The notes below the pieces were generated by a model. The model made no database searches. It was given only the letters and a program-made list of their open reading frames with translations, and was not told where the DNA came from. A DNA stretch of 64,000 bases from Methanobacteriota archaeon (GTDB lineage Archaea; Thermoplasmatota; Poseidoniia; Poseidoniales; Thalassarchaeaceae): positions 8,564 to 72,563 of the forward strand of contig WTHI01000135.1 of the NCBI GenBank assembly GCA_011523185.1, written 5' to 3'. Both the position numbers and the translations under genes were made by a program. Positions 1-64,000 of this stretch are shown one piece after another (positions within the stretch are counted from its first letter, which is position 1; each line of letters starts with the position of its first letter).

Positions 1-18
1 GCGGTCCAACTTGGATTT

Positions 19-714
19 GTGGTCAGCCATTCATCAGCCAGCGACTTCCCATTCGGCACAAGTACCGGAGATTGGGCAGGTTTTGCTATAGGAAATCTAG
101 TTCTAATTTTCCTCGCGGTAATTGTTGTACATAGAGCAGTAATCGAAACTAGAGACATACATGTCGAAGAGCGGCATACGCATCCTGATCCGAGGGTAGT
201 TCAGAAGGCATGGAGAGATCATAGTCTGAAAGCATGGAGCTTGAATTTGGCAACCTGGATTGTATTTCTGAATGTTTCATCTTGGGCTGGAGCACATGCG
301 GTTTCTCCTCGTCCACCAATTGAAAATGATATGACTCTGTATGTAGTAATTTATGCGTTGTTTGGAATTATTTCTATGGCTTTGCTGGTCCATGTATTGT
401 GGTATCCACAATTTATGTTAGGCGCAGCAGGAGATCGTATTCAATCCGTTCGAGCAAGGGAAGTTGCGGGCGAATTTGTCCCCAAAAAGGCAAGCCGGAG
501 CCAAGGATCTTGTCCAATTTGTAGTGCCGATTCCGTTGCTGTTAGAAATCAGGATGGTAGTATTCAGGTGCCTTGCTCGAATTGTGAAGGAAATGGCGCA
601 CCGGGTACAGCTTGCGCGGAATGCAATACAATAATACCAGCAAGAATATCTTGTAGGGAGTGTGGTTCAAGCACCACTGTAATGAGTCACTTTTCACGAT
701 CTGAAGCCTGGTAA
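19..714 (+). CDS. Hypothetical polytopic membrane protein with a C-terminal double CxxC zinc-ribbon; the reading frame is open to the window edge, so the true start may lie upstream
   Basis: ORF of 231 aa with several hydrophobic segments. The C-terminus has CPIC...CSNC...CAEC...CREC spacing typical of two zinc ribbons. It ends 10 nt before the subtilase gene. Confidence 0.4.
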   Translation: MVSHSSASDFPFGTSTGDWAGFAIGNLVLIFLAVIVVHRAVIETRDIHVEERHTHPDPRVVQKAWRDHSLKAWSLNLATWIVFLNVSSWAGAHAVSPRPPIENDMTLYVVIYALFGIISMALLVHVLWYPQFMLGAAGDRIQSVRAREVAGEFVPKKASRSQGSCPICSADSVAVRNQDGSIQVPCSNCEGNGAPGTACAECNTIIPARISCRECGSSTTVMSHFSRSEAW

Positions 715-723
715 TTTCACAAT

Positions 724-2025
724 TTGGAGTCATTTAGGATGGAAGAGGAAACAATCGAAAATCCATCTGAAGTTAACAACCCAACAAAAGACAATAGCGC
801 ATTGCCATGGTTGATTGGCTCAGTTTCTACATTAGCATTTATCCTAGTGGCTTCAGTCATTTTCCTTTGGCTTAAATCAGTGGCTGATGAGATATTGATT
901 GGAGGCCCTCCACCAACCTTGACCGGATGGGAGCAATCGTACCAAGAATTGACAGGATTCGACGAAGTATCGGGATTGGATGGAAGCGGTGTTGTAGTTT
1001 GTGTAGTTGATTCTGGTATCGAAATGAGTCATCCCGATTTACAGCACCTTGCATTAGCCGGTTGGTTAGATGTAATTAATGGGCAAAATGAGCCATATGA
1101 TGACGAGGGTCATGGAACCGCAATGGCAGGAATTATAGTTGCGAAAAATGGACTCAGTGGAAATGCTCAAGGTGTTGATTTATTGGTTGCAAAGGCAATA
1201 GATTCCAATGGAGAAGGCACAGATACCGGAATTGCTGAGGCGGTGGATTGGTGCGCCGATAATCAGGCCGACATAATCTCATTGAGCTTAGGCGGAGAAG
1301 GAGGGATTAGTTTTGGTGGAATTACTACTGACCAACTTGAAAGCGCGGTTCAAGATGCTCTTGATCAAGGAATATTCGTGGTTGCGGCAGCAGGAAATGA
1401 TGGACAGGACGATGATGGAGACGTGTCCTCACCTGGCTCAGTAGAGGATGTGATCTGTGTTGGTGGAGCGACTAGGCTGGGCAACGTTTGGAGAGGAAGT
1501 TCACAGGGAGATAATGATGGTAGACTTTGGCCTCCAATGTTGCCTCGTTCAGATCCCGATATGAAACCCGAAATTTTGGCTCCCGGAGCGGAAGTGCCCA
1601 TTCTATTCGCGGGAGGTGCCGGAGATGGCGCATGGTGGGGTTGGGCGAGTGGAACCTCAGCCGCTACCGCTTGGGTCTCGGGAGGATTGGCAATAATTCT
1701 CGAAGCCCACCCTGAGTTGCAAAGAGAGGGCACTTCAGGCGGCCCAAATGCAATTGAATTTATCAAAACGCAATTGAGCGAAAATTCACAAATGGACGAT
1801 GGACAATCTGAACATGATGACAAGTTTGGTTATGGAATATTTCGAATTGATTTGATGTTAGAGGCATTGAGCAATTCGAGTTCAGAAGAAGAGGTAGAAT
1901 ACTCTTCTAGTTATTTACAACACATCGACATTAACGATTCAAATCAGGCAGAGCGAAGGAAGACTCCTAGTGTTCCTCCTGCCAGTTCAACAAAGGCGGC
2001 AGAGTGGTTGGAGTTGACCGATTGA
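724..2025 (+). CDS. Subtilisin-like serine protease (S8 family), N-terminal TM anchored
   Basis: Catalytic Asp (VVCVVDSGIE), His (HGTAMAGII) and Ser (GTSAATAWVSGG) motifs in canonical order. N-terminal hydrophobic anchor (LPWLIGSVSTLAFILVASVIFLWL). Confidence 0.8.
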   Translation: MESFRMEEETIENPSEVNNPTKDNSALPWLIGSVSTLAFILVASVIFLWLKSVADEILIGGPPPTLTGWEQSYQELTGFDEVSGLDGSGVVVCVVDSGIEMSHPDLQHLALAGWLDVINGQNEPYDDEGHGTAMAGIIVAKNGLSGNAQGVDLLVAKAIDSNGEGTDTGIAEAVDWCADNQADIISLSLGGEGGISFGGITTDQLESAVQDALDQGIFVVAAAGNDGQDDDGDVSSPGSVEDVICVGGATRLGNVWRGSSQGDNDGRLWPPMLPRSDPDMKPEILAPGAEVPILFAGGAGDGAWWGWASGTSAATAWVSGGLAIILEAHPELQREGTSGGPNAIEFIKTQLSENSQMDDGQSEHDDKFGYGIFRIDLMLEALSNSSSEEEVEYSSSYLQHIDINDSNQAERRKTPSVPPASSTKAAEWLELTD

Positions 2026-2792
2026 ACAAATTCAATCCATTCATTGAATGAAGCTACGACCTGTTGTGCGGGAGTCATTTCCACGCCTGTTACTGGCTCA
2101 CCAACATCTCCAGTTGGCACTTGTGGTTCCAAGGCCATTACTACTCCACCTGGTGCTAGTAGATTGAATGCCAGAGTTGCAGCTCGAACTCTCTCTATCT
2201 CTGGTAAATCGATGATTACGAGATCTATTGGTTGAGGGAGAGGAGCACTTCTAGCAACATCGGGAAGTGTGGCATTCGCTGCATTCCAAGATTCAGTCTC
2301 AGCAGCAATTTCACTCCAAGGGTCTGAAATCACCTGTGCCCAGTTAGAAGCATCATATCGGCGAAGTAATCTATCAATGATTACTCCAAATTTTCCACCT
2401 TCCTCAATGACACGAAGTGTCTCAGGACGGTTACTGCCCTCAGAATCTTCGATAGCAGGATCACCGCACCATAAATCCATCATCCAAGCGGTAAGATGGC
2501 CGATACCTCCGCCGATAATTACTACATTTTTGGCAGGAATTCGACCCGCTATATCACGTATCCTTTTTCTAATAGAGCGAGGTAATGGCCTCAAATCCAT
2601 GTGAATCATTTGTTCGCCGATAGCAGCAGCGATTTCAGGTTCAGAACCACTTCTTGATTCATCATCACCAAGAAGTTGCTCAAACATCTCCCTTTGAGAC
2701 ATAGTTGGAAGTCCAAATCCATCCCCTATCTCACTCATAATAGCGCCTCCAGTGACCCTCTCTTGAACCATCCCACGCGCGGATGGCTTCAA
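1944..2792 (-). CDS. Class I SAM-dependent O-methyltransferase-like protein (family-3 OMT fold)
   Basis: Motifs resembling OMT family 3: VVIIGGGIGHLTAWM (SAM-binding G-rich loop), DLVIIDLPE (acidic post-II) and LLAPGGVVMA. The 3' end overlaps the subtilase 3' end by 82 nt. Confidence 0.4.
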   Translation of the reverse strand: MKPSARGMVQERVTGGAIMSEIGDGFGLPTMSQREMFEQLLGDDESRSGSEPEIAAAIGEQMIHMDLRPLPRSIRKRIRDIAGRIPAKNVVIIGGGIGHLTAWMMDLWCGDPAIEDSEGSNRPETLRVIEEGGKFGVIIDRLLRRYDASNWAQVISDPWSEIAAETESWNAANATLPDVARSAPLPQPIDLVIIDLPEIERVRAATLAFNLLAPGGVVMALEPQVPTGDVGEPVTGVEMTPAQQVVASFNEWIEFVQSVNSNHSAAFVELAGGTLGVFLRSA

Positions 2793-2816
2793 GAACGGTA
2801 GGTCAGCCGCGCAGAT

Positions 2817-3449
2817 GTGAACGAAGGGCTAGATGACGAGGAGACGGTTGACGTCTCTGAATGTTCTAATTGTGAAGATTTCACAGAGCATCGAATACTT
2901 CGCAGAGTCAACAAGGGAGAAGGAGAGGACCTACTGATCCAATGTGTTGATTGCAATGAGGTGCAAACCCTTCACTTGAGACCTGGTAAAGCAATCAAGA
3001 TTACTTCAATACTTTCCGATGGAGCCGAAAGTCAAACACAGTCTATTGAATCAGATGATGATGAATTGATCTCTGTAGGTGATGTTTTTGACCATGATGG
3101 AATACTATACAGAGTTACCAGAATAGATGATTCGGACACTAGATCAAAGCAAACTATGGTAGCCAAAGAAATCTCAACACTTTGGGCTGTCCGCTGTGAT
3201 AAATGCAAAGTTCGTTTAACAATGACAGATGGTGAAGAAAGTAGTTCAAAAACTATTGAATGCTCTCCTGATAAGGTGTTTTCATGTGGTTCAATTATGG
3301 AAATAGAAGGAGTCCGTTGGAGAATTCGGGCACTGCATACCGGAAAGGGGAGAACCCTTCGAGGTAAGCGGCCTGCAGTTGACCTTAGGCGAATTTATCT
3401 CCATCCTCCATACAATCCTAGAGAAGACCGAAGACAAAATAGGCGATGA
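2817..3449 (+). CDS. Hypothetical protein with two CxxC...CxxC zinc-ribbon modules and a basic C-terminus
   Basis: CSNC..C.DC and CDKC...C pairs. No recognisable enzymatic motif. Acidic N-terminus and arginine-rich C-terminus. Confidence 0.4.
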   Translation: MNEGLDDEETVDVSECSNCEDFTEHRILRRVNKGEGEDLLIQCVDCNEVQTLHLRPGKAIKITSILSDGAESQTQSIESDDDELISVGDVFDHDGILYRVTRIDDSDTRSKQTMVAKEISTLWAVRCDKCKVRLTMTDGEESSSKTIECSPDKVFSCGSIMEIEGVRWRIRALHTGKGRTLRGKRPAVDLRRIYLHPPYNPREDRRQNRR

Positions 3450-4424
3450 TTATCGTCTATTTGTCCATGGCATAATTATGCTCTTTGCTACATGCCAAGC
3501 CACATCGGGGTTCTCTCTTAATCGGCGCATACTATACTCGTACCACCTACTGCCATAGGGGATGTATACACGTGTTAGATGACCTTCTTTTGCCAACTTT
3601 CGTCGTATATTGCCTCTGACTCCAAGAAGAAATTGAAACTCATATCCCGGTCCCTTTCCACTTCTTTCTGGACCTGCATTTCCTCTCGGATCATCTATTG
3701 TTGGACCCATACCCCTGTCTTCTAATGCCGCTATTGAATGGTCGATTACAGGTATGTCATGAGATGCAATAGCGGTGTATGCTCCTACATCTAATAAGTC
3801 TTCAATCGCCTTATTTGTTGCTAGGACAATATCATGATATTTCGTGTGAGCAATATCTTCAGGTTCAAGGTAAATTCCCTTACAAATTCTAACGTCTGAA
3901 TTACCGCCCAATATTGACGAAAGTGAAGTGATGTCCTCTCCAGTTCTAAACAACCTAGATTGGAGGACTGTGCCAATGTTGGTTAATCCACGATTATGCA
4001 TCTCAATTACAATGTCAATAGTGGACTGAGTCACCCTATTATCTTCCATATCCAATCTTACGAAGATATTGTTTTTTGATGCAATTCTAGTAATTTTCTC
4101 AATATTTTCTAGTGCTTGCTTTTCATCAATTAATAATCCAAAAGCGGTTGGTTTGAGAGAAATATTTGCATCCATATCTTCTGCAATGATTGCATCCAAC
4201 GCCCTATGATATTCGTTTACGAAAAAGTTCGCTTCTTCTAAGCTAGTTATCTCTTCGCCCAATACGTCTAGAGTAAAACAAGCACCCTGAGATTTCATTG
4301 AGCGCATTACCTGCAATGCGCTCTCTAAATCTGGGCCGGCAACATACCTCTTTGCTACCCACCCTACGACGAATCTTGGAGTGATTGGCATCATCAGCAT
4401 GACGAGACGGCCGAGTGCCCCCAT
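3450..4424 (-). CDS. Proline dehydrogenase (PRODH/PutA-like FAD enzyme)
   Basis: C-terminal signature RVYIPYGSRWYEYSMRRLRENP (the YxPYG...Y..RRL.EN motif of proline dehydrogenases). Length about 324 aa. Confidence 0.75.
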   Translation of the reverse strand: MGALGRLVMLMMPITPRFVVGWVAKRYVAGPDLESALQVMRSMKSQGACFTLDVLGEEITSLEEANFFVNEYHRALDAIIAEDMDANISLKPTAFGLLIDEKQALENIEKITRIASKNNIFVRLDMEDNRVTQSTIDIVIEMHNRGLTNIGTVLQSRLFRTGEDITSLSSILGGNSDVRICKGIYLEPEDIAHTKYHDIVLATNKAIEDLLDVGAYTAIASHDIPVIDHSIAALEDRGMGPTIDDPRGNAGPERSGKGPGYEFQFLLGVRGNIRRKLAKEGHLTRVYIPYGSRWYEYSMRRLRENPDVAWHVAKSIIMPWTNRR

Positions 4425-4461
4425 ATCGAAGGCCGTGTGACAGGAGCACTTTCACGCTTGC

Positions 4462-5394
4462 TCAAGGAATAATCTCCTTCCCTCGGCGAACTTCAACATC
4501 AAGGGAGGATAATTCTGCAATGATTGCATTTCGTTGCCAGCCTTTGAACGATTTACGATCAAGATGCGCAAATATGGTTCCACCAGGAAATGCAATACGG
4601 GTTTTTTCAATTGCTTCCAACAAACTATGTCGCCAAGGACCAGATGGAGATTCTTTGTTTTGATCATCAAAAATTAATGCATAATTTGCCAATAAATGAC
4701 CAAATGGCAAACCACTTCGAATTGCAATATCCGAATGACGGGGAGCATAATGGCCGCCTCCAAGGCCAATCATAACATCCCCTTCACCAAACCATTCACC
4801 TTCGGGAGATTTATCAGATAACCCTAGAACCCTAGAGATCACTGCTGCCCAAAGCATTGCGGCATCTTTGCGAATCCACTCAGATTCTGTAGATCCTATC
4901 TCTAGGTAAAGTGTAGGTTTGGTAAGAACTGGACCATGATGAGTTGTTTCTAAACTGACCTCAAATTCATCCGCTAATTCTGATTTAGAGGATTCTTCCC
5001 TAAGGGCCGAATATATGGCAGAAAATCTCGGCGATGGAGGCACCGCAATGCCCTTTATGCCACCAGCAAATCCTTCTTCTCCATGCGGTATTTCACCAGG
5101 GACACCTATTGCATGAACGGTAAGGGAAGGGAGGCCACTTTTGGCAGCGTGGCGGGAAAGGACTAGGACTTCATCTACTGTCTCTGCAGTCTGTTTTTCG
5201 TGAATTATATCAATACCATCCGCATAAATGTGTAACTTTTCGATTAATAGTAGATGAACTGGTTGAGTAGAGTGCCTCATGAATAATCCATGAGGCAATA
5301 TTTCAGGAGCATCCCAGCCTCCAAGACCAACAACTGCTTCATGGAGATTAACAGAGGCGTTATCTGCTTTCGACGCTAGCAGAAGTGTCACCAT
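4462..5394 (-). CDS. dtdA: Archaeal-type D-aminoacyl-tRNA deacylase (DtdA family)
   Basis: Contains the GLGGGHYAPRHSD motif, which I recall as characteristic of archaeal DTD (DtdA). The size of about 310 aa is consistent. Confidence 0.55.
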   Translation of the reverse strand: MVTLLLASKADNASVNLHEAVVGLGGWDAPEILPHGLFMRHSTQPVHLLLIEKLHIYADGIDIIHEKQTAETVDEVLVLSRHAAKSGLPSLTVHAIGVPGEIPHGEEGFAGGIKGIAVPPSPRFSAIYSALREESSKSELADEFEVSLETTHHGPVLTKPTLYLEIGSTESEWIRKDAAMLWAAVISRVLGLSDKSPEGEWFGEGDVMIGLGGGHYAPRHSDIAIRSGLPFGHLLANYALIFDDQNKESPSGPWRHSLLEAIEKTRIAFPGGTIFAHLDRKSFKGWQRNAIIAELSSLDVEVRRGKEIIP

Positions 5395-5487
5395 AGAAGC
5401 CTGCTAGAAGCCTAATGACTTCAACCCATCCAATCATGAATTGAATAACCAGAGTCAGTCGCACCACAGGTTCAAACACAAGAACCG

Positions 5488-6399
5488 GTGGGTCAAGTCG
5501 TGGAACGAACTATCCCCTTCACTCCAACTCAAGTGGTTGATTGTGGAGAGACTTATGTCGTTATAGGAAGTCTTGGTGAATTAGCAAAACTGGATAATGA
5601 GGGTAAATTGATTGAAGACTATTCTATTCCATTCCCCTCAACGATTACTCACTCAACTAACTTGGGTGATTATTGGATTGGAATTTGGCTAGAAGCAGAA
5701 ATGAGATTGGCAAGAATTTCCAGCCTAAATTTGTCCAATATCTGGGAAAATGGCAATTCACGTGGTGAACTGAGGACTTCTTTGGACCCTATGTCTCTAC
5801 ACCCAAAAAACTCAGTTTGGTCTCACGCCCTTGACTCTGAACCCACATGCCTTACTGCCATTGGTGATGACTTCTGCTTTGTCTTACGTGGTAAAGGCGT
5901 ATATCGAATGGACAGGGAAGCAAATGAGGTGTGGCGATCTAGCCTACCCAGTACCATTGATGGTAAATTGAGGGGAACTGAAACTGCAATTTCAATTTCA
6001 CAATATGATGATTTTCTGAGCATTTGGTATGATAATGGATTGGTAGTGGATATTTCGGCAGATTCTGGTGTTGAAATCGATAGGAGAAGCTTACAAATCT
6101 CAGATAGAATAGAAAGAGTATTTCATTCAGGGGATTTGCATTTGCTGACTTTATCAGAAGGAGGATTTCTAATTTCAAATAGAGAGACTGTTTTGCAATC
6201 TCATAACACCCCTGGCCCATTATTTGCTGCAAGAAATAGAAATGGCAACTGGGAGTTTACGGGTTGGAGATTCGATGGTCGATTAAGCAATTCAAGCCTA
6301 GAGATTTCACCTAGAAATCAACTAGGCGTTGGCTTTGTTGCAGACAAGGTCTTGACAAATGATGGGACCTTGAGTGATTTTACGATTATTCGTTCTTGA
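5488..6399 (+). CDS. Hypothetical protein (possibly a beta-propeller-like fold)
   Basis: 303-aa ORF with protein-like composition and no diagnostic motif. Its 3' end overlaps the convergent rps27ae by 14 nt. Confidence 0.4.
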   Translation: MGQVVERTIPFTPTQVVDCGETYVVIGSLGELAKLDNEGKLIEDYSIPFPSTITHSTNLGDYWIGIWLEAEMRLARISSLNLSNIWENGNSRGELRTSLDPMSLHPKNSVWSHALDSEPTCLTAIGDDFCFVLRGKGVYRMDREANEVWRSSLPSTIDGKLRGTETAISISQYDDFLSIWYDNGLVVDISADSGVEIDRRSLQISDRIERVFHSGDLHLLTLSEGGFLISNRETVLQSHNTPGPLFAARNRNGNWEFTGWRFDGRLSNSSLEISPRNQLGVGFVADKVLTNDGTLSDFTIIRS

Positions 6400-6553
6400 C
6401 TGTATGGCCACACTTTCCACAGGTTTTGCGATCAGAGTGTTGGCCTAGGAAAACACCAGGTCCACAGGTTGGACAGGTTTCTGCCCTTACTAACTCGTCA
6501 CCTTCGATTGTGTATTTCGACCATTTCGCATTTGCGTTCGGGCTATCGGACAT
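6386..6553 (-). CDS. rps27ae: Ribosomal protein S27ae (eS31)
   Basis: Not in the ORF track because it is under 60 aa. It translates to MSDSPNANAKWSKYTIEGDELVRAETCPTCGPGVFLGQHSDRKTCGKCGHTV KNE, with the CPxCG...CGKCG zinc ribbon of S27a. The start codon shares one base with the rps24e stop (TGATG). Confidence 0.75.
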   Translation of the reverse strand: MSDSPNANAKWSKYTIEGDELVRAETCPTCGPGVFLGQHSDRKTCGKCGHTVKNE

Positions 6554-6936
6554 CACTCATCGCCTCCCTCTTCTGAATCCGCCTCTACTTCTTCCTCAGA
6601 GGACTCCTCAGCAACAGGTTCTGGAGCAGCTGGCTCCTCTGAATCACCTGGTGAGTGTATTGCGTTGTGGCGGTTATGAACAAATTCCGGCTCTAGTGTT
6701 GCTGATTTAGCATCACCATAGATGACTGCGATTCCAGTAGTCTGTGGGCGGCCAAAACGGGTGTTAACATTCTTCACGAAAGTCAATTCTTTCTTTGAGC
6801 CAGGTTCAGCCTTTGCAGCAGCTGCAACCATGTCAGAAAGTGTAGGTGTTGCTCCTTTGGAGTGATTCCAGCGGAAACTAATCTCTACTCTGTTAAGCAA
6901 TGGATTTTCTTTTCTCTCAATAATTTCCATATTCAT
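6553..6936 (-). CDS. rps24e: Ribosomal protein S24e, with an unusual acidic C-terminal extension
   Basis: N-terminal 100 aa (IIERKENPLLNRVEISFRWNHSKGATPTLSD...TRFGRPQTTGIAVIYGD) matches S24e. About 30 extra Glu/Asp-rich residues follow. Confidence 0.85.
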   Translation of the reverse strand: MNMEIIERKENPLLNRVEISFRWNHSKGATPTLSDMVAAAAKAEPGSKKELTFVKNVNTRFGRPQTTGIAVIYGDAKSATLEPEFVHNRHNAIHSPGDSEEPAAPEPVAEESSEEEVEADSEEGGDE

Positions 6937-6943
6937 TTCCTCC

Positions 6944-7165
6944 TTATCGTATGTTCACCTTCAAAGCGTAGGACCCGGGGTCGTTGATGTTCAATTTCTG
7001 AGCTACTTCGGAGCGCTTAGGGTGCATAATGACAACATAACCAGACCAGTCTGTTGTTACTGGCGCGGATGGGCAATGCATGCATTGTGGTGGGTCGCTT
7101 TTCTTCTCAGGATCTGGAAGAATTCTGTTACACTCCCCGCAAGCGAAGGATTTGGCCATTCTCAA
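6944..7165 (-). CDS. spt4: Transcription elongation factor Spt4 / RNA polymerase subunit E''
   Basis: 73 aa with a CGEC...CMHC zinc ribbon, followed by GYVVIM...P..SEVA as in Spt4. It overlaps rpoE' by 4 nt (ATGA). Confidence 0.8.
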   Translation of the reverse strand: MRMAKSFACGECNRILPDPEKKSDPPQCMHCPSAPVTTDWSGYVVIMHPKRSEVAQKLNINDPGSYALKVNIR

Positions 7166-7710
7166 TCACCTCTAGTTAACCAATCGTGAGCGCCAAGGCC
7201 TGCCATCTTACAGTTCAAACCAATCTTACTGGACCTTGGGTCGTTTTGGTTAATCGCCTTTGAAACGATTCGGGAGCGAACATACGAACCCTCTTCGATA
7301 TGCTTGCCGGATTGAGAACCTTCGATTCTCCTTATACCCATATTTACTTGAACCGGTTCATCAAGAATCTGTGACTTGTGGAGTAGTGCCTCAATTGGCC
7401 CGATGCGAACGAATGCGCCGTATTCGGAAACCTCGGAAACTGCCCCATCTACTACCTCGTTTGCTTCCATTGTGAAATGTAGCGCCTTGAAGCGTACTCT
7501 CTGATAGATTGCACCATCGCCGTGAATTATCTTTCCACGACCTACGGTTTCGTGATCATAGGTTAGCAGTGTGTAGTTTTCGTCTTCATCAAATCGACCC
7601 TCAAAAGCTGCATGGGCCAAATCGTCAATATGGTCCTCCAACTTGCGTCCCTTTCGGATATATTCCGCTGGGATTCTGATGGTATCCTCCATTGTTACTA
7701 GGCTGTACAT
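7162..7710 (-). CDS. rpoE: DNA-directed RNA polymerase subunit E' (Rpo7, S1 domain)
   Basis: N-terminus MYSLVTMEDTIRIPAEY matches the archaeal RpoE' start pattern. An S1-like region (GAVSEVSEYGAFVRIGPIEALLH) follows. Confidence 0.85.
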   Translation of the reverse strand: MYSLVTMEDTIRIPAEYIRKGRKLEDHIDDLAHAAFEGRFDEDENYTLLTYDHETVGRGKIIHGDGAIYQRVRFKALHFTMEANEVVDGAVSEVSEYGAFVRIGPIEALLHKSQILDEPVQVNMGIRRIEGSQSGKHIEEGSYVRSRIVSKAINQNDPRSSKIGLNCKMAGLGAHDWLTRGD

Positions 7711-7714
7711 TCGG

Positions 7715-7960
7715 TTTCCTCCAATCGCCGGACCGCTCCGAGTTCAGTCGGAGGAAAGGCAGGTTAACCCTCCCGTCCCTCATCGGCTGTGCCTCCAGAG
7801 GAGAGGTCCGTGCGATTCGCCGACCTAAGGCCCTGCTATAAGCGCAACGGATGAGATTCTGGGGTAGAAATACTCTCGGCGATATGTAAATTACCCTCAG
7901 ACCGTAGGTCTGAATGAGAGTTTACCCCTAACCTTCAAGTGGCTCGGAAAGCGCAAGTTC
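7715..7960. other. Structured intergenic region (candidate small ncRNA or long structured leader) between the divergent rpoE' and giant surface-protein genes
   Basis: Several perfect hairpins: ctccga-gttcag-tcggag (7735-7752), ggtc...gacc (7806-7824) and tcagacc-gta-ggtctga (7897-7913). A long imperfect helix ggggtagaaatactctc...gagagtttacccc spans 7861-7930. No ORF of protein-like composition. Confidence 0.25.
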
Positions 7961-7967
7961 GACTCTG

Positions 7968-10900
7968 ATGAGCATGCAGAGTCCGAGTTTCGAACCCTCT
8001 AGGAAGCGGAAAGCGTTCCTGGCAGTAGTCTGTTTGTTACTACTTTCGGTATCTCCTATGCTCATGATTAATCCAAATCATGACCGAAAATTGGACGATT
8101 TAGAGAATGATTCCTCATTCACAGGAACTGTAGAGCCTTGGATAGATGGAGGGCAGCCTTGGCCGCAGCCTGGAAGAATATCTCAAAGAACATCCGAAGG
8201 GCCTCTCCATTCCCCAACCGGTGGAGCAGGGACTGATTCCCCGAGTAATGCAACCGAATTATCCTCTATTGTCGACCCAGTGATCAATTGGGAATATGGC
8301 ACCTATTCGATAGGCACGGACGCACTCGGAACCCCAGTCGGAGATTTTAGTCAACAAATTGTCACTGATGAGGCAGCCATGGAAAGATGTGGAGGAGATT
8401 CCCTATTCATTGTGCTAATCCAAACCGAAGTAGTCGGGGGTAACGATCACAGTGTTGTGAAAATTATCGAAGGCGAAGATGCTGATTTGGCTTGGGAGGT
8501 AGATTTGGGAGCCACCGAGATAATCAAGGCTTCACCAGTTATTGTAGACCTTGATGATGATGGAATGCAAGAAGTCATAATTGTCTACGACGCAGGTAGT
8601 GCTCTGTATGTTGATGCTTACTCTCCTAGACTTCATTGCTCAGTAACAGGTTGGTCGCCGGGGGGCTCAAAAAGCGGAGAGTTGCTTTGGAGTTATACTG
8701 ACGATAACCTGCAGATAGGAAGTACAAATGGACCCTATACCTCTTCTTGGTTAGGTGGGCATAGACCCACAACTCAACCCTTGCTCGCTGATCTTGATTT
8801 GGACGGAGACGCTGAATTGGTCCTTGCGGTTATCGACGATAACGAAAACCCCGTAGTCTTAGCACTGCCTCTTGGAGCAAATGGAGTGCCTACCCCAATA
8901 TGGCAATCTACGTTAGAGGATGGAAGCCATCCCTCCGATCCATCATTTGCTCAAGTTGATGATCAAACTGCCTATGTTTTACTCACAACCACTGAAGCTT
9001 CCAGTGGAGCGATGTGGGTTTGGAAATTAAATTCTGTATCGGGGGACCAACTATGGTCTCTTAGTCTGTCAAATTTAGATGGCGATTCTGATGTGCCTCA
9101 CATTAGACTCCCAGGGCCGGTAATTGCTAACTTAGATTCTGATTCCACACCTGAAATGATAATTTCAATACCAACCGATGCAGATGGTTCAAGCAGTGTC
9201 GATGGTGCAGAATTTAGAGGGCTAGAGATTGATGATGGATCTGAAATTTGGTCATTTGAGGCTGTAAATGGATACGCTGATGCCCCACCAATAGCAATAG
9301 ATACAGACAATGATAGTGTCATCGATAGAGTTTGCTGGGTAACTTGGTATCAGGAGACTACTGCAAGGCATGGGCATGCAGGCTGCCACGATGTATCAGG
9401 GAATAATCCTCAAATTGAATGGTACAATGACTTAGAGCAATCTAGCGGCTCCCCTAATGACGAAATTGCTGTTGCACAACCAGTCTGGATGGATATTGAT
9501 GGTAGTGGCGCGCCGGAATTGTTAGTGGCATATGGAAGAACTCTTTGGGCTTGGGATGGAGATACTGGGACTCAAGCCGCAATTAACGATAATTGGAACA
9601 ATGAGGTCGAAGTTGACCACAGAACTTGGTCATCTCCAGCCTTAGCAGATCTTGATGGAGATGCAACTTTGGATATAGTTCTGGGTGATACAGTAATCTC
9701 TACGGCTCTTGCCGACGTTAGGCCATTACTAGATGGGCGTGCAATAGAATTCAATCCAAGTGCACCTAATCCTAACGAAGAAGTCACGATTACAGCCTTC
9801 TTTGAAAATGCAGGAACCATTGAAATTGATGAGGCTGTAGACGCAGTCCTATACGCTGATGGAACAGAGATAGCACGCCATCGTGCTAGCAGCTTAGAAC
9901 CGACTGACCCCACTGGTTCAGCAGGGTTCGAATCCTTCTCTGTCGAATGGTCAGGTGGACTTGGAGAATATAATTTCGAATTGGTACTCGACCCATACCA
10001 AAATGTAACTCAATCTCGTTATGACAATGATGCACAATCGACCACTTTGACGATTGTGCCACCTTACAATGCTACATTTGAGATGCCTACGAATCCTGTT
10101 AGAGTTAATCCAGGAGAATCAACCATTGGTCAACCAACTGTTCGCTCAACTGGCCGTCTAGCCGGTGTTTGGAGTATGAACGTCGACGCTAGTAATTTGC
10201 CACAAGGGTGGACCTGGAGTGATGAAACACCAGGAGGAATTACGTCCATTCAAATTTCTGCAGATGGAACTTGGACTCCCTCTCTTAGGATTAACGCGCC
10301 AATAAATGCAGATGGTTCTGATGCAGGATATCTTTCGCTAACTCTTACCCTAGACGAAGATCAGAATGTTAGCGTTAGCGGAGTTTTACCAGTCGAGGCA
10401 AACCGTACACGTGGGTTGTCGATTAGAGGACCGGCGGGGACTACCGCTAGTAGCGGCTATGGTCTAATTGGAGATTCTGCTAAAGCATGGTTGGTCGTAG
10501 AAAATCTCGGGAACGCTGATGAAAATTCAATATCTATGTTCTGGGATAGTACATCTTGGGATTCTGCTGAAAATAGCTTAACCTTACACGATGAAATTGG
10601 AAATGAAATACCCGCATTAACTCTGTCTGCTGGAGAAGAAAAAATCATCTCTGCGAGACTAAATGTACCAACAGATGCATCGCTAGGAGATAGCGTTACT
10701 ACCCCGCTTACCATGTGTGTTGGGAGCGGAGAAGAGGAAACCTGTCAAACCGTGCAATTACAATTCATCGCTACAAGTGTTGTAACCGAAACCAATCACC
10801 AGAGGAGCATGCCTGAGAATACATTGCAATGGAATGTTATTGCAGACCTTCCAGCCTCTTCTGGAGTTTTAGATTGGAAAATTAGTGACGCTGGAATGGG

Positions 10901-13646
10901 AATAGAAGATTGGATTTGGTCGGGTTCCGGTTCATTATCGATAAGTGGAGATGATATTACGATGCAAGGAATTCCTGGTTCAAGAGTAAGTGGCATATTG
11001 TCTGTAGAACTTCCTGTCGATGCTCCCCCTGCTTTCCATTCATTCACAGATTCTAGTAGCCTTGGTTCGGATTATTCGCTTCGATTATCGGTTGAGGTCA
11101 TGCAAATTTACAGGACTTCTCTTACATTGGTATCACCTACAGAATCACCTCATTTAGTAGAAGTAGAGGAATCTATACCAGCAACGGTTCGGTTGTATAA
11201 TCCAGGAAATGGTGAAGATACCTACGTCATGTCTCACGCAGTAATATTGGATGACTATCTTACAGAAGACCCTGGTATATCAGTCACCTTCAGTAACTCA
11301 AGAGTGACCCTAAGCGCGGGAAGTTTGAGGACTCTTCCAGTTGAGATTATTTTACCAGATACAACCCCTGCAAGAACTCCGGTTAGTATTGAGTTATTCA
11401 TGACCTCTGAAGGAAATACAACAATATCAGATTCGGTCATCCTGACGCTTGAAGCAAGACAAGATCATCGTTGGGATGTAGTACTTTATTCAGCACTTGG
11501 CGATGTTGAGGACAATACATTTGCAATTAGCCCCGGTGATTCCTTTGCCGTCGAAATTTATGCAACGAATATTGGAAATCTTGACGACGACCTTTCTGTA
11601 TCCGCTTTAGGTCTGCTCAATCACCAGGGTGCCGATTCGGTAACCGATTGGAACATCTTTGGCGATAATGTATCATCAGTTCCGGTAAACAGTTCCACAA
11701 CACTATATTTGGTAGTGGAAGTACCTCTTGGTGCTTGGAATGGAACAACCTACCAAGTTAGTGCTTCAATAGTAGCATTTGAAGTCGAAATTCATACCTT
11801 TACATTCACAATAGAAGTTTCCCACGTAGCGGGTTGGAATGCCATAGCAACTAATGCGGATTTGGAGATTGACCCCTCTGGGTCTACGGTTTCACTAACT
11901 ATTGTCCAGGAAGGAAATTCGCCAACTCGCCCATACGTAAGCGTACAGGTGGACGGAGAAATTGGATGGGAGGTTGATACACCAGATGAATTACCAATCT
12001 TAGACCCAGGAAGTACAGCTACTCTAGATTTACAAATCACCCCACCCTCTACTGCTAGGCACGGAAGAACCGTTGAGTTATTGGTTAGATTAAGGGAAGG
12101 AGATGGAAGCAGTGAGGCTACCATTACATTGCCGCTTAGAGTTGCAGAGATTCATGAATTCAGCCTTCAAGGTAGTGGGAATTGGATTGTTTCAGACAAT
12201 GGAGGGTATCCCCATGCAGAATTACATAATCAGGGCAATGCGCCTACAACAATTTCACTTGAGGTACTTAGCCTACCTCAAGGTTGGCTAGTTTCAGGGC
12301 CTACTCAGGTGGTTATTGGAGTGGGAGAAATCACAGGAGTTCCATTAGAGGTAATTCCATCCTCAGATTGGGAGGGGGAATCTAGAACCATCAGAATCTT
12401 GGCACAAGATGAAGCAGGTAATCAAAGGGAAATTTCTCTCGATACTCAATACGAAGATCATTCATGGGCATCTTCACCTGTGATTGTATCAATGCAAGGA
12501 GACAGTGTTCTACTAGACATACACGGAACTTCACCTGATTCCTCGGTTGTTGATGATGTTCAGTCAAATCTACAATGGGATTTGCAAGGTGGTTGGGCGT
12601 GGCAAGCCAACACAGCAACTAGTGGCACTCAAGTTACTGTGGATTCGAACACAGTCTTACCATACACAGCATATGTCATCGAACCTGCGCTTAGGTATGC
12701 AACCTGCTCGATAACAGGATCTGTAGACTCAGTGAGGGCAGAATGTACAGTTGCCAATGGAACCCAACCATTCAGCTATACTGTAATCCTAATCGACGAT
12801 GAAGGAAAAATGTTAGACTCAACTGAAGGTAATTTGGATGCAAACACAACTTCTGGTCAAGTTAACCTAAGTGCTAATTCATGGGACCCGCAGCCGGGAA
12901 TGAGGAGTCTGGTTATTCGGTTATTAGATGAAAGAGGAATTGTTATTGCGTCTGATGAGACTGAATTTGAAATTCGTCGAAATGATTGGAATATTGGTTT
13001 GGTTGCTCTTGAACTTGATGGGCAAGGTGATACTCAAAAAATCAAGGTATTGACAAAGAGAGAGTATCACCACCTACTGACTGATGCCGATTGTAGCATT
13101 TTAGTAATCGCAGGCAGCCATACAGCCACCCATGAAATCGATTTCTCAGGAACTTATCCCCCAGAACCAAAGTTGGACCGCCCATCTTTGGATGATGCAC
13201 CAGATGGTACGGAAATCATTGTGACGGTGCAATGCAAATTCCCTTGGGATGTTGATTCCGATCCAACCGACAATGAAGCAAAATTGATTCTTTCTGGTGG
13301 TTCTGTAAATAATGATTCAGGCTTTGAATGGTTTACGGCAATTGGCTCGGCCATTCTTGTAATATCATTGGCACTTACTCTGACATGGATCCTTTACAAT
13401 CAACGCGAAAGGAAGAAATTATTGGATATGACTGAGTCCATTCTTAGCAAGAAAAAGCAGGAAACTAAGCTTCCAAAACCACCTGTGCCCTCTGAGAATT
13501 TGGTCGAGGAAAATATTCAAGAAAATACAATAATTGAAAATGAGGAGAATATCAACAATCAAATCGTAGAGGATACTCCAGAAGTCGTTGAACGACAATT
13601 AGACGACTTTGAGAGCAGGTTGAAGCGTTTGACCGGCGACGACTAA
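7968..13646 (+). CDS. Giant (1892 aa) secreted surface protein: signal peptide, FG-GAP-like beta-propeller repeats, CARDB-like domain(s), Ig-like arrays, C-terminal TM anchor and charged cytoplasmic tail
   Basis: N-terminal RKRKAFLAVVCLLLLSV signal. Repeated D(L/I)D(G/D)DG..E(L/V) motifs of FG-GAP type. APNPNEEVTITAFFENAGT is a CARDB-type motif. C-terminal TM FTAIGSAILVISLALTLTWILY is followed by NQRERKK and an about 100-aa Glu/Asn-rich tail. Confidence 0.75.
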   Translation: MSMQSPSFEPSRKRKAFLAVVCLLLLSVSPMLMINPNHDRKLDDLENDSSFTGTVEPWIDGGQPWPQPGRISQRTSEGPLHSPTGGAGTDSPSNATELSSIVDPVINWEYGTYSIGTDALGTPVGDFSQQIVTDEAAMERCGGDSLFIVLIQTEVVGGNDHSVVKIIEGEDADLAWEVDLGATEIIKASPVIVDLDDDGMQEVIIVYDAGSALYVDAYSPRLHCSVTGWSPGGSKSGELLWSYTDDNLQIGSTNGPYTSSWLGGHRPTTQPLLADLDLDGDAELVLAVIDDNENPVVLALPLGANGVPTPIWQSTLEDGSHPSDPSFAQVDDQTAYVLLTTTEASSGAMWVWKLNSVSGDQLWSLSLSNLDGDSDVPHIRLPGPVIANLDSDSTPEMIISIPTDADGSSSVDGAEFRGLEIDDGSEIWSFEAVNGYADAPPIAIDTDNDSVIDRVCWVTWYQETTARHGHAGCHDVSGNNPQIEWYNDLEQSSGSPNDEIAVAQPVWMDIDGSGAPELLVAYGRTLWAWDGDTGTQAAINDNWNNEVEVDHRTWSSPALADLDGDATLDIVLGDTVISTALADVRPLLDGRAIEFNPSAPNPNEEVTITAFFENAGTIEIDEAVDAVLYADGTEIARHRASSLEPTDPTGSAGFESFSVEWSGGLGEYNFELVLDPYQNVTQSRYDNDAQSTTLTIVPPYNATFEMPTNPVRVNPGESTIGQPTVRSTGRLAGVWSMNVDASNLPQGWTWSDETPGGITSIQISADGTWTPSLRINAPINADGSDAGYLSLTLTLDEDQNVSVSGVLPVEANRTRGLSIRGPAGTTASSGYGLIGDSAKAWLVVENLGNADENSISMFWDSTSWDSAENSLTLHDEIGNEIPALTLSAGEEKIISARLNVPTDASLGDSVTTPLTMCVGSGEEETCQTVQLQFIATSVVTETNHQRSMPENTLQWNVIADLPASSGVLDWKISDAGMGIEDWIWSGSGSLSISGDDITMQGIPGSRVSGILSVELPVDAPPAFHSFTDSSSLGSDYSLRLSVEVMQIYRTSLTLVSPTESPHLVEVEESIPATVRLYNPGNGEDTYVMSHAVILDDYLTEDPGISVTFSNSRVTLSAGSLRTLPVEIILPDTTPARTPVSIELFMTSEGNTTISDSVILTLEARQDHRWDVVLYSALGDVEDNTFAISPGDSFAVEIYATNIGNLDDDLSVSALGLLNHQGADSVTDWNIFGDNVSSVPVNSSTTLYLVVEVPLGAWNGTTYQVSASIVAFEVEIHTFTFTIEVSHVAGWNAIATNADLEIDPSGSTVSLTIVQEGNSPTRPYVSVQVDGEIGWEVDTPDELPILDPGSTATLDLQITPPSTARHGRTVELLVRLREGDGSSEATITLPLRVAEIHEFSLQGSGNWIVSDNGGYPHAELHNQGNAPTTISLEVLSLPQGWLVSGPTQVVIGVGEITGVPLEVIPSSDWEGESRTIRILAQDEAGNQREISLDTQYEDHSWASSPVIVSMQGDSVLLDIHGTSPDSSVVDDVQSNLQWDLQGGWAWQANTATSGTQVTVDSNTVLPYTAYVIEPALRYATCSITGSVDSVRAECTVANGTQPFSYTVILIDDEGKMLDSTEGNLDANTTSGQVNLSANSWDPQPGMRSLVIRLLDERGIVIASDETEFEIRRNDWNIGLVALELDGQGDTQKIKVLTKREYHHLLTDADCSILVIAGSHTATHEIDFSGTYPPEPKLDRPSLDDAPDGTEIIVTVQCKFPWDVDSDPTDNEAKLILSGGSVNNDSGFEWFTAIGSAILVISLALTLTWILYNQRERKKLLDMTESILSKKKQETKLPKPPVPSENLVEENIQENTIIENEENINNQIVEDTPEVVERQLDDFESRLKRLTGDD
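8500..9700 (+). repeat. Coding tandem repeats of FG-GAP/integrin-alpha type (DxDxDG) inside the 1892-aa protein
   Basis: Motifs DLDDDGMQEV, DLDLDGDAEL, NLDSDSTPEM, DIDGSGAPEL and DLDGDATLDI at roughly regular spacing. Confidence 0.55.
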
Positions 13647-13660
13647 ACACAGGTGCTAGA

Positions 13661-14284
13661 ATGAACCGCTACATCCCTCCTAGTCCATTCTATACTTTCG
13701 AGCCTTTACGGCATGACCCGCTAGAATTGATCCCTTCAATTCAATCCTCACAAGGAGGCGACCATACAGAAATAAAATCGTTAGAAGCGATCCCCTCATC
13801 AATTCTTGAATTAGAGGAGGGAGAAAATCCAATCATGGATCCTGCAATGATGCTATTCCTGTGTTCAGTCGCTTGGAAAGGCGACGGAGGAATGCCAGAA
13901 CCATTAGACAAAGGAGTTAGTAGAGAAAGAATCGGAAGATTCCCGATCGAAGGAGGTAATGCGATAGAATATCTACTAAATCATACAATTGAAAAGAGTG
14001 AGGATGGCCTTCATGAATTGCTTGCAAAACTAACTCTTGGCCTAGATGAAGAATTTCTTGGAGAAGGAGGATTTTCTTCTGGCATGGGCGGTTTGGAATT
14101 ATGCGGCTGGCTTGATTCAAGAGATGTGACTAATCTCCGTCGAGCAATCCAAAAAGGCAAATGGGCAGTTGACCCAAGTGAACCTTTAGACGGTGGAGTT
14201 GCCGATGCTTTTCGACATCTAACTATCATTTTACGCGGAGCAGAAAAAAGAAAGTGCGGTATTCTGATGAGGAAACATTCCTAA
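13661..14284 (+). CDS. Hypothetical cytoplasmic protein, co-transcribed downstream of the 1892-aa surface protein (15-nt spacer)
   Basis: 207-aa ORF with protein-like composition, no signal peptide and no recognisable motif. It lies tightly behind the giant gene. Confidence 0.45.
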   Translation: MNRYIPPSPFYTFEPLRHDPLELIPSIQSSQGGDHTEIKSLEAIPSSILELEEGENPIMDPAMMLFLCSVAWKGDGGMPEPLDKGVSRERIGRFPIEGGNAIEYLLNHTIEKSEDGLHELLAKLTLGLDEEFLGEGGFSSGMGGLELCGWLDSRDVTNLRRAIQKGKWAVDPSEPLDGGVADAFRHLTIILRGAEKRKCGILMRKHS

Positions 14285-14286
14285 AA

Positions 14287-15198
14287 CTAGAATTCTTGAC
14301 CAGTTAATCTTTCAAACATATCTGCATAAAGAGTTGAGGTTTGATCAATAATTGATTGTGGTAAAGCAGGAATTGGTGGCTCTTCAGTTCCTGCCTCTCT
14401 CGCCGCGTAAAGTTCAGAGTGATGACCGGTCTCTAGGTAATGACCTCTGACAAATTCTTTCGAAAGTTGCACAATCTCTCCCTTGTCATATGCTTCAGCA
14501 TCCCACCATCTGTCTTCATCTAAGGTTCCGAATGAATCCACCAAGACCGGAACTCTGCCTTCTCCTAAGGCGAATTCTTTCTTTCCATCGACATGGATTA
14601 ATCCACGCTTTGCGGCCTCGCTCTCGATTATTTCGTCAACCTTGACAACAATTTCGAGAATCGAATCAAATTCCTCGTCGGTAAGATTGGAGATTTCCAA
14701 TGCCTCCGCTCTATCGAGTAATCTATCGAATTTTTCGAATTTGGTCGATACCTCAAGGTATGGCTTTGGAAGTTTTACTCCTTCCTCTAGTATGGTTCCA
14801 GGTTCAAATCCAAATTCTTCAGCAGGGGCGTCGCCCCTTGCATATCTTCTCCAACCGCTACCTGCAAGATAATGTCGACAAATCACTTCCAATGGTACGA
14901 AGACATTTTCTTGGTCTCTCGATATTGCACCAGGCTCACGAATAACATCGAATCTTCGCGCTAACACTCTATCGGGTGCATTCATTTCGATAACATGGGT
15001 GTCACAAATTCCTGCTTCTTCAACAAGTTTGAACCAGTGACAAGAGGTTCTGTTTAATGACTCACCCTTTCGAGGAATTAGGCTAGGAATAATTTGGTCG
15101 AAAACGCTAATTTGGTCAGTATACCTAAATTCGATTATATCCGGATTATCTGTACTCCAAACTTGCTTCACCTTACCGTGGTAAATCATCTCGCCCAT
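14287..15198 (-). CDS. purC: Phosphoribosylaminoimidazole-succinocarboxamide (SAICAR) synthase
   Basis: N-terminus MGEMIYHGKVKQVWSTDNPD parallels E. coli PurC (ELYRGKAKTVYSTENPD). The motif ISVFDQ is present. The longest ORF extends to 15222, so the start is uncertain by 8-11 codons. Confidence 0.8.
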   Translation of the reverse strand: MGEMIYHGKVKQVWSTDNPDIIEFRYTDQISVFDQIIPSLIPRKGESLNRTSCHWFKLVEEAGICDTHVIEMNAPDRVLARRFDVIREPGAISRDQENVFVPLEVICRHYLAGSGWRRYARGDAPAEEFGFEPGTILEEGVKLPKPYLEVSTKFEKFDRLLDRAEALEISNLTDEEFDSILEIVVKVDEIIESEAAKRGLIHVDGKKEFALGEGRVPVLVDSFGTLDEDRWWDAEAYDKGEIVQLSKEFVRGHYLETGHHSELYAAREAGTEEPPIPALPQSIIDQTSTLYADMFERLTGQEF

Positions 15199-15327
15199 AC
15201 AACAAGGGCCATTGAAAGACAACCTTGAACATTGCTAATACTAATGCTCTTAATTTTTGATGATACTAAAATAAATCACCATGTAATACGGGTCGATTCT
15301 ATATTCTAACTTCTGTGTGCTCAATTT

Positions 15328-17376
15328 GTGAATAGAGCCTCTCCGGGTATCGAGAGAATTTTCTCTTGGTCGTCAATTGACTCTAAGTCTAGGGTTGTAA
15401 TTCTAGTCTCTATATTGTTAATTTGTTCAATCCCCCATTCGAGCGGACAAGAGACAATTACCGGATGGAACGAAGCCGAAAGTTGGACGGACCAGGACCT
15501 AAATGCGGCAGTTATCCATGGAGAACGAGTCTGGGTATTCGGAGATTCTGGAATCGTAAGATTTAGCGAAGACTCCGGTGCAACGTGGCAAAATCATACT
15601 AATTTAGGAGATGTTGATTTAATCTCAGCAGATTCGTATGAGAACTCAATGGCTGTATTGTCTTCTGATGGGGTAATCTACATGAAAGATGGTTTAGAAT
15701 CAGAATGGATTACTATAGACTCTAACCAAACGGGAATGAAGAGTATCGCATTAGCAGGAGAAGATTCCCTGATAATTGTAGGAAATGCAGGATTAATCTG
15801 GCAATACACTGATCAGACTTGGTGGAATAGGACAACAAGTTTCACTGAAAACCTGCACGATGTTGACTTCAACGGTGCTGAAGACGGATTGGTGGTTGGT
15901 AATGCAGGTACCATTCTCGCTACAGATGATGGAGGCACAACATGGGATTACAGAGAGGCTCCAGACCCTGAATCTTCAATCGTTTCTGTATCTTACTTCA
16001 ATCCTTACCGCATGTTCGCAGTAAGTGATTCAGGGCAGATCATATATTCAACATCCCCTGGTGGTTTTGAGTGGCAATTAAGAGAAATTGAATCCGCTGG
16101 ATACAATACAACACTCGCGACTAACCTTTCTTCCATTGATGTGGTCTCATCCTCAAGAATTCTATTCACTGGACCTGATGGATATCTAGGGCTAAGTCTT
16201 GACCAAGGCTTGAATGTTGAAAGAAATATACTACCTTCAGGAGTAAATACCTCGTTTAACGACCATGCAATGTTCGACTACGTAGTAGGCATAGTTGTCG
16301 GTGATTCGGGTGTCATCCTGTTTACTGATAGAGCAGGGGAAAACGAAGATATTGGTTTCCAAATACCCGATTACAATAATTTTGGAGAGTTCGTTGAATA
16401 TGCAGATGATATGTTATTAGCTGGATTTATTGCAACAGTAAAGATTGTGATATTCGGAATTTTATTTGGATTCGTAATCGGCTTGTTACTAGCGATGTTG
16501 AAAACAGCCCCTACATCTTTCAAAAATATACTAGAGCGATTTTCTACAACCCAAATCAAAGGACTTGGAGCAATTTGTTCGGTATTTGCATTATGGTTAA
16601 TCTACTCTGGTCTCAGAAGGTTTCCTGATTTACAATTGAATGGAATAGAGTACATTTTCACTCCTGTAGGAGACCCTAGAGGATTTGCAATGTTTGGCCT
16701 TGGAATTGCGATTTTTGTTATTTCAATCCAATTTATTTTGGCTGATGAAAAATTGACTGGACCTTTGTTCAGAGTTAGACCATTGAATTCCTTAGCAACC
16801 GTCTACACAGATTTCTTTCGAAATACGCCACTAATTGTACAATTTATGTTCATTCACTTCGGGCTCAGGTTAGGCATGAGGATTCAACAAGTTATGGAAG
16901 GTACATTTGGCGATCCAGGCATTGATGGAATTGACTACTTCTTCTATGGTGACCGCACCTTCCTTAGTGCTATTTTCACTCTCGGGCTTAATTCAGGAGC
17001 ATACCAATGTGAAACAATTCGAGGGGCGATAGCTGCGATCCCATCTGGTCAAATGGAAGCAGGAAGAAGTATCGGATTGACCTATATGGGGACAATGAAA
17101 TTAGTAATAATACCACAAGCAATTCGAATTTGTATCCCACCAATCGGTAACGAAATGGTGAACTTAGTATTGAATTCATCACTGGCGATGGTTATTGGTT
17201 ATTCTGAACTTTCAAGACAAGGAAGACTGATGATTGCGACCACTTTCCAAATATTTTCGGCGTGGGGATTGGTTATGATATCTTATTTTGTTGTAACTTG
17301 GACTCTTGCCTTACTTCTTCGAAGATTAGAGGAGAAAACAAAAATCCCTGGTTTAGGAATTTCAGGAGGTGCTTGA
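15328..17376 (+). CDS. Fusion protein: secreted BNR/Asp-box (Ycf48-like) beta-propeller domain + polar-amino-acid ABC transporter permease (HisM/GlnP family)
   Basis: N-terminal signal/anchor, then repeated S-x-D-x-G-x-T-W Asp-box motifs (SEDSGATWQ, DDGGTTWDY, SPGGFEWQ) for about 340 aa. Permease motifs follow: RNTPLIVQFMFIHFGL and the EAA-region GLNSGAYQCETIRGAIAAIPSGQMEAGRSIGL. Confidence 0.7.
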   Translation: MNRASPGIERIFSWSSIDSKSRVVILVSILLICSIPHSSGQETITGWNEAESWTDQDLNAAVIHGERVWVFGDSGIVRFSEDSGATWQNHTNLGDVDLISADSYENSMAVLSSDGVIYMKDGLESEWITIDSNQTGMKSIALAGEDSLIIVGNAGLIWQYTDQTWWNRTTSFTENLHDVDFNGAEDGLVVGNAGTILATDDGGTTWDYREAPDPESSIVSVSYFNPYRMFAVSDSGQIIYSTSPGGFEWQLREIESAGYNTTLATNLSSIDVVSSSRILFTGPDGYLGLSLDQGLNVERNILPSGVNTSFNDHAMFDYVVGIVVGDSGVILFTDRAGENEDIGFQIPDYNNFGEFVEYADDMLLAGFIATVKIVIFGILFGFVIGLLLAMLKTAPTSFKNILERFSTTQIKGLGAICSVFALWLIYSGLRRFPDLQLNGIEYIFTPVGDPRGFAMFGLGIAIFVISIQFILADEKLTGPLFRVRPLNSLATVYTDFFRNTPLIVQFMFIHFGLRLGMRIQQVMEGTFGDPGIDGIDYFFYGDRTFLSAIFTLGLNSGAYQCETIRGAIAAIPSGQMEAGRSIGLTYMGTMKLVIIPQAIRICIPPIGNEMVNLVLNSSLAMVIGYSELSRQGRLMIATTFQIFSAWGLVMISYFVVTWTLALLLRRLEEKTKIPGLGISGGA

Positions 17377-18207
17377 ATGGAAGATGTAGTTCTTTCAATT
17401 CGTGATTTACACAAGATCTACCCTGGAGGCGTTCATGCAGTCAGAGGCGTGGACTTCGATGTTCATGAAGGAGAGTCAGTAGCGATAATTGGATCTTCGG
17501 GTTCTGGAAAATCTACTGTTCTTCGATGTATCAATAGATTGATTGAGCCCACTGATGGAGTAATTGAACTACGAGGTGAACAAATTAACACACCTAGTGC
17601 AAATGTAAACGAGGTAAGAAGTAGAATAGGAATGGTATTCCAGTCTTTCGAATTATTTTCTCATTTGAAAGTATTAGACAATGTAACTCTAGGTTTACGG
17701 CATGTTCGTGGAATGAGTAAATCTGAGGCAGAAGAAGTGGCTTTAGATGTACTAGAGAGAGTCGATATGCTTGAGAGAATAGATGCCTACCCTGGTAATT
17801 TATCAGGCGGACAAAAACAACGTGTTGCGATTGCTAGGGCGTTAGCAATGAAGCCAGAAGTCATCCTATTCGATGAACCTACAAGTGCATTGGACCCAGA
17901 GTTGATCGGTTCTGTTTTGCAGACTATTCGTGGCTTAGCTGACGAGGGGATGACGATGGTTATTGTCACTCACGAAATTAATTTCGCTAGGGATGTTGCC
18001 GACAGGATTGTCTATTTGGATCAGGGCAAGGTGGCTGAAGAAGGCCCATCTTCAATAATCAACCAGCCAAAGACTGAGCGTCTTCAGAGATTCCTTTCCT
18101 CTATGCATGAAGATAAAATTCCAGAGGGCATCGAAAATGAACTGGTAAGTACCCAAACAGACCATGGCTATATTCCGGATGGAACTGGTAATCGACCTAG
18201 GTCTTGA
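17377..18207 (+). CDS. ABC transporter ATP-binding protein (polar amino acid family, GlnQ-like)
   Basis: Walker A GSSGSGKST, signature LSGGQKQRVAIARALA and Walker B ILFDEPTSALDPE. Start is immediately after the permease stop. Confidence 0.85.
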   Translation: MEDVVLSIRDLHKIYPGGVHAVRGVDFDVHEGESVAIIGSSGSGKSTVLRCINRLIEPTDGVIELRGEQINTPSANVNEVRSRIGMVFQSFELFSHLKVLDNVTLGLRHVRGMSKSEAEEVALDVLERVDMLERIDAYPGNLSGGQKQRVAIARALAMKPEVILFDEPTSALDPELIGSVLQTIRGLADEGMTMVIVTHEINFARDVADRIVYLDQGKVAEEGPSSIINQPKTERLQRFLSSMHEDKIPEGIENELVSTQTDHGYIPDGTGNRPRS

Positions 18208-18212
18208 AGAGT

Positions 18213-19664
<1,452 letters not shown>

Positions 19665-19668
19665 TCAG

Positions 19669-19687
19669 ACTGCCCCGTAGGGGCAGT
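19669..19687. other. Perfect 8-bp GC-rich hairpin (actgcccc-gta-ggggcagt) in the HD-gene/gdhA spacer
   Basis: Direct reading of the sequence. It is not followed by an oligo-T tract on either strand. Confidence 0.3.
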
Positions 19688-19694
19688 TCTGAAA

Positions 19695-21011
19695 TTAACC
19701 AAAGAGATTTCTTTCAGCCAATTCAGCAACCGTTTTTTCATGGCCTGAGAGAGTCATTACGTATACCACGGCTTGACTAACTTGCCTCTTTTTTAGTGCA
19801 TCAGCGATTGGAGTGTGCTCACTCATCTTTCGAGTCTTACCATCATCTCCGATAATTCGAATATCAACCGCATCCATTCTAGGCTCAGATAACAAGAGTT
19901 TGACGCTTGGAACATCTATTGCAACATATCCTGGTTCGAGGCCTGCTCTATGAGCTAGATCATCCTCAACTTCTCTTCTCTTCTTCGAACTATTGGCGAT
20001 TTCAACTAATCGTTCAATTTGTGATTCGGATAAATCGCCCTGTCTTCTACTAGTGGCAACCTTAAGCATCTGACGATATTTTAGTCGTCGCATCATATCT
20101 CTAGAGTAATCGCCCGCCTCGTAAAGTGCCTGCCAAATCTCAGCATCGACACTCCTCTGCATATCTTTTGGCTCCGGTAGCGAATCCTCTGAACGCTCCA
20201 CGGCTCTACTAAGCATAACTTCCGTAACTCTTGTTACTCGATGGAAATACACTGCACTATACATCAAACCTCTAGCTAGTAACATCCCTTCAAGAGAGGC
20301 AAGTCCTCCCTCTTCTACGGCTATGTCCCCTCCATGTCTTCTAAGACATGAAATCAATCGATGATGATCTACGATTCCGTGCTTAACTCCTGTAAAATGG
20401 GAATCCCGTAGTAGATAATCCATCTGATCGCAATCTACTGGGCCGTGAACCAAATGACCAAGGGTTTTGTCCTCAGTCACCAAGTCTTCCTTACCATCAG
20501 TCCAGGATAGTAGGGTTCTCTCGGAGCCCTTTGCATCCGGACCTCGGATTAAACTTGCAACATCTTCGGGTTCAATATTGTAAGATTCTAGAATATCAGG
20601 GATTCTTTTTCTATTTTCGATACTAGACTCTTCGCCTTCTCGTAAAACATCGTATTCACCAAGAATTATTCCTTCGGTAATTGACATGTGATCGAGTCCT
20701 CCCCTCTCATGCAAAATATGTTCTAGGGTGTGAGAATATGGCCCATGACCGACATCGTGTAACATGCCAGCAACTTGCACCAAGGTCTTTTCAGATTCGT
20801 CTAAGGACATTGCATCCGCCATCATCCCACCTACGTGTGAGACACCAAGCGAATGTTCGAAACGTGTATGGTGAGCTCCCGGAAATACAAGATGGGCAAG
20901 ACCCAATTGTTTGATGTGGCTTAGTTTGTTCATCTCTGGAGTAGAGAGCAATTCTTCTCTGACTCCATCAAGAGAAATTTGCCCATGTATCGAGTCGTTG
21001 ATGACCTTCAT
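19695..21011 (-). CDS. HD-domain metal-dependent phosphohydrolase (COG1078/SAMHD1-like dNTP triphosphohydrolase family)
   Basis: N-terminal pattern MKVINDSIHGQISL....LSHIKQLGLAHLVFPGAHHTRFEHSLGV with the H..HD metal ligands (LHDVGHGPYSH). 438 aa. Confidence 0.7.
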   Translation of the reverse strand: MKVINDSIHGQISLDGVREELLSTPEMNKLSHIKQLGLAHLVFPGAHHTRFEHSLGVSHVGGMMADAMSLDESEKTLVQVAGMLHDVGHGPYSHTLEHILHERGGLDHMSITEGIILGEYDVLREGEESSIENRKRIPDILESYNIEPEDVASLIRGPDAKGSERTLLSWTDGKEDLVTEDKTLGHLVHGPVDCDQMDYLLRDSHFTGVKHGIVDHHRLISCLRRHGGDIAVEEGGLASLEGMLLARGLMYSAVYFHRVTRVTEVMLSRAVERSEDSLPEPKDMQRSVDAEIWQALYEAGDYSRDMMRRLKYRQMLKVATSRRQGDLSESQIERLVEIANSSKKRREVEDDLAHRAGLEPGYVAIDVPSVKLLLSEPRMDAVDIRIIGDDGKTRKMSEHTPIADALKKRQVSQAVVYVMTLSGHEKTVAELAERNLFG

Positions 21012-21120
21012 GACACACCCTGCACGATTCCGAGATAACCACCCCCCTTCAACTGAACTGAGACGGATGGATGGTCCAAGACTGAGAGAATTAGAGAATA
21101 TTTGTGTAATTTTACGCTAA

Positions 21121-21141
21121 TTGTATTTCAATTGTATTACA
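21121..21141 (+). promoter_or_regulatory. Direct repeat TTGTATTtCA / TTGTATTaCA just upstream of a TTTAATA TATA-like box in the RHH-gene promoter region (candidate operator)
   Basis: Two 10-nt near-identical repeats spaced 11 nt apart in AT-rich DNA at -75 to -55 of the RHH start codon. A TATA-like tttaata lies at 21153-21159. Confidence 0.3.
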
Positions 21142-21196
21142 TTTGCAATACGTTTAATACCCTAAGGCTTTCTCACAGGCTTAGGAGGAAGGTGGA

Positions 21197-21562
21197 GTGG
21201 CAGGCCAAAGCCCCATGATTTCGTTAAGAATTCCAGAAGACTACTTGCTCGAACTTGAGCGCAGGGTTGGATTCGATGGGATGAGAAACAAGTCTGATGT
21301 TATTCGAGAAGCCATCAGGAGACACTTGGCAACACCTGCTTTTTCCTCCGGCACCCGTATCGAGGTAGAATTAGGACCTGATCTGAGTGTTCGCTTGGAC
21401 GACTTTTGTCGAATCCATGGAGAACAACCAGATGTCGTCCTAAGATATGCAGCGCGCGAACACATTGGCCGCTCCTCTACTGACGATGCAACAGTCGACG
21501 CGGTGCTAAGTAAGCGCCTGGAAGAGCTTCGTGCTCGATTTGACGATTCGACTGAACAATGA
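21197..21562 (+). CDS. Ribbon-helix-helix (CopG/Arc-like) DNA-binding protein with C-terminal extension
   Basis: N-terminal ISLRIPEDYLLELERRV...KSDVIREAIRRHL is a classic RHH beta-alpha-alpha motif. Confidence 0.5.
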   Translation: MAGQSPMISLRIPEDYLLELERRVGFDGMRNKSDVIREAIRRHLATPAFSSGTRIEVELGPDLSVRLDDFCRIHGEQPDVVLRYAAREHIGRSSTDDATVDAVLSKRLEELRARFDDSTEQ

Positions 21563-21599
21563 GGTGAGAGACATGGGTGAGAATGGGATGCACTCAAAC

Positions 21600-21840
21600 T
21601 CCGCGGGGGGGCGACAAAGTCGCCCCTCCGCACACACTTCTACTCGAGCAATGCTTACTGTAGGATTCAATGGTCTTCGAAAGAGGGCAAAATTATCCAA
21701 CGCAGTGGGTTACTCGCCCTCTGATGCCCCTCGACACGAGCGGCCTGACCTTTCAACACGTAGCAGACATCACGATCTAGAGAATCGTGAAAATTGAAAC
21801 TCAACACACACCGTCCCGCCCGATTCGGGCGGGGCACACC
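21600..21840. other. Long noncoding spacer with multiple stable GC-rich hairpins (candidate structured RNA or regulatory leader)
   Basis: Hairpins ggggcgac-aaa-gtcgcccc (21608-21626), agagggc...gccctct (21681-21722), cacgat-ctagaga-atcgtg (21771-21789) and cccgcccg-att-cgggcggg (21815-21833). The overlapping ORFs are low complexity (Arg/Ser-rich). Confidence 0.25.
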
Positions 21841-21987
21841 TAATTCCCTCGATTCAACAGGCTGAGCCATTCTTGGTAAACAGGTTTAATCTTCATATTG
21901 CACCAAATCGTTTGCTTCTGATTTAGTTCAAATTACACCCAACAGAAAGCCAATCTTCTTGGGCGGTCTATCAGCAGGTAGGAAACC

Positions 21988-24006
21988 ATGACCGCGAAAG
22001 TAGTCGATTCGTCGGCAAGGTACTTCGCTCACTCCGAAGTTAGAGAATCTCAGTCGGACATGATTACCGATGGGATTGAGGCACTATTGTGTGAGGGGAC
22101 TTTGCTGGCTTCGGCCCCCACTGGAATAGGGAAAACCGCTGCCTCATTAGCCAGTGCGATTAACGTAGTGAGATCTTCCTCAGACAATCTGAAAATATTA
22201 TTCCTAACAGGCCGTCAATCGCAGCATAGGATAGTTGTAGACACTGTTCAGAAAATTAACCAGAAACTTGGCACAACCGAGCCTTCGATTAGATTGGTAG
22301 ATCTAATCGGTCGCGAAGGTATGTGTCGCAATGTCGATAGAATGAGTGGTAAATGCGACTGCGAAGATGATTTGGACGGCTCGATGAGAGATGAATTGAG
22401 AGCTGATATGCAAGCGAACATTCTGCGAAGGCCTACTCACGTTGATGATTTAATTCAGAATAGTAGACGAGTTAATCTATGCCCTTGGGCAACAGCTAGA
22501 GAGGCCGTGAAGAATTGTGACATATTGGTTTGTGATTACAATCACGTTTTCATAGATAGTGTTAGAGAGGCATCGTTGGCGTCTATGGGAATAGATATTG
22601 AAAATACCATTCTAATTGTTGATGAGGCACATAACTTACCAGATAGAGTTCGTAATGGTATGGAACGTCGAATAATCTCCAACACCTTTCGAGATGCACG
22701 ATTTGAGGTACAAGAACACTTAGAAACAGCCATTGAATTGGCGGCGTCAAAAGGAGAAGATGTAGAATTAGACGAAATGGAATGGGCTGAAAGGTCACTA
22801 AAACGGCTTCAGTCTCAGATGCCAACTTGGTTCTCTGCAAGGGAAAAAGAATTAGCTCGATCAGATGAGGAAGATATGCAAATAGAGACTAGGAATCTAC
22901 TAGAAGAGATGGATACTATCCTAAACGAAACACTCGAAGAAAGCCCCAAGGGAAGATTCTCTAGCCTTCATAGACTAGTTTCACAACTATACTCAGTTCG
23001 TGTAGATTTAGAAAATGAGGACGATGATGAAAGAGAAACCAGTAGTGAAAGGTTGGCTGCTTTCATCACCACCTGTGGGCAATATGAAGACTCTTCAGCC
23101 CTTGTATTGGTTTTTGACAAATTGCTTGATGAGCCAAGAGTGAGATCATTTCTGCTTGACCCAGGTGTAGTTTCCGGGCCTCTTTTCGCTTCTTGCCGTG
23201 GTTCTATACTAATGTCAGGAACATTGTTTCCGGCTGAAATGTATAGAGATTTATTGCGGCTACCAGAAACTGAAGAAAGGAAGGTTTTCGCTAAGGATTA
23301 TGATTCACCATTCCTGTCGGAAAGAAGGCCGGTTTTAGTTGCCCAAAATACCACTTCAAGATATACCGAACGTGGAGAAACCAATACTAACAATATTCGT
23401 GACCATGTGATAGAGGTTTTACGAAATACGCCGGGACATGTTGCGTTATTTGCGCAAAGTTATGCAATGTTGGATATGGTATTGGACGATTACCGCTGGA
23501 TTCCTTGGGGCATCCAGATAGAGAAGGAGAATTCCCGAATGAGTAAGCGGCAAGTCGGGGAAATGGTTGAGAATCTATATCGTAAACGTAGAACTAATGA
23601 CAGAATCATGCTTTGTGGAGTGCTTTCAGGTAAATTGGCAGAAGGTGTTGATTACCCTGAAAATATCCTAGATGCAGTAATTTGTATTGGACTCCCTGTG
23701 CCTCCGCCAAGTGCAAGACAGAAAGCATTGACAGACTATTGTCAAGATAAATTCGGAATTAACGCTGCAAGAAGATACTCTAGCCATCAACCAGCGGTAA
23801 ACAGTGTACTACAAGCGATTGGGCGACCAATACGGAAAGGCGAGGATAGAGCGCTTGTAGTAATCCTAGAAAAACGAATTCGTGAAAAACCATACAGATT
23901 TTGTATCCCTACCAACCTAATGGTGATGAGAAGCCAAGACGCCGAGAGAACTGGTCGTCTTGCCAAGAGGTTTTTCCAACGCTTTCCTGAACCGGCTATT
24001 GAGTGA
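21988..24006 (+). CDS. xpd: XPD/Rad3-family 5'-3' DNA helicase with FeS-cluster domain
   Basis: Walker A APTGIGKT. Four Cys (GMCRN, CDCED, LCPW) in the FeS insertion. DEAH-type IVDEAHNLPD. C-terminal helicase motifs GKLAEGVDYP and QAIGRPIRKGEDRALVVILEKR. Confidence 0.8.
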   Translation: MTAKVVDSSARYFAHSEVRESQSDMITDGIEALLCEGTLLASAPTGIGKTAASLASAINVVRSSSDNLKILFLTGRQSQHRIVVDTVQKINQKLGTTEPSIRLVDLIGREGMCRNVDRMSGKCDCEDDLDGSMRDELRADMQANILRRPTHVDDLIQNSRRVNLCPWATAREAVKNCDILVCDYNHVFIDSVREASLASMGIDIENTILIVDEAHNLPDRVRNGMERRIISNTFRDARFEVQEHLETAIELAASKGEDVELDEMEWAERSLKRLQSQMPTWFSAREKELARSDEEDMQIETRNLLEEMDTILNETLEESPKGRFSSLHRLVSQLYSVRVDLENEDDDERETSSERLAAFITTCGQYEDSSALVLVFDKLLDEPRVRSFLLDPGVVSGPLFASCRGSILMSGTLFPAEMYRDLLRLPETEERKVFAKDYDSPFLSERRPVLVAQNTTSRYTERGETNTNNIRDHVIEVLRNTPGHVALFAQSYAMLDMVLDDYRWIPWGIQIEKENSRMSKRQVGEMVENLYRKRRTNDRIMLCGVLSGKLAEGVDYPENILDAVICIGLPVPPPSARQKALTDYCQDKFGINAARRYSSHQPAVNSVLQAIGRPIRKGEDRALVVILEKRIREKPYRFCIPTNLMVMRSQDAERTGRLAKRFFQRFPEPAIE

Positions 24007-24052
24007 GATTCAGTCAATGGATTCATCAAAGTCGGATTCTTCGCGAGGTTGA

Positions 24053-24520
24053 GTGACTATGTGGCGGAAGGTCGAAGTTGGAGGTTACGAGAACCTTGGG
24101 GAAGAACTAGATGACAATCTGGATAGAGGATTGGATATAGACGCTGAAACCATGCATCAACGGTTTTTGGCAGACCTTCCACATCTTGAATCGGCAAAAA
24201 ATAATCATAACGAGGTATTGACACAGATTTCTAGTAGAATAGATGAGTCAAAGACACATTCTAGGTCATTTGATTCACATAGTGTTGCCTTTGATGAATT
24301 AGATAGAGAGGCGGCAAAAGCGGGATTTGACATCCATTTAGATATGGACACTCTAACTGAACTTTCGGTAACTACGTCAATAGACGATGGCAAAAGATTA
24401 GTCCGAGTGATTGCTCCTGAACGCTTCGGAGGGATGATTCGCACTCTTTCAATTCCAGCGTCAATGGATGTTGAGTCGGCAATTATCTCAGATGGAGTTC
24501 TTCATCTGAATTTTGATTGA
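24053..24520 (+). CDS. Small heat-shock protein-like (Hsp20/alpha-crystallin domain at C-terminus)
   Basis: The C-terminal segment FDIHLDMDTLTELSV...RLVRVIAPERFGGMIRTLSIPASMDVESAIISDGVLHLNF fits the ACD pattern (..f.R...LP..vd...i.A...nGVL.i). The N-terminal half is atypically acidic. Confidence 0.45.
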   Translation: MTMWRKVEVGGYENLGEELDDNLDRGLDIDAETMHQRFLADLPHLESAKNNHNEVLTQISSRIDESKTHSRSFDSHSVAFDELDREAAKAGFDIHLDMDTLTELSVTTSIDDGKRLVRVIAPERFGGMIRTLSIPASMDVESAIISDGVLHLNFD

Positions 24521-27500
24521 TCAGGCGATTGCTTCACTAAGATCGAATGAATCTCTCTCTGGTACGTCTTGTAATTCATCAATTTCTTGCAATACCATCG
24601 TTAGTGCATGCTGAGCGTTTTGTCTATGACCATCTCCCAACTTGTGAGATGAATATCTGGCCTCCTCGAAAATTCGGTCTAATGCCACAAGAGCTTCTTC
24701 ACTAATCGGTAGGGCTTTTCTAATTGCCATTTCAAATTCCCTTACAGTTTCAAAGTCTCGGCGAAGGAATCCATTTCTCATCAGTATATTGCATAGGCTC
24801 TCATAACAACCGAATATAGCCTCTCGGATTTCGTCTCCAGCGGCCAGTAACTCTGCTGTATAACTGAAAATTCCAGCCATTTCATCAATAGCTGCTAAAC
24901 GGCGTTTTCTGAGAGACAAACCTAATCCAACTAGAGTCCCTAAAATCAAGATTATTCCAATTATAGCGATAATCTGCCAGAATGTGAAGAGAGGCGCTGG
25001 ATCTTCGTAAGTCATCTCGATACCGGAATAATCATTGTTCAACCACAATCGATCATTTGGACTGATTAATTGAGAATCTGTTTGGAATATTAGGGATAAT
25101 TCACCCCATTTATTCTTGTCATAAAATGCTGGTTGGTTTTGTATCGTGAAATCATAATCCATTATGCCATTTGAGTCGGTGAGTTTGACATTTTGGAAAT
25201 GTATCACAGATTTATTGACCAATCTAGCGACAATGGAGATACCCTCAACGGGAAGGCCCGTATCATTAGCAACAACTGTTACAGTACCATTTATTCTCCT
25301 CTGGTTTTCCTTGATATGATGGCTATCCGGTGTAAATGTAAATGTCACAGGAACTCGGATGTTGACTATATGTTCAATATCTACACCGTTCAGGAATCTA
25401 TCAGCATCAGGGAGTGCAGATATTGTGAGCGATAACTCTCCAGGAGGCATCGTTGAGCGAGCTGGAGAGATTAGTTCGAAGTGTCCTGTGGATTCATCCC
25501 AAACTAGGATTGAAGGTTCCGCCAAACCGTTCCAAAGTAAGACCACTTCCATACCCTCAATGACGTTGCTTTCCCCACCAACTTCGACAATCCTTCCAAC
25601 CAGTTTAATTTCCTTTGATTCGTCTGAACGAATTATCAGATCGGTTTCCCAAAGAACTTCAATCTGGATATCTGCCTTAGCATAGACCGTCATGTTATAC
25701 TCAACTGGAAGGTAGAATGTTTGGCCCTCAAAGGTGAATCTAATATCATGCCCACCTCTTGCAATTAGGTAGCCAATTGAATAGTCGAATTCGAAAACTC
25801 CATCATTGCCAGTAGTAATTCGGTTGATTTCTACACCATCAAGTGAGATTATAATTTCTCGACCCGAAAGACCTGGCGCCCCTGCGGTATCTGAGTCAAA
25901 TAGTCGTCCTGTGAAGTTCCATTGTTCTCCTCTAGTAACTGACACATCATCCACCTGCAGATTAATCGCAGTGTGGTAAGCAATCGTTAGATTGGCATCT
26001 ACGCTTCCCGGTCTGTAGTAGCCTTGTGCAGGTGCGGTCACAGTTATTGTATGGAAGCCGATGTCCAAGAAGTCTGAAACCACCCAATTGAAAGACCAAT
26101 CTCCATTTTCACGGCTTGTCGTGATGCCCACTAAAGTTCCGTCAATGAAAATCTCAAGTGAATGATTTGCCAACCCTCCATCTGGAAGATTATCCCTAAC
26201 CGTTCCCGTTAATCTCATTTCATCCCCTACGGCATAAGCACTTGGAGGATCTATCGAAATGATGGTTGGTGCGTATACTGTGAATACTGTGGTTGAATTA
26301 GAAGATAGTATGAACTCTTCACCTTGGAAAATTATCTTCACCAAGCGAGGCCCTAGGGGCATATCTGGAGGGATTGGTAGATATACGCTGAATGTACCAT
26401 TTTCCTCTACTTGTAGGCCGGTTAAGAATTGGTCATTCATAGTGACTTCTAGATATCTATCTCCGAGTGTACGACCAGCTCCATCAGTAAGCATTCCTTC
26501 GATCAGGAGTAGTTGGTTCCTATCCACCTCGCCAGGAGGAGTCGTTAGAACGACTTGAGATGTTTGTGTGACATTGAATCCGACTGTAGTGGCAGAAGGC
26601 AAGTAATATTCAGGATTCAAGGAATCTCCTTGACCCATTGGGTCAACCCAAGTAAATCCTCCAAGGAATTTCGCTGTAACTGTATGAGCACCGTAATCCA
26701 TGTCTAATGGTAAATCATAGGTGACTCTCCATTGCCCCGTGGAAGCATTAGAAACTGTTGTGTAGGCTGAACCAACATCAATTCCATCAATCCAAATATG
26801 GATTACTCCACCTGAAATTAGACCGTTATCCGTCAATAATTGACCATGTTCATCTAGAAGTGTGCCAGTGAAGGTAATGTTTTCTCCAGCGATCATAGAT
26901 CCAGTTAATTCTGTGAATTCGATTACGGTTGGTGCCAGAACAATTACTCGAGACCAGGTGGAGTCTCCAATCAATCCTGTAGTTCCATTTATTCCAGAGA
27001 ATTCTGCTGAAATTAACATAGAGCCTTGGGTTCTTTGTGAGTCTACTGGAATAATCAACGTCGCTCGACCAGTTGAGTCAGTTGTTACAGATTGAATGAA
27101 TGAACCATCAACTAGGATGTCTATCTCTGCATTTTCGACCAATTGGCCAGCATTATCTATGATTGAAAGATTAACACTAACATCATCGCCTCTAACAACT
27201 CTTCTATCTGGATCTAGGTCAGCGGGATCTAGGATTGAGATTAGGGAGTAACCTCTACTGTCAAAAGTACCTGTATCACTACTAGAACCGTAATAATTGA
27301 CGGTTGGAGTGTAGCTTGCTGTGATATTATGAGTGCCTCTAGGGAAGGATAGACCGAGGGTAATTACTGCACTCCAAGTACCATTTGGATTAACCACACC
27401 ACCCGTGGCTTGGAATCCAGAATCCGTCCCATCGATTGAGAATGTTAGTGACGAAGGTAGGGCTGCCCCTGTTCTATCCATTATTCCAGTACCATTGCTG

Positions 27501-30500
27501 GAAAGTAAAGTTCCACTAACATTGAAAGATTCGCCGGCAACTGGGTTATCGGTTACTGTTGAAATTGTAAGATTAGTAGGTGAACGAACGAAAATTTGGT
27601 TCATTACAGTAGTTGTAGAGTGTAGAGTTGATGAGCCATTGAAATATAGTGTAATTCCAATTAATCCAAGTGGATGAGAATGTGGAACATCGAATGTGAA
27701 ATTTACTAATCCTTGACCATTAGTTACTCCTTCAGTCAACCATGTATCGTGGAACTTAGCCGCAACCTGCATATCTCCAACTGGAAGGTCATTATCCGAA
27801 AATTCAGTCAATCGAGCACCGAAGGTAATCGATGTGCCCCGATCAACAACCGTCTGGATTATTGGTGTCCTATCTGTGAATCGAGTGACACCCTTTACGA
27901 GAATTGAGGCATTACCCGTACCTGTAAGATAGAATGGAGAACTTCCTTCAATCACGCTCACGACTACAGTCTTCGTGCCACTTGAAACTCCATCTCCGAA
28001 TGGGTCTGTTGGAACTGATACAGAGAACGAACCATTGTTTGTTGTTGTATGACTGGAGACTAAAGTTTCACTTGAATCATTTAGGAAGAAGACTTCTACG
28101 GCCATTGGTCCACTAACACTTCTATTTCCATCGAATCCATCCAAAACTTGTCCAGAAAGTGTAAATGATTGGCCTGCAGTAACTTCTTGAGGTATTGAGG
28201 TAATTTCGACTTGGCTGTCCACCTGCACTGTTAAATTCGCAAATGTATCATTACCAATCCAGCGCCCTGGATCGGCGTCTGTTAGATTATCTGTTAAATC
28301 GTCAGCGGCATGTACTCTAAGGTCATAGAACCCTGGAGTAGTGTCTTCTAGAATAGTAGGGTTAAATCTCGCAACACCATCGACATCTGTTGTAGTTGAG
28401 TCAATAATTACCTGATTAGGGCCACCCCAATCAAAGTACAGGTCGACATCTACATCAGACAGCACAGTCTCATCTGCGATATCTGTAATTGTGGCATTTA
28501 CAATAAGAGTGGTGCCAGCAATGACGATGATTGATTGAGGTTCAGCATCCACTACGAACTCACTTTGAAGACCAGCCAGAACTCTTGTTTGGGTAATTGT
28601 AGTGTAAAACGGCCCTCGAACCTCAGCGGTTGTGGAGAAGTCTAACACAAATCGAAGGAAATAGGCGCCAGATCGAACATCACCCGGCATGGTGAATGAA
28701 TAATTGTAAAATCCTGTGGTTTCATTTATCCAACCATTGGTAAGCGGCACTATTACTGGAGGCGCAGGGCTCCCATCTGGTCCTGGAGGGAGTTCAGAAG
28801 GAATCTCCATTTGGACAACAATAGAAGAGTTGTTACCCGTGATTGGTGTTAGATGGAAAGTATCCTGCGCAAAGCCTGAGACCCAGGTAACGGCGCCCCT
28901 ATCAGTCCACTCTGAACCCAAGGTCACAGTAACATTCGCCCTTCCTTGTATCCTGATTGTATCAGAAACAGAAGTTGATCTGAGCCAAGTAGACCCAGTA
29001 TAGTTCAGCCCCCATTCATAGTCCCCTGCAAACATGTCCGCATTCGGGATCCAAACCACGTTGAAATTTCCCGAATCGGGATCAGTAATGTTGAACACCT
29101 CGGTGCCATTAAAATCGACGGCATATGTTCCCGGGAAATCAGCGACCGAAGTCCCGGTATGGTCTGACAACTGTACAGCAACCGAGGCTTCAAGACCTCG
29201 CTCAGTTGGATTTAGAGTATATTCAAATTCTACATATGACCTGATTCCAAAACTAGACGCAAATGACTCCTCATCAGAGGCGAATAAGTCATCTGCAGTG
29301 TAGATGAATTTCACATCCACAAGGCCCGCTGGTATGGGTACTGAGGACTCATTGAAGTCCCATTGGATTGCAAATTGCCCGGGAGACGTTGTCCAATTAC
29401 TGGAGTTCAATGCCCAGGTCGCGAGATCTGTGTAGGGACCGTTTGTTCCCGCCCTGCGCATCTGGAAAATAAGTGTGCCATTCAATGGGTCAGGAGAGGG
29501 TCCTCTACTAACTGCAGTACCATTTATGAAAATCAACTGATTGATATCAAGGATAGAGGAATTCGAGTCACTTCCTTCTAGGGATATGGATAGGTCTGGA
29601 GAAGGTGTGATGTTGAAGTTGAAATCTAGAGTTTTAGGTCTCAAATGATATTCTGGAATACTGGCATTATTCAAATCGCTCTGATGCCATCCCAGGAATG
29701 CCAAACTGGCATTGATCAATCCAAGAGGTTCGTCATCAGAAATAGGCACTCTAAATTCGAAGTATCCGCCAGCACCCAAATCTGAGATTAGATTGACGTC
29801 TCCGTCTTCTACAGTCGTATAGTTGAGTAATACCTGAAGGCTATCTAGAAATGCCGGATCGGTCTGAGGTAAATTTGCAAGTGCCATGTTACCGGTGACG
29901 CTTGTATTTACACCAACGCCTAGCATAGGTTGGTCTATTGGTATCGGATTAGTAATCGCCAAATTTACATCATCTGTTATGTTAATCACCCATGGGAATG
30001 TTACAGCTTGTACTCCAACATACCCTTTAGATTGAGTTAAGACAACTAAGGAACCATATCCTGGAATTATCATTTCGGAAGGTGAACCATTGAATGAAAA
30101 GAAACCCTCTGAATCGGTGACGGCAGTCCCAATCAGTCGGGTTGCCAATGCAGCGCTACCGGGAACATTTGCTGTCTCATTATCTGGTGTCAAGTAAAGT
30201 TCTAGTGTAATTCCCTCAACACTTGAAGAGTTACTGATAAATTGCAGTGTGCCGTTAAGAGTAATATTACCCGAAGAGTAGTCTCTCTCCAATGTATCAG
30301 GTGAATATGTCTCGTCCACTACCTCGACGACTGAGGCATCAGGACACGCTTCGAATGGAATCCAACCAAGGTCTAGTTCACCTTGATTTGCATTTGTCTG
30401 AAGGTGGACCTCAACCCACCATGAGAAATCATTACCATAAACTTCGAATCCATTGTCAACCCAAGTTCCGCCAGAAAAACCCGTAACTTTTCTGGTAGCT

Positions 30501-33466
30501 AGTCCAATACTTCTCAACATGGCGGCAAAGACTGTTGCAAACTCATCACAATCTCCCTGGTGGGCTTCCTCAAGAATCCAAACTGCAAGATCATCCGAGG
30601 CTTCTGATACCCCCGAGGTAAGAGTTCGGTTCAAATTTGAACCAGCATGATTTCTGAGGAATACGGTAGTATTGTTTCCATTGATGAGGAATTGTTGGAT
30701 AGCTTCAATCTGATCCCATGCGGATACCCAACCGCTCTCGTTTAGAACCTGTTGTGTAATAATCGATACATTATCGAATCCATCATACTCAGTCGCATAA
30801 GTACTGTTTTGGAAAGCTGTAGTGTTGTCCCGAATAGCATCAGTAAAGATGACTTGAGGGGTGGTGACGAACAATTCATCAATAGTGGAGGAATCAATCA
30901 AAACATCCCGTGTATAGTTAGAGAAGTTGAGGCCGGACGATGTATCACTCCAACTTGTGTAGTTGACTGCATTGTAAGGGGCAATCAATTCCTCTCCGGG
31001 GCTCAATATTCCGTCATTTCTAAACGAAATTTGCCAGGAGTGTAGGGCAGAATTATCCCAAAAGTCTGGGTGTGCAACCCCCTGAGTTGTCGACCATGTT
31101 GGGAACATTTGGGTATATCCAACGAGTGTCTTGTTGACACCCCAAGAAACACCCGTGTAATAGTCGTAGGTATGCCATCGCCAATAATGGGTTTGATTGA
31201 AGTCGACTCCAATTGTGGTATTCTCTGCGAAGAAGTAAAGCATGTTCGTAGAAACGTCATCTGTTGGGTCCCAAGGATTGAAAGGAGAGTCTAAGCACCC
31301 GTTTTCCCAGTATTCAGGAGGACATTCGTCTCCATCTGGGATACCGCCTCCATCCGTATCTGGGTCCAGCCAGTCTGTTCCCATTTCTCGTTCGATGGTG
31401 TCTGGAATTCCGTCTCCATCTGTATCTTGTGGATTCAAATCGTCATCGGGATTATTTTGGGGGTTAGTGCCATCAAGATATTCTTGATAGTCTATTACTC
31501 CACCGTTATCTGTGTCAGAGTTATTCCATAGAGTTGTGTAGTTGTCTAAGGACATATTACCATTTTCAATACCAAATATAAGGGGGCAACCTGTGGTATT
31601 TTCAAAATAATTATTCAATCCGTCGCCATCAAAATCATTTAGATTATCACAAGGCTCTAGCGGATCAGTAGCATTGATGATTTCATCGAAATCATTGACT
31701 CCGTCACCATCTGAATCAGTTAGCGTGGGTATTGATTCAAATCCCCAAGAACCCAATGACTCTTCCCAATCTGCTAAACCATCTCCGTCTGTATCTAGAT
31801 AATCGTCATCACAATGCTGTTCATTGGCTGAGCCTAGGGATGCATCCCAACACCAAGAGCCATTGAGCACGACAACATATAGAGCGTCTGAAGGCATAGT
31901 GATTGAAACTGAGCGTAAGATATTGCCATCGATTGAAGAATATTGGAATGGCGTTCTGTTTCCTGTGGCTGATTCGAAATAGGCCATAGGAGCCCCATTT
32001 TGACGCCAATCAATCGGTGTTGGATCTAACTTGCTGGTATTATTAACGGTCACGGAAGAACCAACCGGAACCCATGCAATTACATCAAGATACATTTCGT
32101 AGGTTGATGTACAGGGATTGGTACCATGGGCGGGGGAAAGTTCCGTACCATCATCAATGCCACCACCATCTGTGTCAGCAACATTCCATAGTGTGCAGGT
32201 GGCATTTTCTTCCCAATTTTGTATTCCATCGCCATCAAAATCTCCAGAATCCTCTATCCTAGTGGGGTCGGTTTCGTTAGCGTCAACTACCCCATTGAAA
32301 TTCGTATCTTCTTCACCATCATCAAATTGGTCGCCATCGGTATTATTGTTCCTAGGATCAGAAGCTTGTGGAGGATTTCCGTATGAGCCATTGACCTCAA
32401 CGCCATCTGAAATCCCGTCCCCATCAGTGTCAACTGCTGTGGGGTCTGTAAGAAGGACTAATGCTTCGTATGAATCGTTTAGTCCATCTCCATCGGTATC
32501 ATTATTGTTAGGATCAGTGTAAGTAATTCCATCGACTTCAGCTGTAAATAAAGAGCAAGGAGGAGAACCGGGTCCAAGACCTAATACAGGATTACAAGGA
32601 GATTCAGTATTGGTCCGATTATCAGGACCTGGCCTCCAATATTGAGTTGGGGGATTTGTTGTGCCATTCCTTGTATCCCAAGCGGGATTGACGTATTCGT
32701 AGAGATTGATTAAGCCATCACCATCGGGGTCCCCATTAGTACCATCGTCACCGGAATTTGAGGTTGGATCAAGGTTGTTGGCAACCTCCCAACCATCAGG
32801 CATTCCATCGCCATCTGTATCCCAGCCATCAGGGTCTTCATCGGTTGAATTATCACCATCATCATCGTTGCTTGAACAATCGGCATCACCGTCATTGTCG
32901 CCATCCCAACTGTCGACCATTCCATCATGGTCGTCGTCGAATGTGTTGAAACAAATATTCCCCATTGGGTCTTCATCTGCACCATCAGAGTTCAATCCTT
33001 GAATCAACTGCATAGCACTCTCCTCATCCCAATTGCTTACTGGAACTGTGCCATTCCACCAAACTCCATTATCGAGTTTATTGGGTGTAGTTGCCGAATC
33101 CCAATTAGCAGGTATTCCATATTGGTATTCATTGAGATTAGTTAGTGAGTCTCCATCAGGATCTCCGGTTGAGCCATTGATTCCGGAAGCTGAAAGTGGG
33201 TCGAGTCCATACTGCCATTCCCAGCCATCTGGTAAACCATCCCCATCGGAATCCCAATCTTGTGGTTGGGTGTTGATGTAGTACTCCAATCCATATGGGA
33301 GGCCGTCTCCATCAGCGTCTGTTGACCCCATGGCCTCCCAGGTTGCGAATTCAATTGCTGAGTAAGAAGTTAGCAACATGAGAAGTGTGAATAGAACCGC
33401 CGAACGTTCCTTTCTACGAGCGATTACAAGATTATTCTGACTCGAGTTGCCGAACATCATGTACAC
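24521..33466 (-). CDS. Giant (2981 aa) TgpA-like surface protein: signal peptide, two blocks of TSP3-type Asp-rich Ca-binding repeats, transglutaminase-like cysteine-protease core, long Ig-like/CARDB-like arrays, C-terminal TM anchor and cytoplasmic DUF4129-like tail
   Basis: Signal peptide AVLFTLLMLLTSYSA. Many DxDxDG(L/M)PDGWE repeats. Transglut_core-like motif AHQGDCDEFATVFAAMLRSIGLATRKVTGFSGGTW; the Cys codon complement is at about 30548-30550. TM FWQIIAIIGIILILGTLVGLGL followed by RKRR. The tail IREAIFGCYESLCNILMRNGFLRRDFETVREFEMAI...IFEEARYSSHKL resembles the DUF4129 consensus. Confidence 0.8.
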   Translation of the reverse strand: MYMMFGNSSQNNLVIARRKERSAVLFTLLMLLTSYSAIEFATWEAMGSTDADGDGLPYGLEYYINTQPQDWDSDGDGLPDGWEWQYGLDPLSASGINGSTGDPDGDSLTNLNEYQYGIPANWDSATTPNKLDNGVWWNGTVPVSNWDEESAMQLIQGLNSDGADEDPMGNICFNTFDDDHDGMVDSWDGDNDGDADCSSNDDDGDNSTDEDPDGWDTDGDGMPDGWEVANNLDPTSNSGDDGTNGDPDGDGLINLYEYVNPAWDTRNGTTNPPTQYWRPGPDNRTNTESPCNPVLGLGPGSPPCSLFTAEVDGITYTDPNNNDTDGDGLNDSYEALVLLTDPTAVDTDGDGISDGVEVNGSYGNPPQASDPRNNNTDGDQFDDGEEDTNFNGVVDANETDPTRIEDSGDFDGDGIQNWEENATCTLWNVADTDGGGIDDGTELSPAHGTNPCTSTYEMYLDVIAWVPVGSSVTVNNTSKLDPTPIDWRQNGAPMAYFESATGNRTPFQYSSIDGNILRSVSITMPSDALYVVVLNGSWCWDASLGSANEQHCDDDYLDTDGDGLADWEESLGSWGFESIPTLTDSDGDGVNDFDEIINATDPLEPCDNLNDFDGDGLNNYFENTTGCPLIFGIENGNMSLDNYTTLWNNSDTDNGGVIDYQEYLDGTNPQNNPDDDLNPQDTDGDGIPDTIEREMGTDWLDPDTDGGGIPDGDECPPEYWENGCLDSPFNPWDPTDDVSTNMLYFFAENTTIGVDFNQTHYWRWHTYDYYTGVSWGVNKTLVGYTQMFPTWSTTQGVAHPDFWDNSALHSWQISFRNDGILSPGEELIAPYNAVNYTSWSDTSSGLNFSNYTRDVLIDSSTIDELFVTTPQVIFTDAIRDNTTAFQNSTYATEYDGFDNVSIITQQVLNESGWVSAWDQIEAIQQFLINGNNTTVFLRNHAGSNLNRTLTSGVSEASDDLAVWILEEAHQGDCDEFATVFAAMLRSIGLATRKVTGFSGGTWVDNGFEVYGNDFSWWVEVHLQTNANQGELDLGWIPFEACPDASVVEVVDETYSPDTLERDYSSGNITLNGTLQFISNSSSVEGITLELYLTPDNETANVPGSAALATRLIGTAVTDSEGFFSFNGSPSEMIIPGYGSLVVLTQSKGYVGVQAVTFPWVINITDDVNLAITNPIPIDQPMLGVGVNTSVTGNMALANLPQTDPAFLDSLQVLLNYTTVEDGDVNLISDLGAGGYFEFRVPISDDEPLGLINASLAFLGWHQSDLNNASIPEYHLRPKTLDFNFNITPSPDLSISLEGSDSNSSILDINQLIFINGTAVSRGPSPDPLNGTLIFQMRRAGTNGPYTDLATWALNSSNWTTSPGQFAIQWDFNESSVPIPAGLVDVKFIYTADDLFASDEESFASSFGIRSYVEFEYTLNPTERGLEASVAVQLSDHTGTSVADFPGTYAVDFNGTEVFNITDPDSGNFNVVWIPNADMFAGDYEWGLNYTGSTWLRSTSVSDTIRIQGRANVTVTLGSEWTDRGAVTWVSGFAQDTFHLTPITGNNSSIVVQMEIPSELPPGPDGSPAPPVIVPLTNGWINETTGFYNYSFTMPGDVRSGAYFLRFVLDFSTTAEVRGPFYTTITQTRVLAGLQSEFVVDAEPQSIIVIAGTTLIVNATITDIADETVLSDVDVDLYFDWGGPNQVIIDSTTTDVDGVARFNPTILEDTTPGFYDLRVHAADDLTDNLTDADPGRWIGNDTFANLTVQVDSQVEITSIPQEVTAGQSFTLSGQVLDGFDGNRSVSGPMAVEVFFLNDSSETLVSSHTTTNNGSFSVSVPTDPFGDGVSSGTKTVVVSVIEGSSPFYLTGTGNASILVKGVTRFTDRTPIIQTVVDRGTSITFGARLTEFSDNDLPVGDMQVAAKFHDTWLTEGVTNGQGLVNFTFDVPHSHPLGLIGITLYFNGSSTLHSTTTVMNQIFVRSPTNLTISTVTDNPVAGESFNVSGTLLSSNGTGIMDRTGAALPSSLTFSIDGTDSGFQATGGVVNPNGTWSAVITLGLSFPRGTHNITASYTPTVNYYGSSSDTGTFDSRGYSLISILDPADLDPDRRVVRGDDVSVNLSIIDNAGQLVENAEIDILVDGSFIQSVTTDSTGRATLIIPVDSQRTQGSMLISAEFSGINGTTGLIGDSTWSRVIVLAPTVIEFTELTGSMIAGENITFTGTLLDEHGQLLTDNGLISGGVIHIWIDGIDVGSAYTTVSNASTGQWRVTYDLPLDMDYGAHTVTAKFLGGFTWVDPMGQGDSLNPEYYLPSATTVGFNVTQTSQVVLTTPPGEVDRNQLLLIEGMLTDGAGRTLGDRYLEVTMNDQFLTGLQVEENGTFSVYLPIPPDMPLGPRLVKIIFQGEEFILSSNSTTVFTVYAPTIISIDPPSAYAVGDEMRLTGTVRDNLPDGGLANHSLEIFIDGTLVGITTSRENGDWSFNWVVSDFLDIGFHTITVTAPAQGYYRPGSVDANLTIAYHTAINLQVDDVSVTRGEQWNFTGRLFDSDTAGAPGLSGREIIISLDGVEINRITTGNDGVFEFDYSIGYLIARGGHDIRFTFEGQTFYLPVEYNMTVYAKADIQIEVLWETDLIIRSDESKEIKLVGRIVEVGGESNVIEGMEVVLLWNGLAEPSILVWDESTGHFELISPARSTMPPGELSLTISALPDADRFLNGVDIEHIVNIRVPVTFTFTPDSHHIKENQRRINGTVTVVANDTGLPVEGISIVARLVNKSVIHFQNVKLTDSNGIMDYDFTIQNQPAFYDKNKWGELSLIFQTDSQLISPNDRLWLNNDYSGIEMTYEDPAPLFTFWQIIAIIGIILILGTLVGLGLSLRKRRLAAIDEMAGIFSYTAELLAAGDEIREAIFGCYESLCNILMRNGFLRRDFETVREFEMAIRKALPISEEALVALDRIFEEARYSSHKLGDGHRQNAQHALTMVLQEIDELQDVPERDSFDLSEAIA
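31366..33346 (-). repeat. Coding tandem repeats of thrombospondin-type-3-like Asp-rich Ca-binding motifs (DxDxDGxxDxxE) in the N-terminal part of the 2981-aa protein
   Basis: More than 20 copies of D(T/S/P)DGDG(L/M/I)(P/N/S)D.(W/Y/F)E. The antisense frames give His-rich and Met-rich pseudo-ORFs (32758-32949 and 32710-32985), as expected for GAT-rich DNA. Confidence 0.6.
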
Positions 33467-33471
33467 CCTCT

Positions 33472-33486
33472 ACCGCCTACGGCGGT
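33472..33486. other. Perfect 6-bp hairpin accgcc-tac-ggcggt in the 76-nt spacer between the two giant minus-strand genes
   Basis: Direct reading. It may be a processing or attenuation structure between the co-directional giant genes. Confidence 0.25.
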
Positions 33487-33541
33487 TCATACGGGTCTTA
33501 AGCGGAATGGAGCGTCGTTCGGACGATGATTAGGGGTCAAC

Positions 33542-36481
33542 TCATACGAGTTCTATATCATCGTCGTCATAAACCATCTCTTCCTCTTCCTCTTCCTCAA
33601 CAATAGGTGTGTGATAATCTTCTTCAGAGTCGATGTCTAAATCCTCATTTTCAGCCTCTTTCATAGCCTCAATTAGAGCCAAATGAGCTGCCCATTTTCT
33701 GCGGTTCATTCGGCTTTGTACGCCCGCAAAAATTAGCAAAATCGCAACTACCATTACAATTAATGTAGATGCACGAGGATTGGTAACCTCATTTATCAGA
33801 CGATCAAAAATACCATCAATTCCGACAACCATGTTGAGATTCTTTTCGGCTGTGAATTCATCAGGCCAGCTCTGCTCAGTGTCGTGAGGTTCTGCTGTTA
33901 TCGTAATCTTCGCTGTATCGCCATTATTTGCGGAGGATGGAACCGAGACTTCTAGCGTGAAGGTCACCTCTTCAAAGGCGTCCAATTCAATTAACCTTGA
34001 ACTTGTAGGACCTCCTATGTCTACATTCCATCCAGACGTACCTTCTACTTCGGCATCAAGTAGAACAATTAGTGGACTGTTACCTTTGTTACGAACCTCA
34101 AATTGGAAGGAATAAAGACCACCGGGTGCAAGTTTTCGGTTTGAGGTAACTTGTACAATTGAAAGGTCGGGTTCATCCGCGTCAACTTCGAACACCATTG
34201 GCAAATCGAAATATCTTGGATTTGAATCTGATGTATCCTCCCTTATTCTTAGGTAAACAGTGTGGTTACCAACGATGACTTGGTCGGTTAGAGTGACTAC
34301 TACAAACACCTCTGTGAAGTCACCTGGACCGAGAGATACCTGAGGCACAGCTGACCCGTTTTGATCCAAAATTCGGTATTCCCATTGCCCGTAAGCCGCC
34401 AATCTATCGGTATTTTCTGGAAGGCTTGCTGGATTGATAATCTGCCATTGAGTAGCGGATTCTCCGCTCGTCATACTATTCGTTATGCGGGCACGTAGAT
34501 TCACTTCCGGGTCGTTAAGTGTGGAACAAAGGGACACCTGGATATGGCCTAGTGGGGTGCCATCACAATCTTGAGATACTTCCGCCCGAATACCGAATGT
34601 TCTCTGAATTGTAAACTCAACCGTAGTCCTGAGGGAGGCATTTCCACTGCTTATTACCTCAATCTCAATCATCCCGATATCTGGGTCCTCTCGGTCTGTT
34701 GAAGGTTTTACATTGAAACGAAGAATCTGAGTTGAATGTCTCTCTAGCGGTGGTATATGGAAAGTTCCATCGCCATCATCTTCTAGGATTCTTTCCCCTG
34801 TATCGTTGTCGTAAATCTGGATTATTGACTTAGAACGCTTTAGAATATCTACTCTGAAATTATCTGTGTCGAATCCTGTGTTGAAAATCTCTAGTAAGAA
34901 GGTATTGAATTGGTTGTCCTCAACATATCTTGGTATTGTTGGGTCGATATCACCCGGGCGGCTAGAGTTAGCAATTGGTATGTCGTGATCTTCATTCCAT
35001 ATCGAAACATCTGGAGGCTGATAGACTTCCAGCTTTTCTAAATCGAGGGTAAGGAGGTCTTGATGGACGACGGTTTGAACACCTTCTATCGTGGCTTCAG
35101 CAACTGCTCTAATCTCAATTTTATCAGGCGTTCCTGTCAAATCATCAGGGGCCGTTATAGTAAGTATTGGATTCAGAATATCACCTCCTGAATTCAAGGT
35201 GTAACCGCCTGGTGAGTCGAACTCAACAAGCCATGAACTACCAAGGTTAGTGAGCAACTCAAGTTCTACAGTCATTGATTTGGTAGAATCTCCTCTGTGG
35301 ACTAATTGAAGTGGTACCGGAGTTGTTTCATCGGGGGCAACATATTCCACAGTTCTGTCTTCCCGGTGGTTAATCGCTACACCCCATTGTTTCATTTCAA
35401 CAGGTTCATGCTCAACGAGGAATGCGTTACCTTGAACGTCTGTAATTTCCAATTCAACAGTGTACTCTCCAGAAGGAAGACCGCTTGGATAAGTCCATGT
35501 GTAGGTGCCGAAAATACCCTGACTAGTATCTCTGATTCCATCATCATCCGATGAAATCTCATGGTCTATGCGGTAATTTCCATTTGGATCTCGCATCAAT
35601 AATTTCACAGAATCCATATCTTCTCTACCAAAGGCGCTCTTCACATCAAAGGAGAATTGCATTGTTCGATCGGCCAATACATCATTCGGATACCATTCTA
35701 ATTCTACTCCGTCAGCAAGTTCGGCTCCATCTCTTTGGAGTATAACTTCACTGTCGGCAATGGCGTTAGTTTCTACTTCCATTTGGGAATATCGATTGCT
35801 TTCTCCATCAATCTCGTTCCATGCCACCTCTGCTTCACAACTACTTCCAAATGGACCGCCTGAACTTTCACATCCAGACATTTCAGCAGAGACCTCAACT
35901 GTTAATTCATTACCATCTTGGATAACAAAACCATCTCCGCCGTCCAATATCACTTCGAATAGTTCATGATCGAAGTTGCAAGAGTTAGTTATCCCTGGAT
36001 TACATGCGTCTGTTTCCCAAGACTCGGAGCCAACGGTATTGCCATTTGCACTAATCACAATATCCCAGGTGACCTGAGAGTTGCTAGGTCCCTGAGCGCG
36101 GAGGAAAAATTGCACTGGAATGTAAAATTGACCGCTTGACGATCCATGTTTTGGTCGGCCGGTGATTTCGAGGGAACTCAACAGATCTCCAGTTGTGAAC
36201 TCTATTGTAGAATCTAATGCACTAGAGGTCGATTGACCACCTGACTCAGGCACCATTGTTGAAATGTGGCCATCACCTCCGGAAGACGAGTTGGCTTCTG
36301 CAAAATAGAGTGTGTAGATTTTGGATTCAATATCCTCTGAATTCTCTGCCTTAGTGTCCGTTTGAAGATAGGTTGGTTGTGTAAAAAAAGTGGCCATTTG
36401 AGGAGTTATCATCAATATCGCGAGGAATATCGCAATTTGGGTGAACTTGCCATCTCGAAACGGCGTACTGCTCCCACTCAT
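33542..36481 (-). CDS. Large (979 aa) secreted surface protein with CARDB/NEW3-like domains, C-terminal TM anchor and poly-acidic cytoplasmic tail; first gene of the giant-protein pair
   Basis: N-terminal hydrophobic signal (IAIFLAILMITPQMATFF). DLSIVQVTSNRKLAPGGLYSFQFEVRNKGNSPL is a CARDB-type motif. C-terminal TM LIVMVVAILLIFAGV, then RMNRRKW and EEEEEEEMVYDDDD. Confidence 0.7.
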   Translation of the reverse strand: MSGSSTPFRDGKFTQIAIFLAILMITPQMATFFTQPTYLQTDTKAENSEDIESKIYTLYFAEANSSSGGDGHISTMVPESGGQSTSSALDSTIEFTTGDLLSSLEITGRPKHGSSSGQFYIPVQFFLRAQGPSNSQVTWDIVISANGNTVGSESWETDACNPGITNSCNFDHELFEVILDGGDGFVIQDGNELTVEVSAEMSGCESSGGPFGSSCEAEVAWNEIDGESNRYSQMEVETNAIADSEVILQRDGAELADGVELEWYPNDVLADRTMQFSFDVKSAFGREDMDSVKLLMRDPNGNYRIDHEISSDDDGIRDTSQGIFGTYTWTYPSGLPSGEYTVELEITDVQGNAFLVEHEPVEMKQWGVAINHREDRTVEYVAPDETTPVPLQLVHRGDSTKSMTVELELLTNLGSSWLVEFDSPGGYTLNSGGDILNPILTITAPDDLTGTPDKIEIRAVAEATIEGVQTVVHQDLLTLDLEKLEVYQPPDVSIWNEDHDIPIANSSRPGDIDPTIPRYVEDNQFNTFLLEIFNTGFDTDNFRVDILKRSKSIIQIYDNDTGERILEDDGDGTFHIPPLERHSTQILRFNVKPSTDREDPDIGMIEIEVISSGNASLRTTVEFTIQRTFGIRAEVSQDCDGTPLGHIQVSLCSTLNDPEVNLRARITNSMTSGESATQWQIINPASLPENTDRLAAYGQWEYRILDQNGSAVPQVSLGPGDFTEVFVVVTLTDQVIVGNHTVYLRIREDTSDSNPRYFDLPMVFEVDADEPDLSIVQVTSNRKLAPGGLYSFQFEVRNKGNSPLIVLLDAEVEGTSGWNVDIGGPTSSRLIELDAFEEVTFTLEVSVPSSANNGDTAKITITAEPHDTEQSWPDEFTAEKNLNMVVGIDGIFDRLINEVTNPRASTLIVMVVAILLIFAGVQSRMNRRKWAAHLALIEAMKEAENEDLDIDSEEDYHTPIVEEEEEEEMVYDDDDIELV

Positions 36482-36551
36482 CGTCCACCGGCACTCGGAG
36501 GGGTGTTAAAGCGTTCGTGAAGTCCGAGTGGTATTTGCATCGTTTTTTACA

Positions 36552-36569
36552 CGCCCCCAAGAGGGGGCG
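36552..36569. other. Perfect 7-bp hairpin cgccccc-aaga-gggggcg between the giant-gene promoter and tRNA-Leu
   Basis: Direct reading. On the plus strand a T6 run lies immediately 5' of it. A TAAAAAA TATA-like element for the minus-strand operon lies on the opposite strand at about 36545-36551. Confidence 0.25.
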
Positions 36570-36612
36570 TAAATCCGCTCGTTTCAAGTCTGATAAGGTC
36601 CTCAGAGACCTC

Positions 36613-36698
36613 GCAGGGGTACCCGAGCTGGTCAAAGGGGCCGGACTTAAGCTCCGGTGCGTAGAGCTTCGTGGGTTCAAATCCCACCCCCTGCACCA
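36613..36698 (+). tRNA. tRNA-Leu (anticodon UAA), class II with long variable arm, genomically encoded CCA
   Basis: Manual cloverleaf: acceptor gcagggg/cccctgc; anticodon stem ccgga/tccgg with loop cTTAAgc (U33, anticodon TAA, G37); T-arm gtggg-ttcaaat-cccac; discriminator A then CCA. Confidence 0.85.
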
Positions 36699-37103
36699 CT
36701 ATTTTATTCGAGTGATAGAACAGCCCAATTGACCATCTCCGTCCAAGACATCCAATTTGGTGATTACAACAGTAGCAGCCTCAACCAAGCGAGGTTTTAG
36801 TATTCTATCCAACAAACGGTTTGCGAGTGTTTCCAATAGTGAAGCGCGCTGCAAATTCAAAGTCTCATCTAATACTGCCACCAAGTATTCGTAATCAAGC
36901 ACTTCAGAAATTTCATCTTCTTCCGGAGCGCTGTCCCCAGATAGCATAACATAAATGTCGAAAGAAAGACGCTGGGGTGAGCCAATTTCGTGGTCATGAA
37001 CGCCTATATCCACCTGTCTAATTACCTTCTCTAGGAATAAACAGGTGGCCGCTTGATTGCGAGAAAAAATTTGCAATAAGGCGTCCGAATGTGAAGTCAT
37101 CAA
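36699..37103 (-). CDS. folB: Dihydroneopterin aldolase-like protein (FolB family)
   Basis: Aligns with E. coli FolB: VDIGVHDHEIGSPQRLSFDIYV (cf. TTIGVYDWEQTIEQKLVFDIEM) and the Lys-containing VVITKLDV (cf. RIKLSKPG). It has a 14-aa N-terminal extension. Confidence 0.65.
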   Translation of the reverse strand: MMTSHSDALLQIFSRNQAATCLFLEKVIRQVDIGVHDHEIGSPQRLSFDIYVMLSGDSAPEEDEISEVLDYEYLVAVLDETLNLQRASLLETLANRLLDRILKPRLVEAATVVITKLDVLDGDGQLGCSITRIK

Positions 37104-37867
37104 ACACCCTCCGTTTCAAATGAGACATCTCGGCTTCTGGAAAGGAATCTTTCTCCAGCATCGACGAAAATTACCTGTCCGGTAATCGAATTTCCTTCAA
37201 TGAGAAAAACTACAGCCTGAGCAATATCATCTGGGGAAGGACCGTACCCAAGTGGGCTTTGAGACTGGGCTAGATTGAATCCCGCTTCTGTTTGGTCGGG
37301 GCTGGCTAAGGTATGACCTGGTGCGACAGCGTTTATTCTCAATTTAGGCGCAAGGCCTCTTGCGAGAGCCTCGGTCATTCCAAGAAGGGCAAATCTTGAG
37401 GCAGTATACGAAATGTGATCAGGATTAGGTGCTGCAATTTTCTGATCCAAAATATTGACCACTGACCCCGACATATTCTCGGGGAGATTTTGTAGTAATT
37501 CCCGGGTTAACATCAGAGGTGCTTTTGCGTTTACGTCCATATGCTGATTCCAAGATTTATCATCAAAACTTTCGATATCATCATGCTCGAATTTTGAGGC
37601 ATTATTCACTAGGTGTAAAATCGGTCCAATTTTTGATGATGCCTTGGAAATAATTTTGGTAAATTCTTCCGGATTCGATAAATCACCTTTTACCGTGCAA
37701 GCATCGACACCAAATCCTCTAATCTTCTCTGCCAATTCCTCGGCGTCTTTTGCAGACGAATTGTGGTGAACTGCCACTGAGTGACCTTTTTGTGCTAGGT
37801 GAAGACAAATTGCAGCGCCAATTCTCTTTGCACCTCCTGTCACGAGTGCAGCACTGCGAGCCATCAT
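37100..37867 (-). CDS. Short-chain dehydrogenase/reductase, pteridine reductase-like (FolM/PTR1-like)
   Basis: TGGAKRIGAAICLHLAQKGHSVAVHHNSS (Rossmann TGG motif plus the HHNSS reminiscent of PTR1/FolM), NNAS, and a Y...K catalytic pair. It overlaps folB by 4 nt. The longest ORF reaches 37993, but an upstream start would overlap the lipA 5' end. Confidence 0.6.
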   Translation of the reverse strand: MMARSAALVTGGAKRIGAAICLHLAQKGHSVAVHHNSSAKDAEELAEKIRGFGVDACTVKGDLSNPEEFTKIISKASSKIGPILHLVNNASKFEHDDIESFDDKSWNQHMDVNAKAPLMLTRELLQNLPENMSGSVVNILDQKIAAPNPDHISYTASRFALLGMTEALARGLAPKLRINAVAPGHTLASPDQTEAGFNLAQSQSPLGYGPSPDDIAQAVVFLIEGNSITGQVIFVDAGERFLSRSRDVSFETEGV

Positions 37868-37968
37868 TAGTTCCGAGTCAAGTCTCGTATATGTCTCCTC
37901 GTTTTGAAAGACCTCATCTGGAGGTTTGAGGCGAATGATTAACGCCGTGTGTCCACTCCTCGTAATCA

Positions 37969-39057
37969 ATGGGTGTACCGCTGCCCCAAGCAAATGGCAC
38001 TGAAGTGCCGTCCAGCAGCTGTGGAGGTCCGGTCAGGATTAGCGCTGAAGAACGCCGAAAAGCGGAAAGAAAGCGGCTGCCTTCTTGGTTCAAAACTACA
38101 CTCCCTACAGGTAATGCCCAAAGCCGGTTTAATGAGACAAAATCTAATGTCCACGAACACGGGTTGCATACAGTTTGCGAAGAGGCTCGATGCCCAAACA
38201 TACACGATTGTTGGGGTAGAGGGACTGCAACTTTCATGATTGCGGGCGAAGTCTGTACACGAGGATGTAGATTCTGTGCAGTCGGCACAGAGAAAACCCC
38301 TCCTCCTTTGAATCCAAACGAGCCTGCCGAACTCGCTGAAGCTGTTGATAGAATGGGCGTTAGTCACGCTGTAATTACAGTAGTCAATCGTGACGACTTA
38401 GCAGACGGAGGCGCAGAGCATTATCGCAATTGTATCAAAGCAGTACACGAAAGATGCCCTGATGTTGGACTAGAATTACTCTGCTCTGACCTAGATGGGA
38501 ATCTTGAGGCGCTAGCCGTTTTACTCGATGAATTACCGCTCAAAGTTTTCGCCCACAATGTAGAATGTGTGCCCAGGTTGGACTCCACTGTTCGCGACCC
38601 TCGTGCTTCGTTTACACAATCGCTGAATATCCTAAAAGAAGCTAAGCGATTAAGGCCAGATTTGGCAATAAAATCCAGCATAATGGTCGGTGTAGGAGAA
38701 ACCGATGAAGAAGTTGTTGAGGCAATGCAATTGCTAAGAGGGGTTGGAGTTGAGTTAATCACTCTGGGTCAATATCTGCAACCAAGTTGGAAACATCTTG
38801 CAGTCGATAGATTTCCTGAGCCGAAAACTTTCGCTGAGTGGGATCAAGCCGCGAGAGAAATGGGATTCACTGCGGTTGCTAGTGGACCGTTAGTACGCTC
38901 TTCCTACAGAGCAGGTTTGCTTTGGGAAGAAGCAATGGGTGGAGAACCAGTCGTAACAAGAGATTCTACAGGTTCAGCAATTAGCCATTTGAATCCTAGC
39001 AAAGATTTGCTCGCTACCAATGAGGCTCGGTTGTCCTTAGAGCACAAAACAATATGA
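37969..39057 (+). CDS. lipA: Lipoyl synthase (radical SAM)
   Basis: Both cluster motifs are present: CEEARCPNIHDCW (auxiliary 4Fe-4S) and CTRGCRFCAV (radical-SAM CxxxCxxC). RLPSWFK is LipA-like. Confidence 0.9.
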   Translation: MGVPLPQANGTEVPSSSCGGPVRISAEERRKAERKRLPSWFKTTLPTGNAQSRFNETKSNVHEHGLHTVCEEARCPNIHDCWGRGTATFMIAGEVCTRGCRFCAVGTEKTPPPLNPNEPAELAEAVDRMGVSHAVITVVNRDDLADGGAEHYRNCIKAVHERCPDVGLELLCSDLDGNLEALAVLLDELPLKVFAHNVECVPRLDSTVRDPRASFTQSLNILKEAKRLRPDLAIKSSIMVGVGETDEEVVEAMQLLRGVGVELITLGQYLQPSWKHLAVDRFPEPKTFAEWDQAAREMGFTAVASGPLVRSSYRAGLLWEEAMGGEPVVTRDSTGSAISHLNPSKDLLATNEARLSLEHKTI

Positions 39058-39079
39058 AGGAATAATCGGAGGCAAAATT

Positions 39080-40327
39080 ATGGCGGCGAAAAAGAAGAAG
39101 CAAGTAACCTTGCATGTACCCTCCGCCCCCTTCCGGCCAGGAGACAAGGCTAGTTTCGCACCATTCGAAAACGAGCCGGGAGACCTTCCTAGACCCGATC
39201 CCGTAAACTGCACCGCATCTGAAACCACAGATCATGCATACGGGCTTGTAAGAGTACTAGATTTCGAAGGTAATGCTAGTGGACCTTGGAATCCCGACTT
39301 ATCTCCAGATGAGCTTCGTGAAGGCTTGGAACATATGGTTAGAATGCGAATATTCGATGATAGGATGATGAAAATGCAACGTACTGGTAAGTTGTCGTTT
39401 TACATGCGCTCCTATGGAGAAGAGGCTGTTGCAATCGCACAAACCATGGCATTAGAATCTCAGGATTGGATTTTCCCAACCTACAGACAGCCTGGAGCGC
39501 AATTTGTCCGAGGAAGAGACATGGTCAGCATGATCAACCACTGTATTGGCAATGAAGAAGACAACGTGAAGGGTAGGCAAATGCCTGTCCATTACACCTA
39601 CCGCGAGGGGCGTTTTATCTCGGTTTCAAGCCCGGTTGGAACCCAATTTAGTCAAGCCGTAGGTGTTGCAATGGCTTCTCAATACAAGGCCCTCGATGAA
39701 TGCTGTATTACTTGGATAGGAGACGGTTCTAGTGCTGAAGGAGATTACCATTATGCACTCAATTTCGCTTCTGTCTTCAAGCCACCAGTGATTCTCAATA
39801 TCGTAAACAATCAATGGGCTATTTCCACCCATGCTAATCTAGCAAGCGGTAACCCAACATTTGCTGCAAGAGGATTAGCCTACAATGTGCCTTCAATGAG
39901 AGTGGATGGAAATGACTTCTTAGCGCTCTATTCAGTTACTAAATGGGCAAGAGAGCGCGCGGCAGCCGGAGAGGGTGCTACGCATATTGAGGTGCTTACC
40001 TATCGTGCTGGAGCACACTCCTCCAGCGATGACCCTAGTAGATATCGCCCCGGAGACGAGCACGAGGCTTGGCCTGGTGGCGACCCAGTCGACCGATTAG
40101 TTCAACATTTGATTGCAATTGGAGAATGGTCAGAAGAGCAGCAGAATGGGTTAGAGGAGAGAATCGATTCTGAGGTTATGGCCGCTTACAAGGAAGCTGT
40201 TACTTATGGAGATCTGGCCAATGGACCATATCCTTCAGCGGATACAATCTTTACTGAAGTATACGAGGAAGTCCCTTGGCATCTTCAAGAACAATGGGAT
40301 GAAATGAAGAAATGGAGTGAGGACTGA
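39080..40327 (+). CDS. 2-oxoacid dehydrogenase E1 component alpha subunit (TPP-dependent; branched-chain/pyruvate type)
   Basis: YRMMLIRIFDDRMMKMQRTGKLSFY, TPP-binding GDGSSAEGDYHYALNFA and HSSSDDPSRYR motifs typical of E1alpha. Confidence 0.85.
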   Translation: MAAKKKKQVTLHVPSAPFRPGDKASFAPFENEPGDLPRPDPVNCTASETTDHAYGLVRVLDFEGNASGPWNPDLSPDELREGLEHMVRMRIFDDRMMKMQRTGKLSFYMRSYGEEAVAIAQTMALESQDWIFPTYRQPGAQFVRGRDMVSMINHCIGNEEDNVKGRQMPVHYTYREGRFISVSSPVGTQFSQAVGVAMASQYKALDECCITWIGDGSSAEGDYHYALNFASVFKPPVILNIVNNQWAISTHANLASGNPTFAARGLAYNVPSMRVDGNDFLALYSVTKWARERAAAGEGATHIEVLTYRAGAHSSSDDPSRYRPGDEHEAWPGGDPVDRLVQHLIAIGEWSEEQQNGLEERIDSEVMAAYKEAVTYGDLANGPYPSADTIFTEVYEEVPWHLQEQWDEMKKWSED

Positions 40328-41339
40328 AATGACTGAAATGAATATTGTTCAAGCAGTTAATTCCGCTCTAGACATTATGCTGGAGAAAGACCCTGATGTG
40401 ATCTTCTTTGGCGAAGATGCAGGATACTTCGGAGGTGTGTTCCGAACCTCAGATGGTTTGCAAGAAAAACACGGCACACACCGTGTATTCGATACGCCGC
40501 TTTCCGAAGGTGGAATTGCTGCAATAGCATTTGGCATGGGAATCAATGGATTAAGGCCGGTTGCAGAAATCCAATTTGCCGATTACATTTTCCCAGCCTA
40601 TGACCAAATAGTCAATGAAATCGCCAAAGTTAGACATCGATCTGGTGGTGAGTTTTGGTGCCCGCTAACAATCAGAACCCCCGCAGGTGGTGGAATTCGC
40701 GGTGGGCATCATCACTCGCAGAGTCCAGAATCTCAATTTACCCACACTTCTGGGATAAATGTGGTATACACTTCTACACCTTACAATTCCAAGGGCCTAC
40801 TTATTTCTGCGATTGAATCCAACGACCCCGTTGTAGTATTTGAGCCCAAGCGATGTTACCGAGGGCCTTTCTATGGCGACCCACATAATGTCCCAACCTG
40901 GAAAGATCACCCAGAGGCCGAAGTCCCAGAGGCGCATTATACAGTGCCACTTGGTGAAGCAAGGCTTGCAATGGAGGGTACTGACTGCACAGTTATTTCT
41001 TGGGGCGCAATGGTCCACGTAAGCGAACAGGCAATCAAAGACAGTGGAGTTAGTTGCGACCTAATTGATTTGCAAACTTTGGTGCCTTGGGATAAAGATG
41101 CGATTGTAAAATCGATAGAAAAAACTGGACGTTGTGTTATAGTTCACGAAGCACCGAAAACTAGTGGATTTGGAGCAGAAATGGCAGCCAGTGTTCAGGA
41201 GAGATGCTTCTACCACTTGGAAGCACCAATAGAGAGAGTCACGGGATGGGACACGCCGTTCCCGCACACAACAGAATGGGATTATATGCCCAGTCCGGCG
41301 AGAATCGCCGATGCAATAAAGAAAACAATGGAGGAATGA
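40317..41339 (+). CDS. 2-oxoacid dehydrogenase E1 component beta subunit
   Basis: Transketolase-like EDAGYFGGVFRTSDGL and ...EGGIAAIAFGMGINGLRPVAEIQFADYIF. The start may instead be the ATG at 40329 (MTEMNIV), two nt after the E1alpha stop. A 9-nt tandem duplication (actgaaatg x2) is present at the junction. Confidence 0.85.
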   Translation: MRTEMTEMNIVQAVNSALDIMLEKDPDVIFFGEDAGYFGGVFRTSDGLQEKHGTHRVFDTPLSEGGIAAIAFGMGINGLRPVAEIQFADYIFPAYDQIVNEIAKVRHRSGGEFWCPLTIRTPAGGGIRGGHHHSQSPESQFTHTSGINVVYTSTPYNSKGLLISAIESNDPVVVFEPKRCYRGPFYGDPHNVPTWKDHPEAEVPEAHYTVPLGEARLAMEGTDCTVISWGAMVHVSEQAIKDSGVSCDLIDLQTLVPWDKDAIVKSIEKTGRCVIVHEAPKTSGFGAEMAASVQERCFYHLEAPIERVTGWDTPFPHTTEWDYMPSPARIADAIKKTMEE

Positions 41340-42661
41340 AAATGACAAATCGCGTATTCAAACTACCAGATATCGGAGAAGGAGTAGTAGAAGGAGAAGT
41401 CGTGCAATGGCACGTATCCGTTGGAGATTCTGTCTCCGAAGATGATGCACTTGTAGATGTAATGACAGATAAGGCAACTGTGACAATACCCTCACCTCAT
41501 GATGGGACAATATCCGCTCTACATGGTGGAGTGGGTGACATGGTTGCGGTTGGTGCTACATTGGTTGAATTCGGAGAGGGTGGCGATAGCCCAGTCGAAT
41601 CGGTTGAGCAAAAAGAACCAGCTCCGGAAAAAACCGTTGAGCCAGAAGTTGAAGCCGAGCCGGAGCCAGAAAAAACACCTCCACCTGTGGCCACTGAACC
41701 GGTTGCACCTCCACCTGTGCCAGCAATTTCAACACCCGCTCCATTACCAGCGGTTTCCAAACCAACTGAAAGCAGTGGTGGGTCTGGAGGTAAAGCGCTT
41801 GCCAGTCCCGCTGTTCGCAGGCGTGCACGCGAGGCAGGTGTCGATCTAGCATCAGTTCGCGGTAGCGGACCAGCGGGTCGAATTCGTCACGCAGACCTTG
41901 ATGCATTCATCGCTGCTGGAGGTATGGTACAAGGCGCGGCTCCAGTCGCTTACACTACTCGAAGAAGTGATGTTGAGGAAATTAAGGTAGTTGGATTGAG
42001 AAGAAAGATTGCCGAAGCAATGACCATCTCCAAGCGCCATATTCCACATTTCTCTTACTTTGAGGAAATCGATGTTACAGAATTGGAGGAGTTACGACAA
42101 TTCCTTAATGCAACAAAATCCCCAGAACAGCCGAAATTGACCTATCTTCCATTCATTATGATGGCTCTAGCGAAAATAATGCCAAATCATCCTGAATGCA
42201 ATGGACATTATGACGAAGCAAATGGAATTGCTCGCAGGTATGGCGCTGTTAACTTAGGAATCGCAACCCAAACCGATAGAGGACTATTCGTCCCTGTGGT
42301 AAAACACGCTGAAGCGATGGATGTTTGGCAGGCAGCCGCAGAAATGCAAAGAGTATCTGGGGCGGCCAGAGATGGAACTGCTTCGCTTGACGACCTAACT
42401 GGCTCTACCTTCACAATTACTAGCCTCGGAAGAGATGGGGGACTTGGAGCGACTCCGATAATCAACCACCCAGAGGTAGCCATACTAGGCGTTCACAAAG
42501 CACGTGAAATGCCTGTTGTTAGAAAAGGCGAAATTGTGGTTCGCAGAATTATGAATGTATCTAGCTCATTTGATCATAGAATCGTCGATGGGGCTGATGG
42601 AGCAGCCCTAGTGCAGTCACTCAAGCGGATGCTTGAACATCCTGCACTAATCTTCATGTGA
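41336..42661 (+). CDS. Dihydrolipoamide acyltransferase (E2) with N-terminal lipoyl domain, Pro/Ala/Glu linker and peripheral-subunit-binding domain
   Basis: Lipoyl-lysine context DVMTDKATVTIPSP; PSBD ASPAVRRRAREAGVDL; catalytic DHRIVDGA. The start overlaps the E1beta stop (ATGA). Confidence 0.85.
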   Translation: MKMTNRVFKLPDIGEGVVEGEVVQWHVSVGDSVSEDDALVDVMTDKATVTIPSPHDGTISALHGGVGDMVAVGATLVEFGEGGDSPVESVEQKEPAPEKTVEPEVEAEPEPEKTPPPVATEPVAPPPVPAISTPAPLPAVSKPTESSGGSGGKALASPAVRRRAREAGVDLASVRGSGPAGRIRHADLDAFIAAGGMVQGAAPVAYTTRRSDVEEIKVVGLRRKIAEAMTISKRHIPHFSYFEEIDVTELEELRQFLNATKSPEQPKLTYLPFIMMALAKIMPNHPECNGHYDEANGIARRYGAVNLGIATQTDRGLFVPVVKHAEAMDVWQAAAEMQRVSGAARDGTASLDDLTGSTFTITSLGRDGGLGATPIINHPEVAILGVHKAREMPVVRKGEIVVRRIMNVSSSFDHRIVDGADGAALVQSLKRMLEHPALIFM

Positions 42662-42670
42662 GGGGGGAAA

Positions 42671-44107
42671 ATGACTGAAACTCGCAAATGTAAGGTGCTC
42701 GTAGTAGGAGCAGGACCTGGAGGATATGTTGCCGCAATTCGCAGTGCCCAACTGGGCTTAGACACGGTTATTGTTGAAGGAGATAAAGCAGGTGGAACCT
42801 GTTTGATTAGGGGCTGTATTCCAAGCAAAGCAATTATCCACGCTGCTGAGAGATTCGAATCCCTACAGCAACACGCAAGTGAAGGAGGCCATATGGGGCT
42901 ATCTCTGGCCTCAGAGCCTGAAATTGACATGGCTGCTTTGGTCGGTTGGAAAGATGCCATAGTAGAACGATTGAACAAAGGTGTAGAGGCACTTTTGAAA
43001 GGCGCTGGGGCAGAATTAGTGAAGGGTTGGGCGACCTTTACGGGACCAAAGAAATGCACTGTAGAAACTTCTGACGGGGCTCTTGAAATTGAGGCTGAAA
43101 ACGTAATTATCGCAACCGGTTCAAGTCATATCGACTTACCATTCATGCCCTGTGACGAGGAATTTGTACTATCTTCTACCGGTGCTTTGGATCTACAAAA
43201 ATTACCAAAATCTGCCGCTATTGTAGGCGGTGGTTACATTGGACTAGAATTGGGTTGTGCTCTAGCGAAATTGGGGACAGATGTTACCGTTGTAGAAGGA
43301 ATGGATTCAATTCTTGGAATAATGGACAAAGAAATTCGAAGACCGCTCGAAATTTGGTTGAAAAAACATAAGGTTGCAGTTCATACAAATGCTCTGGCAC
43401 GTGGTACTGAAATCAAAGGCAAAGGAGCAAGTCGCAAGGCGCATTTGACCTTTGAGAAGGATGGAGAAGAGCAGACAATCAAAGTCGATAAGGTGCTAGT
43501 AACTGTTGGTAGAAGTCCGAATACCAAAGGATGGGGATTGGAAAATACGGGTGTCAGGATGGACACAGGAGGGCGATTCATTCGTATCGACCGACAATGT
43601 AGAACCAATGTACCAGGTGTTTACGCCATAGGCGATGTAGCGGGTGAACCTATGTTGGCCCACAAGGCCTCTTCTCAAGGCGAAATGGTGGCTGAAATTC
43701 TAGCAGGACATAACAGAGATTTCGATAAGGTGGCGATTCCAGCAATCGTCTTTACCGAGCCTGAAATCGTCTCTGTTGGATTGTCTCCTGATGAAGCCAA
43801 GGAAAGAGGAGAAGAAATCATAACAGGAAAATTCCCTCTAGCAGCAAACGGTCGAGCACTAACATTGGAAGCTGAGAAAACAGCTGGATTCATTCGAGTT
43901 ACCGCTCGTGAATCCGACCATGTCATTCTTGGTATTCAGGCCGTTGGAAGCCACGTTGCTGAATTACATGGTGAATTCGTTCTAGCGCTAGAAATGGGGG
44001 CTTTATTGGAAGATATCGCTGATACTGTTCATGCACATCCGACAATGACTGAGGCCTTCCACGAAGGAGTATTGAAGACCCTAGGTCACGCTATCCACTC
44101 TGCATGA
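42671..44107 (+). CDS. lpdA: Dihydrolipoamide dehydrogenase (E3)
   Basis: FAD motif VVGAGPGGYVAAIR, redox-active disulfide GGTCLIRGCIPSK and C-terminal HAHPTMTEA. Confidence 0.9.
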   Translation: MTETRKCKVLVVGAGPGGYVAAIRSAQLGLDTVIVEGDKAGGTCLIRGCIPSKAIIHAAERFESLQQHASEGGHMGLSLASEPEIDMAALVGWKDAIVERLNKGVEALLKGAGAELVKGWATFTGPKKCTVETSDGALEIEAENVIIATGSSHIDLPFMPCDEEFVLSSTGALDLQKLPKSAAIVGGGYIGLELGCALAKLGTDVTVVEGMDSILGIMDKEIRRPLEIWLKKHKVAVHTNALARGTEIKGKGASRKAHLTFEKDGEEQTIKVDKVLVTVGRSPNTKGWGLENTGVRMDTGGRFIRIDRQCRTNVPGVYAIGDVAGEPMLAHKASSQGEMVAEILAGHNRDFDKVAIPAIVFTEPEIVSVGLSPDEAKERGEEIITGKFPLAANGRALTLEAEKTAGFIRVTARESDHVILGIQAVGSHVAELHGEFVLALEMGALLEDIADTVHAHPTMTEAFHEGVLKTLGHAIHSA

Positions 44108-44814
44108 TTCAAAATGGAGGGTCGTTTTTGCTAAAATTGCAAATCCTGAGAGCCGAAATTGAATCACATGAAGCAGTCGATGCGGCCATGTCGAAGCTAC
44201 AAGAAAAACGAATCCTAGATGAGATTCCGGATACCTTGATTCTAGTACAGCATCCAGAGGTGGTAACACTTGGCCCGAAGGCGGAAAGAGATGGAGCCTT
44301 GGAGGATCCCGCGCTATCGGATTATCCAACGAGAGTCGTAGATAGAGGAGGAGGTATGACTTATCATGGACCTGGTCAATTGGTTGTTTATCCAATAATC
44401 AAGTGGCAAGTTGGGGAACAGTCCGTTCGAAAGATAATCAATCGACTTGAGGATTGGGTCATGGCGGCTCTTGCTGATTGTGGGATAGAAGGATATCGCG
44501 ATGAAAGGATGATGGGTGTTTGGTTGGAAGGATACAAAGTGTGTTCCATTGGACTGGCATTCAAGCATTGGGTAAGCCGCCATGGTCTCGCTCTAAATTA
44601 CAATACGAATCCTAACCGAGTAGAGGCCCTTTCTTGTTGCGGGCTTCCTGCTGGCATGACCACTTCCCTGCAAGCCCTCGGCCACACCCATGACCTTGAA
44701 GGGAGATTTCTAGAGCGTGCACGGTTGGAAGAAGCATTGCTAGTTCTTGCCGAACAATTTCTCGATAGGGTGCCAATGCAACCCGAAGATTGGACTGTGG
44801 AGTTGGTTGTATGA
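44104..44814 (+). CDS. lipB: Octanoyltransferase (lipoate-protein ligase B)
   Basis: YHGPGQLVVYPII, the catalytic-Cys context KVCSIGLAFKHWVSRHGLALN and GLPAGMTTSL. Colinear with E. coli LipB. ATGA overlap with lpdA. Confidence 0.75.
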   Translation: MIQNGGSFLLKLQILRAEIESHEAVDAAMSKLQEKRILDEIPDTLILVQHPEVVTLGPKAERDGALEDPALSDYPTRVVDRGGGMTYHGPGQLVVYPIIKWQVGEQSVRKIINRLEDWVMAALADCGIEGYRDERMMGVWLEGYKVCSIGLAFKHWVSRHGLALNYNTNPNRVEALSCCGLPAGMTTSLQALGHTHDLEGRFLERARLEEALLVLAEQFLDRVPMQPEDWTVELVV

Positions 44815-45995
44815 GACCAAATAGAAGCCATTTGGAGAAATATTGGTCTCTGGACCCTGATGTGACTTTCCTAAACCACGGTTCCTTCGGCGCTACTCCA
44901 AATATGGTGTTGGAAGAACAAAATCGATTGAGATTACATCTAGAATCAGATCCTGTTCGGTTCTTCGAAAGAGAGGCTTTCGAAAATATGAATTTTGCAA
45001 GCCGTAAACTCTCAAAATTTCTCAATGCAGATCCCGATGGCATGACCTTTTGTCAAAATGCCACCAGTGGGGTAAATACTGTGCTTCGAAGTTTGGTTCT
45101 AAACCGAGGAGACGAAATAATCATTCCAAATCATTCGTATCAAGCATGTTGGAATGCAATCGATTTCGTAGCATCCAGATGGGGCGCTAAGGTTGTGGTA
45201 GTAGAATTGCCATTTAGATGCGATTCAGAAGAAGAAATCATTGAACCCTTGTTGGCTGCAATTTCACCTAAAACAGTTCTAGCAATGATTGACACAGTAA
45301 CAAGCCCCACGGGACTTAGAATGCCATTCGAGAAACTTATCGATGAATTTCAATCGAGGGGAGTCGATGTTTTGCTTGATGCAGCACACGGCCCAGGCAT
45401 AGTTCCAATGGATTTGGCTAAATTAGATGTGGCTTGGGTGACTGGAAACTGTCACAAATGGCTCTGTAGCCCGAAAGGGTCCGCATTCCTACACATTAGA
45501 GAAGACAAGAAAAAGGAAACTAAACCACTAACAATCAGTCATGGACATAGTGCAGATTTATCCGCTCAAGAAAAATTCAGATTCGAATTTGATTGGCAAG
45601 GAACTAGAGACCCTACCGCAATTCTGTGTATTCCTAAATCCATTGAGAGTCTCGAATCAATGGTTTCAGGAGGATTTGATGAAATTATGGAGCGTAACAA
45701 TTCTCTCGCTTTGAAAGCAAGAAACCTTCTTTGCGAGAGTTTGGGCACCGACCCTCCAACTCCAGATTCGATGATATCTGCAATGGCTACAATCGACCTA
45801 CCAGGGACATATTCAGGAGGTGCAGACATTATGGGAGACCCACTTCACAACAAACTGCTCGATGAATTCGGCATCCAAGTTCCAGTGTTCCCTTGGCCAC
45901 ACCACGAAATGAGATATTTCCGAATTTCTGCTTATCTTTACAATGCTATTGAAGAGTATGAATACCTAGCAGAAATTTTGCAAGAAAATCTCTAA
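44811..45995 (+). CDS. Class-V (PLP) aminotransferase-fold protein, cysteine desulfurase/isopenicillin-N-epimerase-like
   Basis: N-terminus ...LNHGSFGATP..., a mid-region HK (GNCHKWLCSPKG) Lys-containing motif and about 395 aa. The start overlaps the lipB stop as ATGA. The longest ORF begins at 44790. Confidence 0.6.
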   Translation: MRPNRSHLEKYWSLDPDVTFLNHGSFGATPNMVLEEQNRLRLHLESDPVRFFEREAFENMNFASRKLSKFLNADPDGMTFCQNATSGVNTVLRSLVLNRGDEIIIPNHSYQACWNAIDFVASRWGAKVVVVELPFRCDSEEEIIEPLLAAISPKTVLAMIDTVTSPTGLRMPFEKLIDEFQSRGVDVLLDAAHGPGIVPMDLAKLDVAWVTGNCHKWLCSPKGSAFLHIREDKKKETKPLTISHGHSADLSAQEKFRFEFDWQGTRDPTAILCIPKSIESLESMVSGGFDEIMERNNSLALKARNLLCESLGTDPPTPDSMISAMATIDLPGTYSGGADIMGDPLHNKLLDEFGIQVPVFPWPHHEMRYFRISAYLYNAIEEYEYLAEILQENL

Positions 45996-46036
45996 ATTAC
46001 TATTTTCATTAATACATGAATAGAAGTAGTTGATAA

Positions 46037-46654
46037 TTGACCGACCAAATGCTCGAGGAGACAAATGAGGGTGAAATGATGGGTGAAGCAGTTGTTGCAA
46101 TTACCGGCGCATCGGGAGCACGATATGGAGTTAGACTATTGGAAGCTCTTAGCGAAGCAGGTTGGAAAACCCACCTGATTGTGACTCGCGAAGGGGCATT
46201 GAATCTAGAATTAGAATGTGGCAAATCTCCAGAAGATCTGGCCAATGATTCTGTGATTTTGGAAAATAACAACAATCTTGCTGCCAAATCAGCATCAGGA
46301 TCTGCCCGTTTTGATGCATACATTGTCTGCCCCGCAAGTGGAACGACAATTGGAAAAATAGCAAATGGGATTTCAGACAATCTAGCAACCAGAAGTGCAT
46401 TGGTTGCGATGAAAGAGAGGCGAAAACTCATCCTAGTACCTAGGGAAGCACCCTATGCAACACCTCATCTAAGAGCAATGGCGAATCTTTCTGAATGGGG
46501 TGTGGTAATTCTTCCTGCAAGCCCCGGATTTTACAATAAACCTCAGACACTTGAGGATATGGTCGACTTCATCGTGGCTAGAATCCTTGATCAATTAAAT
46601 ATCGATCATGAAATTGGAAAACGCTGGACTGGAGATGAAATCGGCTCTCAGTGA
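46037..46654 (+). CDS. ubiX: Flavin prenyltransferase UbiX/Pad1 family
   Basis: VVAITGASGARYGVRLLEAL, ...AYIVCPASGTTIGKIANG... and KERRKLILVPREAPY are colinear with E. coli UbiX. The true start is probably the internal MMGEAV at about 46076. Confidence 0.8.
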   Translation: MTDQMLEETNEGEMMGEAVVAITGASGARYGVRLLEALSEAGWKTHLIVTREGALNLELECGKSPEDLANDSVILENNNNLAAKSASGSARFDAYIVCPASGTTIGKIANGISDNLATRSALVAMKERRKLILVPREAPYATPHLRAMANLSEWGVVILPASPGFYNKPQTLEDMVDFIVARILDQLNIDHEIGKRWTGDEIGSQ

Positions 46655-46708
46655 ACCGATTCATATTATGCTCCAGTACAGGTTGGGTTCAAGAGTGAGG
46701 CATCAGCC

Positions 46709-48442
46709 GTGAATTTTCGGTATCCTATGACGAACTGGGAGTCACTTACCGTAGCACAACTGAAAGAGGAGTGCAAAAGCCGTGGGCTTTCGGTTGGGGG
46801 AAAGAAGGCCGATTTAGTGGCTAGACTAGAGGAACACGCCATCCCAATTGATGTCCTTGATGCAGAAATAGCCGACAATTCAAGGCCCCCTACTGCACGA
46901 AGTATTGTAAGTCGAGTGAAACAACTGCCTGTATCGGTTTTGGCTGTGATTGGAATCATGCTAATTGGTACTATGGGAGGAGCATTACTCTACGGCGATG
47001 ATGTAATCAAATGGATTCAGGGAGAACCAGATTACCAATTAATCGAATTTGATCCAACGAGTGCTAGAGGATATGCGCAGAGTCTGGTAGATCTAGGACA
47101 TCCAGAATGGGAGGGTAGAATGTCAGGAACTATCGAGGAACACAACACTGCGGATTTCATCAAAGCCAATTTTACCTCGATGGGGATTCCATCAACCATT
47201 GAGGATTTTGATGTTCCAATGTTCGTCATTGATGATGAACCGGAATTGGGAATTTGTCATGCAGGAGATGTAGGCCAAACCCTCCCTGCTTTTGCTTGTG
47301 GTGCCACTGATGTAAATGCTGATTTCATCAACTTTGAACACAGAAGTGATTTTGTTTTGCAAGGATATTCCGGCTCTTCCTTCATTCGATATGTCGATGA
47401 TATAGATGTGGTAGACTTAGGTACAGGAAACGAAAGTGCGGATTGGAACACCGGAGCGGGTTCTGTTGTCCTGATACACATGACTGAAGAAACCGAATCC
47501 AATACCGTCCTATTCAAGAGAGCATCAGAAAACGATGTTGAAGGATTAATCCTGATTAATGAAAGACAGAATTGTGACGAATTGGTTTCTGGAGATTGTA
47601 TTCCTTACTTCAAATCGGTCGATATCTCTGCGATTGACAATATACCCATAGACATGGGATTCATAATGGTCAGCCAAAGTGTTGGTCAGACAATAATTGA
47701 TGATGTGATCAATCAGGATGGCAGATTACAATTTATGACCTATGTTGAGAATGCAGGTGAAGCTACTGTCAAAGTTCCTTGTGGAATTATTCAAGGAGAG
47801 TCTGATTCTTTGATTATAATCGGCGCACACCACGATACTGTATACATGGCTCAAGGTGCTGTAGACGATTCTTCAGGGACCGCAACTGTTCTAGAAATGG
47901 CTCGCCAATTCGGATTAATTGAAAGTCAAATGGGCACCCCAAAACACACCATTTACTTCTGTACTTGGGGAGGGGAGGAAGAAGGATTGTTTGGATCTAC
48001 AGCATGGGTAGATAAACATCGAAATAACCTCTATGAGAATCTTCGCCTATACATCAATTTAGACATGAATCACGTCGATGCCGAAAGAAATTCAGGTGTC
48101 ACTTTGTTTGGAAACCATAACACAGACGTTAGCCATATCAGAGGTATATCAGAGAAATTCAAACAACAATATCCTGACCTTGCAGACCGATACAATATCC
48201 AAGTTCGCAAACTTGACGATACGGACATGCCATACAACTCTGATCACGCTCCATTCGTATACAATATCGATGAAGATGAATCGGATGGAAAACAATACGG
48301 CAGGGCTGTAGTTTGCTATGGCTCGGGGTCCACTGAATATCACACATATCTCGATACTATGGACAGATTCAATGAAGAAAGCCTAGCAGTCTCTGGAATA
48401 ATCTACGGATCATTGGTGTACTACCTCGCCTACGGCGATTGA
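46709..48442 (+). CDS. Membrane-anchored M28-family aminopeptidase with cytoplasmic N-terminal SAP/HeH motif
   Basis: SAP-like LTVAQLKEECKSRGLSVGGKKADLVARLEEH; TM LPVSVLAVIGIMLIGTMGGALLY; M28 zinc-ligand region IIIGAHHDTVYMAQGAVDDSSGTATVLEMARQF. Confidence 0.65.
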   Translation: MNFRYPMTNWESLTVAQLKEECKSRGLSVGGKKADLVARLEEHAIPIDVLDAEIADNSRPPTARSIVSRVKQLPVSVLAVIGIMLIGTMGGALLYGDDVIKWIQGEPDYQLIEFDPTSARGYAQSLVDLGHPEWEGRMSGTIEEHNTADFIKANFTSMGIPSTIEDFDVPMFVIDDEPELGICHAGDVGQTLPAFACGATDVNADFINFEHRSDFVLQGYSGSSFIRYVDDIDVVDLGTGNESADWNTGAGSVVLIHMTEETESNTVLFKRASENDVEGLILINERQNCDELVSGDCIPYFKSVDISAIDNIPIDMGFIMVSQSVGQTIIDDVINQDGRLQFMTYVENAGEATVKVPCGIIQGESDSLIIIGAHHDTVYMAQGAVDDSSGTATVLEMARQFGLIESQMGTPKHTIYFCTWGGEEEGLFGSTAWVDKHRNNLYENLRLYINLDMNHVDAERNSGVTLFGNHNTDVSHIRGISEKFKQQYPDLADRYNIQVRKLDDTDMPYNSDHAPFVYNIDEDESDGKQYGRAVVCYGSGSTEYHTYLDTMDRFNEESLAVSGIIYGSLVYYLAYGD

Positions 48443-48445
48443 CTT

Positions 48446-48919
48446 TCAAGATTCTAAGTGCTCAAGAATCGCTTCATAATCTGGTTCTATGCCAGGATTT
48501 TCCGCGACCCATGCATATGATATTTTTCCGGCCTCATCGATAACAAATACCGACCTTTGGGAAGCGGTGTATTCAGGCATTACAAAAGGAATCTCGACCC
48601 CATAGGCACGAGTTGCCTGACGATTTGTATCAGATAGTAATGGGAAGTTTATTTCATTGGCATCAGCAAAGGCAGCATTAGCAAAAATACCATCTACAGA
48701 AATTCCGAAAACTTCCGCCTCTGCGGCTTCCATACGATTCATAGAATCAGAAACTGTACACATTTCTTTTGTACAGACGCCAGTAAATGCGGCTGGATAA
48801 AACAGTAAAACTACCCGGTTACCAATAGAGTCGGAAAGTCTAACCATATTTTTGTCAAATGCCATCAATTCGAAGTCCGGTGCCATGTCGCCTACGGATA
48901 CCATGAGTTGGGGAGGCAA
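48446..48919 (-). CDS. Peroxiredoxin (AhpC/TSA-Prx family, 1-Cys/atypical 2-Cys type)
   Basis: Peroxidatic-Cys motif PAAFTGVCTKEMC. 157 aa. 25 nt downstream of argS. Confidence 0.8.
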   Translation of the reverse strand: MPPQLMVSVGDMAPDFELMAFDKNMVRLSDSIGNRVVLLFYPAAFTGVCTKEMCTVSDSMNRMEAAEAEVFGISVDGIFANAAFADANEINFPLLSDTNRQATRAYGVEIPFVMPEYTASQRSVFVIDEAGKISYAWVAENPGIEPDYEAILEHLES

Positions 48920-48944
48920 TATCGATTTTCAAGGTCGCGGGGCT

Positions 48945-50672
48945 CTACATTCTATGTGGCGAGTCAATTCCAAGTAAATCGAGACCTGTTTGCAAGGTTC
49001 TTGCAGTCAAGTCACACAGTGCCAATCTGCTTAGTTTTGTACTATCTTCTGCGTTTAGAACCGTACAAACCTCATAGAATGAACCGAAAGCTTGCGCGAT
49101 ATTGTGTAATTGAGTTGCTAATTTGTGAGGTGAGTGACTTGAACAAGCCGAATCAAGGGATTCGGGGAATTTAATCAATGCCCGAGCCAGTGCTATCTCT
49201 CTTTCATGAGTCAAAATAATTTCTGCATTACTAATTGAATTTCTATCGATTTCATCCTTCGAAAATATGCTACAAATTCTTGCATGTGCATATTGCAGAT
49301 ATGGAGCGGTGTTTCCATCGAAGGAAAGCATTTTTTCCCATTCAAATGTGTAATTGTTATTTCGGTCCGTAGAAAGATCTGCATATTTTATTGCCCCGAT
49401 TCCTAGCATCTTTGACACCTCTGATCTTTCATCTTCAGAGAGGTTTGGACTTTTCTCTGCAACGATTGCATCCGCTCTTTCCACCGCTTCAATCAATAAT
49501 TCATTCAGATGGACAGCTCCTCCCGTTCTACTAGCCAACTTCTTGCCGTCAGTACCCATTACCAAACCAAACGGAACATGGATTGCGTTTACTCCTTCAT
49601 CCATGAATCCAGCATTTCTTGCAACCTCAAAGACCATAGCAAAATGTTGTGCCTGTTCTGCACCTACAACATATAGGAATTCACGACTACCAACATTTTC
49701 GATTCTATCCAAAATGCATGCTAAATCACTAGTGGCATAATTGTAGCCACCGTCCGCTTTTTGGATGATTAATGGGAGTGGTTCCCCTTCGCGGTTTTTC
49801 CAACCATCTAGATAGACTACTTTCGCGCCATCGCTTTCCTCTAGCAATCCCACTTTCGCAAGTTTTTCGACAACCCCTGGCAATGCCGATTCATACTTTG
49901 ATTCACCTGCAAGATTGTCGTTGCTAAGTAATATCCCCATTCTTTGGTAAACTTCGTTGAAGTGAATTAATGAGCGATCCACAAGCATCTGCCATAACTC
50001 GATGGTTTCAGGTTCGCTAGACTGCATTCTAACCACCCTTGCCCGTGAGCGTGAGGCGAAGTCTGAATCAGAGTCAAATTTCGCCCTAGCATCAGAATAA
50101 AACGTACTCAAATCGATATGCTGCGCCTCTGAATCTAAACCCAGGTCAATTAGATGTTCGATGAGCATTCCGAAAGGAGTACCCCAATCTCCAATGTGAT
50201 TCTCGGGTACAACTCTGTGCCCTTTGTAGCTTAGCATTCGATTTAGAGCGTCACCAATCACTGTTGAGCGAAGGTGACCAACGTGCATATGCTTGGCTAC
50301 ATTCGGTGAAGAATAATCGATGACAATGACTCTAGGCTCCTCAGTTAAAACTCTCAATCTATCGTCGGTTAGAGATTCTTGTAATATCTCACACAACCAA
50401 TTGGGATCCGCTGAAAAATTAAGGAAACCGTTTATCGAACTAACTTGGCAAATCCCTTCAGTTGTTGGCCCTAGATGTTCTAAAATTTCGTCTGCAATCG
50501 TATTCGGAGCCTTTCTCAGCACTTTGGAAAGTGAATGACAAGGCAATGCAACATCGGCAAATGTTGAATCTGTAGAACCTGCAAGAAGGTTATTCCAATC
50601 AGACTCTTGGACGCCAATTTCGGACATCACCGGACCAAGAAGTGGGCGGATTGCGTCTACCAAATCTCGCAT
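48945..50672 (-). CDS. argS: Arginyl-tRNA synthetase
   Basis: HIGH-type motif HMHVGHLRSTVIGDALNRML, Add-1 N-domain and a C-terminal anticodon-binding domain ending ...LLGIDSPHRM. Confidence 0.9.
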   Translation of the reverse strand: MRDLVDAIRPLLGPVMSEIGVQESDWNNLLAGSTDSTFADVALPCHSLSKVLRKAPNTIADEILEHLGPTTEGICQVSSINGFLNFSADPNWLCEILQESLTDDRLRVLTEEPRVIVIDYSSPNVAKHMHVGHLRSTVIGDALNRMLSYKGHRVVPENHIGDWGTPFGMLIEHLIDLGLDSEAQHIDLSTFYSDARAKFDSDSDFASRSRARVVRMQSSEPETIELWQMLVDRSLIHFNEVYQRMGILLSNDNLAGESKYESALPGVVEKLAKVGLLEESDGAKVVYLDGWKNREGEPLPLIIQKADGGYNYATSDLACILDRIENVGSREFLYVVGAEQAQHFAMVFEVARNAGFMDEGVNAIHVPFGLVMGTDGKKLASRTGGAVHLNELLIEAVERADAIVAEKSPNLSEDERSEVSKMLGIGAIKYADLSTDRNNNYTFEWEKMLSFDGNTAPYLQYAHARICSIFSKDEIDRNSISNAEIILTHEREIALARALIKFPESLDSACSSHSPHKLATQLHNIAQAFGSFYEVCTVLNAEDSTKLSRLALCDLTARTLQTGLDLLGIDSPHRM

Positions 50673-50681
50673 ATTCTAACC

Positions 50682-51929
50682 TCAAGTAAGGGAGTACCTC
50701 AACAATGCAGCTATTCCTCCAAATGAGGTTTGTAGAGTTGCGCCTTCTTCTGAATCCATAGAAATCAGACTAACCTTAGCAGAGGTATGTCCGGCTAATT
50801 CCGTCAATTCGTCGATTATATCTCTAGTTCTATCAGGATCTTCGCGTACATCTTCCGAGCCACACTTTGGGCATTCGGGTATTTCTGAGCGACTATTTTG
50901 GGTAGCCTCCCATTCATGTGAACATGGCTTACAATACCATCCAACTCGCCTCTTCCTTAGACCTTCAGACAATAATAGAGTGTCGACTGCACCTTGGTCT
51001 AATGCTGACCGAATCATCATCTCACCGTAAGTTGCTTTGGGATGTGCCTGCATTACTTCGCGAAGGAAATTATCCACTAACTCACGTTCAGCATCCAACT
51101 CTATCTGATCCATTAGATTGCCAGCGCGCTGAACTAATTCCCTGAGGCCACTTTCATTGGAATATCCCACGTCAAAGAATGGTTCGCGAATCAACTTCTT
51201 TACTTCGTGATGGAAGTAATCATTCTTGACTACGAAATCCTTAGTTTGCCCGGGTCCACCGACTATGATTCCTTTGATATCAGCCAAATTAGGGAGCCAA
51301 TAATTGCAAGCGTGTTCTGTTGCCCTCTTGAAGAAATTATGAGCAGCTTCCTCAATTAGACGCTCAAATCGCTGAGCGGATTGACCTCCTTGGCGGTGTT
51401 TTCCCATTATGTTAGATTGTAATTCCTCTTGACAGTGAATTCTTTTTCCACTTGCAATTCCATAAGCTGCTTCTCCTCTATCGATTACAAATAGACCGTA
51501 AGAAGTCCTATCGATGAGCATATCTTCTAATTGGGTTAATTCAAAAGTCGAATCGCAACGATAACGGAAAGAAGTGAAAATTTCTGGTGGATCATCAATT
51601 ACTACAGTAACCAATCGTGTTTTGTTATTTCCAACAATAACATGGCCAACGAAGATAGCGATTCCGTACTCTCCGGCATTCTTGTATCGATTCAATACTG
51701 AAATTGCCGATTCAATAGCATCCCCTACGTGTTTTCTAGTCAATTTGGACTTGATATTCGCGGCTTGGGCGCCTTCTTGCCCAAGCTGGCCGCGAACGTC
51801 ACTAATTAGACGATCAGGAGGGATGATTACCGTAACCAATTCCGTGCCCATGCCTCTCATGTTCTGTAGCTCTTCTAGCGTCTTCTTGGTTCGCAGTCTG
51901 CGCTGCTGCATCTCCAAGTCATCTGCCAT
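50682..51929 (-). CDS. prf1: Peptide chain release factor aRF1 (eRF1 family), with a CxxC...CxxC insertion in the C-terminal domain
   Basis: NIKS motif (ANIKSKLTRKH) and GGQ motif (HRQGGQSAQRFERL). A Zn-ribbon-like insertion YCKPCSHEWE...ECPKCGSED is present. 9 nt upstream of argS. Confidence 0.85.
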   Translation of the reverse strand: MADDLEMQQRRLRTKKTLEELQNMRGMGTELVTVIIPPDRLISDVRGQLGQEGAQAANIKSKLTRKHVGDAIESAISVLNRYKNAGEYGIAIFVGHVIVGNNKTRLVTVVIDDPPEIFTSFRYRCDSTFELTQLEDMLIDRTSYGLFVIDRGEAAYGIASGKRIHCQEELQSNIMGKHRQGGQSAQRFERLIEEAAHNFFKRATEHACNYWLPNLADIKGIIVGGPGQTKDFVVKNDYFHHEVKKLIREPFFDVGYSNESGLRELVQRAGNLMDQIELDAERELVDNFLREVMQAHPKATYGEMMIRSALDQGAVDTLLLSEGLRKRRVGWYCKPCSHEWEATQNSRSEIPECPKCGSEDVREDPDRTRDIIDELTELAGHTSAKVSLISMDSEEGATLQTSFGGIAALLRYSLT

Positions 51930-51999
51930 GGCTAAGCCTCTTGGCGGAAGGCCGCAGTGAGGGGCATTTCAACCCTCTCGCGCGTAACCAGCGAAGGCA

Positions 52000-52743
52000 T
52001 TGAAAGGGGCACTCATCCCCGAATGCACGATGGCGACCATAGTACTCGCACTTGGAGGGAGCCTTCTGAGGCCGGAAGTGGAAGAGCGACATGCTTGGTT
52101 GGAAGAGTTAGTTTCCATTATCCGAGACAGGGTTTTGGTTGATGATAGAATTGGAATCGTCGTTGGTGGAGGCGCCCCTGCCAGAGAAGGAATTACACTG
52201 GCAAGACCCATCATCGACAACGAGGATAGACTAGACCGAATTGGTATTGCGGCAACTCGGCTAAATGCTACCATAGTTAGAGAGTCTCTAGCAGATGCTG
52301 GGGTCACGGTATCGGGAGCAATCCCGCGTTCTATCAACGAGGCTACGATGTTATTCGATGAAAGACCAGTAGTAGTCATGGGGGGTACTAAACCCGGCCA
52401 CACTACTGATGCAGTTGCAATTCGTCTAGCAATTGCTAGCGGTGCTGAACGCTGTATTATCTGTACTAATGTAGACAGAGTCTACGACTCTGACCCTCGT
52501 GATAATCCAAATGCAAATGGACACGATTCACTGACCCATGAAGAGTTGCAAGAAATTGTAGGGCCTGCAGAGCATACCAAAGCTGGACCATCCGGAGTTG
52601 TTGACCCTATGGGGGTTGCAGACGCCACTAAAGCCAATTTGACCCTCTGCATATTAGATGGCAGGGACCATTCTAGAATAAAATCTGCAATAGAAGGAGA
52701 ATCATTCCACGGAACGATCGTAGAAAGCGAAGAGGAGGAGTGA
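52000..52743 (+). CDS. pyrH: Uridylate (UMP) kinase, archaeal type
   Basis: TIVLALGGSLL, GIVVGGGAPAREGI and VVMGGTKPGHTTDAVAIRLA. The likely start is MATIVLAL at about 52030. Confidence 0.8.
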   Translation: MKGALIPECTMATIVLALGGSLLRPEVEERHAWLEELVSIIRDRVLVDDRIGIVVGGGAPAREGITLARPIIDNEDRLDRIGIAATRLNATIVRESLADAGVTVSGAIPRSINEATMLFDERPVVVMGGTKPGHTTDAVAIRLAIASGAERCIICTNVDRVYDSDPRDNPNANGHDSLTHEELQEIVGPAEHTKAGPSGVVDPMGVADATKANLTLCILDGRDHSRIKSAIEGESFHGTIVESEEEE

Positions 52744-53048
52744 TTCCAATGGGCAGGAAAGATAGAATCGCTAGAGCTGCTACTCAAACTGCCTCACAAG
52801 CAAGGGAAACTGCTGCGCGTGAGAGAGGAAGAAGTAAGCGAACAACCAGTGCTTCTGGTGTTTCTGCTCATAGGCACTGCTCAGTCTGTTGGGCACCAAT
52901 TCCACTAAAGGCAGAACCGCCGGTGTGTAATGATGCAGAATGTGAATCAACATACGAGAAAAGAGAAGCATCCCGTAAACGTCTAACTTTCATGTTATAC
53001 TTATTCCCTGCAATTGCCATTCTACTAGCAATTATGACTGCAATTTAA
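52740..53048 (+). CDS. Small protein with CxxC...C..C zinc-ribbon and C-terminal TM helix (hypothetical)
   Basis: HCSVCWAP...CNDAEC followed by the hydrophobic tail FMLYLFPAIAILLAIMTAI. ATGA overlap with pyrH. Confidence 0.4.
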   Translation: MIPMGRKDRIARAATQTASQARETAARERGRSKRTTSASGVSAHRHCSVCWAPIPLKAEPPVCNDAECESTYEKREASRKRLTFMLYLFPAIAILLAIMTAI

Positions 53049-53095
53049 CCCGAAGTATCGTTAGGTTCAACACCAATAAACAAAGAGAGAATGAC

Positions 53096-53686
53096 ATGCG
53101 GATGGTGCGAGTTCTGGGTGTTTTACCAGGATTTGTTGGATTTGTATGCCTAGTATTGCTAACTGCTAGTTTAGTTGGGATAGAAATTGATTCCACTCGC
53201 GTACAGGCTACTACTGTACCATGTTTGGACGATGACGCTGGTGGTTGCCCAGTTGGAATGACTGGGTCTGATTTCCATGTACCCTGGGGTTTCAGTTTGA
53301 TCGATGTAGAAGTAAACATCGCGTGGGATGAGCCTGAAAAGGCTTGGATAGGAGTTGTCGATGCAAAATACGCCGAAGAAGGAAACTGCCCCCCCGACTC
53401 CAATGGATTGACTAGCTGTGAAGCGGACGATTTCGAATTTGTCGCGGGAGGCCCTGAGGATTCAGATGAGTTCACTTTCTCCCTAAAACCAGGCGACTAT
53501 CGATTTACAAGCGGAGGACGAGATGGTGCTAGTCTTGACAATCAATTAGTAACAATTACATCAACGTTCCACATTTCTCAGGTTGGAGAGATTCTTCTCG
53601 GTGTAATTGGAATTCTACTAATGATTGGGGCCGTAGAAATGATTTATCCAATCGAACTATTTTGGAAGAAGTATGTCAAATCATGA
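53096..53686 (+). CDS. Hypothetical bitopic membrane protein with Cys-rich extracellular domain
   Basis: N-terminal signal/anchor VLGVLPGFVGFVCLVLLTASLVG, six Cys in the middle domain and a C-terminal TM ILLGVIGILLMIGAV. Confidence 0.4.
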   Translation: MRMVRVLGVLPGFVGFVCLVLLTASLVGIEIDSTRVQATTVPCLDDDAGGCPVGMTGSDFHVPWGFSLIDVEVNIAWDEPEKAWIGVVDAKYAEEGNCPPDSNGLTSCEADDFEFVAGGPEDSDEFTFSLKPGDYRFTSGGRDGASLDNQLVTITSTFHISQVGEILLGVIGILLMIGAVEMIYPIELFWKKYVKS

Positions 53687-53864
53687 CTCGATTGACTACT
53701 CGCTTCGTCGGCTAATTGAAGAACCAGTATTATCTCGACCGTTTGTGGCAGTAACCAAGTGTCGCTCCTGTGGAGCGGAAATTAGGGCTGAAGGACTTCC
53801 TCGGTCCTTTGGAGGATACAACATTTACTGCGTGACCTGTGGTGCTCAATTCAGAGTAGATTGA
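53673..53864 (+). CDS. Small zinc-ribbon protein (hypothetical)
   Basis: 63 aa with CRSCG...CVTCG. It overlaps the previous ORF by 14 nt. Confidence 0.3.
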   Translation: MSNHDSIDYSLRRLIEEPVLSRPFVAVTKCRSCGAEIRAEGLPRSFGGYNIYCVTCGAQFRVD

Positions 53865-53866
53865 AG

Positions 53867-54997
53867 TCAATCAGAAGACTTCTTTCTTCCACGTCTTGGT
53901 TTCGGTGCATGCCTCATAGCCGCTTCCCTTCTTGCTTCAATTTCTTCGGGTGAACCGACTGGCTCGATTTCTTCTATTTCTCTATGCCAAGTATCTGGCA
54001 AAGCAAGTGGATCCGTTACTTCGTCAGCGGCTATAAATTCAATTAGTTGACTGCGCAAATCATCTATTCCGTCTCCAGTAATTGAACTGATTCGCAAAAC
54101 TTCGCTTTCATTTACCTCATGTAAATCCGACTTTGAAAACACCTTGAGCAGTGGTCGTTCAGCCAGTAATTCTGTAACTTCATCTAGTAGATGCTGTTGA
54201 TCTTGCAAATTCATACCACTGGATTCAGATGGGTCGATTAAGAATAATACAATGTCTCCTACATTTTCCAAAGCCGCAATCGCTTGCATCTCGATTTGAT
54301 TACGTTCGGTCATTGGCCTATCTAGAAGGCCAGGTGTATCGACCATCTGGTAAATTCGTCTTCTGTGCTCAAAATGACCGACGTGTAGCCGCTTAGTTGT
54401 AAACGGGTAAGCGGCAACTTCTGGCTCTCCACTGGATAATTCTGTGATTAGAGCAGACTTGCCAACATTGGGAGCCCCTGCGACCACAATACAAGGCTCG
54501 GCAGCATCAATCGAAGGTAATTCTCGTAGAATGTTCCGAGCCTCACCTAACCAGAGAATATTATCTCCAATTTGGTCAATAATTGATGACATCCTACCAT
54601 ATGCGTGACGTCTTTCTTCATGGAAAGCCTCTATGTTACGAAATCTTAGCATCTTGGATTGAGATTCACCTGCAATTTTCCGTACTCTTTCTGCAGCCCA
54701 CTGAATCGCGCCAAGATTTTGCCTAAATTCATCAGCTCCCACGGCCGCATCAACCAAGGCTTGGTCAAATTCTGACTGAGCATTGAGGCTAGGCCACTGA
54801 TCAACCCATTTTAGGAGAGTTTCAGCGATTGTATCACTGGCTGCTTGTACCATTCTAGCCATCTGTTTTCGCACCCTATGGTACTTGTCTGGGTCCTCAA
54901 CCAAGTCGGATTGCTTTCCAGCACGACGAAACGCCTTGTCTAGAACTTCCTGAGGATACAGAACGGTAGGAATCTTGCGCCATTCAACAGAAGCCAC
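53867..54997 (-). CDS. Nog1-like GTPase (archaeal NOG1 homologue, OBG-HflX superfamily)
   Basis: NOG1-type N-terminus (KIPTVLYPQEVLDKAFRRA) and G-domain VVAGAPNVGKSALI...DTPGLLDRP. It has a basic C-terminal tail. Confidence 0.7.
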   Translation of the reverse strand: MASVEWRKIPTVLYPQEVLDKAFRRAGKQSDLVEDPDKYHRVRKQMARMVQAASDTIAETLLKWVDQWPSLNAQSEFDQALVDAAVGADEFRQNLGAIQWAAERVRKIAGESQSKMLRFRNIEAFHEERRHAYGRMSSIIDQIGDNILWLGEARNILRELPSIDAAEPCIVVAGAPNVGKSALITELSSGEPEVAAYPFTTKRLHVGHFEHRRRIYQMVDTPGLLDRPMTERNQIEMQAIAALENVGDIVLFLIDPSESSGMNLQDQQHLLDEVTELLAERPLLKVFSKSDLHEVNESEVLRISSITGDGIDDLRSQLIEFIAADEVTDPLALPDTWHREIEEIEPVGSPEEIEARREAAMRHAPKPRRGRKKSSD

Positions 54998-55076
54998 GAC
55001 CTCTCCTCCAGTCTAGCGGCCGCATCCATACTTCTTCAAACAGCGTGCTTTTCTATGGCGGACCACACGCGACCCT

Positions 55077-55532
55077 ATGACCGGTGAACGGCGCGGTAAG
55101 AGAATTGGAGATTTGCCTGCATGGGCAAAGCGATTTGCCGAAGAATATGGCGCAGAGGATTTGGATGGTCGCGGGGATGTTTTCTTTGGCCCTTTAATCG
55201 ACCGACGTAGCGGCCTCAGGAAGGACGACCTAATCGAATTACTAATCGATGCACGAGCACTAAGAGCGGATGATGACCCTTGGGTTCGAGGTATGTTACT
55301 AGCCACTTCCAGAAATGCGGTAGAAATGTTGGACGAATTCGGTCAATATCGCTCTATTGCAAGAGATGTGATAGTGGAAGTACGACTTGTGACACATCTG
55401 AGAAAACCATACATCGAGGATGATGAATTACTTACCTTCGAAAAAGAGGACATGCGAAGGAGATCAAATGTTCACGAACAGGCGGAGAGACAAGCCGATG
55501 GCGGCTCAGACGATAGTCACTTGTGGGGCTGA
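55077..55532 (+). CDS. Hypothetical protein, first gene of a 3-gene string with PCD and ferredoxin
   Basis: 151-aa ORF with balanced composition. The overlapping minus-strand ORF (55013-55306) is Ser/Arg-rich low complexity and is rejected. Confidence 0.45.
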   Translation: MTGERRGKRIGDLPAWAKRFAEEYGAEDLDGRGDVFFGPLIDRRSGLRKDDLIELLIDARALRADDDPWVRGMLLATSRNAVEMLDEFGQYRSIARDVIVEVRLVTHLRKPYIEDDELLTFEKEDMRRRSNVHEQAERQADGGSDDSHLWG

Positions 55533-55535
55533 AGA

Positions 55536-55862
55536 ATGTCAGACTTAGCAAAGAAAGAATGCATACCCTGCAAGGGAGGTATCCCTCCAATGGGGCTTGA
55601 AGAAGCCGAAGAAATGATTCGGCAAATTCATTCAGATTGGAAATTAATCGATACACACCACATCGAAAGAGTTTGGATTTTCCCAAATTTTGAGTCTGCT
55701 CTTCAATTTGTTAACGCAACAGGTGCAATTTGCGAAGAACAAGATCATCATGCTGATTTCGAATTAGGTTGGGGTAGGGTGAAGGCGATGATTTGGACTC
55801 ACAAAATAAACGGACTTACCGAATCTGATTTCTTCCTCGCAGCTAAGTTTGACAAGATTTAA
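55536..55862 (+). CDS. phhB: Pterin-4a-carbinolamine dehydratase (PCD/DCoH family)
   Basis: CIPCKGG...L, W...H..R.WIFPNF..A..FVNA and EEQDHHADFELGWGRVKAMIWTHKINGLTESDFFLAAKFD are colinear with PCD consensus, including the HH motif and the C-terminal GLT..DF.A. Confidence 0.8.
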   Translation: MSDLAKKECIPCKGGIPPMGLEEAEEMIRQIHSDWKLIDTHHIERVWIFPNFESALQFVNATGAICEEQDHHADFELGWGRVKAMIWTHKINGLTESDFFLAAKFDKI

Positions 55863-55871
55863 GGTGGAAAT

Positions 55872-56186
55872 ATGACGAAGGATTTTCGCCTTCACGCCTT
55901 TGTTTGTACCAATCAACGCGACCCAAAAAAACCACGAGAATGCTGTGCTGCGAAGAACTCTCTCGATGTAATGACTCGGCTTAAGCGAGCGGCTAAATCC
56001 GCTGGAATCAAAGATGTTCGAGTCAATAAATCGGGATGCTTAGACAAGTGTGAGCAAGGAATTTCTTGTGTAGTCTACCCAGACGGAATTTGGTACACTA
56101 TACCTGACGATGACCAAGCAATAGCCAAAATTGTAGACCATCTAGCGGGAGGAAATGTCGCTGTTGAATTTCTGATGGGCGACTAA
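55872..56186 (+). CDS. Thioredoxin-like [2Fe-2S] ferredoxin
   Basis: Cys pattern C-x11/12-C(C)...C-x3-C (FVCTNQR...ECCAAK...SGCLDKCEQG) typical of Trx-like Fd. 104 aa. Confidence 0.65.
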   Translation: MTKDFRLHAFVCTNQRDPKKPRECCAAKNSLDVMTRLKRAAKSAGIKDVRVNKSGCLDKCEQGISCVVYPDGIWYTIPDDDQAIAKIVDHLAGGNVAVEFLMGD

Positions 56187-56198
56187 ATCAAGAGAAAA

Positions 56199-56609
56199 TC
56201 ATAGCCGAACTGGACGGGTGGCACCACAGGCTTGGCACTTTAGCAGAGTTGTTCGATCTTCTTTGATGAATCGGGTATCAGGAGCCTTGCATTGTTCACA
56301 GAGAATGTATGTTTTGACATATCCAACAATTTTCTCTTTGATTCTTTTTGGCGGAACCCTACCTTTGAGCATAACACGAACTTGCTCTCTAGTGCCTGAC
56401 GTTCCCAATTCATTGATGAGATATTGATAGACGTGATTTGCGTCCCTATCCATCGCATCTACTATAGCGGAAAAATTACGAATTATTGTTTGATTACCCT
56501 CAACTAAAATCTCAGGATTAGGCATAGTCCATCGATTTCTTTCGCTGATGTCCGTCGGAATTCTATCCCGTGCTCGATCGAGCAGAGCATCATATTCGAA
56601 GTCACTCAT
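56199..56609 (-). CDS. eif2b: Translation initiation factor aIF2 beta subunit
   Basis: C-terminal zinc ribbon YVKTYILCEQCKAPDTRFIKEDRTTLLKCQACGATRPV, plus the central helix-turn-helix region of aIF2beta. Confidence 0.85.
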   Translation of the reverse strand: MSDFEYDALLDRARDRIPTDISERNRWTMPNPEILVEGNQTIIRNFSAIVDAMDRDANHVYQYLINELGTSGTREQVRVMLKGRVPPKRIKEKIVGYVKTYILCEQCKAPDTRFIKEDRTTLLKCQACGATRPVRL

Positions 56610-56702
56610 CTATTCGGGCGAGCAACGTCTCCCTTTTCACCCCACCGGATAGGCTCACGGCTAGGCACTAACCGTCAAAGACCAGTTTAGCAACGGCGGG
56701 GT

Positions 56703-57152
56703 ATGGACGAGGTCATCGAGGTCAAGGTGGCAAAGGTCCACGAGGATGCACAGTTACCAACTAGAGGTAGCGCTCACGCAGCGGGTTACGACCTGTATGC
56801 TTTGGAAGATACCGATGTTCTCTATCGCACTGCAACATTAGTACGAACTGGTTTACATGTAGCGATTCCAATTGGCTATGAAGGGCAAGTTCGGGCTAGA
56901 TCATCTCTAGGCAAGAGAGGTTTGATTCCGCCACATGGAATCGGCACCATAGATGCCGATTATCGCGGAGAGTTATTTGTCATGATGACATGGATTGGTG
57001 AAGGCGATTCTTACACAATATCGAAGGGTGAGAGAATCGCTCAATTACTGATTACTCCAATCCCTCAATCAACCTTCAAAGAAGTGAATTTAGATGAACT
57101 TGGTGAGACTGATCGAGGAGATGGTGGATTCGGTTCTACAGGAAGATTCTGA
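56703..57152 (+). CDS. dut: dUTP diphosphatase (trimeric dUTPase)
   Basis: Motifs AGYDLYA, RSSLGKRGL, GTIDADYRGEL and a C-terminal GGFGSTG. Confidence 0.85.
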   Translation: MDEVIEVKVAKVHEDAQLPTRGSAHAAGYDLYALEDTDVLYRTATLVRTGLHVAIPIGYEGQVRARSSLGKRGLIPPHGIGTIDADYRGELFVMMTWIGEGDSYTISKGERIAQLLITPIPQSTFKEVNLDELGETDRGDGGFGSTGRF

Positions 57153-57234
57153 CTATCTTTACACGGTTCGTAGAACCGTGCTTCTACATATTCAACATAC
57201 GAATCCTTGATACGGGTCGGATGGAGCGGTCCAA

Positions 57235-57822
57235 TTGATGCCACTGAGCATAGACGAGCTTCGCAGAAAGGTCGAAGAATACCACAACAAGGGCCTGAAC
57301 AGTCAGCAAATAGCAGATGAGTTGTCACTTTCCCAGACCACCATCCAATGGCTTTCCTCCTCAAATGTACCACTTGATGAAGAAACTCCCTCTGATATCA
57401 GAGTTGGATGGCGTTCTGTTGCGGTTAAGGCTGCAAGAGTGGAAGCCGTATCATACGTATTCTGTGACATAATCGAAGAAGAAATTGGAGAAGAGGTTGA
57501 TACGATGGTTGGAATTTCAATTAATGGAATTCCCTTCGCCCAGGCAATTGCTGGGCAGATGGATCTTGAGTTGGCAGTAAGTCGAAGTATTAGCGAATCC
57601 GACGCAGGTCATCTATCCGAGGTATTCGCTTATGTTAGTGGAAAGAGAGTTGTCGTTATCGACGATGTTGTTTCTTCTGGAACTACTATGAGAAAGACCG
57701 TGCAACATCTTCGTGAATCAGGAGCTGACGTCAAACTATGTTTGGTTTTAGCAAATAAGACCGAAATGAACGATATTGACGGAGTCCCGTTGAGAGGCCT
57801 AGTTAGAGTGGTCACTGTCTGA
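57235..57822 (+). CDS. gfcR: GfcR-like transcriptional regulator (N-terminal HTH + orotate-phosphoribosyltransferase-like domain)
   Basis: N-terminal HTH (LNSQQIADELSLSQTTIQW) and the PRTase PRPP-binding loop RVVVIDDVVSSGTTM. Confidence 0.6.
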   Translation: MMPLSIDELRRKVEEYHNKGLNSQQIADELSLSQTTIQWLSSSNVPLDEETPSDIRVGWRSVAVKAARVEAVSYVFCDIIEEEIGEEVDTMVGISINGIPFAQAIAGQMDLELAVSRSISESDAGHLSEVFAYVSGKRVVVIDDVVSSGTTMRKTVQHLRESGADVKLCLVLANKTEMNDIDGVPLRGLVRVVTV

Positions 57823-57832
57823 GGTAGAATCG

Positions 57833-59410
57833 ATGCACTGGGCGGACTTTACCGCTGAAAAACTCAGCAAAGAACGAGGCAATAAGCAAGTTGCATGTTC
57901 AGGAATTACACCATCGGGTGAATTCCACATTGGTCACATTAGAGAGATTCTCTCAGCTGAAATGATACACAGAGCCTGTCTTGATGCTGGATTGGATTCT
58001 CGATACATATTCATCGTCGACTCAATGGACCCGCTTCGCCGAGTGTATCCGTTCCTTTCGCAAGAATACGAGAAATACATCGGTTGTCCTCTTGCATTCA
58101 TTCCTGCACCAGATTCAGACGGAAATCCTGACCCTAATGGCCTATCATACGCAGAACATTTCCTCGGGCCATTTTTAGATGCGCTTGCAGAAATTGGAGT
58201 GTTTCCTGAAGTAATTATGAATCACGAGACCTACTCAAGCGGTCAATTTGCTGAAAAGATAGATTCTGCAATAGAACAGGCTGAAGAAATTCGAGAAATC
58301 ATTGAAACTATTTCTGGTAGAGAATTGGATGTTAATTGGTTTCCATACAAACCACTTGGCTCAGATGGTAGTATGGATGGTGTGACTGTTACCGGCTATG
58401 AGAAACCATTTGTTCATTGGACAGATAGGCATGGAAAATCGGGTTCTTCAGACATAAGGAAAGCGGAAGGAAAGTTGCCTTGGAGAATAGATTGGGCGGC
58501 TCGCTGGGGGATTCACGGAATTACCTGTGAGCCAGCAGGAAAGGACCACGGGGCCGCTGGTGGATCATTTGATACAGGATTACCAATTTGCAAATTATTG
58601 GGTTCCGAACCACCCTCAAAGATGGTCTATGAATGGATTCAGGTAAAGGGAGCGGGGCCGATGTCCTCCTCTTCGGGTAATACCGTTGGCCCAATAGAAG
58701 CACTGAATTTGGTACCACCTGAAATTCTACGATATCTAATCGCGGGCTCGAAGATGAATCGGCATATCGATTTCAACACCGGTTCAGCACTATTTCAGAT
58801 GGCGGATGAATACGAGAGATTGGTTTCTGACCCGCCAAATCCAGATAATGAAGATCTTACAAAGAGACAGCGGGTTGCTGCAATAACCCAAAGTGGAGCA
58901 ATGCGACTAAGCCAAATAAAGAGAGGAAGCGACCCTGTTGATTCTCTCGCCGGAGTTACTTTCCGACACTTGGCAATGCTGGCGCAGATCAAAACCTCTG
59001 ATGATGATGTTTGGAATTCACTAAGAATTAGTGGTCACCTTAGTGGTAAGCCGAATTCCGCCTTACAAAACCGATTAGAAAGGATGCGAAACTGGATTGG
59101 AAGCATACATTTCCCGGAAGATGCAAGAATCAATATTCAAAAGGTAATTGATGAAAATTCGCGTGCACAATTAAGCTCAGAACAATTATCATTCCTTGAA
59201 AAATTGGCTGTTGAACTTGGCGATTCTGAATGGTCGGATGAAGCAATCGGAAACACAATTCGAATGACATCGGCTAACTCGGGCGTCAGTGGAAGAGAGG
59301 CCTATATTGCACTGTATTGGGCTATGTTGGGACGAAGTCATGGACCAAAGGCTTCAGCGCTAATTTTTGAAATCGGAAAGAGCGCTGCCATAGAATTGTT
59401 CGGCTCTTAG
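57833..59410 (+). CDS. lysK: Lysyl-tRNA synthetase, class I (archaeal LysK type)
   Basis: HIGH motif SGEFHIGHIREI and KMSKS-like GPMSSSSGN. About 525 aa with an LysRS-I-like N-terminus. Confidence 0.85.
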   Translation: MHWADFTAEKLSKERGNKQVACSGITPSGEFHIGHIREILSAEMIHRACLDAGLDSRYIFIVDSMDPLRRVYPFLSQEYEKYIGCPLAFIPAPDSDGNPDPNGLSYAEHFLGPFLDALAEIGVFPEVIMNHETYSSGQFAEKIDSAIEQAEEIREIIETISGRELDVNWFPYKPLGSDGSMDGVTVTGYEKPFVHWTDRHGKSGSSDIRKAEGKLPWRIDWAARWGIHGITCEPAGKDHGAAGGSFDTGLPICKLLGSEPPSKMVYEWIQVKGAGPMSSSSGNTVGPIEALNLVPPEILRYLIAGSKMNRHIDFNTGSALFQMADEYERLVSDPPNPDNEDLTKRQRVAAITQSGAMRLSQIKRGSDPVDSLAGVTFRHLAMLAQIKTSDDDVWNSLRISGHLSGKPNSALQNRLERMRNWIGSIHFPEDARINIQKVIDENSRAQLSSEQLSFLEKLAVELGDSEWSDEAIGNTIRMTSANSGVSGREAYIALYWAMLGRSHGPKASALIFEIGKSAAIELFGS

Positions 59411-59411
59411 T

Positions 59412-59657
59412 TTAGGAGTCATCATTCAATCTCTCAAGAAGGACAGTGGTGCCAATAAAGCCTCCAGCGAAACCTGCACCGAATATTCCCAATTCCAAAA
59501 TTGAAGAAAAAATTGATTCTAATGAATCAGCAATCCATCCAATAACATCGGAAAAAATTTCCAAAATACGCCCGAAGTTGATGGTGATTATGCCTGAAAC
59601 CGCCAAGAATCCCAAAAATGATACTTGAGCTAATGCGATAATTCTGATTGCCTTCAA
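59412..59657 (-). CDS. Small hydrophobic membrane protein (hypothetical)
   Basis: 81 aa with two predicted TM helices (IIALAQVSFLGFLAVSGIITI and ILELGIFGAGFAGGFIGTTVLL), downstream of carB. Confidence 0.35.
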   Translation of the reverse strand: MKAIRIIALAQVSFLGFLAVSGIITINFGRILEIFSDVIGWIADSLESIFSSILELGIFGAGFAGGFIGTTVLLERLNDDS

Positions 59658-59752
59658 CGATATGCTAGCTAAGAAAGCTGCAGTAGCACCGAGAAAGAAA
59701 CCTACTATACCCTTTACTCCGTAGTTAGTGATTAACTCGATTTTTCTCCCTC

Positions 59753-62700
59753 CTAATTTAGAATCGCTATATCCAGTAGTCTTGGTTCTGGCATACCCTC
59801 TTTTGCCTCGGCAATAGCTTGAACTTCCATCCGTGCTCCAGCCATCGTTGTCACAAATGGAATGTTAAGTTCGACCGCAAGCCTGCGCATCATATTCCCA
59901 TCCAATACCGCTCCACCAGTACTCCGAGGTGTGTTTATGATTAGTTGAATCTTACCTTGGCGCATTAGATCTAATGCGTCCGGAGTCAAACCCTCAGCGA
60001 TACGATAGCAGGTCTGAACATCTATTCCTCCTGAGTCTCGGAGGACGTGAGCGGTTCCTCTTGTAGCATAAATTGTGAAACCCATCTCCTCTAATTCTTG
60101 AGCCAAAGGAATGACATCGTGCTTGTCGGCGTTCTTGACAGTGATGTAGACTCCACCATCTGTCGGAACTGGGATTTCAGTTGCCAAGCGCGCTTTCAGA
60201 TATGCCGCGGCGGCGCGCTTGTGGCTTCCCATCACTTCTCCAGTACTCTTCATTTCTGGACCAGGGGCGGGGTCGAGGCCACGTAATTTGATGAAAGGGA
60301 ATACCGGTGCTTTGACACAAACTGCCTCACTCTGTGGCTCTGGGAAATCTAGGTCTGCTAATTTTTCACCCATAGTAAGACGGGCAGCAATACGGGCTAG
60401 TGGAACTCCGGTTGCCTTGGCTACGAATGGGAATGTTCTCGAGCCACGAGGGTTTACTTCCAAGACATACAGGGTCTCTCCACGAATGGCGTATTGAATA
60501 TTGAAACAACCCTTTACTCCGAGTTGAATACCAATCTTTCTTGTCCAATCTTCGACTTGTGCTAATACTTTCTTTGAGACATTTTGTGGAGGTATAAAAC
60601 AAGTTGAATCCCCTGAGTGAATTCCTGCTTCCTCAAGGTGTTCCATAATCGCTCCAATTAGCACTTCGCTACCGTCACAAACCGCATCGACATCTAATTC
60701 GATAGCATTGCCGAGATATTCGTCAACCAACAATGGGCGGTCTGGTGAGAGAAATGCTTCCTCCATATATGCATCCAATTGTCTGTTATTGGAAAGTATC
60801 TCCATACCTCGCCCGCCAAGAACGTAAGAAGGACGAATTAGTACGGGATAGCCTATCTCTTGAACTGCTTCCCTAACTCCTTCTGGCGTACTGGCAGTAG
60901 CCCCATTAGGCATCCTTAGACCAACACGTGCTGCAAATGCTTCGAAGCGTTCCCTGTCACTAGCTTCATCGACTGCATCCGGAGTTGTCCCTTGCATGGC
61001 TAAGTTGAGACCCATTCCTTCGAGGTGAGGAAGTCTACCAGCCAATGGAAGGGCGAGATTGATTGCAGTCTGGCCACCAAATTGTAGTAAAATGCCGTGT
61101 GCTTTCTCACGCAGCAAGACCTCTGCTGAGTGTTCCAATGTTAGTGGATCGAAGTATAGACGGTCGCTGGTATCGAAATCAGTAGAAACTGTTTCGGGAT
61201 TATTGTTGATGATAATCGCCTCATGTCCTAATTCTCTTATCGCCCCAACGGCATGGACACAGCCGTAATCGAATTCTATTCCCTGACCAATTCGAATAGG
61301 TCCGCTACCCACCACAACAATCCGTTGCTTAGTGAATTCATCGATTCCTGGTACGTGATCGATTCCAGTAGGAGCAGAACCTCCCTCGTAAGTAGCGTAG
61401 TAATATGGGGTTACAGCGGCAAACTCTGCTGCGCAAGAATCAACCATTCTGAATCTTGGATGAATTCCTAATTCGTGCCTCCTGGCCATTACCGAATCTT
61501 CATTCGAATCCTCAGGTAAGGTCTTGAATCCACTCGCTGGGAAGCCAGCGAGTGCATCTGCTATGTGTAAATCTGTGAATCCTGCGCCCTTCCATCGGCG
61601 CATCTCTAAAACAGGTATTTCTGATGCGCTCATTCCCAATTCTCCTGCTGCACGTATCTCTGTTTCAAGCGCGGCCATTTTCTCAAATCTGTGCAGGAAC
61701 CATCGAGTAATACCTCCCGATACATCTCTAACGTCTTCGATTGAATAACCTCGTCTAAATGCCTCAAATAAGGCACCCATCCTTCTATCGGTAGGAACTC
61801 TCAACCAATCGATTAGGAGGGCTTCAGGCAATGGTTCACTTGCTCTTTCATCCATGGTCTCCCCACCGGAAGCATCGGCCATGGTGAGTGGCCTAGGGTG
61901 AGGTTGGCCATACTCAAGACTGGCCCATGCCTTGAGGAAAGCCTCCTCAAAGCACCGACCTATTGCCATAACCTCGCCTGTTGATTTCATTGAGGTGCCA
62001 ATAGTTCGATCTGCGGTTCGGAATTTATCAAAGGGCCATCTAGGAATCTTAACTACACAATAATCCAATGTTGGTTCGAAAGCAGCGGTAGTGCCTTCAC
62101 CGGTAATTGGGTTAGGCAGTTCATCCAGAGTATAACCTACAGCGATTAATGCCGCCATTCTAGCGATTGGGTATCCCGTTGCCTTGCTTGCTAGTGCTGA
62201 AGACCTTGAGACTCTTGGATTAACCTCGATTACTCGATATTCTCCAGTCGATTGTTCGACTGCAAATTGAACGTTACAACCGCCTTTGATATTCAGCCTT
62301 CTAATCAGGCGAAGAGCAGCATCGCGTAACATCTGATGATCTCTGTCTGAAAGTGTCTGCTGTGGGGCAACGACAACCGATTCTCCGGTATGTACACCCA
62401 TAGGGTCAATATTTTCCATTGTGCAGACTATAATTGCGTTATCCGCACCATCTCTCATTACCTCATATTCATGCTCTTGCCAACCAAGGATGCTTTCCTC
62501 GATTAGTACCTGACCTATGGCAGAATGAAGTATACCTTGACTAGCTATCTCTACCAATTCACCCATATTGTGAGCAGTACCACCGCCAAGGCCACCCAAG
62601 GTGAAAGCCGGTCGGATCAGAAGTGGGAAACCTCCCAGACTATCGGCAGCTTGCATAACTGCCTCAATCGAATCACAAGCAATAGCTTTGCAAACAGGTA

Positions 62701-63124
62701 GGTCGATTTCCTCACACACCTGTTTGAATAAATCTCTGTCTTCGGCCTCATCAATTGATACTAAGTCACAACCGATTAATTCAACTTCCAATTCATCTAA
62801 ACTACCATCGTGGGCAAGGGCAGAAGCGATATTGAGGGCTGTTTGTCCACCCATTCCGGCGAGTAGAGCATCTGGTTTCTCGATTTCTAAAATTCTCTTT
62901 ACAACCTCCGGCAACAAAGGTTCGATGTAAATCCTGTCTGCCATTTCGGGGTCATTTTGAATCGTTGCCGGATTGGAATTAATCAGAATCACTTCGTAAC
63001 CATCTGCCCTAAGTGCTCTACAAGCCTGACTACCGGAAAAATCGAATTCCGCCGCTTGACCAATACGGATTGGACCACTGCCTAAAATTACAATTCGTTT
63101 CAAATCGTCTCTACGAGGCATCAA
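59753..63124 (-). CDS. carB: Carbamoyl-phosphate synthase large subunit
   Basis: Duplicated ATP-grasp halves (IVILGSGPIRIGQAAEFDFSGSQA... and IVVVGSGPIRIGQGIEFDYGCVHA...) and a C-terminal MGS-like domain. 1123 aa. Confidence 0.95.
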   Translation of the reverse strand: MMPRRDDLKRIVILGSGPIRIGQAAEFDFSGSQACRALRADGYEVILINSNPATIQNDPEMADRIYIEPLLPEVVKRILEIEKPDALLAGMGGQTALNIASALAHDGSLDELEVELIGCDLVSIDEAEDRDLFKQVCEEIDLPVCKAIACDSIEAVMQAADSLGGFPLLIRPAFTLGGLGGGTAHNMGELVEIASQGILHSAIGQVLIEESILGWQEHEYEVMRDGADNAIIVCTMENIDPMGVHTGESVVVAPQQTLSDRDHQMLRDAALRLIRRLNIKGGCNVQFAVEQSTGEYRVIEVNPRVSRSSALASKATGYPIARMAALIAVGYTLDELPNPITGEGTTAAFEPTLDYCVVKIPRWPFDKFRTADRTIGTSMKSTGEVMAIGRCFEEAFLKAWASLEYGQPHPRPLTMADASGGETMDERASEPLPEALLIDWLRVPTDRRMGALFEAFRRGYSIEDVRDVSGGITRWFLHRFEKMAALETEIRAAGELGMSASEIPVLEMRRWKGAGFTDLHIADALAGFPASGFKTLPEDSNEDSVMARRHELGIHPRFRMVDSCAAEFAAVTPYYYATYEGGSAPTGIDHVPGIDEFTKQRIVVVGSGPIRIGQGIEFDYGCVHAVGAIRELGHEAIIINNNPETVSTDFDTSDRLYFDPLTLEHSAEVLLREKAHGILLQFGGQTAINLALPLAGRLPHLEGMGLNLAMQGTTPDAVDEASDRERFEAFAARVGLRMPNGATASTPEGVREAVQEIGYPVLIRPSYVLGGRGMEILSNNRQLDAYMEEAFLSPDRPLLVDEYLGNAIELDVDAVCDGSEVLIGAIMEHLEEAGIHSGDSTCFIPPQNVSKKVLAQVEDWTRKIGIQLGVKGCFNIQYAIRGETLYVLEVNPRGSRTFPFVAKATGVPLARIAARLTMGEKLADLDFPEPQSEAVCVKAPVFPFIKLRGLDPAPGPEMKSTGEVMGSHKRAAAAYLKARLATEIPVPTDGGVYITVKNADKHDVIPLAQELEEMGFTIYATRGTAHVLRDSGGIDVQTCYRIAEGLTPDALDLMRQGKIQLIINTPRSTGGAVLDGNMMRRLAVELNIPFVTTMAGARMEVQAIAEAKEGMPEPRLLDIAILN

Positions 63125-64000
63125 CTATCCCCTCCTGAGGTGGGGATTGGAATTCCTGCTAAATGGTCCGCTACCATACTAGCGAATCTGTCGAATAGAG
63201 GAGATGCGTCATGTGGACCTGGGCAGGCTTCTGGATGATATTGGATTGTGAAGGCCCTTTTCCCAATCAAGTCCAGACCTTCTACAGTTCTGTCATTAGC
63301 ATTGACGTATCTAACCTTGAATGGGGCCTCAAGTTCGTTGCCCCCACGGATTGAACAAGCACCAGATGGATGAGGTGCAAGCATCCCTTTTTCGGGGTCC
63401 TCGACAGCAAATCCATGATTCTGGCTGGTGATATACACTCGTCCGGTTTCAAGGTCTACTACAGGTTGGTTTGCACCTCTGTGTCCGTATCTCAGTTTGT
63501 AAGTTCGTAGACCTGCTGCGAGCCCCATTAACTGATGACCGAGACAAATACCCATAACCGGCAAACCGGCTCTAACCGCTGCGGCTAAACTGTCTCTAGC
63601 GGTTGTAGCCGCTCCCGAATGTGCTGGATCACCTGGGCCATTCGAAGCGAAGAATGCATCCGGTTTCCATTTCAAAATCTCATCGAAGGTTGTAGTCGCT
63701 GGAAACCAAATTACCTCAAATCTTTGAGCTAATTCTCGAAGAATATTGTACTTGACTCCACAATCTATAGCCGCCAAACGAGGAAGAGATTTACCTTCCT
63801 CATCAACAGCACCTGGATTGATAATTACCGCCTCATCACATGTTACTTCAGCCACTAAATCCTCAGCATCGGGAGGAGTCATTTCGTCAAGTCGAACTAG
63901 CATTTCTCTTTCTGCTTCGGCCGGACCAAAGATACACAGAACCGTTCCATGCTCTCTAACCCGGCGAGTTAATTCCCTTGTGTCTATGTCTTGGATACCT
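63121..64000 (-). CDS. carA: Carbamoyl-phosphate synthase small subunit (glutamine amidotransferase), 5'-partial; the N-terminus lies beyond the window end
   Basis: GATase motifs GICLGHQLM (catalytic Cys), HGFAV and TIQYHPEA. The reading frame stays open to position 64000 (upstream translation ...TRELTRRVREHGTVLCIFGP matches the CarA N-domain). ATGA overlap with carB. Confidence 0.9.
   Translation of the reverse strand, partial: GIQDIDTRELTRRVREHGTVLCIFGPAEAEREMLVRLDEMTPPDAEDLVAEVTCDEAVIINPGAVDEEGKSLPRLAAIDCGVKYNILRELAQRFEVIWFPATTTFDEILKWKPDAFFASNGPGDPAHSGAATTARDSLAAAVRAGLPVMGICLGHQLMGLAAGLRTYKLRYGHRGANQPVVDLETGRVYITSQNHGFAVEDPEKGMLAPHPSGACSIRGGNELEAPFKVRYVNANDRTVEGLDLIGKRAFTIQYHPEACPGPHDASPLFDRFASMVADHLAGIPIPTSGGDS

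What the first reader, a model, noticed from the sequence alone, without database searches (positions are those of the whole stretch)
15328..18207. Secreted BNR/Ycf48-like beta-propeller fused in-frame to an amino-acid ABC permease, with ATPase but no substrate-binding protein gene
The first about 340 aa after the signal peptide carry repeated Asp-box motifs (S-x-D-x-G-x-T-W) typical of BNR/sialidase or Ycf48-type propellers. The C-terminal about 330 aa is a canonical HisM/GlnP-type permease (RNTPLIVQFMFIHFGL and an EAA loop). A GlnQ-like ATPase follows immediately.

Polar-amino-acid ABC importers normally require a separate periplasmic binding protein. None is encoded nearby, since purC is upstream and gdhA downstream. 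The propeller may replace the binding protein, tether the transporter to a polymer such as glycans or peptides, or make this an exporter or sensor. I am not aware of this fusion being described.
Basis: partly seen in the sequence, partly recalled or inferred. Interest (0 to 1): 0.6.

Follow-up and report, generated by a model that had tools for sequence, protein, structure and literature searches.

The report
Propeller-fused archaeal amino-acid ABC permease
A Marine Group II archaeon has a real, conserved gene that fuses an outward-facing seven-bladed propeller to an amino-acid ABC import channel, but relatives still pair this fusion with an ordinary binding protein, so the propeller is an unexplained accessory rather than a replacement for the binding protein.

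Summary
Window 15328-17376 (+) is one 682-aa ORF: N-terminal hydrophobic signal or anchor, a Ycf48-like 7-bladed beta-propeller (res ~41-345), and a GlnP/ArtQ-type permease. A GlnQ-like ATPase abuts it (17377-18207). No binding-protein gene lies anywhere in the 64 kb.

The fusion is not a frameshift. Hundreds of full-length homologs (48-97% identity) keep it, and both domains are under purifying selection.

The window lineage is Thalassarchaeaceae (MGIIb). The fusion family also occurs in other Poseidoniia and in Heimdall-group Asgard archaea. In 3 of 3 Asgard contexts, 4 of 4 other Poseidoniia contexts, and the orthologous purC/gdhA locus of Ca. Thalassarchaeum betae, an SBP_bac_3 gene sits near the fusion, adjacent in all but one. 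MGIIb genomes also carry an orthologous polar-amino-acid binding domain elsewhere, fused to two LivJ-like domains at the head of the liv operon.

So this is a binding-protein-dependent polar-amino-acid importer whose adjacent SBP gene was lost in the window lineage. The propeller is an accessory domain of unknown role. "Propeller replaces the SBP" is not supported. I found no paper describing the fusion; databases only auto-annotate it. Verdict: a new variant of a known kind, of moderate interest.

The parts
15300..15305 (+). TATA-like hexamer (TATATT) about 23 nt upstream of the GTG start. This is a putative archaeal promoter and implies a leaderless or near-leaderless mRNA.
   Evidence: Read from the sequence. 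This is inference only. The purC-fusion spacer is 105 bp.
15328..15447 (+). Residues 1-40: a conserved cytoplasmic N-tail (PGIERIFSWS..) plus a hydrophobic helix (res ~19-34). This is either a signal peptide or an uncleaved N-terminal membrane anchor, and either way it places the propeller outside the cell.
   Evidence: Hydropathy peak at res 17-41. Helix 19-34 in both AF2 models. The N-tail is conserved across MGII homologs.
15448..16362 (+). Residues 41-345: extracellular seven-bladed Ycf48-like beta-propeller with two strict Asp-boxes. It is strongly acidic (47 D+E against 11 K+R).
   Evidence: Pfam PSII_BNR. AF2 pLDDT 85-93. Foldseek top hits are Ycf48 structures 5ojr and 2xbg, E 1e-15, TMt 0.76. 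phmmer against PDB finds Ycf48 at 3e-7. Asp-boxes and charge. dN/dS 0.13.
16363..16512 (+). Residues 346-395: a short linker (~9 aa), then one long helix (res 352-393) whose outer part forms a stalk and whose inner part is TM1 of the permease. The motif GF(E/Q)IPDYNNFGEFVEYADDML is conserved within MGII.
   Evidence: AF2 model 2 secondary structure, alignment A1, hydropathy peak at 373-391.
16513..16767 (+). Residues 396-480: an MGII-specific insertion with two predicted TM helices (407-430, 450-470) between canonical TM1 and TM2. It is absent from the Asgard member L006 and from the SBP-adjacent Poseidoniia members.
   Evidence: Alignment A5, AF2 helices, hydropathy.
16768..17376 (+). Residues 481-682 plus the stop codon: core type I ABC-importer TMD (HEQRo/GlnP/ArtQ type) with RNTPLIVQ, the EAA loop (QMEAGRSIGL) and a family-invariant C-terminal KIPGLG tail.
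   Evidence: Pfam BPD_transp_1 and NCBIfam TIGR01726. Match to ArtQ 4yms_D at E 4e-27. 71-98% identity across MGII. Invariant columns.
17377..18207 (+). GlnQ/HisP-type ABC ATPase (276 aa). Its start codon abuts the permease stop, so the two genes are probably translationally coupled in an operon.
   Evidence: GlnQ model 4.2e-85, below the equivalog cutoff. The same gene pair is present in every related locus examined.
14287..15222 (-). purC (SAICAR synthetase), the divergent upstream neighbour. In Ca. Thalassarchaeum betae a 326-aa SBP_bac_3 gene lies between purC and the fusion. In the window only a 105-bp spacer remains there.
   Evidence: PF01259; orthologous locus; no SBP remnant in the window.
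18213..19643 (-). gdhA (glutamate dehydrogenase), convergent with the ATPase and ending 5 bp from it. The adjacency is conserved in all MGII loci examined. The true start is probably downstream of the listed TTG, because orthologs are 447-451 aa.

Best explanation
The two genes encode the membrane and ATPase parts of a binding-protein-dependent type I ABC importer for polar amino acids (PAAT family, ArtQ/GlnP type). It is most likely a homodimer of the fused permease plus two GlnQ-like ATPases.

Each permease carries three extras. The first is an N-terminal signal or anchor helix. The second is an extracellular Ycf48-like seven-bladed propeller held on a short linker and a stalk helix continuous with TM1. 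The third, in Marine Group II only, is a two-helix insertion after TM1.

Substrate capture is not done by the propeller. It is done by an SBP_bac_3-type binding domain supplied in trans. In the ancestral arrangement, still seen in Heimdall-group Asgard archaea, other Poseidoniia and Ca. Thalassarchaeum betae, a membrane-tethered SBP gene lies near the fusion gene, usually directly adjacent.

In Thalassarchaeaceae an orthologous, circularly permuted binding domain is also fused to two LivJ-like domains in a ~1000-1100-aa surface protein that heads the liv operon. In the window lineage the adjacent SBP gene has been lost, and this tri-domain protein is the likely supplier of the binding domain.

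The propeller is an accessory extracytoplasmic domain. My preferred guess, an inference only, is that it positions or docks the tethered binding domain next to the translocator, as the MalF P2 loop does for MalE, or anchors the transporter in the cell envelope. Imported Glu/Gln-type amino acids would feed the adjacent glutamate dehydrogenase.

Shown: gene structure, folds, family distribution, the neighbouring SBP genes, and the tri-domain protein. Inferred: which binding domain serves this transporter in the window's own genome, the substrate, and the role of the propeller.
For: The fusion is real and constrained. The TMD is a type I importer TMD. The propeller has a Ycf48 fold, not an SBP fold.

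SBP genes lie next to or near the fusion:
- All 3 Asgard contexts: L006, L007, L008. The SBP is adjacent in L006 and L008 and 6.5 kb upstream in L007.
- 4 independent Poseidoniia contexts: L010-13, L014-16, L017, L020.
- The orthologous purC|SBP|fusion|ATPase|gdhA|HD locus of Ca. Thalassarchaeum betae. That SBP is a strongly diverged copy, and the window has no remnant of it.

The window lineage is Thalassarchaeaceae, and all named MGII fusion clusters are MGIIb. After the Asgard proteins, the next-best hits of the Asgard SBP profile are Poseidoniia SBP_bac_3 proteins (E ~1e-80).

The SBD-LivJ-LivJ gene was found in 141 GTDB species genomes. The 80 loci kept carry Poseidoniales, Thalassarchaeaceae, Marine Group II or unspecific higher-rank archaeal names. 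59 of 60 complete ORFs are fused to LivJ-like domains, and no PAAT permease lies within 10 kb.

The SBD profile best matches the GlnPQ SBDs, GlnH and ArtJ. The literature reports aapJ- and livK-type SBPs as MGIIb-specific and very highly transcribed (PMC9723583, PMC6336850). Conserved propeller residues are the structural G..G, D.G..W and W positions, with no obvious ligand site.
Against: - No binding-protein gene is in the 64-kb window. I could not show that the window's own genome carries the tri-domain protein; the evidence is at family or species level only.
- A PBPb-type domain tethered to LivJ domains in a liv operon could in principle serve another, unseen translocator.
- The propeller's role has no direct evidence. 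The AF2 inter-domain geometry is unreliable (pTM 0.49).
- The Ca. T. betae adjacent SBP has lost the canonical amino-acid-binding motifs, so adjacency there does not prove a working partnership.
- Substrate specificity is not resolved, because all equivalog models fall below their cutoffs.
Confidence: 0.6

Rival explanations
1. Propeller as receptor. In lineages like the window's that lack an adjacent SBP, the fused propeller itself captures the substrate (amino acid or peptide) and hands it to the TMD. That would make this an ABC importer with a non-SBP receptor.
For: The propeller sits exactly where SBDs are fused in GlnPQ-type importers: signal, extracellular domain, then TM1. No SBP gene is in the window or in the MGII loci L001-L005 and L102-L106. 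Solved Ycf48 structures include complexes with a D1 peptide (PDB titles). The propeller is under purifying selection.
Against: The same propeller fusion coexists with a neighbouring canonical SBP in Asgard archaea, other Poseidoniia and Ca. T. betae, so the propeller did not arise as an SBP substitute. MGIIb keeps an orthologous SBD elsewhere. Conserved propeller positions are structural only. I know of no type I importer that uses a non-SBP receptor (own knowledge).
Confidence: 0.1
2. Envelope or polymer tether. The propeller binds S-layer or cell-surface glycans, or extracellular protein or peptide polymers. This would fix the importer under the envelope or next to sites of extracellular proteolysis. 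An SBP still delivers the substrate.
For: The closest non-fused relatives of the propeller are repeated modules of giant secreted or surface proteins, many with T9SS sorting or adhesin-like domains. The window is rich in giant surface proteins and peptidases. BNR/Asp-box propellers often bind glycans (own knowledge).
Against: No ligand-site conservation was detected. No co-localised envelope or peptidase gene is conserved across the Asgard, Poseidoniia and MGII loci. This idea is not exclusive of the best explanation; it differs only in the propeller's partner.
Confidence: 0.2
3. Assembly or annotation artefact. Two separate genes (a secreted propeller and a permease) were joined by a frameshift or sequencing error.
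For: None beyond the rarity of the architecture.
Against: The same uninterrupted ORF occurs in more than 120 independent assemblies at 48-97% identity, and in Asgard archaea at 33-41%. The junction motif is conserved. dN/dS is low in both halves.
Confidence: 0.01
4. Exporter or sensor. The complex exports a compound, or signals, rather than importing amino acids.
For: The absence of a local SBP, and an unusual extracellular domain.
Against: The TMD has the BPD_transp_1 fold with the EAA coupling loop typical of type I importers and matches ArtQ at 4e-27. There is no signalling domain. Cognate SBPs lie near the fusion in relatives.
Confidence: 0.03

Closest known systems
Art(QN)2-ArtJ of Thermoanaerobacter tengcongensis (PDB 4YMS-4YMX) and E. 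coli GlnHPQ: PAAT-family type I ABC importers
   Same: A homodimer-type single permease gene plus a GlnQ/ArtN-like ATPase. The TMD matches ArtQ at E 4e-27. The partner SBD profile matches GlnH and ArtJ. The EAA loop and HEQRo signature are present.
   Different: This permease carries an N-terminal extracellular propeller and a two-helix insertion. No SBP gene sits in the operon in this lineage. The partner SBDs are circular permutants and are membrane-tethered. Scores are below every equivalog cutoff, so substrate cannot be transferred.
Lactococcus lactis GlnPQ (and OpuA): ABC importers with substrate-binding domains fused to the TMD
   Same: The same topology: signal sequence, extracellular domain(s), then TM1 of a PAAT permease. 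Bacterial SBP_bac_3+BPD_transp_1 fusions appear among the TMD hits outside the family (P0317, P0325, P0330). The SBD profile hits GlnPQ SBD1-2 (6h30) at 5e-51.
   Different: The fused domain here is a seven-bladed Ycf48-like propeller, not a bilobed SBP fold. The binding domain is encoded separately.
MalF periplasmic P2 loop of the maltose importer MalFGK2-E
   Same: A large extracytoplasmic accessory domain that is part of a type I importer TMD, alongside a separate SBP. It is my model for a docking role (own knowledge; review PMC6906923 was listed but I did not read it).
   Different: P2 is an Ig-like insertion between TM helices, not an N-terminal propeller. There is no sequence or fold relationship. 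The docking role here is a hypothesis.
Ycf48/HCF136, the photosystem II assembly factor
   Same: The same seven-bladed propeller fold (TM 0.76, rmsd ~3.7 A, ~300 columns) and a Pfam PSII_BNR match above the cutoff.
   Different: Identity is 15-16%. The NCBIfam Ycf48 equivalog scores 44 bits against a cutoff of 326. The host is a non-photosynthetic archaeon. The propeller is fused to a transporter. No functional link to PSII is possible.
Pseudomonas putida PedA1A2BC gene set (SBP PedA1 plus a separate periplasmic beta-propeller protein PedA2 plus ABC permease and ATPase)
   Same: An ABC-transporter gene set that combines a substrate-binding protein with an extracytoplasmic beta-propeller of unknown role (gene table of PMC12997753).
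   Different: There the propeller is a separate protein. I did not compare the propeller or the permease and ATPase with those here, so no homology is claimed. The source table calls PedB an efflux-transporter ATPase, so even the direction of transport may differ.

Membership tests
PAAT-family type I ABC importer permease (HEQRo / GlnP-HisM-ArtQ type) | BPD_transp_1 domain with the EAA coupling loop and the HEQRo N-terminal 3-TM signature | tested here: met
   PF00528 at 3e-14. TIGR01726 at 65.2 bits against a cutoff of 42.2. ArtQ 4yms_D at 4e-27.
PAAT-family type I ABC importer permease (HEQRo / GlnP-HisM-ArtQ type) | Adjacent cognate GlnQ/HisP-type ATPase | tested here: met
   17377-18207. 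ABC_tran at 2.7e-37. The GlnQ model scores 4.2e-85 (285 bits, below the equivalog cutoff of 379).
PAAT-family type I ABC importer permease (HEQRo / GlnP-HisM-ArtQ type) | Cognate SBP_bac_3 (PBPb) substrate-binding protein | tested here: inconclusive
   None in the 64-kb window. Present near the fusion in Asgard archaea, other Poseidoniia and Ca. T. betae, and as an unlinked SBD-LivJ-LivJ protein across Thalassarchaeaceae. Not shown for the window's own genome.
PAAT-family type I ABC importer permease (HEQRo / GlnP-HisM-ArtQ type) | Equivalog-level match that would assign a substrate (GlnP, TcyL, HisM, ArtQ, EhuC ...) | tested here: not met
   The best score is 136 bits against cutoffs of ~300. 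Specificity is unassigned.
Ycf48/HCF136 PSII assembly factor | Seven-bladed propeller fold with a Pfam PSII_BNR match | tested here: met
Ycf48/HCF136 PSII assembly factor | Equivalog-level sequence match, and occurrence in an oxygenic phototroph with PSII | tested here: not met
   NF010237 scores 44.3 bits against a cutoff of 326. The host is a Thalassarchaeaceae archaeon. The protein has the fold but is not a member of the functional family.
SBD-fused ABC importers (GlnPQ / OpuA type) | The extracellular domain fused N-terminally to the TMD is a substrate-binding-protein fold | tested here: not met
   Every listed Foldseek match is a beta-propeller/WD40-type protein, with Ycf48 best; no SBP fold appears. 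There is no PF00497 hit on the fusion.
BNR/sialidase-type glycoside hydrolases | Repeated Asp-boxes on a six-bladed propeller with catalytic Arg triad, Tyr and Glu | tested here: not met
   Two strict Asp-boxes. The best fold matches are the seven-bladed Ycf48. The only hydrolase model hit is far below its cutoff: F510_1955 at 30.5 bits against 175. Catalytic residues were not examined.

The most novel reading that the evidence does not exclude
In Marine Group IIb lineages that lost the adjacent binding-protein gene, such as this one, the Ycf48-like propeller is itself part of the receptor. Either it captures peptides or amino acids directly, or it is the obligatory dock that lets one surface-tethered tri-domain binding protein (polar-amino-acid SBD plus two LivJ domains) feed two different ABC translocators. 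Either case would be a new mode of substrate delivery for type I ABC importers, in one of the ocean's most abundant archaeal groups.
Probability: 0.12. Interest if true: 0.85.

Novelty: new variant of a known kind. Interest (0 to 1): 0.5.

Why it matters
Marine Group II archaea are among the most abundant heterotrophs in the surface ocean, and amino-acid uptake is thought to be central to their role in turning over dissolved organic nitrogen. Their amino-acid binding-protein genes are among their most highly transcribed genes (PMC9723583).

This work shows three things:
- The only PAAT-type translocator seen here carries an unexplained, conserved extracellular propeller. It is shared with Heimdall-group Asgard archaea.
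- Its binding domain has been circularly permuted several times.
- In MGIIb that binding domain has been moved onto the branched-chain binding protein.

For ABC-transporter biology, this is a natural system for asking how an accessory extracytoplasmic domain and a shared, tethered multi-domain receptor work with a type I importer. For genome annotation, it warns that 'no SBP in the operon' is not evidence that a system works without an SBP.

Tried and rejected
- **Frameshift or two-gene artefact.** Rejected.
- **SBP hidden in the window.** A local HMM built from Asgard SBPs and bacterial SBD fusions, run against all six-frame ORFs, found nothing with E below 1. Pfam on the other ORFs of 150 aa or more that do not lie inside a larger ORF found no binding protein; the 1892-aa and 2981-aa giant ORFs were covered only by the SBP HMM and by Pfam hits on record for their orthologs. 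tblastn with the Ca. T. betae adjacent SBP found no remnant between purC and the fusion.
- **Overlap between the window and the 80 SBD-LivJ loci.** blastn found none, and tblastn matched only an unrelated ABC ATPase and one unrelated ORF. Physical linkage in this genome could not be shown.
- **Same-contig co-occurrence by contig length.** No matches.
- **Ligand-site search by conservation on the propeller.** Only structural positions are conserved.
- **Structure prediction.** The first AF2 run, with 10 close homologs, gave an unusable TMD (pLDDT below 50). A 34-sequence alignment fixed this (mean pLDDT 78), but the inter-domain geometry is still unreliable (pTM 0.49).
- **Literature.** Searches for Ycf48 or PF14870 with ABC transporters or archaea found nothing relevant.
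Full report
**1. The observation**

The window holds a single 682-aa ORF at 15328-17376 (+). A 276-aa ORF starts on the very next base, at 17377.

- Pfam places a PSII_BNR/Ycf48 match in the N-terminal half and BPD_transp_1 in the C-terminal half. The second ORF is an ABC ATPase.
- NCBIfam puts the permease in the HEQRo (His/Glu/Gln/Arg/opine) group. The nearest models are TcyL, GlnP, EhuC and HisM, all far below their equivalog cutoffs. The ATPase is nearest to GlnQ.
- purC lies divergently upstream and gdhA convergently downstream.
- Only two strict Asp-boxes are present, plus one degenerate one. There is an N-terminal hydrophobic helix, and the propeller region is very acidic.
- A TATA-like hexamer ~23 nt upstream of the GTG suggests a leaderless transcript (inference).

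**2. The fusion is real**

A search of 5.8 billion proteins returned more than 120 full-length homologs at 48-97% identity, all with the same two domains. An exhaustive HMMER search of cluster representatives found further fused clusters of 579-872 aa at 34-53% identity.

In a ten-sequence alignment the junction and TM1 are conserved. Against a 91%-identical ortholog, dN/dS is 0.13 for the propeller and 0.045 for the TMD. A frameshift artefact is excluded.

**3. Structure**

AlphaFold2 predicts residues 41-342 with pLDDT of about 85-93. Foldseek against the PDB puts Ycf48 structures first (5ojr, 2xbg; E ~1e-15, TM 0.76, ~300 aligned columns, 15-16% identity). Sequence search of the PDB agrees, with Ycf48 at ~3e-7, and finds ArtQ of the Art(QN)2 amino-acid importer (4YMS) for the TMD at 4e-27.

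The domain is therefore a seven-bladed Ycf48-like propeller, not a substrate-binding fold. With a 34-sequence alignment the TMD reached pLDDT 70-85. A ~9-residue linker leads into one long helix (352-393) that continues into TM1. Two extra helices (407-430, 450-470) follow.

That ~80-residue insertion is specific to Marine Group II. Inter-domain geometry is not trustworthy (pTM 0.49).

**4. Who has it**

Source names place the window's own 90% cluster in Candidatus Thalassarchaeaceae, i.e. Marine Group IIb. Every other named MGII cluster of the fusion is Thalassarchaeaceae, Thalassarchaeum or unspecific 'Poseidoniales'. None is Poseidoniaceae.

More distant members come from other Poseidoniia and from Heimdall-group Asgard archaea: Heimdallarchaeota OLS19808.1, Kariarchaeaceae and Hodarchaeales. 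Databases label them 'ABC transporter permease subunit', 'YCF48-related protein', or 'ABC-type amino acid transport system permease subunit/photosystem II stability/assembly factor'. One member has been public as ABZ07942.1. Full-text searches found no paper that discusses the architecture.

**5. The binding protein**

The window has no binding-protein gene. The syntenic MGII loci for the 682-, 704- and 706-aa forms have none either. The family as a whole is different.

- **Asgard archaea.** In all three contexts an SBP_bac_3-type gene lies near the fusion. It follows the ATPase in L006, lies 6.5 kb upstream in L007, and is divergent and adjacent in L008. The L008 gene has no precomputed Pfam hit but scores 6e-58 against my SBP HMM. 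The three are orthologs with a signal peptide and a C-terminal membrane anchor.
- **Profile search.** A profile of these three recovered ~320-aa Poseidoniia proteins as the next-best hits after the Asgard ones, at about 1e-80.
- **Other Poseidoniia.** In four independent contexts those ~320-aa genes sit divergently next to 606-625-aa propeller-permease genes plus an ATPase.
- **Ca. Thalassarchaeum betae.** The orthologous locus reads Aminotran_4 | purC | SBP_bac_3 (326 aa) | fusion (774 aa) | ATPase | gdhA | HD. This is the window's gene order (purC | fusion | ATPase | gdhA | HD) with an SBP gene between purC and the fusion.
- **State of that SBP.** It keeps the signal peptide and C-terminal anchor, but it is only ~26% identical to its relatives and has lost the SAMTKT, VQSGTTSD and YPPFE motifs. 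The window's 105-bp spacer holds no remnant of it.

**6. A second, unlinked binding domain in MGIIb**

Some hits were partial proteins carrying SBP_bac_3 plus Peripla_BP_6. A scan of one genome per GTDB species, using a re-permuted alignment of the binding domains, confirmed 141 loci. The 80 loci kept carry Poseidoniales, Thalassarchaeaceae, Marine Group II or unspecific higher-rank archaeal names.

In L022 the gene encodes a 1032-aa protein made of the polar-amino-acid domain followed by two LivJ-like domains. Downstream lie a 1241-aa fused LivH-LivM permease, LivG and LivF. In 59 of 60 complete ORFs the domain is fused this way. None of the 80 loci has a propeller or a PAAT permease within 10 kb.

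The domain profile best matches the GlnPQ SBDs, GlnH and ArtJ. It matches in two stretches, which confirms circular permutation. The motif order differs among the Asgard, adjacent-type and MGIIb forms.

Ca. T. betae has both the adjacent SBP and the tri-domain gene (L042, L046, L059). [quoted passage not shown] This is the same phyletic pattern as the fusion.

**7. Interpretation**

The ancestral unit is SBP, propeller-permease and ATPase. The propeller therefore did not evolve as a substitute for the SBP.

MGIIb additionally placed an orthologous binding domain on the Liv binding protein. After that the adjacent SBP diverged (Ca. T. betae) or was lost (the window lineage, and the 704- and 706-aa lineages). 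The permease and ATPase stayed under strong purifying selection.

The simplest reading is that the transporter still depends on a binding domain and now receives it in trans from the tri-domain protein.

The substrate is probably a polar amino acid of the Gln/Glu/Arg type. This rests on the SBD similarity and on the conserved gdhA adjacency, which is weak evidence.

The propeller's role is open. Its conserved residues are structural. Its closest non-fused relatives are modules of giant secreted proteins of unknown function. I favour docking or positioning of the tethered binding domain, by analogy with MalF-P2. An envelope or polymer tether is the main alternative. PedA1A2BC is another gene set that pairs an SBP with a beta-propeller of unknown role.

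**8. Verdict**

The interpretation 'no SBP, so the propeller replaces it' is not supported.

The architecture is a new, undescribed variant of a PAAT-family importer, conserved across two archaeal phyla. Interest is moderate at 0.5: the fusion is real and unexplained, and the associated binding-domain rearrangements are unusual, but the system most likely works as a conventional SBP-dependent importer.

Noticed in passing
L006 10630-11625 (-), L007 1442-2407 (+), L008 6757-7845 (-), L010 3019-3978 (+), L022 9848-10770 (+): The SBP_bac_3 domains that accompany the propeller-permease family occur in three different circular permutations. Motif order is L-C-A-B in Asgard archaea, B-L-C-A in the adjacent Poseidoniia type, and A-B-L-C in MGIIb. 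All share a 'VVLTDD..TA.AYP' linker that joins the canonical C-terminus to the canonical N-terminus.
   Followed up: partly
L022 9848-18296 (and 59 of 60 complete ORFs in L022-L101): Thalassarchaeaceae encode a ~1000-1100-aa tri-domain binding protein (polar-amino-acid SBD plus two LivJ-like domains). It heads a liv operon whose LivH and LivM are fused into one 1241-aa permease. This is probably the gene reported in metatranscriptomes as highly expressed 'aapJ' and/or 'livK'.
   Followed up: partly
L107 1934-2914 (-) (Ca. Thalassarchaeum betae; also L108-L116): The SBP gene next to the fusion in Ca. T. betae is intact, with a signal peptide and C-terminal anchor. It has lost all canonical amino-acid-binding motifs and is ~26% identical to its relatives. 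It is either a specificity change or relaxed selection after the tri-domain protein appeared.
   Followed up: partly
window 16513-16767 (res 396-480): An MGII-specific insertion of two predicted TM helices lies between TM1 and TM2 of the permease. Other MGIIb genera have longer variants (774-874 aa proteins). One metagenomic homolog (P0098, 636 aa) lacks half of it, which would invert the topology if real.
   Followed up: partly
window 17341-17358 (res 672-677): An invariant C-terminal cytoplasmic motif K-I-P-G-L-G is present in every family member, from MGII to Asgard. I do not recall this tail in GlnP, HisM or ArtQ (own knowledge; not checked against them here).
   Followed up: no
window 7968-13646 (+), 24521-33466 (-), 33542-36481 (-): Three giant ORFs of 1892, 2981 and 979 aa. 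Orthologs show faint or weak FG-GAP, CARDB and NPCBM_assoc hits and a transglutaminase-core hit, so these are likely large surface proteins. The 1892-aa gene plus a 207-aa gene with no family hit are syntenic with the transporter locus in the closer MGII relatives (L004, L102, L103).
   Followed up: no
window 37969-44814 (+), 3450-4424 (-), 724-2025 (+), 46709-48442 (+): An amino-acid-catabolism neighbourhood. It holds lipoyl synthase, 2-oxoacid dehydrogenase E1alpha, E1beta, E2 and E3, and lipoate ligase in a row, plus proline dehydrogenase and S8 and M28 peptidases. The M28 peptidase has an N-terminal SAP domain.
   Followed up: no
window 18124-18207 (ATPase res ~250-276) and 19557-19643 (gdhA 5' end): The ATPase is 276 aa here and in L001-L003, but 248-256 aa in other MGII orthologs, so it has a variable, low-complexity C-terminal tail. 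The listed gdhA ORF (476 aa, TTG start) is ~29 codons longer than its orthologs (447-451 aa), so its true start is probably internal.
   Followed up: no
P0542 (TARA annotation): An automated KEGG annotation assigns both K02030 (SBP) and K02029 (permease) to the fused protein, although its N-terminal domain is a propeller. Module-completeness surveys could therefore wrongly count an SBP here.
   Followed up: no

Follow-up and report, generated by a model that had tools for sequence, protein, structure and literature searches.

Transglutaminase folds are found in active enzymes and in proteins that no longer catalyse anything, so that a transglutaminase-like (TG) core in a very large predicted surface protein immediately raises the question of which kind it is, and of what the protein does. 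The case considered here comes from a 64,000-nucleotide stretch of archaeal DNA, referred to below as the window, in which the giant protein is encoded next to a second large membrane protein. The initial annotation proposed a crosslinking or adhesion system, or a protease-type effector.

The locus in Marine Group II archaea

The window derives from an MGIIb (Thalassarchaeaceae) genome. The two open reading frames lie on the minus strand, as do all the features given below except the tRNA. Translation confirms both as first annotated, with the partner (979 aa) at 33542-36481 and the giant (2981 aa) at 24521-33466, and the two strings originally quoted from the latter, QGDCDEFATVFAAMLRSIGLATRKVTGF and ETVREF...EEARYSS, are found in its sequence. 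The giant opens with a GTG codon, the ATG codons 3 and 4 (at 33460 and 33457) being alternative starts. It is a type-I membrane protein, putatively a glycoprotein, common to Marine Group II (MGII) archaea. More than 2,000 relatives are present in the databases, auto-named ‘transglutaminase domain-containing protein’; the public labels on the family also include ‘putative cysteine protease’. The best 119 full-length homologues among them span 2931-3017 aa, and length is held at 2981 ± 13.6 aa despite sequence identities ranging from 41 to 91%. Sequence conservation is highest in the membrane-distal head and the cytoplasmic tail rather than in the TG core. Partner homologues (728 and 655, of ~950-985 aa) are without exception named ‘hypothetical’.

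The partner lies directly upstream of the giant in every MGIIa, MGIIb and deep-branch locus examined, so the order of the pair is conserved, and at the loci examined in both MGII families the two genes are embedded among housekeeping genes. The partner also co-varies with the giant. As the initial annotation implied, the giant is without the MoxR and DUF58 neighbours of TgpA-type genes: neither was found in the 64-kb window, where every ORF of at least 150 aa, plus FolB, was scanned, nor in the flanking 10 kb at six related loci (L001-L005 and L037). A further large surface protein with similar features, of 1,892 aa, is also encoded in the window and has one Ig-like domain in common with the partner.

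The spacer between the two genes (33467-33541) is 75 nt long, not 76, and its fold, reported hairpin included, does not stand out from that of shuffled sequence (z −0.59 and +0.78). A regulatory RNA was considered and rejected, with z-scores from −1.6 to +1.0 and stems that vary in sequence and position across loci; the GC hairpin immediately 5′ of the giant start is likewise not conserved, and an Rfam scan of the window found the tRNA alone. What is conserved is a gene-specific motif with the core TCCATTCCGCTTAAG (33497-33511), unique in the window and present in 8 of 11 MGII loci at 36-52 nt upstream of the giant start. It probably serves the giant alone, as promoter or operator, and suggests that each of the two genes may have a transcript of its own. 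The tRNA-Leu(TAA) (36613-36698, plus strand; ARAGORN and Rfam) is divergent from the pair and lies 131 nt upstream of the partner start on the opposite strand; the initial placing of the pair downstream of it is therefore incorrect. At L001, L003 and L004 it is found at the corresponding site and on the corresponding strand. It belongs to the conserved gene order of every MGII locus examined and is a neighbour, not a component, of the two-protein system. An integration hotspot or genomic island at the tRNA was discounted on the grounds of flat GC content, the same tRNA at these three loci and the retention of the housekeeping neighbours.

The suggestion that such a system is undescribed in archaea holds in part. 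No paper describing the giant's architecture was found in the literature searched, but canonical TgpA-like genes occur beside MoxR in Halobacteria, the relatives of the giant are already in the databases under automatic names, and Rinke et al. found ‘thrombospondin’ genes to be widespread in Poseidoniales (PMC6461757).

Domain architecture of the giant and its partner

The N-terminal alignment of the giant family delimits a signal peptide at residues 1-48 (33323-33466), with a K/R-rich n-region followed by a hydrophobic core. Cleavage would probably occur after ‘WEAMGS’, immediately ahead of the first DxDxDG motif, at a site conserved in the alignment as EA(M/L)(A/G)(S/T)|TD.DGDG. The membrane-distal head that follows (residues 49-727; 31286-33322) was defined by Pfam matches, motif counts and cysteine conservation. 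It consists of Asp-rich repeats of the thrombospondin type 3 (TSP3) kind, matched by TSP3_bac in four stretches (28.1 bits against a cutoff of 25), which alternate with six conserved Cys pairs, and conservation within it reaches 0.7-0.8 per 50-aa bin. The initial count of more than 20 DxDxDG(L/M)PDGWE repeats is too high: there are six strict DxDxDGxxDxxE motifs, 13 under a loose definition and 20 minimal DxDxDG-like ones, while the form DGDG[LM]PDGWE as quoted matches twice. The head also gives partial matches to the NCBIfam models CglD and MtsD, with scores (99 and 60 bits, respectively) that are well short of the equivalog cutoffs of 400 and 800. The motifs make calcium binding by the head likely, and in the MGII literature attachment to particles is linked to ‘thrombospondin’ genes and to domains of calcium-dependent adhesins (PMC6461757, PMC4511931). 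The 14 cysteines of the ectodomain fall into seven consecutive conserved pairs, the number in the head is even in every family member, and C715 and C724 are jointly absent from four sequences, a pattern that points to disulfides.

Beyond the TG module, considered in the next section, the giant continues as a stalk, in which iterative HMM searches detected at least 14 Ig-like domains recurring in tandem every ~110 aa at residues 1067-2685 (25412-30268). At ~1,600 aa this bears out the original description of more than 1500 aa of Ig-like arrays, and the array probably extends to about residue 2800, giving ~16 domains in all. Pfam matches are to Big_3_5 in the giant itself (55.9 bits, above the curated cutoff) and to MG2, CarboxypepD_reg and Big_1 in homologues; in most family members the stalk is free of Cys. 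A single strong hydrophobic segment, as first proposed, forms the transmembrane (TM) helix at residues 2832-2850 (24917-24973), with a Kyte-Doolittle value of 2.85 and RKRR directly after it in accordance with the positive-inside rule. The cytoplasmic tail (residues 2851-2981; 24524-24916) does contain the DUF4129 domain assigned to it (residues 2887-2955; 24602-24808), at 29.2 bits against a Pfam cutoff of 24.8. The tail ranks as the most strongly conserved segment of the giant (0.67-0.81); a BLASTP comparison with a haloarchaeal TgpA-like tail gives an e-value of 0.008, and a PDB sequence search with the tail returned one spurious coiled-coil match and nothing else. The predicted topology thus has the TG module outside, one TM helix and DUF4129 inside.

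The ectodomain contains 87 N-x-S/T sequons where 33.6 ± 4.9 are expected, and there are none C-terminal of the TM helix, a distribution that argues for heavy N-glycosylation. The PGF-CTERM/archaeosortase signal is absent from the giant sequence; a folded tail of 131 aa follows the TM helix instead.

The partner is a type-I membrane string of β-sandwich domains. After an N-terminal signal or anchor come about seven to eight such domains (residues ~54-886), a predicted TM helix (residues ~904-922; 33716-33772) and an acidic cytoplasmic tail whose alignment ends in a conserved DDD(I/L)EL(V/L). With this helix and tail it is therefore membrane-anchored and not simply secreted, as had been supposed. 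Nor is it well described as a CARDB protein: CARDB (PF07705) has no Pfam match in the window protein at E ≤ 0.01, the weak matches being Ig-like only (FixG_C, 26.3 bits), and among 39 orthologues NPCBM_assoc matches 16, FixG_C 10 and CARDB only three, with e-values of 0.0019 or above. Its AlphaFold2 model (pLDDT 79) is an all-β Ig-like array, for which fold searches return generic multi-β-sandwich arrays only (global TM-scores 0.1-0.18). Homology between partner and giant was not detectable.

The transglutaminase-like module and its active site

The assignment of a transglutaminase core to the giant is well founded. Transglut_core matches residues 955-1040 (30347-30604) at 47.2 bits against a Pfam cutoff of 23, and the core lies within a larger module, residues 728-1062 (30281-31285), in which it follows a β-sandwich subdomain. 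The AlphaFold2 model of this 335-aa module (pLDDT 84.5, pTM 0.86) matches the TgpA periplasmic domain (PDB code 6G49) over its whole length, Foldseek giving an e-value of 1.3e-12 with TM-scores of 0.53 and 0.60 over 312 columns. A search with the profile of the giant family connects to the same PDB entry at 8e-9.

The active site (30344-30550) is, in contrast, degenerate. A census of 123 giant-family members, together with alignment to canonical TgpA-like proteins, shows the equivalent of the nucleophile, Cys973 (30548-30550), to be invariant (123/123), and the oxyanion-helix motif G-x-C-x-E-F is kept. The catalytic His, by comparison, is found in none of the 123: the position, occupied by Ser1015 in the giant (30422-30424), holds T, A, S, D, N, G, Q or L, and the TgpA His aligns to a Thr/Ser consensus in the family profile. 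At the position of the catalytic Asp, Glu1039 in the giant, the family has E in 66 members, D in 33, Q in 12, N in seven and other residues in five. The Cys-His-Asp triad is therefore not intact. Two residues further on, a second invariant cysteine (Cys1041, 123/123; 30344-30346) replaces the Thr of the ‘DPT’ motif, which as Thr360 of TG2 lines the active-site tunnel (PMC13073648). Bacterial and haloarchaeal TgpA-like proteins retain AHxWxEVYF...F(D/E)PTP in the alignment, whereas all MGII members, those of MGIIa and the deepest clusters included, have F(E/D)xCP without the His. H1021, four residues past the conserved Trp, was considered as a substitute and ruled out: it is present in most members, but several clades have R, Q or N instead.

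With the catalytic His lost and the acid position variable, a crosslinking or proteolytic function is unlikely. The loss of the general base, combined with a cysteine at the tunnel-Thr position, leads us to infer that the module is a pseudo-enzyme with a binding or structural role, in which the former nucleophile Cys973 is probably disulfide-bonded to Cys1041. Since the general-base His is absent family-wide, the labels ‘transglutaminase’ and ‘putative cysteine protease’ should not be counted as enzymatic predictions. Such a fate has a precedent in Band 4.2, whose TG fold belongs to a scaffold protein without activity (PMC13073648). The invariance of Cys973 is also compatible with a retained chemical role, and an acidic residue, E or D, still occupies the acid position in 99 of the 123 members.

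Function of the pair and relation to known systems

On these features an active surface enzyme, whether a transglutaminase or a papain-like cysteine protease or amidase with a non-canonical site, that crosslinks or cleaves envelope or substrate proteins, seems unlikely to us, even though the invariant Cys973, the retained fold and oxyanion-helix motif, the acidic residue in 99 of 123 members, the transglutaminase activity of the TgpA periplasmic domain in vitro (PMC3507681) and the known role of MGII archaea as protein degraders (PMC6336850) all speak in its favour. The small or polar residues that replace the general base in all 123 members could not substitute for it; the only His nearby, H1021, is not maintained across clades; the exchange of the tunnel Thr for Cys, with all head cysteines paired, points to a disulfide that locks the nucleophile; and conservation is lower in the TG core than in head or tail. 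TgpA of Pseudomonas is reportedly essential, and a part in envelope assembly is said to have been proposed for it. The giant might by analogy be a TgpA-type housekeeping factor of envelope biogenesis, with a MoxR-type AAA+ ATPase and a DUF58 protein, both from genes elsewhere in the genome, acting on its DUF4129. Its TgpA-like topology (PMC3507681), its very highly conserved DUF4129, the universality and invariant length of the gene among housekeeping neighbours, and the MoxR and weak DUF58-like genes that precede haloarchaeal TgpA-like genes agree with this, but we regard it as improbable given the lack of MoxR or DUF58 in the 64-kb window and in the flanks (10 kb) scanned at six related loci, the missing TgpA_N domain and the loss of the catalytic His, which TgpA has kept; the stalk (1,700 aa) and TSP3 head also fit poorly with a membrane-proximal assembly enzyme.

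The strong sequon enrichment (87 against 33.6 ± 4.9), the C-terminal TM anchors and β-sandwich arrays of both proteins, and their universality and fixed length could alternatively mark the pair as major S-layer-like glycoproteins, on which the structure of the MGII envelope would chiefly depend; no other S-layer candidate for MGII is mentioned in PMC6461757, PMC6864105 or PMC6336850. However, a 320-kDa monomer with a folded cytoplasmic domain of 130 aa is atypical of S-layer proteins, the giant is without a PGF-CTERM/archaeosortase signal, and another large surface protein with similar features, that of 1,892 aa, is encoded in the same window, so that this seems very unlikely. More speculatively, and with a low probability in our estimation, giant and partner could be an integrin-like two-chain transmembrane adhesion receptor, in which ligand would be bound by the calcium-loaded TSP3 head and the His-less TgpA fold, Cys973 and Cys1041 would form a redox-gated or covalent-capture site, and DUF4129 and the DDDxELV-COOH tail of the partner would couple binding to cytoplasmic machinery. 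One possibility would be a long-lived thioester between Cys and a substrate Gln, unresolvable without the His. Such a receptor would serve the planktonic archaea most abundant in the ocean as a dedicated outside-in attachment sensor.

A TG-like domain without its catalytic His makes an adhesion or envelope scaffold more likely than an enzyme, and on balance we favour, with moderate confidence, a calcium-dependent adhesion fibril or envelope scaffold consisting of an N-glycosylated giant with a pseudo-transglutaminase module and its partner. The locus that encodes this two-protein surface module is ancestral in MGII archaea (Poseidoniales) and fixed in position there. The giant would be exported via its signal peptide, anchored by its one C-terminal TM helix and, moving outward from the membrane, present an Ig-like stalk of at least 14 and probably ~16 domains, the TgpA-like module and a head of calcium-binding, disulfide-stapled TSP3 repeats, the TG-fold module serving binding or structure as in erythrocyte Band 4.2. 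Conserved adjacency and co-variation suggest that giant and ~980-aa type-I membrane partner form a complex, which would act as fibril or scaffold, and their conserved cytoplasmic tails may link the assembly to an intracellular component. Two features weigh against this reading: the promoter-like motif in the spacer, and the strict conservation among housekeeping genes, which one would sooner expect for an essential envelope function than for a niche-specific adhesin. The pair is universal in the lineage and fixed in place, both products keep their lengths (~2,980 aa for the giant and ~970 aa for the partner), and the two genes occupy ~12 kb although the genome is streamlined; this makes them a leading candidate for a core structure of envelope or adhesion. 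The presence of a highly conserved DUF4129 on a single-pass giant without MoxR or DUF58 neighbours, moreover, offers a new angle on this uncharacterised domain.

Among known systems, TgpA of Pseudomonas aeruginosa (PA2873; 6G49) is similar to the giant in its two-subdomain extracytoplasmic TG fold, its conserved nucleophile Cys motif and the succession of TG module, later TM helix and cytoplasmic DUF4129. The architecture is consequently not ‘inverted’, as the initial annotation had it, but follows the order of TgpA, with the TG module outside, a TM helix and DUF4129 inside (PMC3507681). The differences lie elsewhere. In place of the five-helix TgpA_N domain (DUF3488), which has no Pfam match in the giant but does match the haloarchaeal comparator, there is a signal peptide that is probably cleaved; TgpA keeps the catalytic His and the ‘DPT’ Thr, whereas in the giant the His is lost and the Thr has become Cys; an Ig-like stalk of ~1,700 aa is inserted between TG module and TM helix and a TSP3 head of ~680 aa is added; and a ~980-aa membrane protein made up of an Ig array, rather than a MoxR/DUF58 operon, is what is conserved next to it.

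Haloarchaeal TgpA-like proteins (loci L021 of Haloferacaceae and L016 of Halobacteriales) also combine Transglut_core with a C-terminal DUF4129, their tails aligning to that of the giant, but are only 621-781 aa long. Unlike the giant, L021 has a canonical active site (AHAW...FDPTP) and a TgpA_N domain, and both are preceded by a gene for a MoxR AAA_3 protein and one that is weakly DUF58-like; the DUF58 matches of the middle gene of these operons are sub-threshold (e-values 0.015-0.021), and the DUF58 part of the comparison is therefore weakly supported. Multi-transglutaminase giants recovered by searching with the profile, such as P0247 (2,801 aa), resemble the MGII protein in having Transglut_core, Ig-like or MG-like domains and a weak C-terminal DUF4129 match, but contain four to seven TG cores, and P0247 additionally has HEAT repeats and retains the His in its TG cores. 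Thrombospondin type 3 repeat proteins, among them the bacterial adhesion proteins CglD and MtsD of Myxococcus, likewise have repeated DxDxDGxxDxxE calcium-binding motifs between Cys pairs; these repeats are all that they have in common with the giant, CglD and MtsD being without TG module, Ig stalk and DUF4129. A parallel for the module itself is Band 4.2 of erythrocytes, a membrane-associated scaffold that, like the giant, has a TG fold with a disabled triad (PMC13073648), although Band 4.2 is eukaryotic and cytoplasmic and has lost the whole triad, whereas the giant is extracellular and has kept the Cys and lost the His.

Gene layout and the partner protein

The two adjacent large ORFs of the initial annotation are both present: a giant of 2981 residues with a GTG start (24521-33466, minus strand) and a partner of 979 residues (33542-36481, minus strand), separated by a spacer of 75 nt. 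The pair had been placed directly downstream of a tRNA gene; tRNA-Leu(TAA) (36613-36698, plus strand) does lie upstream of it, but on the opposite strand and in divergent orientation. The giant ORF opens with GTG-TAC-ATG-ATG (33457-33466, minus strand) and a GAGGG stretch lies 7 nt 5' of the first ATG, so that translation may actually begin at codon 3 or 4, for a product of 2,978-2,979 residues.

In loci from both families of Marine Group II (MGII) archaea, MGIIa and MGIIb, a motif of ~33 nt, GT(A/C)YGAAC-N3-G(C/T)TCCATT(C/T)NNCTTAAG, is found 36-52 nt before the giant start codon. It occurs once in the 64-kb window (33490-33525, core 33497-33511, minus strand) and also at the comparison loci L001, L007, L008, L010, L011, L012 and L015. 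It probably serves the giant as a TATA-like promoter of its own together with a gene-specific operator, in which case the giant would not simply share a transcript with the partner. A terminator-like element, the GC-rich hairpin CUCCCC-GUA-GGGGAG with a U-run behind it, stands directly 3' of the partner stop at loci L004 (9965-9981) and L011 (7742-7758), but has no counterpart at this position in the window.

The partner had been described as a secreted CARDB protein. Pfam searches returned no CARDB match, just weak Ig-like ones, and the protein has a C-terminal TM helix of its own. Homologs of ~950-985 residues from MGIIa and MGIIb numbered 728 with the window query and 655 with a divergent ortholog, those with names all being 'hypothetical' or 'uncharacterized membrane protein'. 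An AlphaFold2 model from a 39-sequence alignment (pLDDT 79.1, pTM 0.43) starts with an N-terminal helix, continues through ~7-8 beta-sandwich domains (aa ~54-886) and a long TM helix, and ends in a disordered acidic tail; with it Foldseek finds just generic multi-MG/Ig arrays. The cytoplasmic tail (aa 923-979; 33545-33715, minus strand) is extremely acidic, with a net charge of -17. Its C-terminal end is a DDD(I/L)EL(V/L) motif that is conserved in MGIIa as well as MGIIb and looks like a docking motif for a cytoplasmic protein. One Ig-like domain is common to the partner and a second large surface protein of the window (7968-13646, plus strand; BLASTP 5e-5), which has 1,892 residues, a signal-like segment at its N-terminus and a charged, Lys/Glu-rich C-terminus, and contains FG-GAP, fn3_5 and NPCBM_assoc domains.

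The giant and its transglutaminase-like module

As initially proposed, the giant matches both Transglut_core (aa 955-1040; 47.2 bits, cutoff 23) and DUF4129 (aa 2887-2955; 29.2 bits, cutoff 24.8) above the curated Pfam cutoffs. TSP3_bac is matched in four stretches (28.1 bits, cutoff 25) and Big_3_5 best at aa 1972-2068 (55.9 bits, cutoff 35.5), an iterative HMM resolving 14 Ig-like domains over aa 1067-2685 that recur about every 110 residues. There is one strong TM segment, aa 2832-2850, followed by RKRR. The N-terminus is a signal peptide, conserved in the family and likely cleaved directly before the first DxDxDG motif. The claim of more than 20 Asp-rich calcium-binding repeats was overstated: 6 motifs of DxDxDG type are found on a strict definition, 13 on a loose and 20 on a minimal one.

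The 14 Cys of the ectodomain all lie in the first 1,041 residues and form seven pairs in succession; all are conserved, or almost so, family-wide. The head has an even Cys count (12, 14, 16 or 18) in every member, C715 and C724 are jointly missing in four sequences, and the stalk is free of Cys in most. Thrombospondin type-3 repeats form a disulfide-stapled calcium 'wire', which the paired pattern of the giant resembles. The ectodomain has 87 N-x-S/T sequons where 33.6 +/- 4.9 would be expected, an enrichment of ~2.6-fold; each family member has 72-105, with none in the cytoplasmic tail. Per-residue conservation is highest in the TSP3 head (0.7-0.8) and cytoplasmic tail (0.67-0.81); the transglutaminase (TG) core is intermediate (0.49-0.61) and the TM helix the least conserved part.

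Residues 728-1062, aligned with 20 homologs, gave a confident AlphaFold2 model (pLDDT 84.5, pTM 0.86). Foldseek matches it to 6G49, the crystal structure of the P. aeruginosa TgpA periplasmic domain (E = 1.3e-12, TM-score 0.53/0.60, 312 columns), then to a Cytophaga putative cysteine protease and TG2; the family sequence profile also matches 6G49 (E = 8e-9). TgpA itself, with six TM helices, carries its TG domain (aa 180-544) in the periplasm; the protein has a conserved triad and transglutaminase activity in vitro (PMC3507681). In single-sequence and profile alignments its 'DAHAWVEY' aligns with 'DFSWWVEV' in the giant and 'ltsWvE' in the family consensus, the catalytic His corresponding to Ser and Thr, respectively. 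When aligned jointly, bacterial TgpA-like representatives and a haloarchaeal protein all have 'AHxWxEVYF ... GWxxF(D/E)PTP'; MGII members all lack the His and have 'F(E/D)xCP'.

A census of 123 family members shows that the catalytic triad is not intact. The nucleophile position, Cys973, is Cys in 123/123, as is Cys1041, but the His-equivalent position 1015 is never His (0/123; T66, A21, S17, D8, N5, G4, Q1, L1). The acid position 1039 is E66, D33, Q12, N7 and other 5. Human transglutaminases have the triad Cys277/His335/Asp358 and a strictly conserved Thr360, from 'DPT', that lines the active-site tunnel (PMC13073648). Cys1041 aligns with this Thr, which places it at the tunnel position beside the former nucleophile, and the paired-Cys pattern of the giant suggests that Cys973 and Cys1041 may also be disulfide-bonded.

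Distribution and gene order

Database relatives of the giant number more than 2,000. Among the best 120, 119 are full length (41-91% identity; 2981 +/- 13.6 residues, range 2931-3017, n=119) and the few with names, from MAGs of Candidatus Thalassarchaeaceae, Marine Group II or Thermoplasmatota, are called 'transglutaminase domain-containing protein'. A scan of species-representative genomes found the family in both MGII families, including Thalassarchaeum betae and MED-G33/35 in MGIIb and a Poseidonia sp. in MGIIa (34% identity over the module). When 1.84 billion representatives were searched exhaustively with the profile, the full module turned up in only about seven clusters at 50% identity, located at aa ~713-779 of proteins of 2,700-3,090 residues.

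Neighbouring genes in the window are archaeal housekeeping genes: DtdA-type deacylase, class I LysRS, XPD helicase, a 2-oxoacid dehydrogenase operon, lipoyl synthase and aRF1. A 577-residue protein (46709-48442, plus strand) joins an N-terminal SAP domain to an M28 peptidase domain; SAP domains normally bind DNA and the pairing is unusual. Gene order is kept where giants are 55%, 43% and 41% identical to that of the window, as well as in MGIIa (L012), L011 and the deepest cluster (P0254, L037): lipoyl synthase, SDR, (FolB), tRNA-Leu(TAA) on the opposite strand, a partner of ~960-990 residues, the giant, a small convergent ORF and XPD helicase. Partners at the first three are 61%, 38% and 34% identical to that of the window, so that the partner co-varies with the giant. 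Strict adjacency is not obligatory, since in one MGII lineage (L003, 8599-9858) a gene for a 419-residue PRORP/Zc3h12a-like RNase separates the two. The small ORF of the window (24053-24520, plus strand; 155 residues, acidic) abuts the giant stop codon, immediately follows the XPD helicase gene on the same strand and matches no Pfam or NCBIfam family. An ORF of 139-189 residues occupies its position in every MGII locus examined, with 21-31% identity in the three orthologs compared.

Interpretation and comparison with TgpA

Canonical transglutaminase or protease function, implied when a crosslinking system or protease-type effector was first proposed, is unlikely on sequence grounds because the general base is absent family-wide. 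The reading we favour, at somewhat better than even chances, is that the TG-fold module would serve as a pseudo-enzyme within a glycosylated, calcium-dependent adhesion fibril or envelope scaffold, acting jointly with the partner and tied to the cytoplasm by DUF4129. Band 4.2 is an inactive transglutaminase-family member with a scaffolding role (PMC13073648). The adhesion or scaffold reading also fits the MGII literature: 'thrombospondin' genes, read as adhesion genes, are widespread in Poseidoniales (Rinke et al., PMC6461757), and particle-attached MGII are enriched in calcium-dependent adhesin domains (Orsi et al., PMC4511931).

Cys973 is invariant, but with His lost throughout, residual non-canonical catalysis by the module seems unlikely. 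We are similarly doubtful that the giant is a TgpA-like envelope-biogenesis factor whose MoxR is encoded elsewhere: it keeps the DUF4129 tail, but no MoxR or DUF58 gene was found in the 64-kb window or the flanks of compared MGII loci. An S-layer-like role for giant and partner, both of which carry Ig-like arrays and a TM helix, seems slightly less likely still.

Full-text literature searches found no paper linking transglutaminase with MGII or Poseidoniales terms, or combining it with DUF4129, which alone is mentioned only in two unrelated papers. The view that the system is not described for archaea calls for some restriction: canonical TgpA operons exist in archaea, and the MGII locus departs from them. 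Two haloarchaeal loci from the same scan as the MGII loci encode, in this order, MoxR (AAA_3), a weak DUF58-like ORF (E = 0.015-0.021) and a Transglut_core plus DUF4129 protein of 621-781 residues, with TgpA_N in L021 (Haloferacaceae). The giant family is itself already in databases, but solely auto-annotated, and its components, a TgpA-like TG module, DUF4129, TSP3 repeats and Ig arrays, are all of known kinds. Other giants also join TG cores to Ig-like domains and a weak match to DUF4129, as in P0247 (2,801 aa), from the representative search. This protein and P0248 (2,678 aa), from the same search, have 4-7 tandem Transglut_core domains, several copies in P0248 having lost Cys and/or His; P0247 adds HEAT repeats and Ig/MG-like domains, its DUF4129 match being at the C-terminus. 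What is noteworthy is the family-wide loss of His with the Thr-to-Cys change, the strictly conserved length and position, and the co-conserved partner.

The giant is best regarded as a derived form of TgpA. Its architecture had been called inverted, inaccurately, since the TgpA order of TG module outside, TM helix and DUF4129 inside is retained. Unlike TgpA, it has lost the polytopic TgpA_N and the catalytic His, and has gained a putatively calcium-binding TSP3 head and a long Ig-like stalk between TG module and membrane.
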